NCBI GenBank assembly: GCA_965153455.1 | Contig: OZ234493.1 | Location: forward strand, 36,632,213-36,696,212 | Direction of reading: 5' to 3' | DNA: 64,000 nucleotides | Source of the DNA: Sphagnum compactum | Lineage: Eukaryota | In this document: positions 1 to 64,000 of the stretch, one piece after another | Position numbering within the stretch: position 1 is the first letter of the stretch | Layout: the number at the start of each line of letters is the position of its first letter | Notes under the pieces: generated by a model | Told to the model about the DNA's origin: nothing | The model's database searches: none | The model's input: the letters and a program-made list of their open reading frames with translations, nothing else | Made by a program: the position numbers and the translations under genes

Positions 1-85
1 CTATCCAACCGCGCAGATTTGTAGAAGGTTGTAATTGTTTATCCAGAAATTGATGTACCTCTAGGTGTATTAGAAAGAACTTGAA

Positions 86-1404
86 TCAAGTTACATGGTA
101 CCTCCTCCCCCCAACACTAAAAGTGAAGTGTAGAGTGTTGAAGATAGGCAAGTGTACTTGGTCGTGGTGACATGTAGTCGCATCGCCAGAATTGCAAGCT
201 GATTGAATCAATGCTAGTGTTGTGTACATTTGAAAAAGTACACAGGTTACCAACAACCATGTAAGGGAGTTCAAGTCCATGCCTCTCCCCAGTAGAGCGT
301 TACGCTCCAATCTAGTCACCTTAATGTGACTAGTAGTGCCAATTTGGAACCCCATAGCCCTTTCTCTTTCTTCTGGGCTTGGTTCATCCCAAGCGGTTCA
401 AGCATGACGATACACTATGCCTGGTCCATCTTCCTAAAAGGCGTGTGTTCCTAGGAAGGAGACAAATGTGGGCCAAGCATTTATTGGTTTTCCTATTGTG
501 TTAATAGGAAACCAAGGAGGTTTCTTTTGTGTTGTAATTGGTTGGCAGGAGCTTTGATCATCCAATATGTGAGAAACTTACAGGTTGGGGTCTCTGATGG
601 TGTATCTCAAAGCCAACTGCAGAACTGAGAATGGTGCAAAGTTGGTCCACCAGTTGCGCAGCTAGTGCGCATAGGAACCACATTGTGCCGCATCAAGTAG
701 GAGCGGCTCTCCAAGGTAATGCTTGACTAGCATGTAGTGTTCCTGGACTTTCTGCCTCTCGTCAAGCTGATAAGGGGTGTTCTCAATTACATAACCAAGT
801 GTAGGAGAAATGGATTGAGCCTAGATGATCAATCAAACCATGTCCATGAAGAGACCGGATCTTGTATCACTCAAGCCTTTTCTGCTAAAACCCTAAATCC
901 AACTGCTGAAAATCCTTGACACTCTCAACTTGAAATGATGAGGTCCACGGGGCCAAGTAATTCCATATGCTTCTTCTGAATTAGTTGTAGGTTAGAAGGC
1001 AAGAAAGTGAAACTGGCCTTCCATGCGGTGGTTGCAAACTATTGTAGAAATCTGGATGTGAGCTCCATCATTCTTGATGCCGCCATTTGCCTTACAATAG
1101 GATCAATGTCTACATAGAAATACCTCCGAACCACCATCCTTGACTGTAGTAGGGCTTCGAGACCTGTACCGATACCACCAAAAAGTTCAAGTAATATAAT
1201 CCCCTCCTTAGGCAGTGTCTAAGTGATTAGTTGACGAAATACTGGCTTAATTGGTTCGCCATGGCTCTCCATGTTTTCAAAACTAAACAGAGTTTTAACC
1301 ACGGGCTTATGGGCTGCTTCGAATCTCTATAAAACCTCTGGTCCATGTTGAATGTCAATAGGAACCACCCTCAAGCTTTCAGTAGCTTGGGTGTAAGTTG
1401 TTTC
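86..1404 (-). pseudogene. DNA (cytosine-5)-methyltransferase domain inside the retrotransposon pol (DNMT3/Dcm-like), inactivated by stops and frameshifts
   Basis: Manual translation: motif I ILLELFGGIGTG (~1165-1200), II YFYVDID, IV VDLIISS*ECQGFS (Cys codon 921-919), V GLSDTRSGLF, VI YVIENTP, VII/VIII PLLLDAAQCGSYAH*LRNWWTN, IX-X EERERAMGFQIGTT...RNALLGRGMDLNSL. Confidence 0.9.
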
Positions 1405-2044
1405 CTTTTTTAAGCACCCACAAGCTCCTTAATAGACTCAAATGTGAGTCTAAACTGAAAACAGCAGAAGAGCAAAGAGTCGAGGCACGCTCCCTGGCTT
1501 GCAACTCTTTGGGGGGGTAGAGGGCTGTGAGCCATGGATTATAATACCACAAATTGTTAAGCTTTAGTTCCATATTTTTCCTTAGTATTAATGATTTGAA
1601 TCCTGATAAACCTCCAAATAATAATCATTAGGAGTTGGATTAGCCTTTGGATATTTCAGCGTAGAAGACTTTTTTGTTTAAATTGATGCAAGGTTTAGTT
1701 AGTTTTAGGACCTAGTAAACCTTTTTAAGGGCATTATCCTTTTATGTTGTAGAGAAAATAAAAGGGATGTAGAATTAGATGTGATTTATTAATATATTTG
1801 GAATACAAGCCCATAACTAACAATAGCATTTCGCCATGACAATATTAAGTTAGCTTGTAAAATAATCTTCAGGCACGAATGATGTACTGGAAAGATTTCT
1901 AAGATGTATTCCTAATACATCTTTATTTAGTTTTCACTTCTATCAGACGCTTAGATAAAATCAAAATCAAACTTAAGTATTAACATTTCCACCTGAGTGG
2001 CCTAAGGTGAATTAAAACTTAGTAAACAACTTTAAGGGAATAGA

Positions 2045-2473
2045 TCACAATTGCAAAAACTCCAGAATGCGACGAATGGTGCGAGCTAGGTATTCGGCTC
2101 AATGCTCCATGGAAAGGGGGTTAATTAGGCCTCGTAACCAACGATAATGGCCATCACCGGGAACCCAAGTTCGACAATGAAGACGAACATCGTCGTCTTC
2201 ACATTAACACTCTTCAAACCTTTCTAGCGCGGTTCCTCGAGCAGGAACAAATTCTAAATAAATTGCTAAGGCATGTGGGTTAGGAGATAATCAACGATCC
2301 CATGCCGAACGATCGACTCGAGTGCGCACCACTCTTCTGGATGGTTCTTCTTCGTGCGACCGTTGAGAGACATTCACCTCAAGCGCTACTTCATCAAGCG
2401 ATGCTTCTTCAAGCTCTTCCTTGTCTATTGGTGCAACTGGAGGATTCGAAGGCATAGCGACCTCATCCGCTAT
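2045..2473 (-). pseudogene. LTR B-embedded small ORF, copy 1 (start codon mutated to ATA, three internal stops)
   Basis: Collinear with 44018-44431 with no frameshift; ends EYLARTIRRILEFLQL*. Confidence 0.7.
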
Positions 2474-3350
2474 GACTAAATTATCACATGCATTAACAAA
2501 AACAAAGGGTAGTAGAAATAATGTGGTACTTGCGTTCAGAAAGGGTCGAGGCCTTTTTATTTAACAAATTAGGGTAGGCGTAAAGTGTGGGAGTGACGGC
2601 GGAACCTCATGAAAACTTGAACATCCTGTATCTAATGGATTCATCGAACCCTAATTTCGATGGTGGATCTAGGAGTATGTGGGGGGTTTTTGTGATGCAA
2701 ATTTTAATTCCAATGTACTATGTACTACATAGTTAATTAGTGCATGGAAGAAAAAATAAGTAAGGGATATCAAAAGAGTAAATGGTACGTGGGGATGTTA
2801 CTTCAACCATTGAATTGATTTAGTCAAGTAAGGACTCAAGGATGTTTACTTGTTACTACCGATAAATTGTCCTAGTAGTTAGTTACTTGAAATAATTAGG
2901 ATGAAGAAGTAGGATGTGAGGGTCAACGGACGGAAAGGATAAGGATCAAGCTCAAGAACCTCATCAAAATATCCAAGATAAGGGGAAGGATGAGTCCTCT
3001 AATCCCATTAGTCATGAGGATTATCATCCTATTCGATTGCAGGATGGAATATTTTTTGTGTCTCATTGGGCCCAAGAATTTTCATCCTAAAATCAATTGG
3101 AGGGCAAATTATTCTCAATTCTCATTGGTTCTTAAAGGATGAGGAGGCCATTGATTGAAGGGAAGGATTTCGAAGCTTCCATTGGTAAAGGGGAACAAAT
3201 TCAAGGAAGGTCGTGAAGGCTTACCAAGGGAAAGAGGAGTATCTTGGGTTGAGAAAAGGAGAAGGGAAAAAAATGAATGTGTGACGAAAAGATTAGTTTT
3301 TATGTGTGGAAAGGTGTTGTTCATGAAAAGGATGTGTGCAAGAAATAAGC

Positions 3351-3935
3351 ATGGAAGGATTTCCATGACAAAGCCTTTGGAGTTTTGTTTCAAATAGTTG
3401 TTCCTCCCAAATCCAATGTTGGATTTTTGCCAAACTTAAAACAGTTCTTGTTTAGGAGGTGTAAGAGATCCTGTCCAAATTTCAGCATCATCGGGTTTCA
3501 TGTGAGGGAGCTACACTTGCCGGAAGTTGAGGGTGTTTGTAATGGAGTTCATGGAAGGATTTCCATGACAAAGCCTTATGAGTTTTATTTCAAATAGCTG
3601 TTCCTCTCAAATTCACCGTTGGATTTGTGTTAAACTTCACAAAAAAAAATTTTAAGAAGTGTAAAAGGTTCCCTCCAAATTTCAGCATCATCGAGTTTGG
3701 TGTGAGGGAATTATACTTGCCGAAAGTAGAGGGTGTTTGTAGTGGAGTTCATGGAAGGATTTCCATGACAAAGCCTCTGGAGTTTTATTTCAAATAGTTG
3801 TTCCTCACAAATCCACCGTTGGATTTGTGTCAAACTAAAAATAGTTCTTGTGTAAGAGATATAAAAGTTTCTCTCCAAATTTTAGCATTATCGGGTTTGC
3901 TGTAAGGGAGCTACACTTGCCGGAAGTAGACGGGG
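3351..3935. repeat. Three tandem 200-bp units inside LTR B copy 1
   Basis: ATGGAAGGATTTCCATGACAAAGCC recurs at 3351, 3551 and 3751. Confidence 0.9.
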
Positions 3936-4852
3936 TTGAATTTGTCTGTCTTTTCTTCAATCTAAGCAAGTGATGTTTAGTCCCAAGGCTTAACTCTTGA
4001 TTAAAAAAAAAAAAACTTATAAGATTTTGTAACATAACTCCTTTTAGAGTAGTCTTTTCAAAAATCCAATGCATGTTAAATTAGGAAGTTGTATGTAGAT
4101 GTTATGACAAATGGAACAAAAAGGGTTCAACCATCAAGCGTGACATTGAATGAACATCAACATAATGCCCTTCATATTCCATCATGGTGAGTTACGATTC
4201 TCCCATAATGTCTTTATATCTTCCAAGTGGACACAACGCATTAGATTTTTAGTGAGCTTCATTGCATTACCTTAAACCACCATACTTGTTAGATTACAAC
4301 TACATAGTAGTTCCACTTTCAAGCGGGTTTTGTGAGTGCAAATTTCTATATGTTGAAGGTGTGCAAGAATTCCTCACAAGGGGCGTGTTGGAGTTCCGAG
4401 GTGCGACTAGGAAGAATGATAAGCACTTAATCCACTCACACGGATCTGCACAAAACCAAACAACAAGTCAATTAGTGCTTAGTCGGGGCACTTTTGGTGC
4501 TAAAATGAGCCATGGGCAAACTCGGACTCACAAGACTCACCTCGGCCCGGACTTGGGGGAAGCCACCACCTTCCCCCTTATAGTATATTTTGTGCCGCTC
4601 CACGAGGCCCACATTCAAATGGCATTTTGTCCCAGGATTCCCGCGACTTTGGGGCCCCATAACTTTGTGTGAAGATGTTTAATTGAGATGAGGTCTAAAG
4701 CAAAGTTGTAGCCCTTGTTGACGATATGTCGCACGCCACCTGCGTGCAAGTAAATCGTGTCAGTTTCCGACTTTTAGTGGTCGGGAGTCAAACTGTCACT
4801 TTGATTCCCGGCCTTTCTTTTGGCCATGACTTGTGTTTCAGATATCTAAATG

Positions 4853-5671
4853 TGACGCGCTCCCAAGTTCCTAGCTAGACCCAAGATGGGTCTAAGTTAC
4901 TCAAATAACAGAAATGTGAGGAACTCGAGGCACGCTCCCAACCTTCAGCACTTAAAGGGGTAGAGGGGCGTGTTGAAGCTCCGGGATGGGACTAGGAAGA
5001 GTGACAAGCTTTAGTTACTTACTTGAACCTGCATCAAACCAACCAACAAGTTGGTTAGTTCACTTTCTGGAACACCTTTAGTGCTACAACAAGCCATGCG
5101 CAATTCTGGAGTCACAAGACCCACCACGGCCCGGACTCGGGAAAAGCCACCACCTTCCCCCCTATAGTATTCTCTGTGCCTCTCCGCGGCACCCACGCCC
5201 GAATGGCTTTTTATCCCGGGACTCCCAAGGAGGAGTCCCGAAATTGTCCCGGTTTGGACTTCCGGGACTTTGCGAGGTCACAACTCCTTCCTCAGACCTC
5301 CAATTGGGATGAGGTCTGAAGCAAACTTGTAGCTCTCCTTGAGAGTTTTCCAACGTGTGTTGCACTCCACTTGCATGCATCGGGGTCGGGTCGATTCACG
5401 ACTTTTAGTGGTCGGGAGTCAAACTGCCAGTTTGATTCCCGGCCCTTCTTTTTGCCATAACTTGTGCTGATGATGTTCAAGTGGCCCATGCGAGCCCATT
5501 TTTGACATCTACACTTTGATAGCTTTCCAATAATATAAAGAACACTCTAATGCAAGGTCTTTTGACCCCTGCAATTGAAACTGAAGTTTTGGGAGTCTCG
5601 GAGGACTTCCAAGTCCCCATTTCGGGAGTGTGAGTCTCATCCTCACACTCTCTCAAAGTAGGGTTGCGACA
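4853..5671. mobile_element. Solo LTR C (819 bp) nested in LTR A
   Basis: TGACGC...TGCGACA termini; perfect TSD AAATG (4848-4852, 5672-5676). Confidence 0.9.
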
Positions 5672-5940
5672 AAATGGGTCACATGAGCCCATTTTAGACA
5701 TCTACGTTTCAATAGCTTTTCAATGGTATAAAGATTTCTTCAATCCATTAGGTTTTCACCCCTGCAATCGCTTTTTGAAGATTTGGGAGTCCATTGGGAC
5801 TCCAACTCCCCAAAGTGGGAGTTCCCTTGGGAGTGTGAGGGTACATTCCCTCACACTTTCCTTCACTCCAAGGCTTCGTCTTGGCCCACTACATTGCAAC
5901 CCCTTGCCTTGGTTGCGAGCTCAAGGTTAGAGTTGTGACA

Positions 5941-6691
5941 CTCTTCATCTCTCTCTATCCACTTGTGGTTAAATTGTTGGATGTAGGAAATGGTGAGCCA
6001 TAGGACTAGGGTTCCCATGTAAATCAAGGGGTATGTATCCCAAGTGGTGGCCATCAGTCTAGCAATCCACTCGATAATACGCATGCTCAAACTTGTTGTC
6101 AATTGTGATACATGGTGGAAACAGGGCCTCTTACCCAATGAACACATCGTAACTGGTGGCATTGGTGACTAAACATCTAACCTGTAGGCAAAGCTCTTGA
6201 TATGTACCTTCATTGAAGTTAAGTGCAATCAAATTCAAGTTCTCCCCAAGTACCTCCTCTACGTTTCCACTAGCGATGCGAATTTGCCACATAGATTTTT
6301 TTAGTCTGGAATCGAGCATGCCCATCTTCTTGGCGAATTGAACTCCAAAAATCACTGGTTGGGCACCTGTATTAAGAAGTACCACTCTGGGTGTATGTCC
6401 TCCCACCTGGATTACTAACTTAGTATTGTCGATAATGGCAACTCCGATGGCGATGGAAGTTCTCTCACTAGGCACCACCTTCGAAAATGGGTGAAAGACT
6501 TTGTGGAGAGAATGGTTATCCACAATGCCTTTGTTGAGTAACAAATCCACAAGTGAGGTGTTCTTAGTTCCCTTCTGATATGTGAATGTAAAATCAGAGG
6601 TAGGAGAGCCTACTAGTTTAGCCATGCTAGAACTAGTGACCAGATTATGAACGCCATCTACAACACATGAGCCAATCAAGTGTCTCTCCAA
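5941..6691 (-). pseudogene. Retroviral-type aspartic protease and linker of the DNMT retrotransposon
   Basis: ORF 6131-6691 contains VVLLNTGAQPVIFG and the C-terminal YDVFIG motif typical of retropepsins. Confidence 0.8.
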
Positions 6692-6999
6692 GGTGTTGGA
6701 TGGGACCCTTGTAGCATGTGGATCAGGGATTGGTAGAGGACTTCATGTAGTGTTCAGAGTATCCTTTAATACTGCAATTATATCCCTGGTGCTTAGCTTC
6801 AAATCTTGAAAACTAAACAAAGGTGTACTCACAAGCTTTTGCGCCACTTCACGCATTTGAAGTTGGCACTCATAAGCTGATCAGTGAAAAATTGTGTGTT
6901 TTCCTGATGTACATGTACCCCTGGGATACGAGAATTTGATGCCCTAGCAGCTTGTGGTGTAGTAGTCTCCTCCCCCGTCGCCAACAAGGTGCGTTTTTT

Positions 7000-8833
7000 T
7001 TCCGTGTTGAAAGGACGAAAAGATTATGACATGACTGTTCGAGCTCTTCTAGCCCTGGTAATAGGACTTGAACCAGATGCGAGTCCATTAATCTGAATTA
7101 CCTGCCCAGTGACAGAAACTATGGGTGCCACACTAGCTTCTTGTGCCGCGAAGTAAGAAGGGTAAAAAGAAGTGGCAAATTCTGGTGTGAGACTAGAATT
7201 GTGTGCATTGGAAAGAACATACTCCCAACCATGGCATCGTGTGAGAGGCCATGGAATGACTTAGGAGGTCCCTCCCATGATCATGAACCCTGTACATGTT
7301 GGGCATGAGTAGCTGGTTGGGAAGACTTGCCTTTTAGATTAGCAAGTTCGGCCCTTAATGATTCGAGTTCATTTTGCAGAGTTTGAACTTGAGCGACATG
7401 GGCTTGAAGCACATCCCTCTTGTCAGCATTGTGCTCCTTTTTCTTAACATTCTTTTTGGAATTACCCTTGGTGGGGAAAGCCTAAGTGTAAGGCTGAGGT
7501 GCCTTGGCTTTTGGTTGAAGGGTAGTGGAAGATGCTGGCAGATTTTGCCGTGGTAATTGGGGTTGCTTTCATTTCAAGAACATGAGAAAACAAAGAGCTT
7601 GCTGATGTCCCTCTTTCCCACAATAATCATAACAGAGATCCTCGGAACGAATGTTGCACTCATTAGCTTTGTGGGCAAGATTGCCACAATAGTTCCAAGA
7701 AAGTGGGATGGGTGCAACCGAGTGCACCGCTTTAGCCCTTGAAGAAGAATGTGATGATCTGGTTGGCGCAGCTGGTGAAGGCTGAGGCTATGAATGTGAT
7801 GGAGGCCTCATAGTACTGGCCTCATAATGTGCATGAGCCAGTTCTAGCTTTTCAGAAATGTTGTACACATCCAGCAAAGTGTACGAATTTCCAAATTTTG
7901 CAAAACCTACGCATGGAGTGTTGGAGTACCTTCCAACAAAGGAAAATACTGATGGGCAACTTCCAGGTCTGTGATGCTATGAGTATCCTCTTTGAGCTTG
8001 AAAAGCCTCCTATAGAGCATCTTGAGGGTTTCATCCTTCTGCCGAGAGAAGGTGACGAACTGCAGAATTTTTTTAGAACTCTTAATCGGAACTTCCAGCT
8101 TAAAAACTCGAAAGAATTCCTCCACTGGATCAACAAAAGTTGGTGGATCGATGGTGGGAGGAATGTTTGCGGTAGCAGTAATGAGTTGTTGAGGAGAAAG
8201 GTTTACTGAAGTAGGTACCATGATGTGCAATGGTAGCTTATAGTGCAGCTTGAGAGGCGGTGGTGATGGCTGTGGCATAAGTTGGATTGCGGATCTGGAT
8301 GACACCCAAAATTCTTGGAAAATGTTGTTTGTAGACATCTAATGCATCATAGTGCACATAACGGGCCAATTTTTGAATGCGAACACCTCGTTGTAATTAA
8401 CGCCATACTTGAGCTCCAGTTCACAAACCACAGTTGAAAAAGTTGCCTTGAATTCCATCAAAGAAATGGTACCTCACCTTTCGATGAACTTTTCAATTCT
8501 CCCAGAGGAACTGCTAACCTCCATGGTGTATGTGGGTGTAAAGGTAATGGTTTTCAGCGAAATATATGGTGATGGTCTGAAAGTTGATGCAGCAGCAGGC
8601 ATAGCCCACTGATTAACCCCTCCAAATGAACTTTAATGTACGATTCATGTAGTGTAACTTGAACTTGAATTCCTGGTACGAGTTGCACTGGATGACGGTG
8701 GCGCTATAGATGCTTCATGGTACTGTTGTAAAGATCGTGAGCTCAAAGAAATCGGTTCAAATGATTGTGTGTTGCTTCAAAGCTCACACCTAGGCTGTGG
8801 CTGAACAGTAGTGCTCTCATCATTCGAGGACAT
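7000..8833 (-). pseudogene. Gag of the DNMT retrotransposon
   Basis: Capsid-like FSRQKDETLKMLYRRL in ORF 7907-8338. Two degenerate CX2CX4HX4C knuckles, (W)NYCGNLAHKANEC and (Y)DYCGKEGHQQALC, at ~7590-7697. Candidate ATG at 8833. Left boundary approximate. Confidence 0.75.
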
Positions 8834-8858
8834 GGTGTTCTCGCATGCCGCAAAATTT

Positions 8859-9567
8859 TGTAGCAATACAGAGCACTAGCTACAAAATTCTAACACAACA
8901 TACGGTTTGAAGAATACGGTGCATCGATAGGGATGAACGGTGATGGCCGGACGTCGGTGGACGAATGTTGGTGGAGGAACATCTATGGACAGACGTCGGT
9001 CAACGAAAGGGGTTGGACAGACAAAACGAAATGGACGGATGTTGACAGAACTGTGACGAACGTTGGACGGAACGGATCGAACCGAAACGGACTTGACCGA
9101 ATCGGCCAGATTGGATCAAAACAAAACTGACCAAACCGAAATGGACCTGACCAAAATGGAACAAACCTGAACGGACTGGAAAAGACCTAATCGGACCAGA
9201 AAGGACCTAACTGGATCGAAAAGGACCTGACCGAATCGGAACGGACCTGACAAGACCGGACCGGAACAAAGTCGACTTGACCAGAGCGAAACGGAACGGA
9301 CGAAATCAGCGAAACGGAACGGATCAGACCAGACCGGAGCAAAACAGAATGGACCGGACCAAACCGGAATGGACTTTTATACCCTTTTATACATGAACGG
9401 ACTTGGCCTTTTATACAACCGTCAACAAGCTGAAACCCTAAACAAGCCATAACCCTAAAACACCTAATAGCATAAAATAACCTAAGAACGTACATTAACC
9501 CTTAAAGGCATGATTGGCATGCCCGTAACCAACCGTCATGTATGAGGCCATGCATACGGGCATGACA
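8859..9567 (-). mobile_element. Putative 5' LTR of the DNMT retrotransposon
   Basis: Minus strand starts TGTCATGCCC and ends ATTGCTACA (TG...CA). Repeated TATAAAAG on the minus strand at ~9375-9415. Lies directly upstream of Gag. The partner LTR is not in the window. Confidence 0.6.
8933..9375. repeat. Degenerate pentanucleotide repeat (GACCG/GAACG) inside the LTR
   Basis: Visible ~5-bp periodicity, e.g. GACCGGACCGGAAC. Confidence 0.8.
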
Positions 9568-10179
9568 CATCCTTTGGAGTTGTAAGCATACCTAATAATA
9601 GGAAGCAGAAAGGAAACATGGATATCATCAGTAAAAATTACAAGTACTATGATGTTAGGTTCTTGTCTTGATAGGAAACTTGAAGTATCAAGGAACTAAA
9701 ATCAAGAACCATCAATCTTGGCATATAGATCCAAGGAACCAGAAAGGAAGCAACCAACTTACCATATAAATGTAAGGAAACAGAAACAGCACAACCTACT
9801 TACCATAGTAATGTAAGGAAATAGAAAGGAAGCAACCTGGTTAACACAAAATTGTAAGGAATCAAAAATAACAACTTATTGTATGTCCTTGTACAAAATG
9901 TAAGGAAACAAAAAGGAAGTAACATGTACTAGTTAAACAACATTTTGATCATTGATGCTACTTAAAGAACTCAAAGTAAAGTTGGGATTGCTAGGAATCA
10001 AGACATAATTAATCTGTATTAACAATTTTAACAATTTTATAATCACATTTATGTCCAAAAATCTATGACTACTAATACCACAACTAATAGTTTTAATTTA
10101 TGCACATACTAGGAACCAAAGGTACAAGAGACCATGATCTACTACTGAATTCAAATAACATGTAATCATGGATTGCATC

Positions 10180-10930
10180 ACATACTTGAAACTCCAAGAG
10201 AAGGTGGGTTGCATGGGACTCCCAAGATTTTCAAGCAAGGCGCCTTTTTACAACATCCTTCATGTTGGGACTCACTCACGTATTGTTTGTCCAAAACTTG
10301 ACAACTGCATTGCATATCTCAAAGTACAAAGCGTCCTTACTTTTAGCCTTCCCATAGAAAGCCCAAATAACTTTATTCATTTGGGATTCAAAAGACAATC
10401 TCCTCTCCATACCTTGTTTGAAGTTTTTTCGATGAATTCCTATGAGTGCATTAGTATGGCGAATGTTACGAACGGAATCAAAAGCCACCATAGGAATGAT
10501 AACATTCCGAACACGCTGGTCATTGTTAGAGTGGTTACCTTTAATAAATTGCCATCCTTTGGAAAAGTTGTTGAGTGTGTTGTGTACATTTTCCAAATTA
10601 GAAGATTTTGGTAGTACATCTTTCCAGATTGGGTGTTTCAAAATCTTCAAAAGTAGCAACCTTTGGAACTCAAGGCCTTTAGCTGCAATTTGATGGAACC
10701 ATTCCATTGCTAACAAATTTGCATATCTACTAGCTGAGCTATTTAAGTTCACATATGTGTTGACCTTAGGAGCAAGTTCATTAACAATGGCCACTGCATT
10801 TCCCACTATAGATTTTTGACACTCTTTGCACCTCCTTTGCCTTTGCTTCTAGGCTTCTTTTCTTGCAACATTAGCTTCTAAATGGGCTTGTGTACCCTGG
10901 CCATCTTGTGGTTTGCTTACACTATGTACC
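10180..10930 (-). pseudogene. Transposase-like fragment, possibly Sola-type N-terminus
   Basis: ORF 10276-10806 continues past a stop: FWTNNT*VSPNMKDVVKRRL. This recalls Sola2 transposase N-terminal motifs, from memory only. No DDE core seen. Confidence 0.35.
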
Positions 10931-13899
10931 ATGTTTATCAAGAACTAAACTTGACAACACGGTTTCCTTGACAAACCTTAACACACAAATAACCTTATTT
11001 TTAAATTATAGCATTTCATGATCTTGTAACAATAAGCCAAGAATCTTATAAAATCGTGAGGTTTTTGCATTATTGTATTCAGTGCATACATCCTTTGGAA
11101 CCTTTTTAAAAACTCATTCCCAATCAACTTAATTCTAAGTAGCTTAAGGAATTATAGCTTGCACATAGTAAGGTTGTAGAACTGAAGCTAGTATGTAAAA
11201 CTTTTCAAGGCAGAATTTCAACATGGAGTTTAAGATGATTTAATTTACCTTGCAATTGTATTTTTTTCAAGAAAATGATGTATTGAAAATATGATGTTTA
11301 TGACCCTAATGAGGGCCCTTGCCAAGAGTTGTCCAAAAAACCTATACAACATAAAAAACATGGTGGTTAGTTTGGTGAAGCTCCACCAAATCATTCACTA
11401 GCCTTTAATTCTAGATGTTTTTTGAATCCCTTCAACTATATCTCCACGAATGTCTTTGAACAAATCCACATGGATTGTACATATTCCATCAAACACATCA
11501 AGGTAACATATAATTCCATGAGCTAGTTACTCTAATTCTGAATCATACGTTGAGGTGCAAGCTCCATTCTCAATTTGGTCCCACAACAGACCTACAACAT
11601 TTATAACAAAAAACAACATTTAAGGAGCTTGGACTTGTGGAAAGAAAAATATATAACTCTTATATCCTTGTTTGATGTATTTGGACCTAAGTAGATCATG
11701 AAGTAGCTTGAACAAAATACATGGACAAGTTTAAGCTAGTGAGCTGTATGAAAGTTTTCAAATTATGCAAAACTTACAAAGGACCATGGCTTACACATAA
11801 TACACATGAATACTGCGAATGCTAATTACATGTAGTATGTAATTTCCCATTCCTACCAACCTTCCACCAAACTATGTTCAAAGTGAGGCTGATGTTCAGT
11901 ACAATACCTTTTAAATCTAGCATAAACTTTCAATCAAGTTTAAGTTTGCATGAATGTATTACAAAATCACTTGACCTCCATCATTGCCACTAGTAGTTGC
12001 TGGTAGCACATGATTGTTTGCAATAAGACCTTTTCCATCAATCTCAATGTTTGCAAGGTCTCTTGATACCCTTTTAACATAGTATACAAACTCAAGAAGA
12101 GAATTCATACCATGGCCGTTTTTATGCAAGAATGCATATATCATAGAGAACCCACAAAGAAAAGCACATTGGTTGTGGATATTCATGCCTGCAAATCTAC
12201 ACCATTCACACATGATGTGTTTCTAGCAACACTCAAAGAGAGTGCTGATGAACATTCAAAAAGGGAATATCACCATCGCCATCAAGAGAGCTTTTCTAAG
12301 AACCCTAATTCCCTTCACGCATGTTGTGTTTGCAGCAACACTCAGAGAGTGTGTGATGGTGAGCACCTAGAAAGGACATATTGCCATCGCCATCGACATG
12401 TTCTTTGAAAACCTTAACTTTCGTGAGAGATGGAAAATCTAGCCCCGCCAAAATCGATAGCTCCTATTGTTTAAATTTCAAATTAAACAATGGAAATCTA
12501 TCCATGTCATTAATTTGTTGAAAATGGGGTTCATGAACTTGTGTTCCTTTGTATGGAATCCCAAGGAACGCCAAAAAGTATTTGTTAGAGATTATAGTAT
12601 TGACAATTCAGTTTTCTAATGAATACTCAACATAAATAGATGTTACTTGAAATGCCCTACTAGGAAAAATCAAAATCAAGCTAAAAATTTCAGAAAAAAA
12701 AGTTCCTAATCCATGTGGTGCTATTAGGACCACATTTCCTGATGTTGAAAAATATATAAGTAATTATTGTGACACATTTCATTATGTTTGTCTATATTCT
12801 TCCCTATGTAAAGATCATAGGATTCCTTTAATATAGGGAATAAAATCAAATGGGTTCAAGAATGCTCTTGTTGGTTTCCTATGTTCATGACCCCAAAAAG
12901 TGATTTTCCTAAAGCTTTTAATATAAGAAAGGTGTAGGAACATCAAAACATGTCCAAATCTTATGGGACATGACCCACTTTAATATCCCAAAGATGCACA
13001 ATGTAGTAATATGGGCCAACTTTTAAAATACCAAACTAACACAAATTAATCCTAAAGTTAACTCCTTTCATGTAACGGGACATGTGATGTTCCTAGTAGT
13101 ACCCCTAATTTTACTTGCACCCAAGAAGAAGAAGAATAAACATGAGATGGAAATGGTAGACCTTTATTTGGAGACTTAGACTGCAAAGGCAAAATGTTGG
13201 AAAGAATATGCTATTTTCTTTGTTTCTCTTACTTTTCTTTTCTCAAATTTTGTAGTCTTTCTCTGCATTGTTTTTTTAACTTCTCAACAAAGCTTTCTTT
13301 TATGCTCATTCTGGAGATGGAAAACAATAAAAACTTGTTTGAAGAAAACAAAAATGAAGCGTTGTTGTGTTATTTGTTGGTTGTAAAAATGCCATCATCT
13401 CGTTTCATGTAGTGACATTTCACTTTTTACTTTAAGGTTAGTGTCTTAATGATTTGTCCTTTTTTTTAATTTTTTGAAACTTGTCGATTTCTATTTGAGT
13501 TCATACTAATAACAATATGAACTACAATTGATGCCTCCTGACCTAATAACTATGTAGATATGGGCATTGGGTTCTTTTGATAACACCTCTAATTATGATG
13601 ACTTAGTGTCTACACTACAGATTTATTTTATCATGTGCTAAGTCATCATATCAACAAAAAATTTGTTCGAATGTTATAAACGTATCTAACTTATAGTCTA
13701 GTGGTTGTGAAACTATGTAATCATGGTCTTTGAGTAGTATCATAGCTTACTGACTCATCAAATTCATTGAGGCTTCTTTTGATGTGATTGTTTGATCAGT
13801 ATCTATGATCTTTGATGTTCTCTCACCTTTTGAATCCTCATCAAATATCTTTTTTCTATGGTTAGAATCTATAAACTCTAAAGACTTTTGATTTTCTGA

Positions 13900-15660
13900 A
13901 CAACGTATCCTTTTTTATGCCTAATCCACATATATGTATGGTTTCAACTTGTTAATATTGACCAATATTGGGTTTGGTTCAAAATTATTAACATAAACAA
14001 GAATGACAATGTTATTAGGTAAGCAATATTGTACCCTGAATGGGCCAAACCGTCTTTTCTTAAAATTGCCTAGATGTGTATTTTCTTCCTTGTGATTACA
14101 ACAAAACATAATCTCAAAATTGAAACTTCTTCTTTGTGTGATTATGTTGATTCCATAAAAATTTGCTCCATTAGTTTGCTCCAACATTATTCTAAACCTC
14201 CAATTTGTTCTCATGTAACTTTTCCAGTTCTGTAATTCTAACAGTTAGTACTATGGTGGGTTCTCCATCTCTGTGGTCTCCACTAATAGCTGATAGAACA
14301 TATTCTGTTGGCATTAGAGGATGCAAACCATAAATTAATTAGTAAGGTGCATATCATGTTGCCACCTTGTAAGTTGTCTTGTATGAAAATAAATTTGTGG
14401 ACAAATGTTCATCCTAGTCTGTCCTCTTTTCATTGACTAACTTGTTAGTAATCCACCAATAACTTTGTTAATAGACTCTACTTATCCATTTCCTTGTCGG
14501 TAATAAGTAGTATAACTAAGATGTTTTATCAAAAATTATTCTATTAGATGTTTTATTATATCATTAGTGAAATCTTCTCCTTGATCTATAATTATGGTTA
14601 GAGGACATCCAAATCTGGTCAAAATATACTCATACAAAAATCTAGCTGTAACTACTACAATATTGGTTCTGAGTGCTTTTGCCTTTACCCACTTGGCTGC
14701 ATAATTTGTAGTTACCAAAATTGGACCTATAAAATCTAGACCCCACTTCATAAAAGGTTCCTTTGGAAATGTTGTTATTAGTTTGGCTAGACTTTTTGTT
14801 TCTAGTCCTCCAATTCTTTGACAACTATCACAACTTCTACAAAATTCATGAGTATCTTTGAATAAAGTTGGCCACCAATAACATGCATCCAAAATTTTCT
14901 TTGTAGTAATATTTGTAGCAAAATGTCCTCCTACCATTCCTTCATGTAACTCCTTTAGAACAATCTATGTTTCTGAGATGGTCAAACATCTGCGTAATCT
15001 CTTGTCTTATCCCACTTTGTACATTTTTCCCTCTTTAAGACAAAAAGGTTCTGCATGTCTAACTAACTTTTATTTTTGAACTAAGTTCAAAATTTTTAGC
15101 ATCTAACCTATCTTTAAGCAACTTTTCACTTCTTGCATCCATATAGGTTCTATAGAGAATAATGATGCATCTACAATTTGATCTAGTACTCCCAATGGTT
15201 CTAAGCTATCTAGTAATCCAGATAAAACATCAGCTACCACATGTGTTTTACTAGGCTTGTAGACTATTGTGAATTCACATTCCAAAAATAACAACAACCA
15301 TTTGGCTATCCTTCTAAACACCTGTGGTTTGTTCATTACATATGCAAGAGCCACATGGTCTACATAAAAGAAAAATTTGTTTCCCAAAAAAAAATGGTTG
15401 AACTTATGCAAAGCATACAACCATTACTAAGGCTTCTCTCTTTATAGTAGTATAATTTTGCTATGCTTTATTTAGTAGTTTATAAGCATATACTATAGGT
15501 TAGTCATACTTACCAGTTGGGTTTTGTGCTAACATTACACTTATTGCCAGTAAAAATGCATTTGTGTGCACATGGAAATCCAGCTACCAAATTGGAAGTA
15601 TGAGAATTGGTGCTTCCATATATGTTTGCTTGATTTGATCCCAAGTTTCTTAACACTTTT
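13900..15660 (-). mobile_element. Ty3/Gypsy pol remnant: RNase H, integrase and GPF/Y region
   Basis: YALHKF...YVDHVAL...RIAKWLLLFLE (RNase H); GGHF...YWWPTLFKD...CRSCDSCQR (integrase HHCC); PFMKWGLDFIGPI (rve); RRFGPFRV. RNaseH-then-integrase order indicates Gypsy. Confidence 0.9.
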
Positions 15661-15916
15661 ACCTTAAAATAGTCCTATGATTAGTTCAAATTCAAATGGT
15701 GATGAAAATTATGTAAACTAGTTAGTAAATGATAGGAAAATAACTAGGTAAGTAAGTATTGACTAACTAACTATTCATAATGAATAATTACTCCCTTAAC
15801 AGAAAAGAATCAAGAGTAATTCCTTCTTTGTATTGTGACCACGATAAACACCTTTTTGCTACTAGAAGCCCTAGTTGAAGGTATGAAAGGAATTGAGAAG
15901 TGTGTCCTTCAAGAAA

Positions 15917-16981
15917 CACTACTATAATTATTGGTTTTTCAAATGGTCCACATTAACTAATTAATCTTTCTTGACTAGTGAACATGTACATTTTGACTAG
16001 AGGCTAGGGGCTTGAATAACATGTGTATTTTTTAACTAGTTAACTTGGTTGAAATGACCTATTTGGCTATTTGTTAATTTGGACATTTAATCAAATTGGA
16101 CATAAACAAATGACACTTTTGGTCAAAATGGCCAATGGGGTTTTAGTCAAGTATAACATTTAATCAAGATGGCCAATGTTATTATAGTCAAATGGGGCAT
16201 CTTACCTACCTATTGACCTATTGACCTACCTATTACAACCAATTTACCTACCTACCTACCTACCTACTGACCTACTTACTACAACCTACCTATTTACCTA
16301 CCTACTACAACCTACTCACCTACCTATCAGCTTACCAACCCACCACACCCACATGTATTAATTATTTCCTACATATTTACCTAATTAAATTACCCACCCA
16401 CCTACCTCCTTACCTACTTATTTACCTACCGGCCACCCGCCTATCGACTTACCCACCCACCCACCCACCTATTAATTACCTACCTACCTACCTACCTATT
16501 TACGTACCTAGTTATCCACCCACCTACCTCCTACAACATACTTACCTATGTACCTCATAGTCTTGTAATGATGTGTTGAAATAAACATGTGAAATAAAAA
16601 ACTTGACAAAAGTTGAACACCTTTTGATGGTGTGGTCCATTGGTTAAGGATTTGGTCTATCATTGGGGAGGTTAAGGGTTCAATTCCTAATACTTGTAAT
16701 CTATGTATATGCTTAAAGGGTTAAAGTAGGTAGGCTACGCTAGGGTAGGCTACCACCCACCTATTTACATTTTTATGACCTACCTACTTGCTTACAAATT
16801 ATTTTTTATAATAATATTAAAATAAATTACTTAAATCATTTGACCAATCAAATGGTCCTTATTTTGCCAGTCAAAAAGACCACCCCAGTCACAACATACA
16901 TGTTAAAATTGACTTGTCCAAAATGACAGGGGGTTTTTTTGCCCCCCCATTTGGTTTTTTTTACTAGGAATTCTAGTAGTG
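15917..16981. mobile_element. Non-autonomous CACTA element with internal (CCTA)n-like tract
   Basis: TIRs CACTACTATAATT / AATTCTAGTAGTG (one mismatch); 3-bp AAA on both flanks; CCTA/CCCA repeats at ~16200-16560. Confidence 0.75.
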
Positions 16982-18695
16982 AAACTCTTCAAGTCATTTA
17001 GGATTAAGTTTTAGTGGATACAAAAAGGATTTGTAAGTGTTGGGCACATTAGGAAGTGAAAGGCCTATTGCTTGTAGAATGTTGAAACTTGCAGCACTCC
17101 ACATCAAGATTTGACCTTCCCTAAATCCTTTCACAATGATATTATGTGAAACGCAAACATTGTTGTTTGTTTCTTCATCATTAAAAGGGTTGCTTGCAAC
17201 GACATCAACTAATTCACCAAATTTCTGTGGAGAATATGGTGGTGATGGGTATCACTTTGGGTTTGCAAACAAGTCCTGTTTATGTTCCCAATAGCTCATA
17301 CTCCACTCATCTAATTGCCGAAGCTGCTTTGATGTCTCTAGTCCAATCAAACTCCTCTTTGATGCATTTTGAAAGTTTTTCATACAACCTAGGAAAGTCA
17401 TTCATGCGTGCACAAAGATCACAAAAGTTGTGGTGTGAAGAAGTTGGAAAGATTGAACGAGATGACATACTAGCGGACTTAGATGACAACAAAGGCCAAA
17501 CATGCATAGACTTAGGTAAGTTCAAATCTTTGCACGTGCGTGGTTCAATTTACTGGGCTCGATCGATTCAAATCCATGATTTAAATCCATTCAATTAGGG
17601 AATTTTTCAAAACAAGACTATAGAAAGGAGACCTTCTTTTTCGTCTTGGTTGGTACATCTTCAAGAGTTTTCACCCCCAAACAGTGGTTCATGTGAAATA
17701 GCTCTAGACCATTTGTAGTTGGTGGTGAGACTAGTGGACTATTTCGTCCATCATCGCCTCTAGTTATAACTACCACCAATATTTGTTATGTCATGTTCAG
17801 TAGCTGTGCATTGATTGGAATAGATATAGGCACATGAGGTACTTGGGTGGATAGTGTTGATGGACATACATGTCTCGCCATGGAATATGTCATCAGATTC
17901 CACATGGGTATTGGTAAGGTAGTCATCAGGTTTGTGTTCATTGGCATCATTGATGTTCCCATTGGAAAAGCATATGGGTTCAACCCATGCACCAATATGG
18001 AGCTATAACAATCGAAGGTTGTTTTTGTTCAAACCTTGTTGTTGTCCTCAAACACTTCTCGACATTGATTGTCAACATATTAATAGAACTCATGTAATCA
18101 TTGGTGCTTATGAATTCTATAACTAGGGTTGGTTCAATGGATTTGTTGTCAAACAACTCCTTTGAATATTTTGAACAAAGCTCCATTATTCATCAATCAT
18201 CTACTGCAAATAATATGTGTATTTGTATGACACAACTTACAAGTAAATCCATTTCTTAGTGTCGATATAGCTTGTAGATTGCTTAGTTGTCTTCCTTTAG
18301 GCCCATACTACACATTATGTGCATCATTGCCTTGTTGATCTTGGTTTGCCTACCCATTCATGGGTATAACTAACATGTTAACATTGTTGTGTTGTTGAAT
18401 CATGGTTTGTATATTAATACTTTTGCCATAAGTTTTTAGTCCATTTTCTTGAGAGCCCATGGTTTCGTTCATTTGAACTAGATTTAATACATGATTGATG
18501 GATTGCTTTGATTTATCATTTGATGATTGGATCCTGTGATTTAGTCTTGGTAACATCGGTGAAAGCACATTATGGGGGGTCACTTTGGGCACTTTTGTGA
18601 CATGTATATAATGTATATTTCTACAAAACATGTTGCATTTAATTTTGGGTTTTACTTTTAGTGTTTGGGCTTGATATTTTGATTTTCACAAAATT

Positions 18696-21600
18696 CACTA
18701 GAAGAAAAACAACATAAAATTTATCGAAAATCATAGGCATTGCCTCCCGTACAATCTGGTCTTTAGTTTTCCTATGCGTTCTCTGACGTGCAGCAGAAAA
18801 GAAAAAGAAAAAAAATATAGATTTTTTTTGCTCTGCCTCTTTCTAGTTTTGCTATAATCACTCGTCTAACCGATTAAAACACATAAGATCCCCGGCTCTC
18901 TTGGGCTTTATAGAATAATTATGGGCTAATACCTTCTAGTGTTTTCACTGTCAGGTCCCATCCCCATTATATTACCCGGATTTGACTTCAGCTTATTGTA
19001 AGCCGCTATCAGTACATTTAAGTATGATATTATCTCCATTAGGTTTTTATACTTCCCATTAGGTCTACGCGTAAGATTGTTTTCTTTCGTCGGGCAAGCA
19101 ACATTAATTTTTATTTTTTATTTTTTGCTCTTTTTCCAGGAAAAAGCCGGAACTGCATTCCTCACCAGAGAAAAAATAGAGACTTGCGGCCTTTTCTATG
19201 GGAGGTTTTCCATCCATCCCTGAATGTATGTCTTTGCGACTAAATTTTAGTTTCAAGAGACATTTTGCAACTAAAATCCCTTTAGTCGCCTAAGACAAGT
19301 CACATGTGATAAACTAGTCACAAATGACAGAAGGTATTGTATGAAAGAAAAAGTCAACAAACACATTTCATCCTTTGACTCCATTGTATACGTATTGTCA
19401 CATGTGACTAAAATGCAACTATTTTGGTCACAATTGAGGGCAAATGATGTGCTGCCATGTGTCTTAATATTTGATTATTTAAATTATTATTATTATTATT
19501 ATTATTTTGAATCAATCTAGGACGTTCAATTCAAATACTTAGATGATCTTATATTATGACACGTGGCCCAATGTAAGTATGCCACGTGACATTAAAAAAA
19601 TAATTAATAAAAATATTAATATTAGGTTGGTAGGTACCTAGGTAGGTACATAAATAAGTGCCTACAAACCTAGGCTACATACCAACCTACCTAGTTAGGT
19701 AAAAACAATAAGTAGGTAGGTTCTACCTTCCTAAATTAAATACCTACTCATATAAGTAGGTACTTAGGTAGGTAGGTACATAGGTCGACCTAGGTGGGTA
19801 GGTCAAACTAGGTACCTACTTAGCTAGGTAGATAAGTAGGTTGGGAAGGTAAGTACTTTTAAAATGTGCATAATTTATTTTTTTGTTTTAGGTTGAGCCT
19901 TTTGATTAGCCCATCTCATGTGCACAAATTTTTTAATGTGAAATTGGATGACCACACCCCCTTGTTTATATAGTGTTCAAAATAGGAATGAAAAACAAAC
20001 AATATGGGATAAGTTTTGAACTTGCAAGTTCTTGACAAACTAAGTTGTAATTCCAAAACTTTCTCATGTCTTACTTTCTTAGTTTTTAAATTTCTCAACA
20101 ATTCAAATACTAGATAATTAGATAATCATTTAACTAATAATGATTAAATATACATATATTTAAATTATAAATTATACACTATAAATATTCAACATTCATT
20201 ATAAATTATTTAAATAAGCAATAACTTCTTAATATTTAACAAACTAGCCATCTAGTTATTCACAAATTATTAATACATAACTCATAAAAGATTAAATAAC
20301 CAGAATATTTAAAAATATTTTATTACTTTTTAGAATTTGATCGAAGTATACATAATATAATTAATGTAAAATTAATTTAATGATTATAATTTAAAATTTA
20401 ACTATTTTAAATATTTATGTTAAAATTATAAGTAATGAATTAACAATGGTTATTAGAAAGTAAATTTTTAAACAAATGTTTTTTAAATTATTATTCAACT
20501 AATTGCATTACTTATTATATAATTAAATTTATTGTTGTAAAACTTATTATAGGTCAAATATATTTTTTCTCTTGGTAATTATTAACTATAAATACAATAA
20601 TTTGTTAAACATAACATTAATTTTCATAATTACTATAAAATTACTGTAAAATATTTATCATAGATGATTAATCATAGAATTTTTCTTAAATAATAATAAT
20701 ATATAGTAATTCGTGAAATTAGAATCAATAAATCAATTATTTTAATCACATTATATTTTTCAATTTTTTAAATCTAGGTTTGAATTTATAAATTCCAGAG
20801 TGTGAATAATTATGTTTAATTAGAAAATAATTATGCACATACTAATTAATTTTTATCTGAAGTAATTAGAATGATTAAAAAATAATGTCACATTAATTAC
20901 ATTAATGAATTTCTTCTAATATAAGAATATAAATTATATAATATAAAAATCTATGTTATAACAATAATTATTTAGTGTAACTTAGATTTAATAAACATCA
21001 TCAGTTATAATTATTTATAAAAATGATTTATTATGGATTGTAGTAGAAAAAACCCTTAAAACTCAATCAATAATTTTGAATTAAAATATGAATTTAAGAT
21101 TCCAAAATCATATTCAGAATTCAAATATCAAATTTTATATCAAATAAGTTTTTTGAAGTTAAATAACAAATTTCAAAATCGAAATGTCAATTTTCAGATT
21201 TAAAGAATAATATTCAAAATTAAAACGTCCATTTTAAGACTCAATTAATAATTTTCTGAATTGAAATATTAATATCAAGAATTCCAAATAATAATTTGGA
21301 ATTCAAATTTCAACCTTCAAGTCAAATAATTTCTGAAAATTTAAATTCAAATCTTCAAAATTGAAACATCAAATTTCAAGTTCAAATAAAAATATTTAAA
21401 ATCAAAATGTTGATTTTTAGACTCAATAATCTTTTTTGAATTGAAATACTAATTTTTAGATTCGAAAATAATAATCTATAATTCAAATATCAAGTTTTAG
21501 ATTAAACATTTTTTTTGAATTTAAATAAAAATTTCTAGAATTGAAATGTCAATTTTCATATTCAAGTAACAAGATTCAAAATTGAAATGTCCATTTTTAG

Positions 21601-22410
21601 ACTCAATTAATAATTTTCATACTTGAAGTATTAATTTTGACAATCCAAAATAATAATTTGGAATTGAAATTTCAGGTTTAAATCAAATGATTATTTAAAA
21701 TTAAATGCAAAATTTTCAGAGTTGAAATGTGAATTTTCATATTGATATAAAAATATTCAAAATAAAATGTACATTTTTATAATCAATTAATAATTTTCTG
21801 AATTGAAATACTAATTTCTGGATTGGAAAATATTAGTTCAGAATTCAAATATCAATTTTTAGATCAAATAAGCCTCCTTGAATTTAAATTAAAAAATCAT
21901 ATTCAAATCAAAAATTTGAAATTCAAATAATGTTTTTAACAATCGAAACAACAATTTTCAGATTCAAATATCAAGTTTCAAATTTTAATATTTTTAAAAA
22001 AATTAAAATATCTATTTTCAGATTTGAATTAAAATTCAAAGTTCAAATACTAATTTTGAGATTCATTATATGAACAACATAGACACGTATGCATATTATA
22101 TATATACAATTTTAGTACATACATTAAAATACACCCCTATGTCATTGTAGAATACCTTTAGGATGCAACTAATTTGGTGATTATTGCGACTAATGGGACA
22201 TATCAATCTATTCATGGATGAAAATCAATATAAAATTGATTCAACCAATAAGATGAAATTTCTAATAGTTGCATCATAGTTGTGAGAATGACCAAAATAG
22301 TTGAAATTTGGTCTTGTAGTTACAAATATTCCCAAATCTAGTCACAAACGATTACAAGTCGCATGTAGTCGTAAATGGAGTGGTTACATTTTGGCTAATT
22401 TCTACTAGTG
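18696..22410. mobile_element. Probable non-autonomous CACTA element (right end clear, left end uncertain)
   Basis: Right end TTTCTACTAGTG. Candidate left end CACTAGAAGAAA, with ATT on both flanks. GCGACT/AGTCGC-like subterminal repeats at ~19235-19440 and ~22180-22380. (GGTA)n-like tract at 19620-19850. Confidence 0.5.
21076..22060. repeat. AT-rich tandem repeat, ~181-bp unit, about 5.5 copies
   Basis: TGAATTGAAATA-like anchor at ~21077, 21257, 21437, 21619 and 21799; internal ~20-bp TTCAAA sub-repeats. Confidence 0.75.
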
Positions 22411-25400
22411 ATTAATGATATTTTATATTATTTGGAGAAAAAATTAAAAGATTAAATTCAAGGATTGATGGGTATATTTATGGTATATGCAATATAATAG
22501 AACCTATTTTTGTTTTTGGACTGCACTAGGTTTGGGTTTGAATTTTAAAAATGTTTTAAATGAAATTAAAAAAAAGACCCACCTCACATATCTTGTCATT
22601 TTCCATTTGAAAATGATCGTTTGTTGAAATGTTAATTTACCGCATACTTATGGTCATCGCCCCCAAAAACACCTATTTGTGATATGATAATTATCAAATT
22701 TTTCACATGGCTCACAAATTTATTCTAATCATATGGAATCACAATGTTAATAGATATTACGAGTTTCATAAATAATAAATCAATAAATTTTAATAAATTT
22801 TTTGAGTACATTTGCATTTTTTAGTACGTTGTGATGTTTATTTTTTGGCGCAAATATATTTTAACATCACATCCCATTAGATTAAAAATTGTAGTTTCTC
22901 TAGAATTTGAATTATGGGTCCAACCATGTTATTAAGAGCCACACATGCCCACTTGACCACTATTTTATTTTTTGAATATTTTTAACACGTCTTTCAAAAA
23001 AAATAAAAATCTTTAAAGTTTTCTTAATGAAATTATGTTAAGGTGTATATTAAAAAATATTCCAAAATGTGTCATTAAAAATATTTTCAAATTGTGCTTT
23101 TAGTGTCAAAACTATTTTTCAACTATTTTTATGTAGTTTTTAAGCAGTGGTTACAAGAGGTTAAAACTCTTTATACGTATTTTTCACTCATTATATTGAT
23201 TCTAAATTTTTATGATATGTACACAATGTATTCACAATAACATTTTATATTAAATTTTTAATTTTTCATCTTCTTATTTTTTAAATACAAAGTTCAAAAA
23301 ATTAAGTAGTGGTTACGATTGCTAATGGTACATGTTAGTATGATTGCACCTTTACATGGTACATGTTAGTTTGACCTACCACAATATGCAAAAAAATTGT
23401 GAAAATCTTTCATAATAATGACATGATTGAAGTTCAAACATGGGACCCCTAAAAAATAATACAATGTGACAACACTTTTGCCCCCCCCCTAATGTGCTTT
23501 CACCCACATCTTTTATATTAAGAAGATCTTTTGATGAATTCAACATATTTCCAACACCTTTAGATGTTTGTTGCGGGTTTTACATTCTTTTCTACTCTGC
23601 GACTTCATTTAGATTTGTCCTTTCTTTAGTATTAACTTTGTTTAGTTATTATTTAAAGCTTACTTCTCTAGTAATCCTATCAATAAGTACCATTTTCAAT
23701 GTATCATTATGATTTTTTTCTCAGTTTTGATTACTCTAATTAATTTGTTTATGTAAACTCCTTGTAACCACTTTAGACATGTCTATTCTTTATCGCATTC
23801 AATTTCAAAATATAGATTTTGTAAAGATAATTATCTTTTCAACTATTGGGAATATATATATTCCCCTTACAAATTAGTTAGATAATTACCCCAACTCAAT
23901 ATTTTCTTTAGATTCTTCTTTTTAAAGACAAAAAAAATCAAAGTTATCACACGTAGAATTCAAAAACAATTAGACAACCAATCTAAAACCAAAAATTTGT
24001 GAAGAATGCTTCTGAAATTCTTCCTTGGAATGGTCACCAAAAATTTTTAATCAATTTTTATGCTTCAATTTTTATTAAGTTCTTCAAATCAAAGCAAGTT
24101 TTACAAATCATTTTTTTGATTTGCAATATAGATTAGTTCATTTTGTACAAAACATATTCTACAATTCCAAAATCAAAGAAAACTAAAGAACTTTAAGAAA
24201 ATTTCATTTGATTCAATAAGAATAATCATGATTCTTATTACAATCATGTGTCTTAAAGTTCATGGTCATCTGTACTTATATATAAGAATAGAGATGAAAA
24301 ATGATGATCGATAACTAACTAGTAAGAAAATAACTAATAAAAGTCATTCAAAAATGTAAATATTTGTTCAAAAAATAACAACTATGTACAATTACAAATC
24401 TAACAGCTTTGAATAACAATTACAAATCACAAATCACCCCTTAACATGTTGCATCTACAGTCCTATTCCAAAAACTCCAAATAGTCATTTTAAATGAAAT
24501 TAGGAAGGAGGTAATATAAAAAACGAAAAAAACTACAATATTTTATAAAAGGTTGAACTTACATTCACACATCCAAAAAGTCAAAGCATAATTAAATAAA
24601 TAGAGTACATACTCAAGGTCCACATTCTTCTTTCTCCCATATATTCCTTTTATAATGAAGTCAAAATGCTTCTCCTACCAAACTCTTCCAACATCTCTAT
24701 ATCTCTTCCTACCATGTTATTTCAGGAATGATCCTCCTTCTTCCAAGTTCTCCATTTAACTAATCCACATATAGGTCCTCCTTTTCTTATTGTAATCCTT
24801 TTGCAAAAATCTTTTAGGTGACCGGGTGAACCAAAATCGAATCCCTCACCCACAAAAAAAAAAACTAACTTAAGTAACTTCATCTCCTAGTATATAAACT
24901 AGGGGATGATAAATATTATCTACCACTAGTAATTAACTAATTACTAGGATGCCCACTAAGCTAATTAGGTTACCCTTAATAATGTGAAAACCCACGGGGT
25001 CACACATTTATGAGATAAAACTCCATTTTCGATGTATCACACCATTTTGGGCCATCAAATAACATCACAAGACAACAAATGTAATCATCCCTAATGAACT
25101 TGATTTCCCAAAGTCTATTACATATATTCATGATTACCCTTCTTGGTCGGCATTGATTGAAGGTGTGAAAGAGGGGTTGTGAAAATCCATGGATCATACA
25201 TTCATGAGACATAATTTCATTATGGGTGTTTGATTACAATTTGGACCATGGAACCACATAACAAGACGTCAAATATAATTATGTCATTTTTATCATTGTA
25301 AGAAACATGCATATGTGTCTTCAAATCTAGTTCAAAGAAAAATTCCATAGGAGCTCAAATTGTGTCCATGGAAATATGTTTACTTCTTCTATATATGCCA

Positions 25401-26526
25401 ATTGGTTTTGAGTATTTCTTGGTTCTTTTAATGGATGACTTTTATTACATGCTTACATTATTGAACATGTAAAAAAAAAGAATTAACATGTGGAATATAG
25501 GAAATTCACATTCCCCATTAAAAGAACTTTTGGTAGGTAGTGGATCTTGCATTCATTGTCAAATGTGGTGAGAGGAACAAAAATTGGAGTTTTAGGCGTA
25601 GGTGAAACTTTTCAAATTAGTTTAGTTTTGAGAGGTTTAATTGTACCTTCAAGTGTTACTACACCCTAGCAAGAGGAAATTGAGAGGGAGAGTTGACAAT
25701 GATGACTATAATGGTTCAAAGTCAAAGTTAGGTGCATTTTGAATTCTAAGTTTGAAGGGTACCTTACTCCATTCTTGTTGCCATGATCCCTTGACTTTTA
25801 GATATTTGTGCATTTCTCCTTTTAAAACATTTTTGAACTCCCACTTCTATGCACAAATGGATTTTAGCAAGCCAAGTTAAAACATGCAACCATGAAACAA
25901 GAATTCTAACACCTACTTTGCACACCATGTTCCCAAGCACCTTCCCTTTGCTTTATTTTTAACTTGAAAATTGCAAATACTTGATTGGTAACTCTTTCAC
26001 CTCTTTCACAAACCCATTTTGGAATTACCTTTCCATGTCCAAAATATTCTCAAGTTTGCATATTTCTTGCAAAACAAGTTTTTTTAGCTCCTTGAGTTCT
26101 TGCCTCCTACAAGAAGTCTCACTCCTACTTTCAAGCAAAAATGGCTAAAAGAATTATCATTGATCAAGGCTACCCCTTAAGGAAGTTCAGAGGCACCTCC
26201 ATAAATCTTCCACACTTCCATCTTGCACCTTTATGTGCAATCCATTAACTTTAACTATCTTCCTCTAAGCTACACTTCACCATCGACTACCATCATTATC
26301 TCAAGAAGCACCTCACCTAACTCCCTTTGAGCACCCTCTTTCCATTCAATGGTGGTCCTTTTATTCAAAAAATAAATGGAATCCTAATATTTACCTAATA
26401 GAGTCAACAATGAGGTCTTGATGGATATATACAGATATATGTATCCATATGTTGACATAATTTAATTTCATAATAGTGATAATTAATTTTCTTGAATGCC
26501 AATGTCAATTTTAATTATCGAACCTT

Positions 26527-27987
26527 TTATTCTACTATTAAGGAACATTTAATGTCCCTCAATTTCATGCAAATCTCATCAAACGAAGGTCGAATTTCAG
26601 GGTTTGAATGGAAACAATTTTCAAGTAAGGTGATTAAGCTTGTAGGATATTGTTTTGGAATCTTTGGTCGCAAACCATCTTTAATCTTTTGTCGCAATTC
26701 CATCATCATTGTGATTTCATAAAAAGGCAAATGACCGGTCAAAATTTCGTAACACACCATCCCAAAGCTATATACATCAACTTTGAATGGATATTTTAGG
26801 ATTTTATTAGATTCAATTGATGAGCTTATTGTAGGGCTTTCATCTTCATGTAGTTCAGGAGCCATCCAACGAGTTGTACCAACATTTTCAGTCAAGTTTG
26901 AATATGTGCAAATTGATGATCTAGTTTTGGAGAGCCCAAAATCCGCCACTTTTGCACATACATATTCATCATACTTGATGATGAGAACATTCACTGATTT
27001 CAAGTCTCGGTGCACCACCTTGTTTTGATGCAGGTAACGCATGCCTTCAGCTATTTGCAACATGATGTCCATTGCTTCAAGAAGGCCAAATGGGGCATCA
27101 AGTGTGTTATCTTTGTGCATATTTTCATGCATCAAACTTTGAAGATCCCCATTCATTAGTTCCATGATGAGGGAACAACTTTTATCATCAGTAGCATAAC
27201 AAACAAAAGGCACAATATTTGGGTGGGAAAATCTTGCAAGAAGTGACGCTTCTTGTTGAAAACTTTGCTCAATTGGTCCATTGTAGCACTTTTCTGCAAA
27301 CTTTTGTCCAAGCCAACTTATTTTGTGCACATTTGATACAGATGTTTTGTATAAAGGTTTCAATCGCTTGAGACTATCATATTTCACTTTGCATGCATCC
27401 ATCACATTCACTTCATGAGAGTCCATGCATAATCGTTTGATAAGATATTTGGCCAAAAAAACTTTTTCATCGTCATTATGATCATTTGACATAATTTGAG
27501 CCTCCAAACTAGACAAATTTTTTTGTCGATCGTGAATTGCCATTGCTGTAATAATGTTAATTTCTTCTATCTTGGTATTGTTGCTCCACGTACCAAGTTC
27601 ACACAAGAACTTCTTTGCCTGGCCATAAATGCTCTTTTGCAAAAGTGTTTTGTATAATTCCAATTCAAAAGCTAGTAACACAAAATGTTCTATTGTGTTT
27701 CCCCACATAACAACCTTTTGGATCCATTGGTCATTGCAACAATAATTCACAAGTCTTTCAATATCCTTAGCCACGTGCCAAAGGTTCTTCAAAATCTTTT
27801 CCAAGGTTTGAATGCGTTGTGGTGTCAAATTATGGATGTCTTTATGTGCATCATCCATAACCTTTTTGAGCTTATAAAGCAAGTAGCAACATTGTAATTC
27901 ATTGCTTTGTACTCGATTTTTCAATTCCATAGTGTCCTCCAAATAATGTTTGAATATGGCAATGAAATCACACGATGGCTTTGATCC
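26527..27987 (-). CDS. Terminal exon: N-terminal helical domain (MLKL/MCAfunc-like, tentative) plus TKL/Raf-like protein kinase
   Basis: FAEK, HRDLKSVN, DFG, GTTRWMAPE, DVYSFG and RPSF motifs. Splice acceptor TTAG|GGA at 27989-27988 is in frame 15 codons upstream of the TTG at 27942, with a branch-like ACTAAT upstream. Confidence 0.9.
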   Translation of the reverse strand, partial: GSKPSCDFIAIFKHYLEDTMELKNRVQSNELQCCYLLYKLKKVMDDAHKDIHNLTPQRIQTLEKILKNLWHVAKDIERLVNYCCNDQWIQKVVMWGNTIEHFVLLAFELELYKTLLQKSIYGQAKKFLCELGTWSNNTKIEEINIITAMAIHDRQKNLSSLEAQIMSNDHNDDEKVFLAKYLIKRLCMDSHEVNVMDACKVKYDSLKRLKPLYKTSVSNVHKISWLGQKFAEKCYNGPIEQSFQQEASLLARFSHPNIVPFVCYATDDKSCSLIMELMNGDLQSLMHENMHKDNTLDAPFGLLEAMDIMLQIAEGMRYLHQNKVVHRDLKSVNVLIIKYDEYVCAKVADFGLSKTRSSICTYSNLTENVGTTRWMAPELHEDESPTISSSIESNKILKYPFKVDVYSFGMVCYEILTGHLPFYEITMMMELRQKIKDGLRPKIPKQYPTSLITLLENCFHSNPEIRPSFDEICMKLRDIKCSLIVE

Positions 27988-29507
27988 CTAATTTGTTAAA
28001 ACCAACACAATACATTAGTTTATTAACTACTGGGCATAACTAATAAAACATGGGATGGTGAAGTTATAATATGTTCATCATATTGAGGTATTTATTCAAA
28101 TAATGTGCCATAATCAAGATGAATAAAATACATATTTATGTTCCATGGTTAATATTAAATGCATTCACCTATTTATGGGGTTTACTTTCATTTTTAAAAG
28201 AACATGATAGAAATAGGTTGAATGAAATAACCCATCATCCCCAACTCAAATTGTTGTCAACCTCCTCAAACAAGGTTTTATTAACCATGCATGCATTTGA
28301 ACCACATTCGTAGCTACAAAACATTATGCAATAACGTAAAATACATACATAATATGAATGGTCTTCCACCACCATTTTGGTACAAGAAATTTGAGCATTT
28401 GAGGAATTTTCCCAACCCCACACATACTATCACAAAGTGAAGATATCAATCCCTTCTTTTTGGGTCCTTTGATTTTGTAGTTTGTTCATAAAAGTTTTTA
28501 CTTGGAGATTTATTAAATAAGTCATGATGTTAATTATGCATGCAAGTTTTGTAAATGTCATTTGTGTAAAGACTATTGTAATGCCTTGATAACTTTGACA
28601 TTAATTAAATCACTTTTAGAAATGTGGATTTAAAAAAAAAAAAGATTCAAAGAACAAAATTTTATGAATTTTTTTTATAGAATATTAATGGATATTTTAT
28701 TGTTCAACATGGAATCTTCAAAATTGATTAATTATTCAACAAACATGTGTTGAACTTGCCAATGTACCATGTTATTTTTAAAAGTTTTTTTTTTCTAATC
28801 TTTATGTTTCAATTGAACAACTTGCATGTTTTAATCCCTTGCAAATGGTTCAATGTGAGATTTCCCATGTCCACATGATTAAATATGTCTTCACCTTTGG
28901 GCTTATGTATTTTAAAGGTGAAAACTTTGTGTCCACATGCTAGGAGTGAATTGAACAAGTAAGTACTTGCAAGGTGGTTATTAGTTCCAACTTGGGCTTT
29001 TGATTTCATGTTAGGTTTTTCAAGCATTTGATGTAATTACTTGTTCATTCATAAAGGTTATGATTGGATAGTTAGCAACTATTCTTAGAAAACTTAATGA
29101 TTTAAAAACCAATTATGCAACTTTTTCCAAAACTATATATGTTCGTGAACTTGACATAAATTGCATGAACATGGATGAATTGGTGAATAATTAATTTTTA
29201 TTTTTTTTGACATGACAATATTTTGACAAAGAGCTTTACATTCAAATAAATTATTGTAGGTCATTCATTTATTTTTGACAAATAATGGTTAAATAACATT
29301 CACCAAGGTGTAGATTATTTTATGTTTGTGACTAACATTAATAGAAAAAACTACGCATGTTCTTGGTTACTTGGACAAAACATTAAAAACATATGCCATG
29401 AAGAAAATGATAATAGAACATAAAATGAAAAAAATGAAAGAGGAAAGAGAATCAAATAAGGAAAAATGATTGAATAAAATAGAAATAAGCTCATGATGAA
29501 AAATTAC

Positions 29508-32354
29508 CTTAATGGGAATGGGCTTATCAAAGGTTGAGGGATCAATATTGTTACTCCTTTCTTCCAATTTTTGTTCCATGCTTATTTTGAATTGATGAGA
29601 TATTTCAAACTTCATTAGGGAAGGGTCCATTGTGGAAACAGAATCAAGTTGCTCCAATGAGTTGAATTTTTCAATAGCTTTTTTCAAGCGGCCAATAAAT
29701 GTAGGTAATATTTTCAATTTGGAGCAATCCACCAAACCAAACCTGTCAAGAGTAATCAATTGGTTGATACTTTTAGGTAATTTCCTCAACTCATGGCATC
29801 GTGACAAATCAAGTTGTTCAAGTGCAATCAATTGGCCAAGAGATGTTGGTAATTCTTTTAATTGATTACAATCTGACAAATTGAGCTCTCGAAGATTATT
29901 CAATTGGCCAATAGATGTTGGTAGTTCTTTCAATTTAGAGCACATCGATAAATCCAAATGTTGAAGATTAATCAATTGACCAATGGATGTAGGCAATTCT
30001 CTCAACTTCGAACACCCCAATAAATATAACTCTTTAAGAGCAATCAATTGACCAATAGATGTAGGTAGTTCTTTCAACTCATAACACCTTGACAAATCCA
30101 ATTTTCGAAGAACAACCATTTGACCAATAGATATATGTAATTCCCTCAATTCAGAACATCTAAATAGATCAAATTCTTGAAGAGCAATTAATTGACCAAT
30201 AGATGTAGGTAACTCTTTCAAATTTGAGCACCCCGATAAATCAAACTTTTGAAGAGCAACCAATTGACCAATCGATGTAGGTAGTTTTACCAACTCAATG
30301 CATCCTAACAAATCCAACTTTTGAAGAATAATCAATTGGCCAATAGATATAGGTAATTCTGTTAGTCGAGAGCAACCATAAAACTCAAACTTTTGAAGAG
30401 CAACTAATTGGCCAATAGATGTAGGTAGTTCCTTCAATTTAGAACACCCTGATAAATCCAACTTTTGAAGAGTAATCAATTTGCCAATTGATGAAGGTAG
30501 TTCTTCCAACTCAAGGCACCCTGACAAATCCAATTCTTGAAGGACAAGCAATTTACCAATATCCGTAGGTAGGTTTTTCACCTTAAAACACTTTGATAAA
30601 TCAAACTCTTGGAGTTTAGTTAATTGACAAATAGATTTAGGTATCTCTTCCAAATTTGAACAATTTGATAAATCAAGCTTTTGTAGGTTGACTAATTGGC
30701 CAATAGATGAAGGTAATGTTTTCAATTTTGAGCACCCTGACAAATCAAGCTCTTGGAGATTAATCAAATGGTCAATAGATGTTTGTAGCTCAATTAACTC
30801 ACAACATTTTGACAAATTCAATTTTTGAAGAACAATCAATTTGCCAATAGTTGAAGGTAGTTCCTTCAATTTGAAGCATTCTGATAAATCAAGAATTTGG
30901 AGATTTGTCAATTGATCAATAGACATAAATAATCCTTGTAACTCAAAGCATTTTGATACATTAAATTCTTGGAGAGCAACCAATTGGCCAATAGATGTAG
31001 GTAGTTTTTTCAAATTTGAACACCCTGATAAATCAAGCTTTTGAAGCATAATCAATTGACCAATTGATGTTGGTAACTCTTTTAACTTTGAACATCCCGA
31101 AAAATCCAACTCTTGGAGATTAGTTAAGCGGCCAATAGATGTAAGTGTTTCTTGTAATTGGAAGCACCTTGACAAATCAAATTCTTGGAGAGCAATCAAT
31201 TGATTAATTGATGTAGGTATCTCCTTCAAATTTGAACAACTTGACAAATTGAACTTTTGGAGACCAATTAATTGGCCAATAGATGGAGGTAGTTCTTTCA
31301 ATGTTGAGCACCCTGACATATCAAGCTCTTGAAGAGCAATCAATTGGCCAATAGATGTAGGTAGTTTTTTCAGCTCAAAACACCTTGATAAATCCAACTT
31401 TCGCAAAGCTATCAATTGGCCAATAGATGTAGGTAGTTCTTCTAATTTAGAACACCCTGATAAATCAAACTTTTGAAGGGTAATCAATTGACCGATAGAG
31501 GTAGGTAACTTTTGCAATTCTGAACATTCTGACAAATCCAACTTTCGTAATGCTATCAATTGGCCAATAGATGTAGGTAGTTGTTTTAATCCAGAACACC
31601 CTGATAAATCAAATTCTTGGAGAGTAATCAATTGTTCAATAGATGTAGGTAGTTCTTCCAATTCAGAACAATTTGATAAATCAAGTTGTTGAAAAACACT
31701 CAATTGATTAGTAAATGTAGGCAAGATTTTTAATTCCCAACAATTTGACAATTTAAGATGTTTGAGACCAATCAATTGGCTAATAGATATTGGCAACTCT
31801 TTCAATTTAGAGCATAATGACAAATCAAATTCATGAAGATTAATCAATTTGGCAATTGATGTAGGTAACCCTTTCAATTCAGAGCATTTTGATAAGTCAA
31901 ATTCATTAAGAGCAATTAATTGACCGATAGTTGTAGGTAATTCCAATAATTTAGAACACCCCGACAAATCAAATTTTTGCAAAGCAGTCAATTGGTCAAT
32001 AGATGTAGGTAAATTTTTTAAGTCGGAACACATCGACAAGTTCAATTCTTGAAGGGTAATCAGTTGGCCAATAGATATAGGTAACTCTTTCAACTTGAAG
32101 CACTTTGCCAAATTAAGCACACGCAAGTGAAAACAATGAACCAAATTGTTTGGCAATTCTTCAATCTTAGAATTTTGAAAACGTAGCCATCGCAAATAAT
32201 GTAGGTGTTGTTGATGGATGAAGCCTTCCAAAATATTTTTTGAAACTTCAGTCATGTCCAATAACCTTAAGTTGGGAAGCTTTATATTTTCAAAAAATGA
32301 TGAAGGCAATTCTTCATATCCTTTTAATGACATGCCTTCCAACCTTTGTGCGAC
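29508..32354 (-). CDS. Large LRR exon of an NLR-derived protein (34 uninterrupted 24-aa repeats)
   Basis: Consensus LQxLDLSxCSxLKELPTSIGQLIx. Acceptor GATAG|GTC at 32356-32355 and donor AAG|GTAATT at 29507, both phase 0. Confidence 0.9.
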
Positions 32355-32478
32355 CTATCACATTGAAGATTTAAACATATGAATAACACAACAGAATAAA
32401 CTCAACATTTAGATATAAATATTTCCACTATTCTTATCATAGAAAAAATTGACCAATATCTATTTCCATGGCACTAAC

Positions 32479-32880
32479 CTTTTCTTCTTGCAAAATTTGT
32501 AAATCTTCCTTTGTTGAACCCCATAATCTATTCCTTTCAATAGTTTTTGCAATCTTTTGTCCCATGTCTTCCAATTGTTGATGCATGCTTATCTCTCCAT
32601 TTTTGCTCACTTCCACAATTGATTTGTCTTTCAAGCTTTGCAATCCAATCAAGTGTGATTGAAAATCCCATATTCGAATCGCAGTAGTTTCCTTCAAACC
32701 AGAAAAGTAGCAAGCAATATCCAAAAAAATAGTTCGTTCTATCTCTTGCAAGTCATTGTAATAAGTATGCTCGCCCTTCAAAATCACATCACACCCATCC
32801 AACGCCTCTGAATTGTTCATGTCATGTGAGTTTTTGGGCCTGAACTCACATGGTTGTGGCAATGGAAGAGATGTCAATTT
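32479..32880 (-). CDS. Exon encoding the NB-ARC winged-helix subdomain (RNBS-D and MHD-like motifs)
   Basis: YNDLQEIERTIFLDIACYF and EISMHQQLEDMG. Acceptor GGCAG|AAA at 32882-32881, donor AAG|GTTAG at 32478; the 124-bp intron to the LRR exon keeps frame. Confidence 0.85.
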
Positions 32881-33431
32881 CTGCCACAATTTATACACAT
32901 CATGTATCAGCAAAGACCAAAAGTAGCAATACTACATAAACATGAAGTACATTTTATCACAAGAAAACAACCAAGGAAACAAGACATGTTTCTTATTGTT
33001 TGTGTGTGATTATATGTCCTTTGTTGAATCAATAAACTTTAACTTGATACTGGATTCAACCATAACGTTTTGCATATTCAAATGAAACTTAAAAACAAAC
33101 TCAAATACCTACCTTGGTAGCCATTAAGACATCTTCAAATTTCAAGTTTAAACAAGTCTCAAATCATTACTTTGTAAAACATGACACAATATTTTACACT
33201 CAATATTTTCACAAAGTGTAAGTAATCTTTTCATTAATTACAATTAAGTCAACTTGAATGAAAAAGAGATCATGTGATGATTAAGGTTGGAGAGATTTCA
33301 AATTCAAGGGAAAAGGGAAGACACCACGAGATTTATGTTACAATTTTTTATTGTAAAAACAGGGAGAAGGAAAAGTGAAACCAAAGTATCAAAGTGGAAT
33401 TTGAAGGTGCAACAAGGTCATCAAAACTGAC

Positions 33432-33760
33432 CTCTTGTATTTGGTCAGGTTCAAGTGATGTCAACCTATGCTCTTGAGCCAAAGAAGTATGCGTCTCGAT
33501 AAAATTGGGCTGATCAACTATCAATGGACCACCACTCTGCCCTCCTTCCAATTCTGGTTCCATAGTTATTTCCAATTGATGATGAGATGGTTTGCCACTT
33601 GTTTTTGTCCTTGGTGAAGAAGGTTCTTGGGGAACATGTTTTACCATTATGTCACTGGCATCTCTGGTGCCTTGGAAGGGCATCATGACTGGCCACTTCC
33701 AGGGTGGCCACTTCCATAAGACTTGATCGACTTCTCTGGAACCTTGGGGCTCTATTGTCC
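33432..33760 (-). other. Candidate upstream exon (low-complexity peptide), paralogous to 35366-35654
   Basis: ITMEPELEGG...IETHTSLAQEHRLTSLEPDQIQE|GTCAG aligns with ITMVEQEPKGG...IETPISSEQEHQLILLEPNPIE|GTAAC. Confidence 0.45.
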
Positions 33761-35365
33761 AACAGCAGATCCACCGAAGCAAAAAATGGCCGAAAATCCC
33801 AAACTAGAAGACAAAAGAAGACTCAAGGATCAGTGTGATCAGTACTAAAGCTCTCTCACATTTTCAATCACTACATTTTATATTGAATAGCATTGGTACG
33901 AACTTACTTAGTACTAAGTAGTTACCCACTACCTCCCCACCAATTTTATCAATTCCAGAAAGTGGGATATTCACCACTTGAGTTGCCGAGTTTTTATCAG
34001 TGTTGGCCCCCTTGGGCAGTTATTTGATTTTGTTAATGAACTTCTGTTCTGATTTCTTTATTTTTAGAAATCAAAGAACATCCTATTCTGGTTTTTTAAA
34101 CCCCTGAAAGAACTTGCAATTTTAATGAAACAACCAGTTAATCCCAGTAGTTTTGTAGAACGTTATTTGATCAGTTTTTAATTTGATTGAAAATCACAGA
34201 CATATATCAGCTTTGAGTCTTTGATTGCTTGAGAACCATGGTTATATATCTGAACACATTCTTTAATTTTTGAGAATCACAATTCTGAAATTGAAGACCT
34301 GAAACCGAGGGGGGTTTGGTAATACCCACCCAACACTGATTTCTACCAGCATTGGATAGTTCTCATGTTTGGAAAGCTGGGATTGACAAGGATAAGATAT
34401 ATGTGTGCCCTTGATTGATGGCTCTCAAAATCAAAGAACTGGTGTTGACCCTTGATTGGGGAGGTTCTAAAAAATCACAGAACTGGTTTTGACCCTTCAT
34501 TGGGATTCTTTAAAAATCAAAGAACTTAAACTGTTTGGTTTGTTGCCAGTTCTTTCATGAAAACCAACAGTTTTTTTTTATTAAAAAAAAACCTGGAACC
34601 AAAAGGGTCTGTGATGCTGGAAGTATTGAAGAACTAGAATTCTAAAAAATTTGACTAAAACTGTGATTCTAAATTTTTTTCAAGAACCCAGAACTGAAGG
34701 TTCTTTGATTTCTAATAGTTAAAAAACCCAGAACACAATTCTTCACAAAATCAAAAGAACTGTCCAACAGTGGTTTCTACCAGTGTACGAGTCTCTTTAC
34801 TCTTAAGAAGAACATCTGATTCCAGCTCTAAAAAATAAAGTAGAACTGTCACAGTTCTGGTTTCAGACATAAATAGAATCAGGATTCTGGTTCTTAATGA
34901 AATTTCATTTTGGTTTTGATATCAGATCTAAAATCCGGTTTGGTTCTTCGCAGCCCAAACTGGAACTGAGGGGTGATTACTGGTTAAACTCGGAGTAACC
35001 CCCCTTGATTCTTCAGAAACTTGTGTCTCTGTTATGATCCCGGTTCTGGCTCCATATACATAAATAGAACAGAGAACCCGATTCCAGGTCCTATAATTAA
35101 GCGCCGGTTTCAGTTCTGAAAATCAGACCAGATTCCAGTTCGGTTCTTTCTAAGGGGAACTGGCGATTCCCACCGCCAACCGTGCAACGCTGGTTTCTAC
35201 TTTCTCCCAGACAGACAACACAGTAACAAGAACCTCACGAAAACGATGGAAGTTACAGACGAAGCCACGAAGAAAGGGGCCACACAAAGGGCAGGAAACA
35301 CCGAAATGAACCAAACAAGGAGCTCTTAGCAAGAGAAGACAGCACTAAAAGGCCATCAAAGGTTA

Positions 35366-35654
35366 CCTCTATTGGGTTAGGTTCAAGCAATATCAGCTGA
35401 TGCTCTTGCTCCGAAGAGATGGGTGTCTCAATAGAACTCGGGTTATCAAGGATTGTCGAGGGATCATTGACGTTCTCCCCTCCTTTCGGTTCTTGTTCGA
35501 CCATGGTTATCTCTGACTGATGAGATCTTTCGCCAATCCAGCTGATTATGTTGAATGGGGGAGGCTCTGGTGGAATCTGTTTCCCCCAAGCGTCCTTGCA
35601 GCTAGAGGGCAGGCTCTTCATGCCCAGCTCTTCATCCCTAGGGTCCGGTTCCAT
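35366..35654 (-). other. Candidate first coding exon of the LRR-kinase gene
   Basis: ATG at 35654 preceded by a T-rich acceptor (TTTTTTTGCAG); phase-0 donor GAG|GTAAC. Confidence 0.45.
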
Positions 35655-36984
35655 TTTCCAACAACTGCTGCAAAAAAAATAATATCACAATGATATTGCT
35701 CTACGACATCACACCATACATAAGCTGCCTCTGCTCAACACAGTAGAGGTCACGAAACGTTTTCATGAAAAGAAGCTTCTGCAAACAATCACGGGCAACA
35801 AATTTCATGGTGAGCGCTGATTCTTGGCAACAATAGGAAGTGGACCGACCGAGTTTGGGGATGAAAAGGCATGCTGGTGGGAAACAGATACCTGGGAGAG
35901 TTTCGTTGGTTTTTCCTTTCGCTTCCTTGAACCAGCTTTCTCGACTAACCTATACTTCTTGCTAACAGTAGGAAGTGGACCGACCTTGCCATTAAAGCAG
36001 CTGAATTGCACATACATAAAATTTGTGTAAAGTGAAAGCGGTCATCAGCAAGCCAGTCCAGAATACGATTTGGCATGTGCAAAACCGTTACACCAGCGAG
36101 CAGCTTGAGGGCAAGCCCAGATCTACAAACATGAGAACGGATGACAATTTGGGTGTGAGTGCAGTCTCCAATCTAGATTCTAACTTGACCGAAGAGGGAG
36201 GCAGATGTGTTTCCTCGTGTTGTGGTGCACGTGGTTTGTCGATAAGGAAATTTGAGGCTATTTGGAGATTTCCACGAAACCAACTACCTTCATTTCATAG
36301 AAATAATATGGATGTGCAGTCGTCCTTTTGTCACGATGATTGCACTCCTCCCTCTGGAAAATCACTGGGAAACACTCCTCTCTGATTGCAGTGCTTGTGC
36401 CAGGGTGAACCAGCACCCATGTTGGTACCTTCACCGCTTTGAGTGATGATCGAAGCCTCTTAGTGGCCATATTTAAGCCCAGAAAATGTTAGATTTGAAC
36501 TCAGAGACCCTGAAATTTTAGTCTAAGCATGGGATATTTGTACAATTTAGAAATAATTTAAATGGATTTTGGGATATTTACCATGGTACCAACGTGGGTG
36601 CTGACGTGCTGACTCGCCCAAGGTGCCGTGCTCCATCCGCTGAATACAATGTGTCCTTCTGCTGTGAAAAAAGTCAATGTCACGATTCCAGAAATCCTTG
36701 AAAGAGGGTGGGTTCAACTTGGTAGTGATAAAGTTTTGAAGTAATTTGATTCTTTAAGATATTTTTCTCTCCTGGCAGAATGCGCCACTAATGGCCCGCT
36801 CCATGGCGTTAACTGATAGGGAACCGTTGAAAATATAGGAGGGAACACTTGAGAACAATCGGTAAAGGGGGAGGTTTTGCAGAATTAAGAAGGAAAAAAA
36901 AGCATCAACAGCCGGTCCAGAAGACAGTACAACAAATACTGACAGATACGCAATCTCATGGTCGGTGATGGGCAGGACCGGCAG

Positions 36985-37654
36985 GGCCGCAGTGAACCAG
37001 CACCCACCAGTGCACTATGAAGAATGAATGGTAAGTGGTCAGGAAACAGTTTTCTGTTGGGTTCCAGTTCCTTAGCTAACCATGGTGGTTAGCTCACTTG
37101 TTCTTTTTTCTACCTACCTACTGAAAACCCACAAGCAGGTTGTTAGTAGGTAGGTAGTAAAAACAGCCCTTACCTATTTATAAACCATCTATTTACCTAG
37201 TAGTTACCTATTTTCCTACCAATCTACTTATATATGAGACCTGTTTCCTACAGAATTGGTTACCAAGGTGAAACCAAAGAATTATTGAACCAGCACCCAC
37301 CGGTGCACCATGAAGGATGAATGATAAATGGTGTGAAAACAGTTTTCTGTTGTGTTCCAGTTCCTTAGCTAACCATGGTGGTTAGCTCACTTGTTTTTTT
37401 CACTACCTACCTACCAACAATCCACAAGCAGGTTATTAGTAGGTATCTAATAAAAACAGCCCTTACATATGGATAAACCATCTACTTACCTAGTAGTTGC
37501 CTATTTTCCTACCTACCTATGTACGAGACCTATTTCCTGCAGAATTGATTACCAAGGTGAAACCAAATGATAATTGAGTTGAGGTTCATCCACAATTGAG
37601 TAATAATGGGCATCCAGTGGATGGTGCACTGGTGGGTGCTGGTTCACTGTGGCC
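36985..37654. mobile_element. Mutator-like MITE with an internal ~293-bp tandem duplication
   Basis: ~33-bp TIR GGCC(G/A)CAGTGAACCAGCACCCACCAGTGCAC; 9-bp TSD GACCGGCAG/GACTGGCAG; internal direct repeat 36994-37280 / 37287-37570. Confidence 0.8.
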
Positions 37655-38327
37655 GACTGGCAGTTTATGCTATTTTTTTACCTATCCCATACCTTAGACA
37701 CGTGAGAGAGATTGTGATCAGATAGACATAATCTGATCAGTCCTGGACCTTAGTAGAAAGATGGGGATCCAGCTCTTTACCAGGGGCTGCACCAATTATG
37801 TCCTGCCCACTTCCTGTATCACTGTCTTCAGGTCAGAGTGAACCACCACCCACCAGCCTCCAGGGCACCATGCAGGCAGCAGGATGATAGATGGTGTGTG
37901 AACAGGGAACACTTTTTCCTTGTATCCATGTCGCAAGGCTAGCAGCAGTGGTTAACTATGTACCCATGGTGGTTAACTATGTACTAACCATTGACATGCA
38001 TCTCTCTATGTAGTAGCCACAAAGTACCTCACCTACTTTCTTCCTCCATAGAAAGCACATTCATTTGGTACTTCTCTATGATACTTATCAACTTACTACC
38101 TCAACTTACTACCTACATTATCATAAAGTATAAATTATAATGTAGGGAGTTCTCACAGGTCAAAAAAAGGTACATTCAAAGGAGTCAAAGTAATTGTAAA
38201 AGCATGACTTCCACAGTTACATTAGGTACATTGAGAATAGCTTCCAAGACTTGTAAATAACAAGTAGCTCATTGCTTGATGTCTCTGCCCTAGCACATGA
38301 TTTTTTGGTGCCAGCGAACTGGCTCTG

Positions 38328-38611
38328 GGCCATAATGAACCAGCATCCACTATTGCACCAGATGCCCAGTAATGTCTCAGTTGTGGACGAAACACAACTT
38401 AGTTAATATCTGGTTTCTTGTAGCCTATTTTATAAGAAGAAGGTCCTGTGGGTAGGGAGATAGTTAGGAAAGTAGGTGACTACCTACAACAGGAGATAAA
38501 GTGGCCTAACTACTGTTGTTACCTAGAGACTGGAACCGAACAGGAAACTGTGTGCTGACCACTCACCATCCATTCTAAGTGGTGCACTGTGGGTGCTGGT
38601 TCACTGTAGCC
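38328..38611. mobile_element. Second, older MITE of the same family, inverted; a further TIR fragment lies at ~37831
   Basis: GGCCATAATGAACCAGCATCCAC ... GTGGGTGCTGGTTCACTGTAGCC. Confidence 0.6.
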
Positions 38612-39159
38612 CCGACTTTGAATGCCGTTCCTTCCAAACCAGCTACTGTTCAAATAGGAAATACTCCTGGAAATGGGAGACTAATTGAACTCTGCATGCT
38701 TCTGTAGTCTACCCCTCAGAGGAGGAGCCGCTCAAAACAGAGAGAGCACGTGGGATGTACTTGTGACAGAACAGTAGTGGGCCCAAGCGAAATGTCAGCC
38801 AAACATGAGTAACTGACCATTACGGCCGGAGTGACCCAGCCCCCATGACTGCACCAGTTCCGTTTGGGATGAACTCAAGTTCATCCCAATTATTGGATCT
38901 CCTGCAGGCATTGAGGTTGGGTCATTTTAATTTTTTTCCCTCACTTACTTCAAAGCTACCCATTTAAAAAAAAAATTCGACTGCACAAGCATTTCAAATC
39001 CCAACTACCTACCTCCACCCCACCAAAAACCCTAAACCTCGTCGCCACTCAAACCTTACCATTGTAGTTTGTAGGAGGCGAGGAACATTGTTGTAGTCGA
39101 AATTTCAGCGTAGCTGAAGGAGCAAAGGAGCTGTTAAGTGATTAACAGTGATTAGGAAC

Positions 39160-39380
39160 CAAGTGTTGTTACAACATAGCAACTTAATATTGTTGTAACA
39201 TCGAAGCGTAATTAAATGTTGTTGCAAAATTGGAGCGCAAAAGCGATGTTGAAGCAGTGCTGCAAAAGACGATGTTGTAAAGGTGGTGTTGAAGCGGTGT
39301 TGCAAAAGACGATGTTGCAAAAGACGGTGCTGCAGAAGATTTGTTGAAGTGGTGCTGCAAAAAACGCTGCTCCAAAAGAT
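39160..39380. repeat. Short degenerate tandem repeat (TGTTGCAAAAGACG-like)
   Basis: Repeated ATGTTG(C/T)AAAA and GGTGCTGCA units. Confidence 0.65.
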
Positions 39381-39514
39381 AACATGTGCATCTGTGGCAA
39401 GTAAGTTTACATTAGCCCTTTTTTTTTTCTTTGTTTTTTTTTATTCATGTCCCCTTCCAGAGAAAACGATTACAAGTGCTGCACTCGTTTTCAATTTCTA
39501 TTGTTCTTAGGGTA

Positions 39515-41170
39515 GAAGCTGATGACGAATGCAACATTCATTGTCGTCCTGTTCTTCTTATGAAACCAGGGCAGAAAACAACGATGAACGCGCCTCATTG
39601 TTGTCTTTTGTTTGTTTTCCTTGCATTGTAGAAGACAATGACGAGCCTCCCCATTCATCGTCGTTTTCTGCAACTCAAGAAAAAAAAAAAACACAGAAAA
39701 CTAAAAGAAGACGATGAGCTTTTCGGCTCGTCATTGTCCTCTTCAACCCAAGAAAAAAACCTTGATGTTGGTTTTTCTTGGGTTGCAAGAAACAACAATG
39801 AGCCTCCCAACTTGTCATTGTCTCTTAACTTTTTTTCTTCAATTGTAGGAAACGATGACGAGTTGGGAGGCTTGTCGTTGTCTTCTACGATTAAAGAAAA
39901 ACAATCAAGGATGACGACAAGTTGGGATCCCAACTCGTCATCGTCTTTTAGTGTTTTTTTCCCTTAGTTGCGGAAGATGATGACAAGCCGGGATCCCGGC
40001 TCGTTGTCATCCTTTGTAGTTTTTTCTTTAGCTGCAGAAGACAACAACAACCCTCCCGACTCGTTGTCGTCTTCTGCATTTTTTTCAGTTGTAAAAAACG
40101 ACAACAAGCCGAGAGGCTCATCAGCATTTCTTGGTTTTATTCCTTAGTTATAGACAATGACGACATGCTAGGATCCCAGCTCGTTGTTGTCCTTGGTGTT
40201 TTGTTTTTAATTGCAGAAAATGACAACAAGCCTCTTGGCTCATTATCGTTTGCTACATTTTTTTCCTCAGTTGCAGAAGACGATGACAAATCGAAAGGCT
40301 CGTCATCGTCTCTTGGTTTTTTTCTCAAGTGCAGAAAATGACGACGAGTCGAGATCCCGGCTCATCGTCATTCTTGGATTTTTGCTTGAGTTGCAAAAGA
40401 CGACAACAAGCCTCCCAACTTGTTATCGTTTTCTACATTTTTTTCTTTAGGTGCAAAAGACAATAACGAGTCGGGAGGCTCGTTGTCATCTCCTGGTTTT
40501 TTTCCCTCAAGTGCATACGACAACGACAAGCTAGGAACCCAGCTTGTCGTTGTCCTTAGTTTTATTTTTTGCATTTATTTTTAGTTGTAGAAGACAACAA
40601 CGAGCTAAGATGCTCATCGTTGTCATTTCTTGGTTTTTTCTTCAAGTGTAGAAGTTGACAATGAGCCTTATGGCCCGTCATCATCTCTTTATTTTTTTCT
40701 CAAGTGTAGAATATGACAACGAACTAGGAGGCTTGTCATCATTTCTTAGTTTTTTTCTCAAGTGCAGAAGACGACGACGAGCTTCTTAACTCATTGTCAT
40801 CTCTTGGTTTTTTCTTCAAATGCAGAAAATGACGACGAGTTGGGGGGCTCACGGCTTGTTGTCATCTCTTGGTTTTTTTTCTCAAGTGCAGAAGATGCCA
40901 ACGAGTTGGGAGGTTCATTGTCATCTCTTGATTTTTTTCCTCAAGTGCAAAAGACGACGACGAGCCGAGATCTAGGCTCATCGTCATGTTTTGTTGTTTT
41001 GCTTCAGTTGAAGAAGATGACAACGTTGCGACTTGTTGTCATTTTCTACATTTTGTTTTAGTTGTAGAAGACGATGAGGAGTCGTGAGGCTCATCATCAT
41101 CTCTTGGTTTTTTTCATGTAGTGCAAAAGATGATGACGAGCCTCTCGACTCCTCGTTGTCTTTTGCTTTT
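39515..41170. repeat. Minisatellite of ~55-60-bp palindromic units (roughly 25-30 copies)
   Basis: Units GAAGACGACGACGAGCC-N-GGCTCGTCGTCATC separated by T- or A-tracts; several centred on GGGATCCC. Confidence 0.85.
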
Positions 41171-42287
41171 TTTTTTAGTTGTACACAAACGCACCACGTG
41201 TCATGCCCGTATTTAATGTAATTATTAATAAATTTTCAATTATAAAAATTAATTTACATGAATTCATGTAAATAATTAGTCAATATAACCAAATAATTAT
41301 AATAAAAATTAATTTAATAATATAACTTATGATTTATATTAATTCAATTCGATTATAATGAAAAATATAATTATAATACTTAAATTTTATAATTAGATTA
41401 TATTAATTATTGTAATGAAAAATAAAACTTCCAAAGTATAGGGCTTTTAAGCCTTTAAATATAATGAACAATATTTATTATTATTGATATCAAGAACATT
41501 TAAATTTGCAATTCTTTTTATTTCAAGTTGTTGTTTTTGTATAAAAAAGTTGTAACAAGTTGGAAAAAATAAGTTATTATACCTTTTTATACGTTGTTTG
41601 CAATTGTTTGTTTAAGGGAGCTTGAAGTTCTTGGGTAGTGATGGCAATCGTTATTGTTGGGGAAATTCAAGCTTTTGTTTTTCTTTTTTGGATTGATTGT
41701 TGTTTAAGGATTTGAGTGCTTTTGCTGTAGGATGGCACGTCCTTGAAGGAAACTTAAACTCCAAGGAAAGGTGACTGCTGATAATCAACAAGTTAATGTT
41801 GTAGCAAATGAAGAGGAAATTGAAGTGGAACAAATAATTATCATCTACACTCCTACTTTTGAAGGTAAACCTTAATCCCACTCCTATTCTTGAAAGTAAA
41901 TTTGTTGTGATGGATGATACATTTCACATGATAGGGTTGAAAAGAATGTAATGCAACACATTACAAATAAAAAATCTTAATCCAAACCCTAAACCCCATT
42001 TTCATTCTCTATTTGAGAATGGGGATGGGGTTTTTTTATGCCCAATTTTTTCCAAGCAATATCCTCATTGTTTGAAGGTTTTAATTGCTAGCCTATTTGC
42101 AATGCTTTCCTTGTATTTAATGTTTATTTGCTAGTTTGTAATACCTTCATATTTTTAGAGTTCTCTTGCTAGTTTATTTGCAATACCTTCATATTGTGTA
42201 CGGTTTTCTTACTAGTCTGTTTGCAATACTTTCATCATTCTTAAGGATTACTTGCTGATTTGATTTTGAATGTTATTCTTGTAAGGG

Positions 42288-44949
42288 TGTGAGGAATTAT
42301 TGCACACCTTCACCACTAAGATATGCACTCACAATAAAAACCCAGTTGGAAGTGGAACTACTATGTAGTGTAGTCTAACAAGTAAGGTGGTTCGAGGTAA
42401 GTAATGAAATTCACCAAAAATCTAATGCGTTGTGTCCAAATTGAAGCTATAAAACATCGTGAGGGAATTGTAACTCACCATGATGGAATATTGAGGAGCC
42501 GTATGTTGATGTTCATTTCAATGTCATGTTCGATGGTTTGAAACCTTCCATTCCGTTTGTCATAACAACTACATACAACATCCTAATCTAACATGCATTG
42601 GAGTTGGAAGCTAATATAAAAGGAGCCATGTTTAAACAAATCTCATAAGTTTTTATTTTATGTTTTTGATCAAGAGTTAAGCCTCGGAGCTAGGAGCCAC
42701 TCGCCTAGTTTGAGGAAAAAATAGATAATTCAACCCCCTCTACTTCCAACTAATGTAGCTCCCTTATAGAAAGCCCGATCAAGCTGAATTTTTAGGAAGG
42801 GCCTTCTACAACTTCTAAGCTAAAACTAATTCAAATTTGACACAAATCCAACGGTGGATTTGAGAGAAATAACTAATTGAACCCAAAGTCCAGAGGCTTT
42901 GCCATGAAAATCATTCCATGAACCCCACTACAACCCCCTCTACTTCCAACCCACGTAGCTCCCTTACAAAAAGCCCGATCAAGCTGAATTTTTGGGAGGG
43001 CCTTCTACACCTTCTAAGCTAAACCTAATTCAAATTTGACACAAATCCAACGGTAGATTTGAGAGAAACAACTAATTGAACCAAAAGTCCAGAGGTTTTG
43101 CCACAAGCACTTGCTACACAAGTTCCTTTCATGCTTAATCCTTACACACACACTTCCCATGAGCACCTCTCCACACATAAGAACTAAAAAACAATCTTCC
43201 TCACACTCATCCTCCTTCCTTTTTTTCTTTTTTTTTTCACATACACAAGAAGTCCTATCTTTTGCAAGCCTCCATGACCTTCCTTGAGCTTGTTCCCCTT
43301 GTCCTATAAAAGCTTCGAAATCCTTTTGCACCAATCAATGGCCTCCTCATCCTTCAAGGGCCAATGAGAATTTGAGAATGAATTGTCATCCAATTGAAAT
43401 TAGGATGAGAATCCTTGGGCCCAATGAAACACAAGAGATATTCCATCCTCCAATCAAAGAGGATGACAATCCTCATGACTAATGGGATTGGAGGATCCAA
43501 CCTCCCCCTTATCTTGGATATCTTGATGAGGTCTCTTGAGCTTGATCCTTATCTTTTCCATCCGTTGACCCTCACATCCTATTTCTTCATCCTAATTATT
43601 TCAAGTAACTAACTACTAGGATAATTTATCGGTAGTAACAAGGAAGAGTCCTTGAGTTCTTACTTGATTAATTCAATGGTTGAAGTAACATTTCCGTGTA
43701 ACATTTACTCCTTTGATATTTTCTACCTATTTATTTTACTATGCACTAATTAACTATGTAGTACATAGTAAATTGGAATTACAATTTGCATCACCAAAAA
43801 AAAAACTCTCACATACTTCTAGATCCACCGTTGAATTTAAGGTTTGATGAATCCCTTAGATTTAGGGTGTTCGAGTTTTCATGAGGTTTCGCTGTCACTC
43901 CCACACTTTATGCCTACCCTAATTTGTTAAATAAAAAGGCCTCGACCCCTTTTGAACGCAAGTACCACCTTGTTTGTACTACCTTCTTGGTTTTTGTTGA
44001 TGCAGGTGCAACTAGTCATGGCGGACGATGACGCTACGCCTTCAAATCCTCCAGTCGCACCCGTATAACAAAAAGAGCTTGAAGAAGCACCGCTCGACTT
44101 GAATGTTTCTCAACGGCCGCGCGAAGAAAAACCGCCCAGGAGAGTGGTGCGCACTCGAGTCGATCGTTCGGTATGGGATCGTCGATTGTCTCCTAACCCA
44201 CATGCTTTAGCAATTTATTTAGAGTTTGTTCCTGCTCGTGGAGCCGCGCCAGAAAGGTTTGAAGAGTGCCAGTGCAAAGATGATGATGTCCGTCTCCATT
44301 GTCGAACGTGGGTTCCCGGTGATGGCCATTATCGTTGGCTACGAAGCCCGACCAACCCACTTCCCCTGGAGCATCGAGCCGAGTACCTCGCTCGCACCAT
44401 TCGCCGCATCCTAGATTTTTTACAAGTGTGATCTATCCTTTAAGTCAGTTATTTAGTTGTAATTCACCTTAGGCTACTCAGGCGAAAATGTTAATACTTA
44501 AGCTTGATTTTGATTGTATTTAAGAATCTGATAGAGTGAGAACTAAATAAAGATGTAATAGGACTGCATCCTAAAATCTTAAAAGTACATCATTAGTGCT
44601 TGAAGGTCATTCTATAGACTAACTTAACATTGTCATGGTGAAATGTTATTGTTAATTATGGGCTTGTATTCCCAATATATCAATAAATCCCATCTAATTT
44701 TACATCCCTTTTCCCTTCTCCACAACATAAAAAAGGACAATGCACTTTTAAAGGTTTACTAGGTCCTAAACTAATTAAGCGTTACATCAACTGAAATAAA
44801 GAGTATTCTATGCCTAGAAATATCACAAAAGCTAATTCAACTATTAATAATCACTACTTGAAGGTTTATAAGCATTCAAATCATTAGTACTAAGGAAATT
44901 TAAGGAACTAAAGTTTAACTATTTGTTGAGCTATAATCCATGGCTCACA
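42288..44949 (+). mobile_element. Solo LTR B, copy 2 (2662 bp)
   Basis: TGTGAG...CTCACA termini; perfect TSD AAGGG (42283-42287, 44950-44954); two 200-bp units at 42731 and 42931. Confidence 0.9.
44018..44431 (+). pseudogene. LTR B-embedded small ORF, copy 2 (137 codons, one internal stop at 44066)
   Basis: ATG at 44018 after an acceptor-like TTTTTGTTGATGCAG; ends EYLARTIRRILDFLQV*. Confidence 0.7.
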
Positions 44950-46650
44950 AAGGGCTCCAGTGGCTTCACATGAAATTGATCAATTAAAAGTACCACCAAA
45001 TCATGCAATGGAAGATGTAGATTGGGTGCACAAAGGGTCAAGGTAGAGGTGCAAAATCAATGGATGCATCCATGTTTATGTGGTTAAATGGTTATTTCAT
45101 TAGCATTTGGACAACAAACACGGGCTTTGCATGGAGGTAGGCAAATATGGTCGTCCTTCTACTCATGTTGGGGGACTAAGGCAACAAAATCACCATGTTA
45201 TGAACGTTCAAATTTTGAGCAACCCACATGCAAGATAAAAGCAGAATGAAAATAAAGTTCTTGATAGAGTGAAGAAGAAAGCGGAGTTAGAATGGGATGA
45301 ACTCTTAGCCCAAGCGCAACAAATGGAACATGTTGAATGGCCTTTGTTGGTACGTTTAGCCTTCGAGATCTTGTTGGGCATCATTGGGATTCCAGCATGG
45401 GAGGTCATGTGTTGTTGCTACTGAGAAAGTTAGTTCATTCCAAATGACAAAAAACCATGCATGTTAATTGCTATTATGGTTCTAGAAATTGCGTATGAGG
45501 GAGAGTATACGGGAGGAGGGAAACACATTGATGGGGCACACACACACCTGATCTTTAACTTGAACTCTTGCCATCCCTTACTGTTGTTCTAAAATGTCAT
45601 CATTTGTGGTAAATTCTTACACAAGAAGCTTTCAACTAACACTTTTTCTATCTCTTATGATGATGACAAAGTAATGTGTAATGCTTCACATAAGAGGTCT
45701 GGAAACCTGAACCTTACATGCCTTCCACTTTCATACACACACTGCAAGCCCACAAACAAATCTAACTATGTGTTTAAGTTCACAAGATAAATCTAGCGCA
45801 GATAAATATGCAAGATAAGAGCCAAGTTGCCACTCTTGTGACATTGGGGATTTTGCTATCATGTTCAGAAAAAAATGTTGAATCACGTGTCAGCATTAAT
45901 TCAAAACCCTAAACCCTAAACATGAAACCCTAAACTAATTTTCAAAAATTCAAACATGACAGACATTTGGGTATAATTGTCTAGTAAAAAACCTGATTCT
46001 TGATCTTGATTTCGATAATATTAGTTGCAAGTTAGTCGATCACAAAGAAGGAACTCTGGTCATCAGGAGGTACACATTTGTATGGCCATGCTCCATATAT
46101 GTTGTTGTTATCTAAGGGCCCAAAACCTGGCAACCACATGTTTGCTTATATAGACAATACCATCCTCCTCCTCTGTAGATCTATCATTCTCTCCCTTAAA
46201 CCTTCAAACCAAACACCTTAAACCCTAAGCATACACATTAATGCAAATGATTAGATTTGTTATCTCTTCATAGATGGCAAGTTTTTTGCAAGCTACAAGA
46301 GTTTAGTTGGCAAAGTTGCACATTGACTTTCCAACTCCACATGTGCACAATTTTGATGAATTGTGTTACCACCCATATAATGATTAACGCCACCATTCAC
46401 AGCATATATTATGTAATTGTCCAATTATGTTTACATCCTTAAAATTCAACAAGAGATGTAGAGGATGGTCTAATGATACCTAGCCAAGGATGTTTGGTGG
46501 GAATGACAGACTACCTAATTGTACAACACTTTAGAAGTTGTTCACTCGAGAAGTTAAAGGGTTCATTGCAAAAATGCTCCATACAAACCACCTACAGACA
46601 TAACCACAAAGAATTATTAATAATTTATTCACTTTTTAGAAGAAGCAAAA

Positions 46651-47830
46651 AGTAAAGAATGCCACTTGTACACATACTTTTAAATTAGTATATCATTTGT
46701 CAAAAAGGTTACAATGTTAACCAACATAAGACATGACTAAGGGTTCAATGGAAGTTACTTGATAGTATCGAGTAATTTGGTTATATGTCTTGATGGGCAT
46801 GTCTATTAGGCTTGCATCTTTGCATCAGTGATTTAGGAACCTTGAGATGTTACCAAAATATCTTCCATCCAAACATAAAGCTTGATCATTACTGATAGTA
46901 ATTTCAAAAGCCCGATTTGCATCTAAATGCATTGCATAGGGATATGCACATTCACCATTACGCATAAAACCTTGAATTCGTTGCATTGACTCTGCATTTG
47001 TGAGAACCTCACTAACAAACTCAAATACAAAAGCATTAATTGGAAGGTCTTCCAGTGTTTTGATCCCCCAACCCTTCTCTTTGGAAATCCAAAAGACCTT
47101 GAAATCATATCAACACATTAAGTAAAATCTAGACGATACACCAACATTAAACATAGAGGTGAAAGTCAAAATTTTTAAAATTATAGAAAACTATCTAAAG
47201 TCATTCATACCTTTAGACAATGATGTGTCCCTTGTTGTACAATTCAATTGCCATAATTTATGTTGCAATTACAGTGCTATTGGCACTCAATGAAATCTCG
47301 CACAATATGGCCTTCACAGTGTTTGACACCTCGACAATTTGTAACCATGATACAATTTCCCCATGGACAAAAGTTGATGTCTTCTACTATAGCCAACCCC
47401 ATGCACTGAAGTAACGCACATAACAATGGTTTCAGTACATAAATTCTTATACACTAGTGACCTTTCCAACACACTTAAGCTGTTACACATTAGGTTCAAA
47501 TAATTAGTAATCTCAAAATACATATTAAACAACTTGGACTACCTTATCAATGTAGCATTTTTTGAACAATCCATTTTGAGTATATGCACACTCCCCACCA
47601 CCATATTGAGCACAATTACAATTGTTGGGCATTTTGACACAATTGTGTCGATAGTCCGAACAAGAGCCTTTTGCAGAAAAATGTGAAATGTCACACCCAT
47701 TCCCCACATTATGATGGAAAATATTTTTCAAGATGTATGTGAAAGGACAAGGTGGAGCATGTTTCCTAGATTGGTTGAAATAGGGATAGGAACACACTCT
47801 AATCCCCCACTCAAATCCCTAGGGTAATCT
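46651..47830 (-). pseudogene. SUVR1/2/4-type pre-SET/SET histone-lysine methyltransferase pseudogene with introns
   Basis: DLSGGLECVPIP; CNCAQYGGGECAYTQNGL; CEGHIVRDFIEC; intron 47098-47210; exon 46759-47097 reads VFWISKEKGWGIKTLEDLPINAFVFEFVSEVLTNAE...ALCLDGRYFGNISRFLNH*CKDA...RYYQ; then VAFFT at 46651-46665. Confidence 0.85.
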
Positions 47831-48055
47831 TGCCAAGACCTTTGGCTATCTGAATTTAAACTTTGTAACCACGTGCTTATAGGTCAGACTTTGTGTAAAT
47901 GAAGACCTCCACAATAATGATCAAGTACACTATCAAAAACTTACAACAAAACAATATAGGATATAAAAGTTATGATCACAAAGTTCAATGGCAATCTATT
48001 ATTACATCAAGTCCCAACTTTTGACAATTATAAAAAAATTAGAAAATGTTGGACA

Positions 48056-49437
48056 TTACAAGTTTGGCAACTCCAATGTTATACCATCTAGGCATAACTC
48101 ATTGCTAATGGTGAAAAAACCTTTGTTTTTTGGTGGTACTAATGGAGTGTAACTACCAAAATGTGCAATCCAATAAGGAGATTGCAACACATTGTGCACC
48201 AAAACTTGACTACAAAATATTTTTGGTATATCTGAATACATCCATTAAGCTATATGTGCTATAGCATTACAACTTACAAGTGTAGAGTCGTAGCAATCAA
48301 GAGTGTGAACTTGTGGTAAGAGAATACTCAAAAATGCCACAACACATTTTACATTATTATCAAGATATTTGATAACAAATGTATCAAGGACAACCACCAA
48401 TATGCCATGAAGAACTATGCATTACAATAATATCCTTCACCTCTAAATTACCCATTTGCACTATTTGGTGCTCCACAACTTTTGCCTTCTTCTTCCCCTT
48501 CTTTGCTACAGATGTCAATTCATAGTCATTTGTTGGACCTCGAACCCATGTCTTCACATTTGCCTTTGTGGTCACCACTGCATCTACACCTTTCCCCTTT
48601 GATTTTCGACCATGCTTTTGCTTCCCAATTCCTTTCCCCATGTCATGCATCTCAATAGTGACCTTTTGGGTCTCAACAACACTAACATTCTCTTGAGTCC
48701 CCATAGTAATCCTTTGTTGTATGTAGGTTTGCTTTGTAATGGTTTGCTCAATCCCAGGGAAAGACTATTTCTTTCCATCTGTGTTGCTTGTATGAATACT
48801 AGTTAGTTCAAAAGGGTCGGTCTTTGTTGGCATTTTTACACTGGCTTCACCCTTCCCATTCCCTTCTTGAAAGGCATCAATGGTTTTGGGTTTCAAGAGG
48901 ACGTGGCATTATTGTGGCTAGACTATTTTCCACAACTTTCTAGACATCAATTTTCTGGTGGGAGCTTGTTGTTTCTCCTACATCCTCTTTTTCAGAACTA
49001 TCACTCTCGTTGCTTGAAGAGACATCATTAATCCGTAACACCTCTAACACATTTGATTTGCATGCCCTACTAGGAAGGCAATGCTTTGGACAAAGGTTTA
49101 TGAAAACCTTTACACAAATATTTTTTGAAAATATTGCATTCATTATGAATAATGGACTTTTGAAATTAAAAATATGAATCAATCTTGGTGGTACAAAAAG
49201 GCTTAGGTGCCCCAAGCATTTGTTCATTGGAGCAAAAACTTTCATGAAAGCTGCCACGAGAGGAGATGCATTTTTGATTTGCGCTCTTTCTTCACCAAAT
49301 GTTGAATCACGTCCACATGAAATTCCTTCCCAATACATAAATTCAAGGAGTGTTTGAAAAGAAAAATGCAAACACCTTGCCCAAACATTAACCATATGAT
49401 TGCGCCATTGATCTTGTGGAAGAAACACAACCTCCAT
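48056..49437 (-). pseudogene. Degenerate coding sequence upstream of the SET domain on the same strand; possibly its N-terminal part
   Basis: Series of broken ORFs including an acidic and a Lys-rich segment; no recognisable domain. Confidence 0.3.
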
Positions 49438-49505
49438 TCGAACTTAGGGTGAATGCACATTACAATGGTATATTTGGGGCAAAAAAATGTAATGTTTATT
49501 GGAGT

Positions 49506-50392
49506 TGTTGTAACCCTAGCCTTGGGCTCACAACCAAAGCAAAGGCTTGCAAAGGTGCGGGGGAAGAGTGAAGCCCGGGAGTCACATTTTATGTTCCCAG
49601 GAGTGTAGGAGAGTGTGAGGGAATGAACCCTCACACTTCCAAGTGAGCTCCCACTTTGGGAGTTGGAGTCCCAATGGACTTCTAAGTATTCAGAAGGCAA
49701 TTTTAGGGGCTAAAACTCATTGGATTGAAAAGTTCCCTATACCACTGGAAAGATTTTGGAATGTAGATGTTTAAAATGGGTTTGCATGACCCATTTGGGT
49801 ACTTAAAACATACGTTATGGCCAAAAGATGGGTCAAGAGTCAAACTACCAATTTGACTCCCAACCACTAAAAATCAAAAATTGCCCTGACTTCCTTGTGT
49901 GCAGGTGGCGTGCCATATATTGTTGGAAAGCTTTTGATGAGGGCTACAACTTTGCTGTAGACCTCACCTCAATCAAAGGTCTGCACACAAAGTTATGGGC
50001 CTCCAAAGTCACGAGAGTCCCAATTTTGGGAATTTTGGGACTCCCAACTTGGGAGTCTCGGGACAAAATGACATTTGGGTACAGGCCCCATGGCTAGGCA
50101 TAGAGAATACTATAAAGGGGAAGGTGGTGGCTTCCCCCAAGTCTGGGCCTTGGTGAGTCTTGTGAGTTCGTGTTTGCTCGTGACTCATCCGTGCACCAAA
50201 AGTGTTCCAACTATACACTAACCAACTTGTGTTTGGTTTGTGCAAGTCCATGTGAATAATTGATTCGCTTGTCATTCATCTTAGTCCCCATCCCAGAGCT
50301 CCAACATGCCCCTCCACCCCAACTCTTTATCCTTCTGTTATTTTCACCTTGGACTCGCAGTTGAATCTATCAAGGAGTTTAAAGGTGCATCA
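49506..50392. mobile_element. Solo LTR (887 bp) related to LTR A/C, opposite orientation
   Basis: TGTTGTAACC...GTGCATCA termini; perfect TSD GGAGT (49501-49505, 50393-50397). Confidence 0.9.
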
Positions 50393-53251
50393 GGAGTACA
50401 CACTATATAATTTTCACAGGGTAAAGTTAGCCACCTACTTTTCCCACTAATGTGAAGTCAAAATAGGGTTTTTAAATCCATCAATTTCAATACAAACTAT
50501 GTTGTTGCATTCACGTTTTCAATTAATGGACATGGGAAGGGGATAACATCCATTACTTATTATTAACAATTATCAATCGACTAATTGTGATTTGCAACCA
50601 CCTTAATTGGTTAGCAACATCAACGGACATCATGAGAATGTGTTCAGTGTGTTGAAACAACCTTTATGAAACATTTTGAAATCGAACGTGAGCTTGGAAG
50701 CATACAAGGGGCATGAACTTGGAAACATCCAGGGAACATGAGCTTGGAAGCATCTCGAAGCAATGGAAAACACACCATATGCAATAGTAGCAGGAGGTTG
50801 GTAAACCCCAATTATTGCACCTCAAAAAAGTGTTTGGTACATTTTTCCATGATTTGAAGGCTTGTGCTTAACCTACATTTTAAGCAAGTAAGCTTATGTG
50901 ATCTCTAACAAGCTTGTATAGTAGGCATGAGTGCTTGAACGACTTTCTGAAATCTATGTCATTTTTTGAAGTTTTATTTGAAAATGTATTTTTTTTTTAG
51001 TGAAAACATTAGTGACAGTATGGATTAGCAATTTTTGTCAATCACAAGCAACTTCTACCGCGACATCTTTACATAAAAATTTCGTTTCTTGATCAATTCT
51101 TGAAAAGTATGTTGTTAAGGTTTGTTGGAATTAATAACTAAAATGTTAGGTTTTATTTTGCAACAACAATCACTAAGTTATGTTGTTGCAACTCTTCCCA
51201 TGGGCTGTAGTTGAAGCATCATCAATTTTCTAGAAGGTCAAACTTATAAAACCCCTAATAAATCAATGATGGTTTATTTTGCAACAATGATCACAAAATT
51301 TTGTTGTTGCAACTCTTCCCATGGGTTGTAGTTGATCATCTTACTCTAAACTCAAGAGGATCTACTAAGTTCATGATATTGTCAATCATATAATTTTTAA
51401 CAAGCCATGTTCACCATCAATTATTTCACTTGTTCTGAACCATAATTAACAAATTCAAGTACTTGTTAACCTAGGCATTCATCTAAAATGCATCTATTTA
51501 TTAACCATGTGAGCAAAATTAAACTTTTATATCAGAGCTACAATGACCATGAAAGGATCTTTTGGGTAGGTTGTTACTCTTATCCCTAATGTTCACCCAA
51601 AAAGAAAGTAGTACTTACAAAACTTCTAGGATAGAAACTTCAAACATGTTGCCTGAAGCTCAATTCTTTCTATTTATCTTGTATTTTTTAAAAGGTTGAC
51701 CTTAGAAAACCCCCAAGAAATTAGTGATGGTTGTAATTGTAGCAATTTGGAAGCAAGATGCTTCCAAGCTCATTTTCCTAGGTTAACATGTATCTTGATT
51801 TTAACCTAAAAAAAATTGGGAATGTAATGTTAGTGCTACATAGTGGAAAGAAAGACAAGTTCTTTTTAAGAACAGAAAAATAGGTGCAATTAATTGTATC
51901 TAAGTTCAATTCGATGAGCATTAGTTTTGGTAGCATGTTGTTAAGCATTAAAACTACAACTTCTCTAAAAGCATAAAAAAATTTACCAAGTTTTCACATT
52001 TTGCTATGATTAAATTTTGATGATGTTAATTAAATTTTAGTAATCTAATAATTTAATGAATGTTATTGGCTTTGGGTGCAGGTGTAAATGTTATGAACTA
52101 TAGAACCACTCCATGAACTTGTGTTTTCAATATAAATTTAGGTCTTATGCATCCATTCTAATAGGAACATTGATAAAGATTGAAAAACTAGAAGTTTAAA
52201 GTCTTTAGCCATTTGTTTAAGTGATTGTCAATAGTCCACATATATGCCTTGATGATATTGAATTTAATTTGTTGCAGTCTAACTCTCTTTTAAATTCAAG
52301 GGCTATTTCATGATCCATGTGCTTAAATAAGAAAAGTATATTATGACAATTGTTTTTTTTTGTTAATAGAATCCCTTCAACAAAGCTTGAATTAAAAGGA
52401 ATTGGGTCAAGCAACTTACATAACATTACTTTTGACCTCTCCAAGTTGGTCAGTACTTTTGTACCAATGAAACGAATTGTCAAGTATGTCGCTTGGTTGC
52501 CTTGTTGTAAATTTCATTTAGTTGCAAGATTTCAAACTTTCATATGGATGAATCCATCTATGACAAGGAGTGACAGGGAGTGGTGGATTTGTGCTACTTA
52601 ACATTGAACTAGCACAAGGAAATTGCAAAGGCTACTCACAAATCTTCACACAAAAACCAAGACTCCAACCCAAATATGATATGAAGATTTTTCACCTTAA
52701 TAATTTAGTTGTAGAGTTATCCTTATCATGTTTTGAATACATTTCAATCACATGTGTGATTGGTCCATGGACCCAAATTGTACTAAGATTTTATGTGAAT
52801 AAATGAACTATTTATCATGAAGCAAATTCTGAAACCTAATGTATAAAACCAATGTTGTTATCAATGAATAATTAAAATTAATTAGTGGTAAATAAAATTA
52901 TGTATTATCTACAAAGTTGGACATCTGATGAGTGAATGATATTGTAGGATATCAGAATAGGAAAAGTTATGCCCTTGATTAAAAAATTTGAAACTTTGCA
53001 ACATTAAAAAATCATGAATGAAGATTTTGCATGTGGGATTTTTCTTTTTTGAATGAGTAACCAAAGGCTGGTCATGTGTGTTATACACAATTTCACAACT
53101 ACAAAGGATATGTAAGTATGTATTATAAATGGCATAATGCATAATTTGAAAGAAATAAAAGTTGTATTTTCTGGGGCTTTGTTTCTAGTGTGTTTTCATC
53201 ATGAAGAGAAGGTGAAACAAGGATCAACCTCCTAGTGAGGATGATACAGAT

Positions 53252-54640
53252 GTGACTCAAAGTTTGGTCGAAGAAGAAACTCTAGAAGAGGTGGATGCCA
53301 AAATTGCAGAGCTTATGAGAAATTTGCCCCATATTGCCATTGATTTCCATGCTTTTAAGGATGATTATGGATTGCCAAGTGAAGGAGCCAACCCACATAG
53401 GATAAAAAACAAAGATGTCCAAGAGGTTGAGATCAAAGGGGTGTTTGGGGAAGTTCAAAAAAGGAGCGGGTACTCTTTTGTTGATTGTCATCATGTTCAA
53501 ATGGTGGATAGAATCAAGGTAATCTATCCAGTTGTCTACGGTAAGACAAATTTGCCTAGGAGTAAATTGAATGGGAAGGAGTTTGCTAGGGGGATTGTTG
53601 TAGAGATTGTGAAAGGCAAGAAAGTTAATTGGGTAGGATTCGGTCATGAAACCGGCACCAACCAAAGGTCCAAGTGGCTTTCTTGGATGGAAAAATGCAT
53701 TGAAAAGAAGGTAGTTTTGTTGGGCAAGACTATAGTAGAAATGAAGCTTGAGGAAGGTGTGGAGGATTTGATGAAGGGAGAAAGGAAGATGAAACGAGAG
53801 TTTGAATCTGGTGTTGGTGTTGAGAAGGTTGGTGAAATTAGCCCTAGTCTTGAAAATACTTAACTAGAATTGGGGGAATTAATGAACATTGTTGGGTTGG
53901 AGTTGGAGTTTTCTAAGGTTCAATTGGTGAAGTTGAAAAAGAAAAGGAGTTGACATATGAACTTGGCGAAGGGAAATTTGTCTTCGATTTTATGCAAGCT
54001 ACTGTTTCTAAAGCTAAGAGTAGGCTATAAGAGTTGTTTGCTGTAGAATCGACTATTGATCCTACTGACCTAAACAAACAAAAGATGACTTGTAAAATTT
54101 TACAAGTCCAAAATGGAGAAGACAAAAGCTAATCATGAGGAGCTCTTATTGAAGTCTAACAACCTTCAAAACATAATAGTTAATGGGGTCAAGAAACGAG
54201 AATCTTTTAAGCTTCAACTTGACGCTTTGAATGCCCACTAGTTATAGTTGAAGAAAGGGAAAAAAGTAGTTGATGTACTTAACCTTATCCTATGTGTTAT
54301 CCAAGCGATGTATGTGATATGAGACTTGATACTATAACCCTGAGTTGTTGCTCACTTTGTGGATTCAATTTTCCTTTTAAGGACATCATTGTCTCTAGTT
54401 GTGGCCATCTCTACCATGCATGGTGTGCTAGTATATGGTTCAAAAAGAACACATGGTGCAAGGACAATGTGTGTGAAGGTCTTGTACACCCAAATTGGTA
54501 CAAGAGCTTTGGATTTGCAGAATTTGACAACCACTTGGAAGACAAGTATGTGGATATGGAGTGTGAACTTGCACAGTATGATTATACAACAAAGAAGAGT
54601 TATAGCCTCAACTCATCTCCCAACTATCGGTTAATCAAAT
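53252..54640 (+). pseudogene. Disrupted ORF with charged/coiled-coil middle and C-terminal RING-like zinc finger
   Basis: ORFs 53252-53863 and 54292-54669 linked by stop-interrupted sequence; CSLC...SCGHLYHAWC...CKDNVC. Confidence 0.6.
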
Positions 54641-55899
54641 TTCTATTGCATATTTGTAAACATGTTTGATGAACTTTGTGCAACTTGTCCATTGAATTGT
54701 AGTGTCCAATTAAAATTCTCTAATTGTTGCAATTTCTTTGCACTGATTTACAACCTATGTGTAGGTCTATTGTAACAACTAGGTTAGTTTATTGTAGTGG
54801 TGTAACTTGTATGGATTGTAGTTGTCTACAAGTGTAGTAGAGCATTTAATGTACACAAAGTCTTAGTACATACTTCCAATACCCATTTTGCATACTTGTG
54901 TATGTATAAAGTGGGTACCATGGATCCAAATGGGAGCTAAAAGTATAAATTTTGTTTATAATTAAAACAATAGGTGCAACCCATTACATTCATGACTCTC
55001 CATTGTATGTTCCTTATTGTAATTTATGTACTGCAATTGACTACAAATACTTATCTTTTGCTTGTTGATGTGCATGGTAAGTACCCTTTGAATATTATGT
55101 ATGGTGTGTAGTATTTTATGTACACATGGGTGAGTACTTTATGTTGCATTGTGTCTATCCATTAGACTGTAAGATCCAAATCATACTTGCTTGATTAGAA
55201 TGCATTTTGTATGTTATCTTGTTGTATGCAATGTTCTAACATGTATAGACTTTGATGTGTACTTGTAAGAGACTAACCACACTTGATGGATTAATGTGTA
55301 TGGTGTATATTATGTTGTATGTACCTACATAGATGTTGTGTAGTCTAGTAGTGTATAATCTAGGGTTTTCCATAGCTATTTTAATTATTGAGTTGACTTC
55401 CCTAGTACAATTCATGAATGTTATTTTGTGTGGATGCATGATCTTCACTCAAGGTCTTGTGTGAACCATCTAGTGCAGGCACTTTCAATGGGAATTGTGG
55501 TGAGACCAACCAAGCTATAGGGCCACAAACTCCGAAATGCCTTTTCCTCAGGTTGTTAGTTCTTTTAACCCTAAGCATGTGCTTAAAAATCCTAGAGCAC
55601 CTATCAGAAATTCACCTAGATGTCAATTTGCGGAATTATAGAAGCAACATGTACCACTTGAATTAAATGTTCCAAAAAACTTGTTGCCTTCTTTATACCC
55701 TATGAAGAAGTTGGCCACTTCACCAAAAATTTCAATTTGAAAAACCAAGAATTATAATAATGAATGATGTTTTGTTCAATTTTAAAGATTTTTATTCATT
55801 TCAATTTCAGCTTGGCAATTGTTATTAATTCATTGTATTGAAATGAACTTCAACACCTAGGCTAATCATTCAATAGTTTATCAAAAGAACTAACTTGCT

Positions 55900-56950
55900 T
55901 CCCTCTAAAAGTCCACAAATGGTCAACTAAGTCATCTCAAAGTTGGTAATGAGCATCCTCTTGTCGAATTGTGACTAGTTTTCACATGAGCAAATCTTTT
56001 GAATGACAATAGGATTAGCACTTGGTACTCCTCTAGATGAGTTAAAATCTATTATAGTCAAAAAATTGAATTGAATTCTACATCCCCTTCTTCATCATCA
56101 ACGACCATCTTGTGCATGATCACAATTGTTTTCTAAATCAATTTCATGATTATTTCACTTTGTAGCCACATTGGCAGCACTCCCCATCATGATTATAGAA
56201 TGCCAAATGTGCATTCAATATCTTTGCAAGCCCTTTCTTACATTTTTGCATACCATTTTGGCTTCTCACCTTGTGGTTAAAAGATAGTCTTCTAGAAATA
56301 ACCCAATCCACATATATGCCATTTGCTAGGAGGTAGCACATGTAATAGGCAAGGCCGTAGACAGTGAATTCTACATGTGGGGCAATGCCATGGAGGTAAT
56401 TCACCATGAAAGCGTAGTGATCAACCACATTGATATTGTTTAAAAAACCCAAAAACCTTATAAACCTAGATATAAATGCATGCCAAATCCATAAATCTTT
56501 GGTTAAAATTGCTTCCATCACCAAACTATTGTTGTTAACTTGTTTTGGTATTAACCTTGTTAACTAATCATATAAGTTTTTCACTTGGGCCAATTTGTAA
56601 AATATTCATCTGAACATTTTAAGGAACCTTTGCAATCAATTGAGCTAAATATGCTTCAACATTATATCAGCCAAATTGGGTTCACACAAATATTCTTTTT
56701 TGAAAAAGTCCTTGATTACGTCCCACTTTTTTTGGAAGTACACATTGTAGTTCAAAACAACATTGTGTATTCTCACAACTTCTTGCTCATATGAAATATA
56801 CACCTAAATGCCTCTATTAGATACATGGAATCTTTAGCAAAATAGTCCTACCATTTTCAATTATGAAGCTTTGAAAATCCACAATTTATGTTTGATGCCT
56901 TCCTTCACCATGAACCACCATGTATTGGCACCTCTATTTGAATTGTGATG
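55900..56950 (-). mobile_element. PIF/Harbinger DDE transposase pseudogene
   Basis: SSIDC; MEAILTKDLWIWHAF...NNINVVD; YLLANGIY; C-terminal DDLVDHLW. Confidence 0.85.
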
Positions 56951-59276
56951 AGCATCCACTAGTGCACACTACATGGTTGTGCATAGCCCCCATGTTGTTT
57001 TTGTTTGCTTGTTGTTGTTGGTGAAATGTTCATCAAACCAAATGGGGTTTACCATTGGTAGGCATAGATTCTACTTAGAATTGCTCTCTACTTACTTACA
57101 AAACAATACAAATTGTATTATCAAAAGTACTTACAACATACACACTCTGTGGTTTTATTCATTCTAATTCCTCTATAGATTGTATTCACATTTTTTTTAT
57201 TACAATTATTGTTTCCTTATTTCACAAATTCTGTATTATCCTTAATAATCAAAATCTATGATAAGAATTTCATGATTATTTAGAAAACACAACAATTTCA
57301 AAGTAGATTCATTGTTTCCTCATCAATATTCCATTGTTCTCTTTATTCAAAATTGAACATATCAAACATATGTAATATAAAGTGTAAAAATCCAAACTGA
57401 AAAATAGGAAAATCTATGGTTCACAACCCAATAGAACTTTGAATTACATAATGTGTCCCTATTCTATTCTCCAACAACTTTTAAATTTTTGTGTGTATAA
57501 AAAAAAATTCTCCCGATCCTCATCAAAGTCCAAAACTACATCTTAAGTCTTTTGCCTCCAAAAGTAATTTGAACATCAAATTAATGAAATGTTTTAATCC
57601 TATCCAACTAATGAACCATCTTCATCCTACTTTGTTGAATATCTACAATTCACTTAGTAACAGATGCATATTGCAAATGTGCCTTGAATTGATGGGGCAT
57701 AAAACATAAGTTTCTCACAATTGCAATGTTGGCAAGACAATTTCTTGGCATTTTGGCAAGCCAAATGCAAAACTAAATATTTATTTTTTCCATAGTTGGG
57801 CTTTTCATCGCATTTCATTGTTTTAATCTTCACATTGACCATGCAGACTAATTGATATTTGTTAGCAAAAGTTGGCCAAATGACCCACAAATTGGATGCA
57901 ACATGTAGGAGCGCACTAAATTTGGAAGTGCTTATGAAATTGAATCAATTTTGAAAGAAGAGCTAGATGCAGTTCAAGGATTAAATCAAACATGAACAAT
58001 TTCAATGTCTGTGAGCCATTTTCTATGGTGATGTGATGCAATGTTTTCATGGCAATTTGTTGTTTAATGTGTAGGTGTTAGCAACTTTTGGTGATGATGT
58101 GCAATTGAAGACATCTTCATTTGGTGTTTGTGTTGATGTAATTAACTATGGCAAACACATTTTTGTTGATGACATGCATTATGCAAAGGGCACATGTTTT
58201 GCCATATCTATAGGTAGATTATATGAATTCCTTAAAAATCATGATTATGCAAAATGTCAAGGTTCTTGGCAAGAAGACTTGTGGGAACATGGTTTTTGCA
58301 TGAACATTGTGATTGTAAAATAACCAGGGTGATTTGGGTTTTTGGAACCTTGAACCACATTTGACAATGTTACATTTGATTCACTAGGACTTCTTCATTT
58401 TCATCTCCTTAATAATATTATGTAGCATAGTTGTGAAGGTAATTCCACAAAAATACAAATGAATTATATATTCATTTTTCCAACTATCGTAGTAAACAAA
58501 CAGTTTCGGCATAATAAAATTATTTTTTATTTTTAAATTTTTTAAAAATTATTTATTACTTGTTGCAAAATTTTATTAATTATTATAAAATTTAAAATTG
58601 AAATACTCGACTATCAAGTTTGGACTTTAGACTTGCCGATCTTTGAATTTAAGAATGCAACAGTTTAGACACATTTAGACTATTTCTCAAAGACATCAAA
58701 GTTTGTTTTATTATTTTTTATAAACATTACCTATCAAAAATTTCAGAAATTAAAAACCAACTGTTGAAGTTAAGATTTGAGATTTAATTAATTATTCATT
58801 AGTTTGTTGTTGAATCCATATGGTATTACAATTTTGAAGTTTATTAAAGTTCGATGTTTTTTCTTTGTGATTTTTCTTTGTGAAGTCTATATATTGTCCA
58901 GAACATTGTTTTAATACAATGCCAATATGTGTTTATGTGAAGATTTAGTTTTTCTTTCTAATTAAACCCTTTCACCTTGACTTTATGCAAATTCAAATAT
59001 AACACATTAAATAACAAAAATTAGACAAAAATATTATCTAAAAGAAAACTTGGGGCATTCTATTTGAAGGACTAGCAATACCAAAAGAATTGCCCAATAT
59101 TAGTTTCTAAATTTGGTATTTGGCCAAACCCTTCAGATTGTTCTCAATCGAGTATTCGACAAAGACCCACCCCCTTATACCTTGCAACACAAGTTTTGAA
59201 ACACTTACTTACTTACTTACAATTTAGCGTCATTAAGTGGGCCAAACAGCGCCCGGGCCAGAAAGCCCAATTGACG

Positions 59277-62200
59277 TTAAGTCTGATGAAGCAATTCAGA
59301 TCTAACCATCTGACATTGCACTAAGAATCTAGCAAGGATGCCTTGCTGCTGATAGCTCATCAATTCAGCCAAAGGTGTGATGGCAGTTAGTGGCAATGAA
59401 CCTCTAAACCTCTCTCGAACACTTTGATAGGCAGGGCAAACCAACAAGAAGTGGTCCTCATCCTCAACCGCACCCAAGTTGCACAATTTGCAGTAACGCT
59501 GCTGCACCGGCACCTTCACTGGCTTGACTTGCCTTCCTAGCTCAATCTGCAGCTTGTGATTCGCACAACGAAAACGTGCCAAGCTTCTCCTAAGCTGTGC
59601 ATTGTTTACCCTGGAGAGGTATTCTTTGTACCCATACTGTGCTGAGCTATTCAACCCCAGATAGGCTCTCACCCTGCTGAAGTCAGCTGCAGCCACTTGA
59701 TGGTGTACAATGTATTGCCTTTCAGCCAACTGCTTGAGGCGAGCACATGGTGGCAGCTGATCACTATCGATGCACAAATTATACGTCGATAGTCATTCAT
59801 CTACTTGTGCTAACCAGCAAGCAGGCAATCGGCTCTTTCTACCCACAGCACTCTGATTCCCGAGTAAGACTTTTTGCCTGGCTGCAAGCAACTGCAGCTG
59901 TACATCATAAGCTAGCCTGAGCATGCGATCTGAGTCTACCTCAGAACACACATGTGAAAGAAAGCACATGGTCTGTTGCCACCAAAATATTTTTAGGGGA
60001 AACCTGCCAAACTCTGCCAACACGATGTAACTGGATTTCGTGGTGCTGACCCCCAGCGACGACTTCAAAAAAGCCTGATGAACCACCTCTAACTGTTCGT
60101 GTGCCATGTGGTCTGACCATACTTCACACCCATAGCTAAGCACTGGTTTGACTAGTGCATCAAACAGTTGGCATTGTAATGCTAGATCAACGATGCGTAG
60201 TTCTGCGCATCTGCGTCGCAATGCAAAAACGGCCTTTTTCCCTGACATTACTAACCGCTGTATTGCAGCTTGCATACCTTTTGTGCCATGCAGCTCAACA
60301 CCTAGATATTTGAAAGAGTTTAGTTGCTCTATAGTTTCGCCCTCATACTGAAAAGCCTGACACACAGACTTGCGTGCTTCAAACACAACAACCTTGGTTT
60401 TCTTGACATTCACAGTCAACTGACGCTCACAACAAAAAGCTTGCAAGACATCCAGTTGCTTCTGCAATCCAGCAGGAGTGTGTGACATGAAAGCTAAGTC
60501 GTCTGCATACAGAAGCAAACGAACAGCTAGCTGTCCCAACATTGGTGGTGCGTCACCCTCCAGAGCATTCAGCCGTTTCTCTAGGCCATCTATGAAGAGG
60601 CCAAACAGGAGCGGGCTGAGGGGGCATCCTTGCTTCACTCCGATGCGGCAAAAGAAAGTGGGCGTGAGCCCCTCCTTTGGATGGTGCAGGCAGGCCTGGT
60701 CTTGACGGTACATGGAGCGCAAGCACTCCAGTATCCGCCCACTGATGCCAAGTCCGTCCAGCACCTGCCACAACAGGTCCCTTGGTACTGTATCAAAGGT
60801 TTTTTTGAAGTCCACAAAACAAGTGTATAACTTCTTTTTATGAAATCTGGCTTGTTCGGTCAAAGTGCGAAGAATAAACAAGTTATCTGTTGTCCTAAAG
60901 TCCTTTCTGAAACCAGCCTGTCCCTTTGCGCGTAAATCATTGGTCTCCGCCCATTGACTGATGCGGGACTCAAGAATCATTGCAAACACCTTGGCTAAGA
61001 CTGGTCCTACTGTGATCCCCCTGTAATTGTGAAACTGACTACAGTCACCCCCTTTGTACAGTGCATGTATGATCCCAACAGAGAGTGATTCACAATAGCC
61101 CTCACGTAGTATTTTGTTGAAAGCAATCAATAGTGGTTGCTGTAGGGGGCAGCCACATCCAAAAGGAACTCTGGTTTGATCCCATCAATGCCTGCAGCTT
61201 TGTGTCGTTTTAGTTTTTTGAGTGCTTACTGTACTTCAACTAGTGTGATGTCAACATTCAACTGTTCGCAATCAATACCATTGGGTGGAAAGGAGACCAC
61301 CTGGGCTTGAATAGCGGCACCTACCACAGCTCCTGCTATGGCTGGTGCCGCCGGAGGCTGCAATAGTTGCTGGAAGCCATCCCTGAGCGCTTTGCTGGTG
61401 ATGCCATTGACACCCTCAGTGCGCTTGTGGTACCGCTTCCAGAATGCTGCAGGATCCACCTTCGCTAAACCACATAGCTGCTTAGCCTTGAGCACATCAT
61501 AAGCATGTTTCTTCCTTTTGTACAACTGTTTCATTTGCTTAAGTCTGACCTGCCTATCTAGGTGTGCATGTGACAATTTAACAAACTGGCTTTTGGTCTG
61601 GCGACATTCTGTGTCAAACCAGGGTTTGTGGCTGTGTTTTATTGCTTTTCCTAAGGCCACTTGTCTATTTCCAAACACTTCTTCTGCAGATTGTGTGATG
61701 CACTGTTGTAACATATTGACTGTTGTTTGTACGTCAGATGCATCAAGTACATCTGGGCTTGCCCAGACACCGATGTTATGCTGTACACTCCTGCTAAACT
61801 CTGTTGCTTTGGCAATGTCATATTTGAAACGTGGTAGGTGTTTGATTGCCTTTTGCTGAACAGGAAGGGGTTGCCACTGCTGTGTGATTGTAAGTATCAA
61901 TGGTCTATGATCAGAGTGCGCATCTTTGTGACCTGAGTACTTTTCATCGCAGTTAACCTCTAAATGCTTGACACCCTCTAATTGGTCAGCTGTCGTAAGA
62001 AAATAGTCCATAGTGCTAAAACCTTTATTGCATAGGCATGTGTACTCCCCTGATATGTCTCCTGGTGTGCGGCCATTGAGGATGAATAGCCCAGCAATTC
62101 TGCAGAGATCTAGGAACTCACGATGCCAGCCAGCCGTGACAGTGTCGCGGTTCTGGCGCTCCAGCATATCGTTGGGCAGGGTGTCCTCAATGGCCTGTGG

Positions 62201-62739
62201 CACCAGTAGCACATCTGTTAGTTGACTGCAATCAATGAAGTCAGTGTTTGTGCCTGTCCTTGCATTGAAATCCCCAGCAAGAAGCACACCGCCTAAGCTC
62301 ATGGCTTCTCCAACCTCTTGGCATATGTGTTCAAACAGGCTGCTGTCTGCATATGGCGAGCCTTGTGGAGCAGCATATACTATGCACAGGAACAAAGGCC
62401 TTTTGAAAGCATTGCCCAAGCGCAGCCAAATCCTAGTCCCATCCCTTGCAGTCTTCCAAACAGCAGTACTATTTGCCCATGGTTCCCTGACTAGTACTGC
62501 AATGCCTCACTGTGCTTTCGAACGACACCCTGTGTAGTCACAGGCCTGGTGACATCAAAACAACAGAACCCCGGTAAGACCGGGAATGTATCGCCCGGAA
62601 AGTGATGTGTTTCTATCAAAGCAACAACGTCAACATGTTGAAATAGGTCAAGCAGATGTTCATGTGTTTCTAGCTTTGTGATAGCGGCCCCATGGATGTT
62701 CCACAAGCACACGCGCAAGTCTCTCTGGCCCCCGCCCCC
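59277..62739 (-). pseudogene. LINE ORF2 (APE-RT-zinc finger) with about four lesions
   Basis: Frameshifts near 62508 and ~61160; stops at 61226 and 59793. Confidence 0.9.
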
Positions 62740-62898
62740 CTATACAGTAGGAGAGTTTACGACTTTGTGGTTGATGTAGAGATCGGCCCCACGCCAGTAG
62801 ACCCATTCGCCAGCCTCTTTGGCCTCCTTAAAGGTGGCCCAAGCAGCTCGCTTCTGGGCCTGCTAAGCGAGAGTCAGGTCCTCGTCGAGCCCAAGCTG
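62740..62898 (-). pseudogene. C-terminal fragment of LINE ORF1
   Basis: QLGLDEDLTLA*QAQKRAAWATFKEAKEAGEWVYWRGADLYINHKVVNSPTV*. Confidence 0.7.
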
Positions 62899-64000
62899 AA
62901 TAACACCTTAACCTAACTCACCCCTTCAAATGTAAATAAGTCAAAGATCTGGTACTGGTTAATTCGGAAGTTGACAAAAAAAAAAACAAAAGACTCCACC
63001 CCAAAGGGTCTTTCAATCCATTAAAATTTACTAACCACACCCACTACGTATTTGAAGAATCAAATACTTGCACAACACTAGTCTTTAGGGTTTAAATCAT
63101 TAAATAGGTCTTGATTTAAATTAAACCCATGTATGGGGACCAATTCTAAAAATTGAGAAAAAAAAGATTTGAAGCGTTGCATTGGAATTATACTACATTG
63201 CACGTTGTAACCCTATTTTACCCCAAATAAAATTCATGTGTGGGGTTGAACTAAGGCTTGCTTTAGATTGGGAGTCGCTAAAAAAACTTGGGGCCAACTT
63301 TTAACATTTTTGGCTTGTTGTTTGGCCCCAAGTTACTAATAAATGCTAGAACATTGACGTCAAGATATTAATAAATGCACGAACATTGGCCCCAAGGGTT
63401 GCAAATTCTAAACCCTACACCCAAATTCAATGGTATCCTTTTTTCAGCCTTGGGCCCAATACAATTCCATAAAGTTCAGAATTTATTAGTAACTTGGGGC
63501 AGATTGAAAAGATTTCTTCTCTTTCCGTCTTGGCTCCTAGTCTAAAGCCCTTGTGGCTCATTTCAACTTTTGCACCAATAGGAATGGTTGATTTGAGTTG
63601 AACCTTGGCCCTAAACCCTAAACCCTTCACTCCTCATGTGGTGGGCCTAAGGTTGAACATTTCCAAATATGTGCCATGGGATGAGGGCATAGGTAGGGTT
63701 TAGGGTTTATGCGGATCATTTCAATGATAATGAAATGCCTTCGAGTCTAGTTCATCAATAGCCTCTTTCTTTCACTCCTTGAGTTGTTTTTGTTGGCTTC
63801 AAAAGCACAACAAAAAAGAGGTGCAAACCAGTGTTGGGTGGTTACCCAGTTTGATGAGTTAGAACCACCAGTTCTAGTTAGGGAAAAACCAAATCCTAAT
63901 GGGGTCTGATTTTGGATCCAGTTTCAGACTGGAAATTGGGTTTAGAACTGGACCCAGTTGTGCAATCCGAACTGGAACTGGAACTGGAATTTTTGAAAAG

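Follow-up and report, generated by a model that had tools for sequence, protein, structure and literature searches.

A long-dead retrotransposon copy with a DNMT3-like methyltransferase domain in the peat moss Sphagnum compactum

A decayed element at the edge of the window

The window, a stretch of 64,000 nucleotides from Sphagnum compactum (contig OZ234493.1), holds at positions 1–9567 on the minus strand the 5′ portion of an element that is very probably a long-dead member of a high-copy Ty3/gypsy-type family of peat mosses. This portion amounts to the 5′ two-thirds of the element and comprises a terminal repeat, Gag, a protease and a cytosine-5 methyltransferase (C5-MTase, hereafter DNMT) at 1218–101. 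Gag, protease and DNMT were the only domains found by tblastn in the window itself; RT, RNase H, the integrase-PHD region and the B-A-B repeats of this copy would fall past the left window edge.

An earlier, sequence-only reading had placed the end of the element at 9567, and alignment to related loci showed this position to be exact. Its proposal of a 709-bp LTR at 8859–9567 did not hold, as only about 190 nt inward from 9567 match the 5′ terminal repeat of the family, repeat A (9378–9567, minus strand). Over this length, repeat A of the window aligns by blastn with the A1 and A2 copies of four related loci (L066, L033, L060 and L007). It starts TGTCATGCC at 9567 and contains a family-conserved TATA box, TATAAAAGG, the reverse complement of which lies at 9383–9391 and 9407–9415. 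The remainder is a variable 5′ untranslated region (8944–9377, minus strand) with tandem repeats at 9112–9374 that have periods of 15–40 nt (Tandem Repeats Finder). Related loci did not align to this region, and blastn matched nothing between 8943 and 9451.

The Gag remnant lies at 7224–8524 (minus strand; tblastn of residues 1–447 of the related protein P0125) and has accumulated seven in-frame stops and one frameshift. It retains two CCHC knuckles: the first, YCGNLAHKANEC at 7691–7656, has lost its first Cys, and the second, CYDYCGKEGHQQALC, is found at 7634–7590. A linker and the aspartic protease follow at 5941–7224 (minus strand; P0125 residues 448–886), with four in-frame stops and three frameshifts. 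The protease active site has changed from DTG to NTG (LLNTGAQ at 6379–6359; LLDTGAQ in relatives), and its Pfam match to gag-asp_proteas (E-value of 0.0059) was under the cut-off. The knuckles and protease lie upstream of the DNMT, as the sequence-only reading had it.

Between protease and DNMT lies a 4534-bp nested insertion of other repeats (1407–5940, unstranded), including a 200-bp tandem repeat (3350–3937) and a dispersed repeat of about 820 bp (4853–5672). Its borders were set by blastn against L066, where positions 9732 and 9733 adjoin while their window counterpart is split; the excision of 1410–5945 suggested earlier was therefore essentially right. Beyond the insertion, the end of the protease-DNMT linker and the DNMT3-like C5-MTase domain occupy 101–1406 (minus strand; tblastn, motif positions and blastn), with 87% nucleotide identity to L066 9732–11127. 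The DNMT region carries about nine in-frame stops and one frameshift near 895–920; one stop replaces the Trp shortly before the catalytic Cys and another an Arg in motif VIII. The start of the DNMT-to-RT linker reaches the window edge at 1–134 (minus strand), where residues 330–375 of another related protein, P0124, match 134–3 by tblastn. The window copy is collinear with P0125 from 8524 to 5941 and then from 1410 to 410 (tblastn), and with L066 at 85–87% nucleotide identity (blastn). About 20 in-frame stops, five or more frameshifts and the NTG protease site show this copy to be dead, in agreement with the earlier assessment.

We read the methyltransferase motifs by translating 86–1218 of the minus strand, stops being written as X, and then locating the peptides. 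Numbered as in the C5-MTase literature, they are motif I (LFGGIGTG, 1185–1162), motif II (YVDID, 1116–1102), motif IV (ECQGFS preceded by the Trp-to-stop change, 927–907), motif VI (VIENTP, 790–773), motif VIII (QCGSYAH, a stop, then LRNWWTN, 685–641), motif IX (ERERAMGF, 370–347) and motif X (LLGRGMDLN, 295–269), with SDTRSGLF at 871–848. As first described, these minus-strand motifs (1185–269) stand in canonical order; they are spread over two reading frames. For motif V, which the sequence-only reading also lists, we arrived at no independent assignment. The hallmarks of C5-MTases are FxGxG in motif I, the motif IV Cys, the Glu of ENV in motif VI and RxR in motif VIII, followed by IX and X. 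All are present in this order in the family and recognisable in the window.

The read-through frame of the window DNMT matched 125 proteins at E ≤ 0.01. Identity reached 83% in the best of these (E-value of 5.6 × 10−123), and many of them bear a precomputed match to PF00145. The match is far beyond chance. A Pfam search of the window's own read-through frames gave no PF00145 match, whereas relatives 83–84% identical to the window scored 33.3–36.5 bits and more distant ones 28.5–63.7 bits, all above the gathering cut-off of 22 bits (P0124, 36.5; P0125, 28.5; P0004, 33.3; P0075, 63.7; P0298, 48.2).

The methyltransferase within the family polyprotein

In relatives of the window copy, the parts of the polyprotein share open frames. 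P0125 (1214 aa) joins Gag, knuckles, protease and DNMT in one open frame, and both P0124 and an 847-aa ORF of L066 join DNMT, RT and RNase H. The uninterrupted P0298 (2327 aa) contains zf-CCHC, Asp_protease, DNA_methylase (48.2 bits), RVT_1, RNaseH, Integrase_H2C2 and rve. The L066 element (5558–14882) consists of Gag, protease, the 847-aa DNMT-RT-RNaseH ORF, Integrase_H2C2, rve and a PHD finger (40.4 bits). Both L066 and P0298 show the Ty3/gypsy order of Gag followed by protease, RT, RNase H and a DDE integrase. We consider it very likely that the family encodes a single Gag(CCHC)-protease-DNMT-RT-RNaseH-integrase-PHD polyprotein. The proposal of a retrotransposon with a DNMT in its pol polyprotein is borne out by these single frames and by the collinearity of the window.

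The sequence-only reading had named three findings that would speak against it: no PF00145 match, Gag-protease copies without a DNMT, or an intron-bearing host gene beside the element. For the family as a whole, none of the three was observed. Among 80 related loci, ascertained with a DNMT-RT query, the DNMT lies downstream of the protease in all 69 copies with a protease, and the same spacing is kept. Because of this ascertainment, DNMT-less copies may have escaped detection; searching with the protease region returned just two long proteins, both with PF00145. Introns are absent. Taken by itself, the window might suggest a host DNMT3 gene or pseudogene merely adjoining a Gag-protease fragment, since 4.5 kb separates the two parts and the DNMT remnant goes unscored by Pfam. 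Yet those 4.5 kb are the nested insertion, which is missing from relatives, and the relatives have Gag-protease-DNMT and DNMT-RT-RNaseH as single ORFs, in hundreds of intronless copies. An adjacent host DNMT3 gene, to which we assign next to no probability, is refuted by the collinearity with P0125, the insertion map on L066, the single frame of P0298 and the 69 protease copies.

Relatives of the element were found in metagenome contigs (at least 586) and in public data, where related polyproteins number 254 representatives of 50%-identity clusters at E ≤ 10−30; named matches came from Sphagnum balticum and S. magellanicum. RT, RNase H, integrase and PHD are linked to most of the examined cluster representatives. 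The size of this clade and these linkages suggest that the alliance of DNMT and retroelement is of long standing and broad distribution, rather than an oddity confined to two lineages. Our main reading, to which we give a probability of roughly nine in ten as regards identity and architecture, is that a DNMT3-type C5-MTase became a fixed part of Pol in this old and widespread lineage.

A fully intact copy was not seen among the 80 loci: 79 have stops inside DNMT-RT-RNaseH, and the remaining one, L066, has them in Gag-protease and after RNase H. RNA evidence for the family came from contigs of one metatranscriptome only, where DNA carry-over is possible. Pairwise dN/dS among 26 copies was 0.44 for the DNMT, 0.37 for RT-RNaseH and 0.46 for the linker, values that all include neutral decay, and the test discriminates poorly because the linker value is close to that of the DNMT. 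Constraint on the DNMT similar to that on RT while the family was active appears to be the best explanation.

By sequence and predicted fold, the DNMT of the element classes as DNMT3-like. In a phmmer search of PDB sequences, DNMT3A/3B/3C made up the top 29 of 51 matches (best E-value of 5.6 × 10−9 for DNMT3A), followed by DRM (4.2 × 10−4) and M.HhaI (7.4 × 10−3). The AlphaFold2 model of the domain (pLDDT 93.8, pTM 0.91) was compared by Foldseek, where all 31 matches listed were DNMT3A/3B/3C (best E-value of 1.7 × 10−19; TM-score of 0.83 by target). The 150 best representatives related to the DNMT all belong to the retroelement-linked clade.

The Pro-Cys of motif IV is near-universal in C5-MTases. 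The Sphagnum family and most relatives have Glu-Cys (GWECQ) in its place, so activity of the DNMT is not assured. This substitution would fit a domain that is kept but catalytically inert, like DNMT3L, and that binds DNA or chromatin or has a regulatory task, for instance by recruiting or blocking host DNMT3; among solved structures, the nearest are complexes of DNMT3A/B with the inactive partner DNMT3L. Against this, the catalytic Cys, the motif I glycines, the Glu of ENV, the motif VIII Arg pair and motifs IX and X are kept in relatives of only 33–44% identity, and a dead scaffold would not be expected to keep them. Across 40 aligned relatives, G97, C100 (catalytic), E142 (ENV), D172, W187 and N189 are invariant, and conservation of R182 and R184 is 90% or more. 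Some members of the clade, P0075 and P0082, retain Pro-Cys, and for KnitGypsy-Dnmt3 conservation of key residues is reported (de Mendoza et al. 2018, PMC5890265). An inert domain seems unlikely to us.

Split terminal repeats and integrase-type insertion

The family lacks a canonical pair of identical LTRs flanking the internal region; its layout is A-coding-B-A-B. Thirteen loci have A1-internal-B1-NN-A2-B2 and nine more have B-A-B, with A of about 292 nt and B of about 176 nt. The joined ends of the element recur, as a copy, in the internal B-NN-A junction. The element termini are TG..CA (TGTCATG...CACGACA), and the family has a 4-bp target site duplication (TSD) in place of the 5-bp CATCC proposed at first; among 17 copies it was exact in 11, agreed at three of four positions in five and was absent in one, the 3′ end of the window copy lying outside the window. 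Such ends and duplications are a hallmark of DDE integration. A G-run (GGTCTGGGGGGGG) stands just before B1 in L066, and an unsystematic look for a tRNA-complementary primer binding site after A1 recognised none.

The split repeats (B-A-B in 22 loci, 13 of them also with A1) correspond to the DIRS layout as described by de Mendoza et al. 2018 (PMC5890265). Together with the junction that copies the joined ends, they raise the alternative that the family is DIRS/PAT-like and integrates by a tyrosine recombinase through a circular intermediate, rather than being an integrase-type LTR retrotransposon. The scanned ORFs and proteins, however, contained rve and Integrase_H2C2 and no tyrosine recombinase (PF00589) at E ≤ 0.01. 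The TG..CA ends, the 4-bp TSDs and the RT-RNaseH_2 and integrase domains of Ty3/gypsy type also speak against DIRS/PAT-like integration, which we regard as very improbable. As DIRS-like split repeats are here combined with integrase-type insertion, the integrase-type family raises a mechanistic question.

Possible role and comparison with known systems

Methyltransferase-carrying retrotransposons reverse the usual picture of host versus transposon. For the Sphagnum element we propose that the polyprotein would be translated from an RNA starting downstream of the repeat A TATA box, and that the protease would free the DNMT, alone or still joined to RT. With SAM, the DNMT might then methylate cytosines de novo in the element cDNA, or in a new insertion and its surroundings. 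The integrase PHD finger, similar to readers of unmodified H3 tails (its best PDB matches are the PHDs of WSTF, KMT2D, KDM5, ATXR5 and BAZ2), could tether integration to silent chromatin, and the DDE integrase would insert the TG..CA-ended DNA, producing the 4-bp duplication. Catalytic activity, substrate, benefit to the element and PHD specificity are all points that we infer, and we give the methylation mechanism as a whole even odds. The natural open frames of the family offer material to learn what such an enzyme methylates.

A bolder scenario is that the DNMT3-plus-PHD Gypsy lineage carried by peat mosses came down to them from streptophyte and other algae, or is common to both, and that its activity is recent or ongoing; its MTase would add 5mC to new insertions and also, acting in trans, to the host genome. 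Replication of the lineage would be hybrid, the internal B-NN-A regenerating the termini in a DIRS-like way despite DDE insertion with 4-bp TSDs. We find this combination distinctly improbable. If true, this would be the first case among land plants of a de novo methylation system borne by a transposon, and the hybrid route a replication scheme not yet characterised in integrase-type retroelements.

To our knowledge, cytosine-methyltransferase retrotransposons have been described solely in dinoflagellates and one charophyte alga. Our literature search found no description of a DNMT-bearing retrotransposon in Sphagnum, mosses or any land plant, in line with the sequence-only reading, which knew of none. 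According to an opinion paper (PMC6338049), land plants 'such as tracheophytes' have no transposon-encoded methylases. With the Sphagnum family and its hundreds of copies, the phenomenon reaches the embryophytes.

Host enzymes of the DNMT3 type, namely mammalian DNMT3A/3B/3C and plant DNMT3/DRM, give the best sequence and structure matches to the element DNMT and share its motif order and the motif VIII form AHRxRxxWxN. Identity is only about 20–22%, and the element DNMT differs by its place in a retroelement polyprotein, by lacking PWWP and ADD domains and by Glu-Cys where host DNMT3/DRM have Pro-Cys. DRM motifs are circularly permuted, whereas those of the element are not. Chromoviruses, the Ty3/gypsy elements with an integrase chromodomain, likewise have a histone-reader domain at the integrase C-terminus; here the reader is a PHD finger (PF00628, 40.4 bits) and a DNMT is added.

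The retrotransposon-borne DNMTs that the earlier reading had cited from Symbiodinium and Klebsormidium are correctly attributed (de Mendoza et al. 2018, PMC5890265). SymbioDIRS-Dnmt3 and SymbioLINE-Dnmt of Symbiodinium both carry C5 DNMTs. SymbioDIRS shares the Dnmt3-type domain and the A-coding-B-A-B repeats with the Sphagnum family, but uses a tyrosine recombinase, and SymbioLINE an endonuclease, where the Sphagnum family has a DDE integrase, protease, Gag knuckles and TSDs. In the charophyte Klebsormidium nitens, KnitGypsy-Dnmt3 is described as having an intronless, non-rearranged Dnmt3-type DNMT in a Gypsy-type Pol polyprotein, repeats in the order A-coding-B-A-B 'as in DIRS' with Gypsy domain content, and multiple copies with dN/dS below 1 (PMC5890265). 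Compared by description only, it has in common with the Sphagnum family the Dnmt3 in a Gypsy Pol, the A-coding-B-A-B layout, the lack of introns and several copies with dN/dS below 1. The Sphagnum family differs in its host, an embryophyte and not an alga, and in its copy number of hundreds or more.

The window copy and its interruption

Methyltransferase motifs in the window, its collinearity with two related public proteins (P0125 and P0124) and with a near-complete element locus in a metagenome contig (L066), and PF00145 matches in relatives confirm the observation of the sequence-only reading, a Gag-protease-methyltransferase retrotransposon, and support its interpretation. The window holds the 5' part of a Sphagnum Gypsy-type retrotransposon, dead and interrupted, with a DNMT3-type methyltransferase (DNMT) in its polyprotein.

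Stop-to-stop ORFs of window 1-9567 included, all on the minus strand, CCHC-knuckle fragments at 7569-7787, a protease-like ORF at 6131-6742 (Pfam gag-asp_proteas, E-value of 0.0059, and Asp_protease_2, E-value of 0.07, both under the cut-off) and three fragments with methyltransferase-like motifs near 86-1218. Translation with X at stops gave the motif series LFGGIGTG, YVDID, (stop)ECQGFS, SDTRSGLF, VIENTP, QCGSYAH(stop)LRNWWTN, ERERAMGF and LLGRGMDLN, in this order and in two frames, from 1185 to 269. Pfam found no DNMT match on single ORFs of the window, nor on read-through frames at E ≤ 10. A PF00145 match, proposed as a check in the sequence-only reading, is thus lacking from the window alone because Pfam leaves its read-through frames unscored, while relatives score above the 22-bit cut-off.

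Along the window minus strand, P0125 (Gag-knuckles-protease-DNMT) aligned from 8524 to 5941 and resumed from 1410 down to 410, and P0124 (DNMT-RVT_1-RNaseH) carried the alignment on to position 3 (tblastn). By blastn, window 1-1406 corresponds to L066 11127-9732 (87% identity) and window 5941-8943 to L066 9733-6665 (85% identity). The element thus contains a 4534-bp insertion at window 1407-5940, very near the 1410-5945 originally proposed. Decay is extensive: Gag-PR has 11 in-frame stops and 4 frameshifts, the DNMT and its tail have about 9 stops and 1-2 frameshifts, and the protease active-site DTG reads NTG. RT and all downstream parts fall past the left edge of the window.

Within the nested insertion, the left portion (window 1526-4378) has an opposite-strand second copy at window 42288-44949 (about 80% identity) and includes a 200-bp tandem repeat of 2.9 copies at 3350-3937. 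Window 4853-5672 is a dispersed repeat of ~820 bp, partially duplicated in tandem at 4379-5483 and also found in the element loci L037 (11037-11854), L023 (about 3922-4742) and L022 (about 6873-7697). It occurs in about 30 of 80 loci, repeatedly inserted within DNMT-family copies; no coding capacity was recognised in it, and it may be a non-autonomous element. Elsewhere in the window, a 41-nt tandem repeat (3.3 copies, 9733-9868) lies just beyond the 5' end of the element, and the RNase H and integrase portions of P0124 and of P0126, another related polyprotein, align weakly to 14458-15649 on the minus strand (tblastn, 21-31% identity). By these alignments, the latter stretch is probably a remnant of another, unrelated retroelement.

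Related proteins and the methyltransferase type

Querying 575 candidates with the window DNMT read-through frame identified 125 proteins at E ≤ 0.01, the best with 83% identity. Many of these carry a precomputed PF00145 match, a protein atlas likewise gave the PF00145 family, and the only named hosts were Sphagnum balticum and S. magellanicum. Among longer proteins, six matched. P0124 is 84% identical to the window frame. In P0126, P0128 and P0129, polyproteins 1500-1950 aa long that also contain RT, RNase H, integrase and a PHD finger, the DNMT stretch has 33-39% identity. In our own Pfam scans of relatives (PF00145 cut-off 22 bits), P0124 scored 36.5 bits, P0125 28.5 bits and three further public relatives, P0004, P0075 and P0298, scored 33.3, 63.7 and 48.2 bits, respectively. 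P0298 is one uninterrupted protein of 2327 aa containing zf-CCHC, Asp_protease, DNA_methylase, RVT_1, RT_RNaseH, Integrase_H2C2 and rve in order. Together with the collinearity of the window with P0125 and P0124, this bears out the placement of the DNMT within the pol polyprotein.

Scanning metagenome contigs with P0124 matched at least 600 stretches, of which at least 586 were confirmed relatives, and 80 loci were kept. In-frame stops interrupt DNMT-RT-RH in 79 of the 80; only L066 has a stop-free frame of at least 600 aa on the element strand, an 847-aa DNMT-RT-RNaseH ORF, and its stops lie in Gag-PR and after RNase H. Gag-protease copies lacking the DNMT had been held to count against the sequence-only reading; all 69 copies in which the protease was detected have the DNMT downstream (median distance 211 nt; two with an ~820-bp insertion in between), a count that is biased because the loci were picked with a DNMT-RT query. 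With the protease region as query, only two long proteins were recovered; both carry PF00145, and the number is too small for an unbiased view of DNMT-less relatives.

The enzyme resembles the DNMT3 type. Searching PDB sequences with the L066 DNMT (phmmer) gave 51 matches, the first 29 of which were DNMT3A, 3B or 3C (best E-value of 5.6e-9), followed by tobacco DRM (4.2e-4), M.HhaI (7.4e-3) and Arabidopsis DRM2. An AlphaFold2 model of the domain, built from a 40-sequence alignment, had a mean pLDDT of 93.8 and a pTM of 0.91, and all 31 Foldseek matches listed from the PDB were DNMT3A/B/C catalytic domains (best E-value of 1.7e-19, TM of 0.83 normalised by target). The 40 aligned sequences show no variation at the catalytic Cys, the ENV Glu and several glycines, and conservation of the motif VIII arginines is at least 90%. 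Motif IV reads Glu-Cys, not Pro-Cys, in the Sphagnum family and most relatives; Pro-Cys is retained by P0075 and P0082, the latter also a public relative.

In an exhaustive HMMER search, 2403 of 1.84 billion cluster representatives matched at E ≤ 0.001, of which 759 reached E ≤ 1e-10 and 254 reached E ≤ 1e-30. We examined 153 proteins, namely 149 listed matches other than P0075, plus P0075, P0126, P0128 and P0129. At least one retroelement domain was present in 103 of them (blastp with L066 domains). The commonest order was RT-RH-DNMT-INT-PHD, complete in 34, and a DNMT upstream of RT, as in Sphagnum, was a minority arrangement. A maximum-likelihood tree of 132 DNMT domains (rows matching <280 query residues left out; quick search, midpoint root only, without an outgroup) grouped L066 in one clade (SH-aLRT 99) with all 15 rows that have the DNMT before RT and five unclassified rows, and none with the DNMT after RNase H.

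Repeats and ends of the element

The anatomy of the family was read from L066 5558-14882. Repeat A1 (5558-5849) is followed by Gag (from about 7083), a protease ORF (8696-9919), the DNMT-RT-RNaseH ORF (9920-12463), an integrase zinc domain (12464-13021), the rve core with a C-terminal PHD finger (13022-14179; 40.4 bits), a G-run and, directly after it, repeats B1 (14229-14405), A2 (14406-14697) and B2 (14698-14873). The closest solved relatives of the PHD finger (L066 14000-14179 and relatives) are those of WSTF, KMT2D, KDM5, ATXR5 and BAZ2, several of which recognise the H3 tail in its unmodified state; L066 has Tyr in place of one zinc-binding Cys.

The A...B-A-B layout was found in 13 loci and B-A-B in nine more; other loci showed A...B alone. 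Element ends read TGTCATG...CACGACA, and repeat A contains the conserved TATAAAAGG. The 4 bp flanking both ends were identical in 11 of 17 copies, agreed at three of four positions in five and differed in one (L076 with a truncated B2, L011 with a truncated A1 and L068, a duplicate of L067, were left out). The internal B1/A2 junction reproduces the element ends as joined together: CACGACA and TGTCATG are separated by two variable nt in 13 of the 14 junctions printed, and L067 has no spacer.

Neither taking B as U3 and A as R-U5 nor taking A+B as the LTR yields A-internal-B-A-B by standard strand transfers, and both models were rejected. Copies with A...B only could be primary products or recombinants between B1 and B2. 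Loci L009 and L060 have flanks and a CCAA duplication in common, one ending A...B and the other A...B-A-B. A single locus can therefore yield the short form, which favours B1/B2 recombination or assembly collapse.

The window copy, whose other end is outside the window, had been assigned a 709-bp LTR (8859-9567) and a CATCC duplication. Only ~190 nt inward from 9567 align to repeat A, followed by short tandem repeats, the family duplicates 4 bp, and the flank of the window copy is CATC on the plus strand. Both proposals are therefore unsupported as stated.

Constraint, mutation and comparison with known elements

Nei-Gojobori dN/dS was calculated for the 26 of 80 loci that match P0124 in one frame end to end (325 pairs, 323-324 per region in medians). 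The medians, 0.44 (DNMT), 0.46 (linker) and 0.37 (RT-RNaseH), do not separate the DNMT from the linker in these loci, and fit past constraint across the polyprotein as a whole without DNMT specificity.

Of the private substitutions in the element bodies of L066, L033, L060 and L007, 70-75% are C>T/G>A, and these fall in CG, CHG and CHH contexts. At CHH sites, C>T reached 3-6%, compared to 0.4-0.7% for transitions at A/T sites, a strong, deamination-like bias of about tenfold that explains the many stop codons. Counts for the window copy are mixed because it is an outgroup to these four loci. The bias fits deamination of methylated transposon DNA in general, in all contexts and whoever methylated it, and is no proof of self-methylation. 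The activity of the enzyme, its target and any benefit to the element are predictions.

Family members occur in DNA contigs of several organisms, and in one run some contigs match parts of the window exactly. In one moss metatranscriptome, contigs cover most of the element, the DNMT portion included. Because all runs consist of contigs and the RNA library may contain carried-over DNA, we make no claim about transcription, strand or copy number.

A search of openly available full text found no published DNMT-retrotransposon from a moss, including Sphagnum. According to PMC6338049, land plants "such as tracheophytes" lack such transposons. The text of de Mendoza et al. 2018 (PMC5890265), in which neither Sphagnum nor moss appears, describes intronless Dnmt3-related DNMTs in Pol of a Klebsormidium nitens Gypsy element, KnitGypsy-Dnmt3, with Ka/Ks <0.2 and a repeat structure that "is the same as that of a DIRS retrotransposon". 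Notable features of the Sphagnum element are the Glu-Cys catalytic motif, the integrase PHD finger, and split repeats together with integrase-type target site duplications. It is best filed with the KnitGypsy-Dnmt3 kind, now in a land plant.

Follow-up and report, generated by a model that had tools for sequence, protein, structure and literature searches.

A Sphagnum compactum gene predicted to join a TIR-NLR-derived leucine-rich repeat region and a plant MLKL-like bundle-brace-kinase module in one chain

The minus strand of the window, by which we mean the whole 64-kb stretch of Sphagnum compactum DNA analysed here, carries one intact gene of five exons and 1789 codons (35654-26527), in a neighbourhood rich in transposon fragments. 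The reading frame runs open through all five exons and across their junctions, and the four introns are uniformly of phase 0 with GT..AG borders (Table 1). The initial annotation had covered 26527..32880, of which the first position closes the TAA stop and the second is the acceptor edge of the winged-helix exon; the gene in fact starts ~2.8 kb further upstream, the two 5' exons having been missed. Its expectation of a protein of more than 1500 aa holds, since the five exons encode 1789 aa. The protein consists, in order, of an N-terminal region, the remains of a TIR-type NLR, a short linker and a complete plant-MLKL-like module. The orthologue in S. magellanicum, CY35_08G000500 (P0249, KAH9553293-5; 1767 aa), is 92-96% identical part by part and has the same junctions, and in this form the fusion is already in public annotation, where GenBank lists it as a "hypothetical protein".

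Table 1. Coordinates of the gene and its parts in the window (a slash marks a splice site)
Feature	Position	Strand	Description
Exon 1	35367..35654	-	96 aa; ATG at 35654; GC 0.50; donor GAG/GTAACC
Exon 2	33432..33803	-	124 aa; acceptor CTAG/TTT; donor GAG/GTCAGT; aligned to P0249 residues 97-205
Exon 3	32479..32880	-	134 aa; ARC2 end and winged helix of TIR-type NLR; acceptor GCAG/AAA; donor AAG/GTTAGT
Exon 4	29508..32354	-	949 aa; NLR-type LRR domain; acceptor ATAG/GTC; donor AAG/GTAATT
Strictly periodic LRR array	29709..32084	-	33 units of 24 residues; consensus LPTSIGQLIALQKLDLSGCSELKE
Intron 4	27988..29507	-	1520 nt; GT..AG; GC 0.277; junction predicted by the initial annotation
HeLo-like helical bundle	27628..27978	-	exon-5 residues 4-120; AlphaFold2, Foldseek, profile, hhalign
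Brace helices	27430..27618	-	exon-5 residues 124-166 and 173-186; connect bundle to kinase; AlphaFold2
TKL-type kinase(-like) domain	26533..27390	-	exon-5 residues 200-485; Pfam PK_Tyr_Ser-Thr 2.3e-48
TAA stop	26527..26529	-	adjoins the end of the kinase domain; no serine-rich C-terminal tail

The N-terminal ~220 aa are devoid of a recognisable domain. Pfam gave no match for exons 1 and 2, and a search of the ESM Atlas with residues 1-210 of the orthologue returned no usable match. Residues 1-95 of P0249 align to exon 1 with 93.7% identity (tblastn), and exon 2 is 12 residues longer than in the S. magellanicum model. The second half of exon 1 is repeated in the second half of exon 2.

Exon 3 matches the Pfam winged-helix family WHD_ROQ1 (PF23282; E 8e-11) and aligns to residues 410-516 of the TIR-NLR P0127 (BLASTP, E 1e-10), with MHQ at the MHD position. 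Exon 4, which is 94% identical to residues 344-1282 of P0249, matches LRR_14 (6e-90) and the RPS4B-like LRR_13 (4e-50). The protein carries ~34 LRRs of 24 residues, and the array is regular by two measures: 31 regex anchors within it have spacings of 24 (28 times), 48 (once) and 72 (once), and TRF reports a repeat of 72 nt in 31.8 copies (29802-32093). A non-repeat tail of ~60 aa follows the LRRs and terminates in PIPIK. When the TIR/NB-ARC parts of P0127, P0130 and P0165 were searched against the whole 64-kb window with tblastn, there was no match at E<=1e-3 (the best was 2.2), and the Pfam scan of P0249 contained no NB-ARC. Among the hallmarks of an NLR, a winged helix and NLR-type LRRs are thus present, and an NB-ARC with P-loop and a TIR, CC or RPW8 domain were not found; with its NLR chassis incomplete, the protein does not fall among the NLR-IDs. 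Judged from its sequence, the WHD-LRR part is a relic of a TIR-type NLR that retains the ARC2 end, the winged helix and the repeats and has neither the TIR nor the nucleotide-binding domain. We also considered a ROCO/LRRK-type protein, in which Roc-COR lies between LRR and kinase, and rejected it: neither Roc nor COR appeared in Pfam scans of the gene parts or of P0249, and the interval is occupied by a helical bundle and brace.

The initial annotation had proposed that ~150 aa ahead of the kinase might form an MLKL/MCAfunc-like bundle. The segment proved to be ~190 aa long, comprising bundle and brace, and its likeness to MLKL stood up by AlphaFold2, Foldseek and hhalign. No curated model matched it directly, which counts against the likeness: at E<=10, the 196-aa helical segment had four weak, unrelated matches in Pfam, and none to HeLo, MLKL_NTD, MCAfunc, RPW8 or DUF1221. 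In the AlphaFold2 models, the bundle consists of long helices at residues 4-25, 30-51, 56-83 and 99-120 and a short helix at 88-95 (pLDDT 87 and pTM 0.90 for the module). Foldseek with the module model placed 6ka4 (AtMLKL3) first, at TMq 0.73 over 527 columns that include the brace and at ~25% identity. With bundle and brace in isolation, AtMLKL3 (6ka4, TMq 0.61) and AtMLKL2 (6lba, TMq 0.54) ranked first and second, and all other listed matches lay at TMq <=0.37; the E-values of this search were weak (0.087 and 0.25, with 0 matches at E<=1e-3), which counts against the assignment.

Profile comparisons are in line with the fold. The family profile matches AtMLKL2 residues 23-123 (i-E 7.2e-4), a single alignment to 6ka4 spans profile positions 30-505, brace included, and hhalign against four DUF1221-bearing N-termini gave a probability of 98.7% (E 2e-16). 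Two Sphagnum proteins, P0181 and P0188, match Pfam DUF1221 (PF06760) directly, at 2.7e-6 and 1.7e-5. A phmmer search with the helical segment alone against 1.84 billion representatives found 39 matches at E<=1e-3. Fold and profile together support the prediction that the segment is a four-helix bundle with a brace, as in plant MLKLs of the DUF1221 type. A segment lacking any 4HB/HeLo-like fold would have spoken against the original proposal, and AlphaFold2 and profile comparison found such a fold.

The kinase domain retains K233, HRD (326-328), DFG (349-351) and APE in exon 5. Both glycines of the Gly-rich loop, kept in 62 of the 63 family members in alignment A1, are replaced (Y213, T215), and the S. 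magellanicum orthologue has HQD in place of HRD. The best solved relatives in a PDB sequence search were 6lba (1.2e-44) and 6ka4 (3.7e-40), with Roco4, TNNI3K and BRAF at ~1e-28. With K, HRD and DFG present and only the Gly-rich loop lost, the domain is not a pseudokinase of the plant-MLKL kind.

The closest known systems are the Arabidopsis proteins MLKL1-3 (6KA4, 6LBA), which have the same order of N-terminal four-helix bundle, brace and TKL-type kinase fold and are the best PDB match to the present module by sequence, profile and fold. In the Arabidopsis proteins the bundle is N-terminal, whereas here it is internal, starting at about residue 1307 of 1789 behind ~1300 residues that include the WHD-LRR. 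The present protein also differs in having neither a serine-rich C-terminal tail nor a Pfam match to DUF1221. It keeps K, HRD and DFG, whereas the AtMLKLs show HGD and GFG in the PDB sequence alignment and are described as lacking canonical catalytic residues in the accessible part of the source (10.1101/681015). Vertebrate MLKL (4BTF), a pseudokinase activated by RIPK3 according to the same text, likewise has a four-helix bundle, brace and kinase fold and was matched by Foldseek over 491 columns, but this is a weak match, 33rd in rank (TMq 0.43, rmsd 18.7), and is absent from the matches of the isolated segment.

Plant MLKLs have been linked to NLRs in trans. Those of Arabidopsis act in TNL-triggered Ca2+ influx, as stated in the available text of PMC12712434, and in 2026 an MLKL was reported as executor partner of a wheat NLR (10.64898/2026.08.07.743466). 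In the portions of that report accessible to us, R3NLR needs its LRR, and R3AK, an MLKL on a separate chain, executes cell death via its 4HB, the first helix of which is needed for death. R3AK and Pm13 (PMC10951266, likewise accessible in part) are 4HB-kinase proteins of Poales that function in resistance, and the wheat report states that monocot 4HB-kinase fusions arose independently, with other kinase subfamilies. R3AK, like the present module, is a 4HB-kinase that keeps its catalytic motifs, and it is paired with an NLR that depends on its LRR; in wheat, however, the two are separate proteins and the NLR, as described there, is complete, whereas here they form one chain with no NB-ARC.

The single-chain arrangement depends on the junction between exons 4 and 5. 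The initial annotation had reported a phase-0 donor after PIPIK (29507) and a phase-0 acceptor before GSKPSC (27988), and both are confirmed. On the minus strand, CCC ATT AAG/GTAATT stands at the end of the LRR frame (K at 29510-29508, GT at 29507-29506), and AAATTAG/GGA TCA AAG at the start of the kinase frame (AG at 27989-27988, first codon at 27987). Across the same point P0249 reads PIPK/GSKPSC; its alignment to exon 4 stops at 29514 and that to exon 5 starts at 27987. Some observations would suit a gene-model artefact, in which the WHD-LRR relic and an MLKL-like gene are separate transcripts, or the LRR part is a pseudogene, and annotation merged compatible frames. An AG heading a stop-to-stop ORF is weak evidence by itself, because the TAG stop supplies it and such acceptors are frequent by chance. 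In metagenomes, the gene called for the near-identical kinase part begins at M20 (P0001, 467 aa). When residues 1228-1345 of P0249 were searched among database proteins shorter than 971 aa, there were three matches, each on one side of the junction only; since no shorter protein crosses it, this search provides no independent transcript-like evidence.

The start of exon 5 speaks against such an artefact. From the preceding stop to M20 the exon contains no ATG; residues 1-19 nevertheless make up most of helix 1 in the AlphaFold2 model (residues 4-25) and are homologous to helix 1 of the relatives, 18 of the 19 positions aligning with residues in 46-58 of 62 homologues (position 5 is filled in 6 of 62); an upstream exon is therefore required. 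A tblastn search with stand-alone homologues gave no alternative first exon, P0002 aligning only from residue 26. In the paralogue P0040, LRRs and module follow one another in a single uninterrupted frame of 579 aa, on a contig of 4.5 kb. The four phase-0 introns and the frame intact through the whole gene are also at odds with a chance merger. Taken together, the S. magellanicum junction, the need for an upstream exon and the open, in-frame exons lift the junction above chance, so that the LRR-kinase fusion is confirmed as a predicted gene model, and an artefact appears very improbable. That LRR and kinase would share one transcript, as originally predicted, is supported by a single line of evidence, the public annotation of the orthologue, which joins both at this junction and whose pipeline, by the part of its description available, used RNA-seq and PASA. 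The three accession numbers of P0249 may represent three transcripts.

The architecture had been thought unusual; it is not unique. In Sphagnum, P0127, P0130 and P0131 have this module C-terminal to a complete TIR-NB-ARC-LRR (by Pfam scan for P0127 and precomputed Pfam lists for the other two). The order, LRR then bundle-brace-kinase, is the same in these proteins and in P0255, which by eye begins inside LRR repeats, and P0040, which bears a short LRR stub only. Their modules are 48-49% identical to that of the present gene, linker and LRR sequences differ (36% identity), and the TIR-NLR fusion modules keep the Gly loop (G.G) that is lost here. In a 75-row tree the present module lies outside the TIR-NLR fusion clade, so that the LRR-fused state needs at least two changes; its branch is long (0.74 versus a median of 0.068), which makes the placement unsure. 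Loss of the Gly loop and the long branch could mean relaxed constraint.

Moss kinase-NLRs had been said to carry the kinase at the N-terminus, and the Ceratodon protein P0165 (a Pkn-NLR, or PNL) bears this out. Its residues 35-523 align with all of exon 5, bundle and brace included (35% identity, E 2e-85), and it too carries, besides the module, WHD_ROQ1 and LRRs of this type. Its module comes first, in reverse of the order here, and a DUF676 hydrolase-like domain and a complete NB-ARC are additionally present. More widely, 185 of the 260 proteins collected carry the bundle-brace module. The domains upstream of it are, as we take from their Pfam accessions, phytochrome-type (P0171), lectin (P0156, P0167), HSP70 and hydrolase-like; in P0012, Abhydrolase_6 is below the Pfam cut-off.

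Since full TIR-NB-ARC-LRR-module proteins exist in Sphagnum, the present gene might be a decaying TIR-NLR remnant with an integrated MLKL-like decoy, which either has no function or serves as a bait or regulator dependent on another, complete NLR for signalling. The available text of PMC11218826 counts kinases as one kind of domain integrated in the NLRs of non-flowering plants and describes NLR-IDs as expanded in Sphagnum. Absence of TIR and NB-ARC, MHQ at the MHD position, a module on a long branch with its Gly loop lost, and abundant transposon fragments nearby would all fit such a history. Neutral decay, however, predicts something other than 1789 intact codons here and 1767 in the orthologue: in neutral simulations, 0 of 2000 copies were stop-free at ~101 amino-acid differences, and 48 of 2000 at 50 differences. 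The LRR scaffold is conserved as well, its positions differing less from the orthologue than other positions (8 of 297 versus 30 of 495, p=0.038). The predicted concave LRR face is not enriched for differences (7 of 165 versus 31 of 627 positions, p=0.84), so ligand-driven diversification is not evident between the two copies, a point against the receptor reading that we favour below. There is no NLR partner gene within the 64-kb window, and the module is not sister to the TIR-NLR fusion modules, which leaves a simple truncation unsupported, with the caution that the long branch brings to its placement. We regard a remnant as decidedly unlikely.

The wide distribution of the module suggests another alternative, that bundle-brace-kinase is a general moss output module and the protein an LRR-regulated signalling kinase rather than a membrane executor, its helical part serving dimerisation or autoinhibition and the protein passing its signal on through phosphorylation or by scaffolding. 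Many different sensor-type domains precede the module, which starts at least 300 residues from the N-terminus in 18 of the 185 proteins. The family looks catalytically competent, with the lysine kept in 63 of 63 members of alignment A1 and the aspartates of HRD and DFG in 59 of 63 each, and the next best solved kinases after the AtMLKLs are Roco4, TNNI3K, BRAF and CTR1. This gene itself is a poor example of such competence, with both Gly-loop glycines lost here and HQD for HRD in the orthologue, and the fold and profile link to the AtMLKLs spans bundle and brace, beyond the kinase. A pure signalling kinase therefore seems unlikely.

The reading towards which we lean, with some caution, takes architecture and mechanism jointly: an LRR receptor without a nucleotide switch that gates a fused MLKL-like executor module. 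An open reading frame that appears to have been kept by selection speaks in its favour. The protein would act as a cytosolic immune receptor. Its LRR/winged-helix part would hold the MLKL-like module autoinhibited and would bind a ligand or a guarded host protein; upon release, bundle and brace could self-associate and act at the membrane, through ion leak or cell death, as proposed by analogy with the AtMLKLs and wheat R3AK. The degenerate kinase may then serve as a regulatory switch and not mainly as an enzyme. Of the single-chain sensor plus executor suggested by the initial annotation, the chain of LRR and MLKL-like module is upheld, and the function is what we infer from it. Two features count against an executor: the bundle is internal, ~1300 residues from the N-terminus, and the first helix of R3AK is needed for death; and with no NB-ARC there is no known oligomerisation switch. 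N-terminal tags block killing by vertebrate MLKL.

Known plant MLKLs occur in seed plants as independent proteins and function downstream of TIR-NLRs. A natural single chain of an NLR-type LRR and an MLKL-like module would serve as "Rosetta-stone" evidence for cooperation between the two, and from a lineage as distant as the mosses (~450 million years). More speculatively, mosses might employ the MLKL-type bundle-brace-kinase as a transferable output, for death or signalling, that is connected directly to sensors: driven here by an LRR without a nucleotide-binding switch, placed behind TIR-NLRs in the sister genes and in front in kinase-NLRs. The pairing of NLR and MLKL, known to date only in trans from Arabidopsis and wheat, would then be ancient in land plants and repeatedly fixed by gene fusion, and the moss forms would stand for a catalytically competent ancestor of the seed-plant MLKL pseudokinases. 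As a whole, this broader scenario is tentative and rather doubtful. In open-access text, we found no paper on an MLKL/HeLo-kinase fused to NLR parts in mosses; what is already known is the GenBank entry and the listing of kinases as integrated domains of Sphagnum NLRs. The gene offers a minimal system in which to ask whether an LRR without NB-ARC can gate an MLKL-type bundle. The observation on the bundle-brace unit may have wider consequences: moss kinase-NLRs and many other moss multidomain proteins contain it within their "kinase", which would re-label a whole class of bryophyte receptors.

On the minus strand of this eukaryotic AT-rich region (GC about 0.29-0.36) there are three large open frames. 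Pfam finds WHD_ROQ1, the winged-helix model for TIR-NLRs, in a frame of 164 aa (E 8e-11), and NLR-type LRRs throughout one of 995 aa (LRR_14, 6e-90; LRR_13, RPS4B-like, 4e-50); in the third, of 486 aa, the last 250 residues are a protein kinase domain (PK_Tyr_Ser-Thr, 2.3e-48). The initial annotation had the LRR frame spliced to the kinase frame, and both splice sites are present as it described them, each in phase 0: a donor, AAG/GTAATT, with its GT at 29507-29506, and an acceptor, TTAG/GGATCA, with 27987 as the first exon base, which enclose an intron of 1520 nt. The kinase frame has P0001 as its nearest database protein, at 96% identity. The 90%-identity cluster that P0001 represents includes a 1767-aa protein of S. 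magellanicum, CY35_08G000500 (P0249), and this orthologue reads IEPIPK/GSKPSCD over the predicted junction. Its alignment to the window falls into four blocks, 92-94% identical and bounded by predicted exon borders, and reveals two additional 5' exons. The proposed fusion is thus matched at its junction by the orthologue, while the two 5' exons had been missed. The resulting gene model is 1789 aa long, with all five exons open and four introns, all GT..AG and in phase 0.

Features of the gene model and transposon fragments in the window
Feature	Position	Strand	E-value
Exon 1	35654-35367	-	
Exon 2	33803-33432	-	
Exon 3	32880-32479	-	
Exon 4	32354-29508	-	
Exon 5	27987-26530, then TAA stop	-	
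Integrase zinc-binding domain, transposon fragment	14539-14964	-	1.1e-12
Plant_tran (PIF/Harbinger-type), transposon fragment	56153-56563	-	3.8e-17
Reverse transcriptase RVT_1, transposon fragment	59796-61184	-	4.8e-31

In S. magellanicum the public annotation already has a gene model that joins the LRRs to the module. The genome paper describes models built from RNA-seq, PASA and homology, PASA also supplying alternative transcripts (PMC9946827); the three accession numbers of the orthologue (KAH9553293-5) probably represent three transcripts. One rival explanation, of low probability, is a merged gene model, in which the LRR and kinase frames would belong to separate genes. A search among shorter database proteins for any that span the junction of this gene gave three matches, none of which crosses it. 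The first ATG of exon 5 encodes M20. Residues 1-19 of exon 5 form most of predicted helix 1 (AlphaFold2), and 18 of these 19 positions are filled in 46-58 of 62 homologues, position 5 in only six. No alternative first exon for the kinase frame was found by tblastn with stand-alone homologues, and in a paralogue, P0040, the LRRs run into the module within a single uninterrupted frame of 579 aa. Since residues 1-19 are homologous and yet have no ATG, no other first exon was found, and P0040 is single-framed, we consider the junction credible.

The NLR part of the gene is a relic. In BLASTP (1e-10), exon 3 corresponds to the last part of ARC2 and the winged helix of a Sphagnum TIR-NLR, P0127 (its residues 410-516), with MHQ at the MHD position, and exon 4 comprises 33 units in strict 24-residue register with irregular repeats on both flanks (as DNA, 31.8 copies of a 72-nt period). 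Neither a TIR nor an NB-ARC sequence was detected by tblastn across the 64 kb at E<=1e-3, the best match at E<=10 being 2.2, and neither domain was found by Pfam in the orthologue. No Pfam family was found for exons 1 and 2, about 220 aa together, and the ESM Atlas gave nothing usable for them; their GC is 0.50 and 0.46, against 0.33-0.37 in exons 3-5, and they may have an origin different from that of the rest of the gene. The two share an internal repeat, ITM..EP...G......D.P..IE......EH.L..LEP.

The helical segment of exon 5 is plant-MLKL-like, as the initial annotation had suggested. In a sequence search, the solved structures closest to exon 5 are 6lba (1.2e-44) and 6ka4 (3.7e-40), which the Foldseek table names as the tetramers of AtMLKL2 and AtMLKL3, respectively, with Roco4, TNNI3K and BRAF at about 1e-28. 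A 63-member family profile aligns continuously to AtMLKL3 over profile positions 30-505, and its bundle gives a second, significant match to AtMLKL2 residues 23-123 (i-E 7.2e-4). AlphaFold2, run on exon 5 with the 63-member alignment, predicted a kinase fold preceded by a helical bundle (4-120) and two brace helices (124-166 and 173-186), at pLDDT 87 and pTM 0.90. Against the PDB, Foldseek placed AtMLKL3 first for this model (E 1.9e-19, TMq 0.73, 527 columns), with kinase-only matches reaching no higher than TMq about 0.46-0.49. When the 196-aa helical segment was modelled alone (pLDDT 87.5), the top two matches were again AtMLKL3 (TMq 0.61) and AtMLKL2 (TMq 0.54), at weak E-values (0.087 and 0.25); among the listed matches no other exceeded TMq 0.37, and none reached 1e-3. 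The Pfam DUF1221 model does not match the window segment directly, whereas hhalign aligned the family's N-terminal columns with four DUF1221-bearing N-termini, three from Sphagnum and one from Adiantum (probability 98.7%, E 2e-16, 170 columns). These results demonstrate the architecture and fold of the window protein.

Unlike the AtMLKLs, which are described as having no canonical catalytic residues (10.1101/681015), the window module retains K233, HRD and DFG, and the protein lacks their serine-rich tail. The window gene has lost both Gly-loop glycines (Y213, T215), the sole case among the 63 aligned members. In kinase subdomain VIb the orthologue has HQD, where HRD is read both in the window and in P0001 (96% identical); taken with the shared Gly-loop loss, the HQD suggests, at the sequence level, a drift toward a pseudokinase. 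Among DUF1221 proteins, Sphagnum P0181 and P0188 (by Pfam scan) and Adiantum P0180 (by precomputed lists) keep both HRD and DFG, and Sphagnum P0189 (also by precomputed lists) keeps HRD with AGF at the DFG position; the seed-plant clade is described as pseudokinases.

On the favoured reading, the LRRs of the window protein would gate an output of the MLKL type, with no nucleotide switch involved. There are precedents. In TNL immunity, Arabidopsis MLKLs sustain Ca2+ influx (review, PMC12712434). In wheat, an NLR cannot do without its LRR, and cell death is carried out by an MLKL on another chain, R3AK, through its 4HB (10.64898/2026.08.07.743466); auto-activity of kinase mutants has been seen for R3AK. 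Pm13 combines a 4HB with a kinase whose catalytic motifs are intact (PMC10951266). The internal position of the bundle, the lack of an oligomerisation domain and a kinase that looks half-degenerate are points against such an output. Less probable readings are a role as a signalling kinase, and a decoy or remnant. Identity of this protein to its orthologue is even from part to part (0.92-0.955). When the coding sequence was mutated neutrally in simulation, no copy out of 2000 was free of stops once about 101 amino acids had changed, and at 50 changes 48 of 2000 were. Between the same two proteins, LRR scaffold positions vary less than others (8/297 vs 30/495, p=0.038), and change is not enriched at predicted concave-face LRR positions (7/165 vs 31/627, p=0.84).

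The bundle-brace unit was found in 185 of the 260 proteins gathered by our searches (hmmsearch, E<=1e-5). In 161 of these it begins inside the first 100 residues, in six at residues 100-299, and in 18 no earlier than residue 300; six proteins contain it twice. It lies behind LRRs or full TIR-NLRs in P0127 and P0249 (Pfam scan), P0130 and P0131 (precomputed lists) and P0255 (repeats by eye). Together with the kinase it also occurs in other moss proteins (P0171, P0156/P0167, P0012/P0051/P0056/P0126, P0121-P0125): it follows domains which, going by Pfam accession, we take to be phytochrome-type, lectin and hydrolase-like, and some Ceratodon proteins have the bundle-brace-kinase unit twice in tandem. 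A quick ML tree was built from 75 modules: that of the window, 6 outgroup rows, and 68 rows that pass an HMM cut of 1e-60 and extend 400 residues or more past the start of the module, a filter by which P0249 and P0001 were dropped. The window module falls beside P0002 and P0126 on a long branch (0.74 vs a median of 0.068), so that its placement is uncertain. As it stands outside the starred clade, to which the other LRR-fused forms belong, the fused state requires at least two changes in this tree.

The reverse order is seen in Ceratodon purpureus P0165 (KC19_6G093000), with the unit at the N-terminus, then the hydrolase-like DUF676, NB-ARC, WHD and LRR, which agrees with the N-terminal kinase that had been attributed to moss kinase-NLRs. 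Residues 35-523 of P0165 align with all of exon 5 (35% identity, E 2e-85). Because this "kinase" alignment covers bundle and brace too, moss kinase-NLRs seem, from sequence, to carry an MLKL-like unit and not merely a kinase. Kinases are reported among the integrated domains of non-flowering-plant NLRs, and NLR-IDs are expanded in Sphagnum (PMC11218826); the main text of that paper does not state that the kinase-NLRs have an MLKL-like unit, does not contain "HeLo", and has MLKL only as an NLRtracker class. Searches of open-access full text found no description of a moss MLKL/HeLo-kinase fused to NLR parts. An entry for the protein, labelled "hypothetical", already exists in GenBank.

Elsewhere in the window, a Pfam scan of ORFs 110 aa or longer gave no immune-receptor match beyond this gene, and tblastn detected no further NLR-like stretch. 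Positions 20001-22000 are extremely AT-rich (GC 0.169 vs 0.3-0.45 elsewhere), and about 39100-41250 lies a low-complexity, repeat-like stretch, where many overlapping frames on both strands have similar short motifs.
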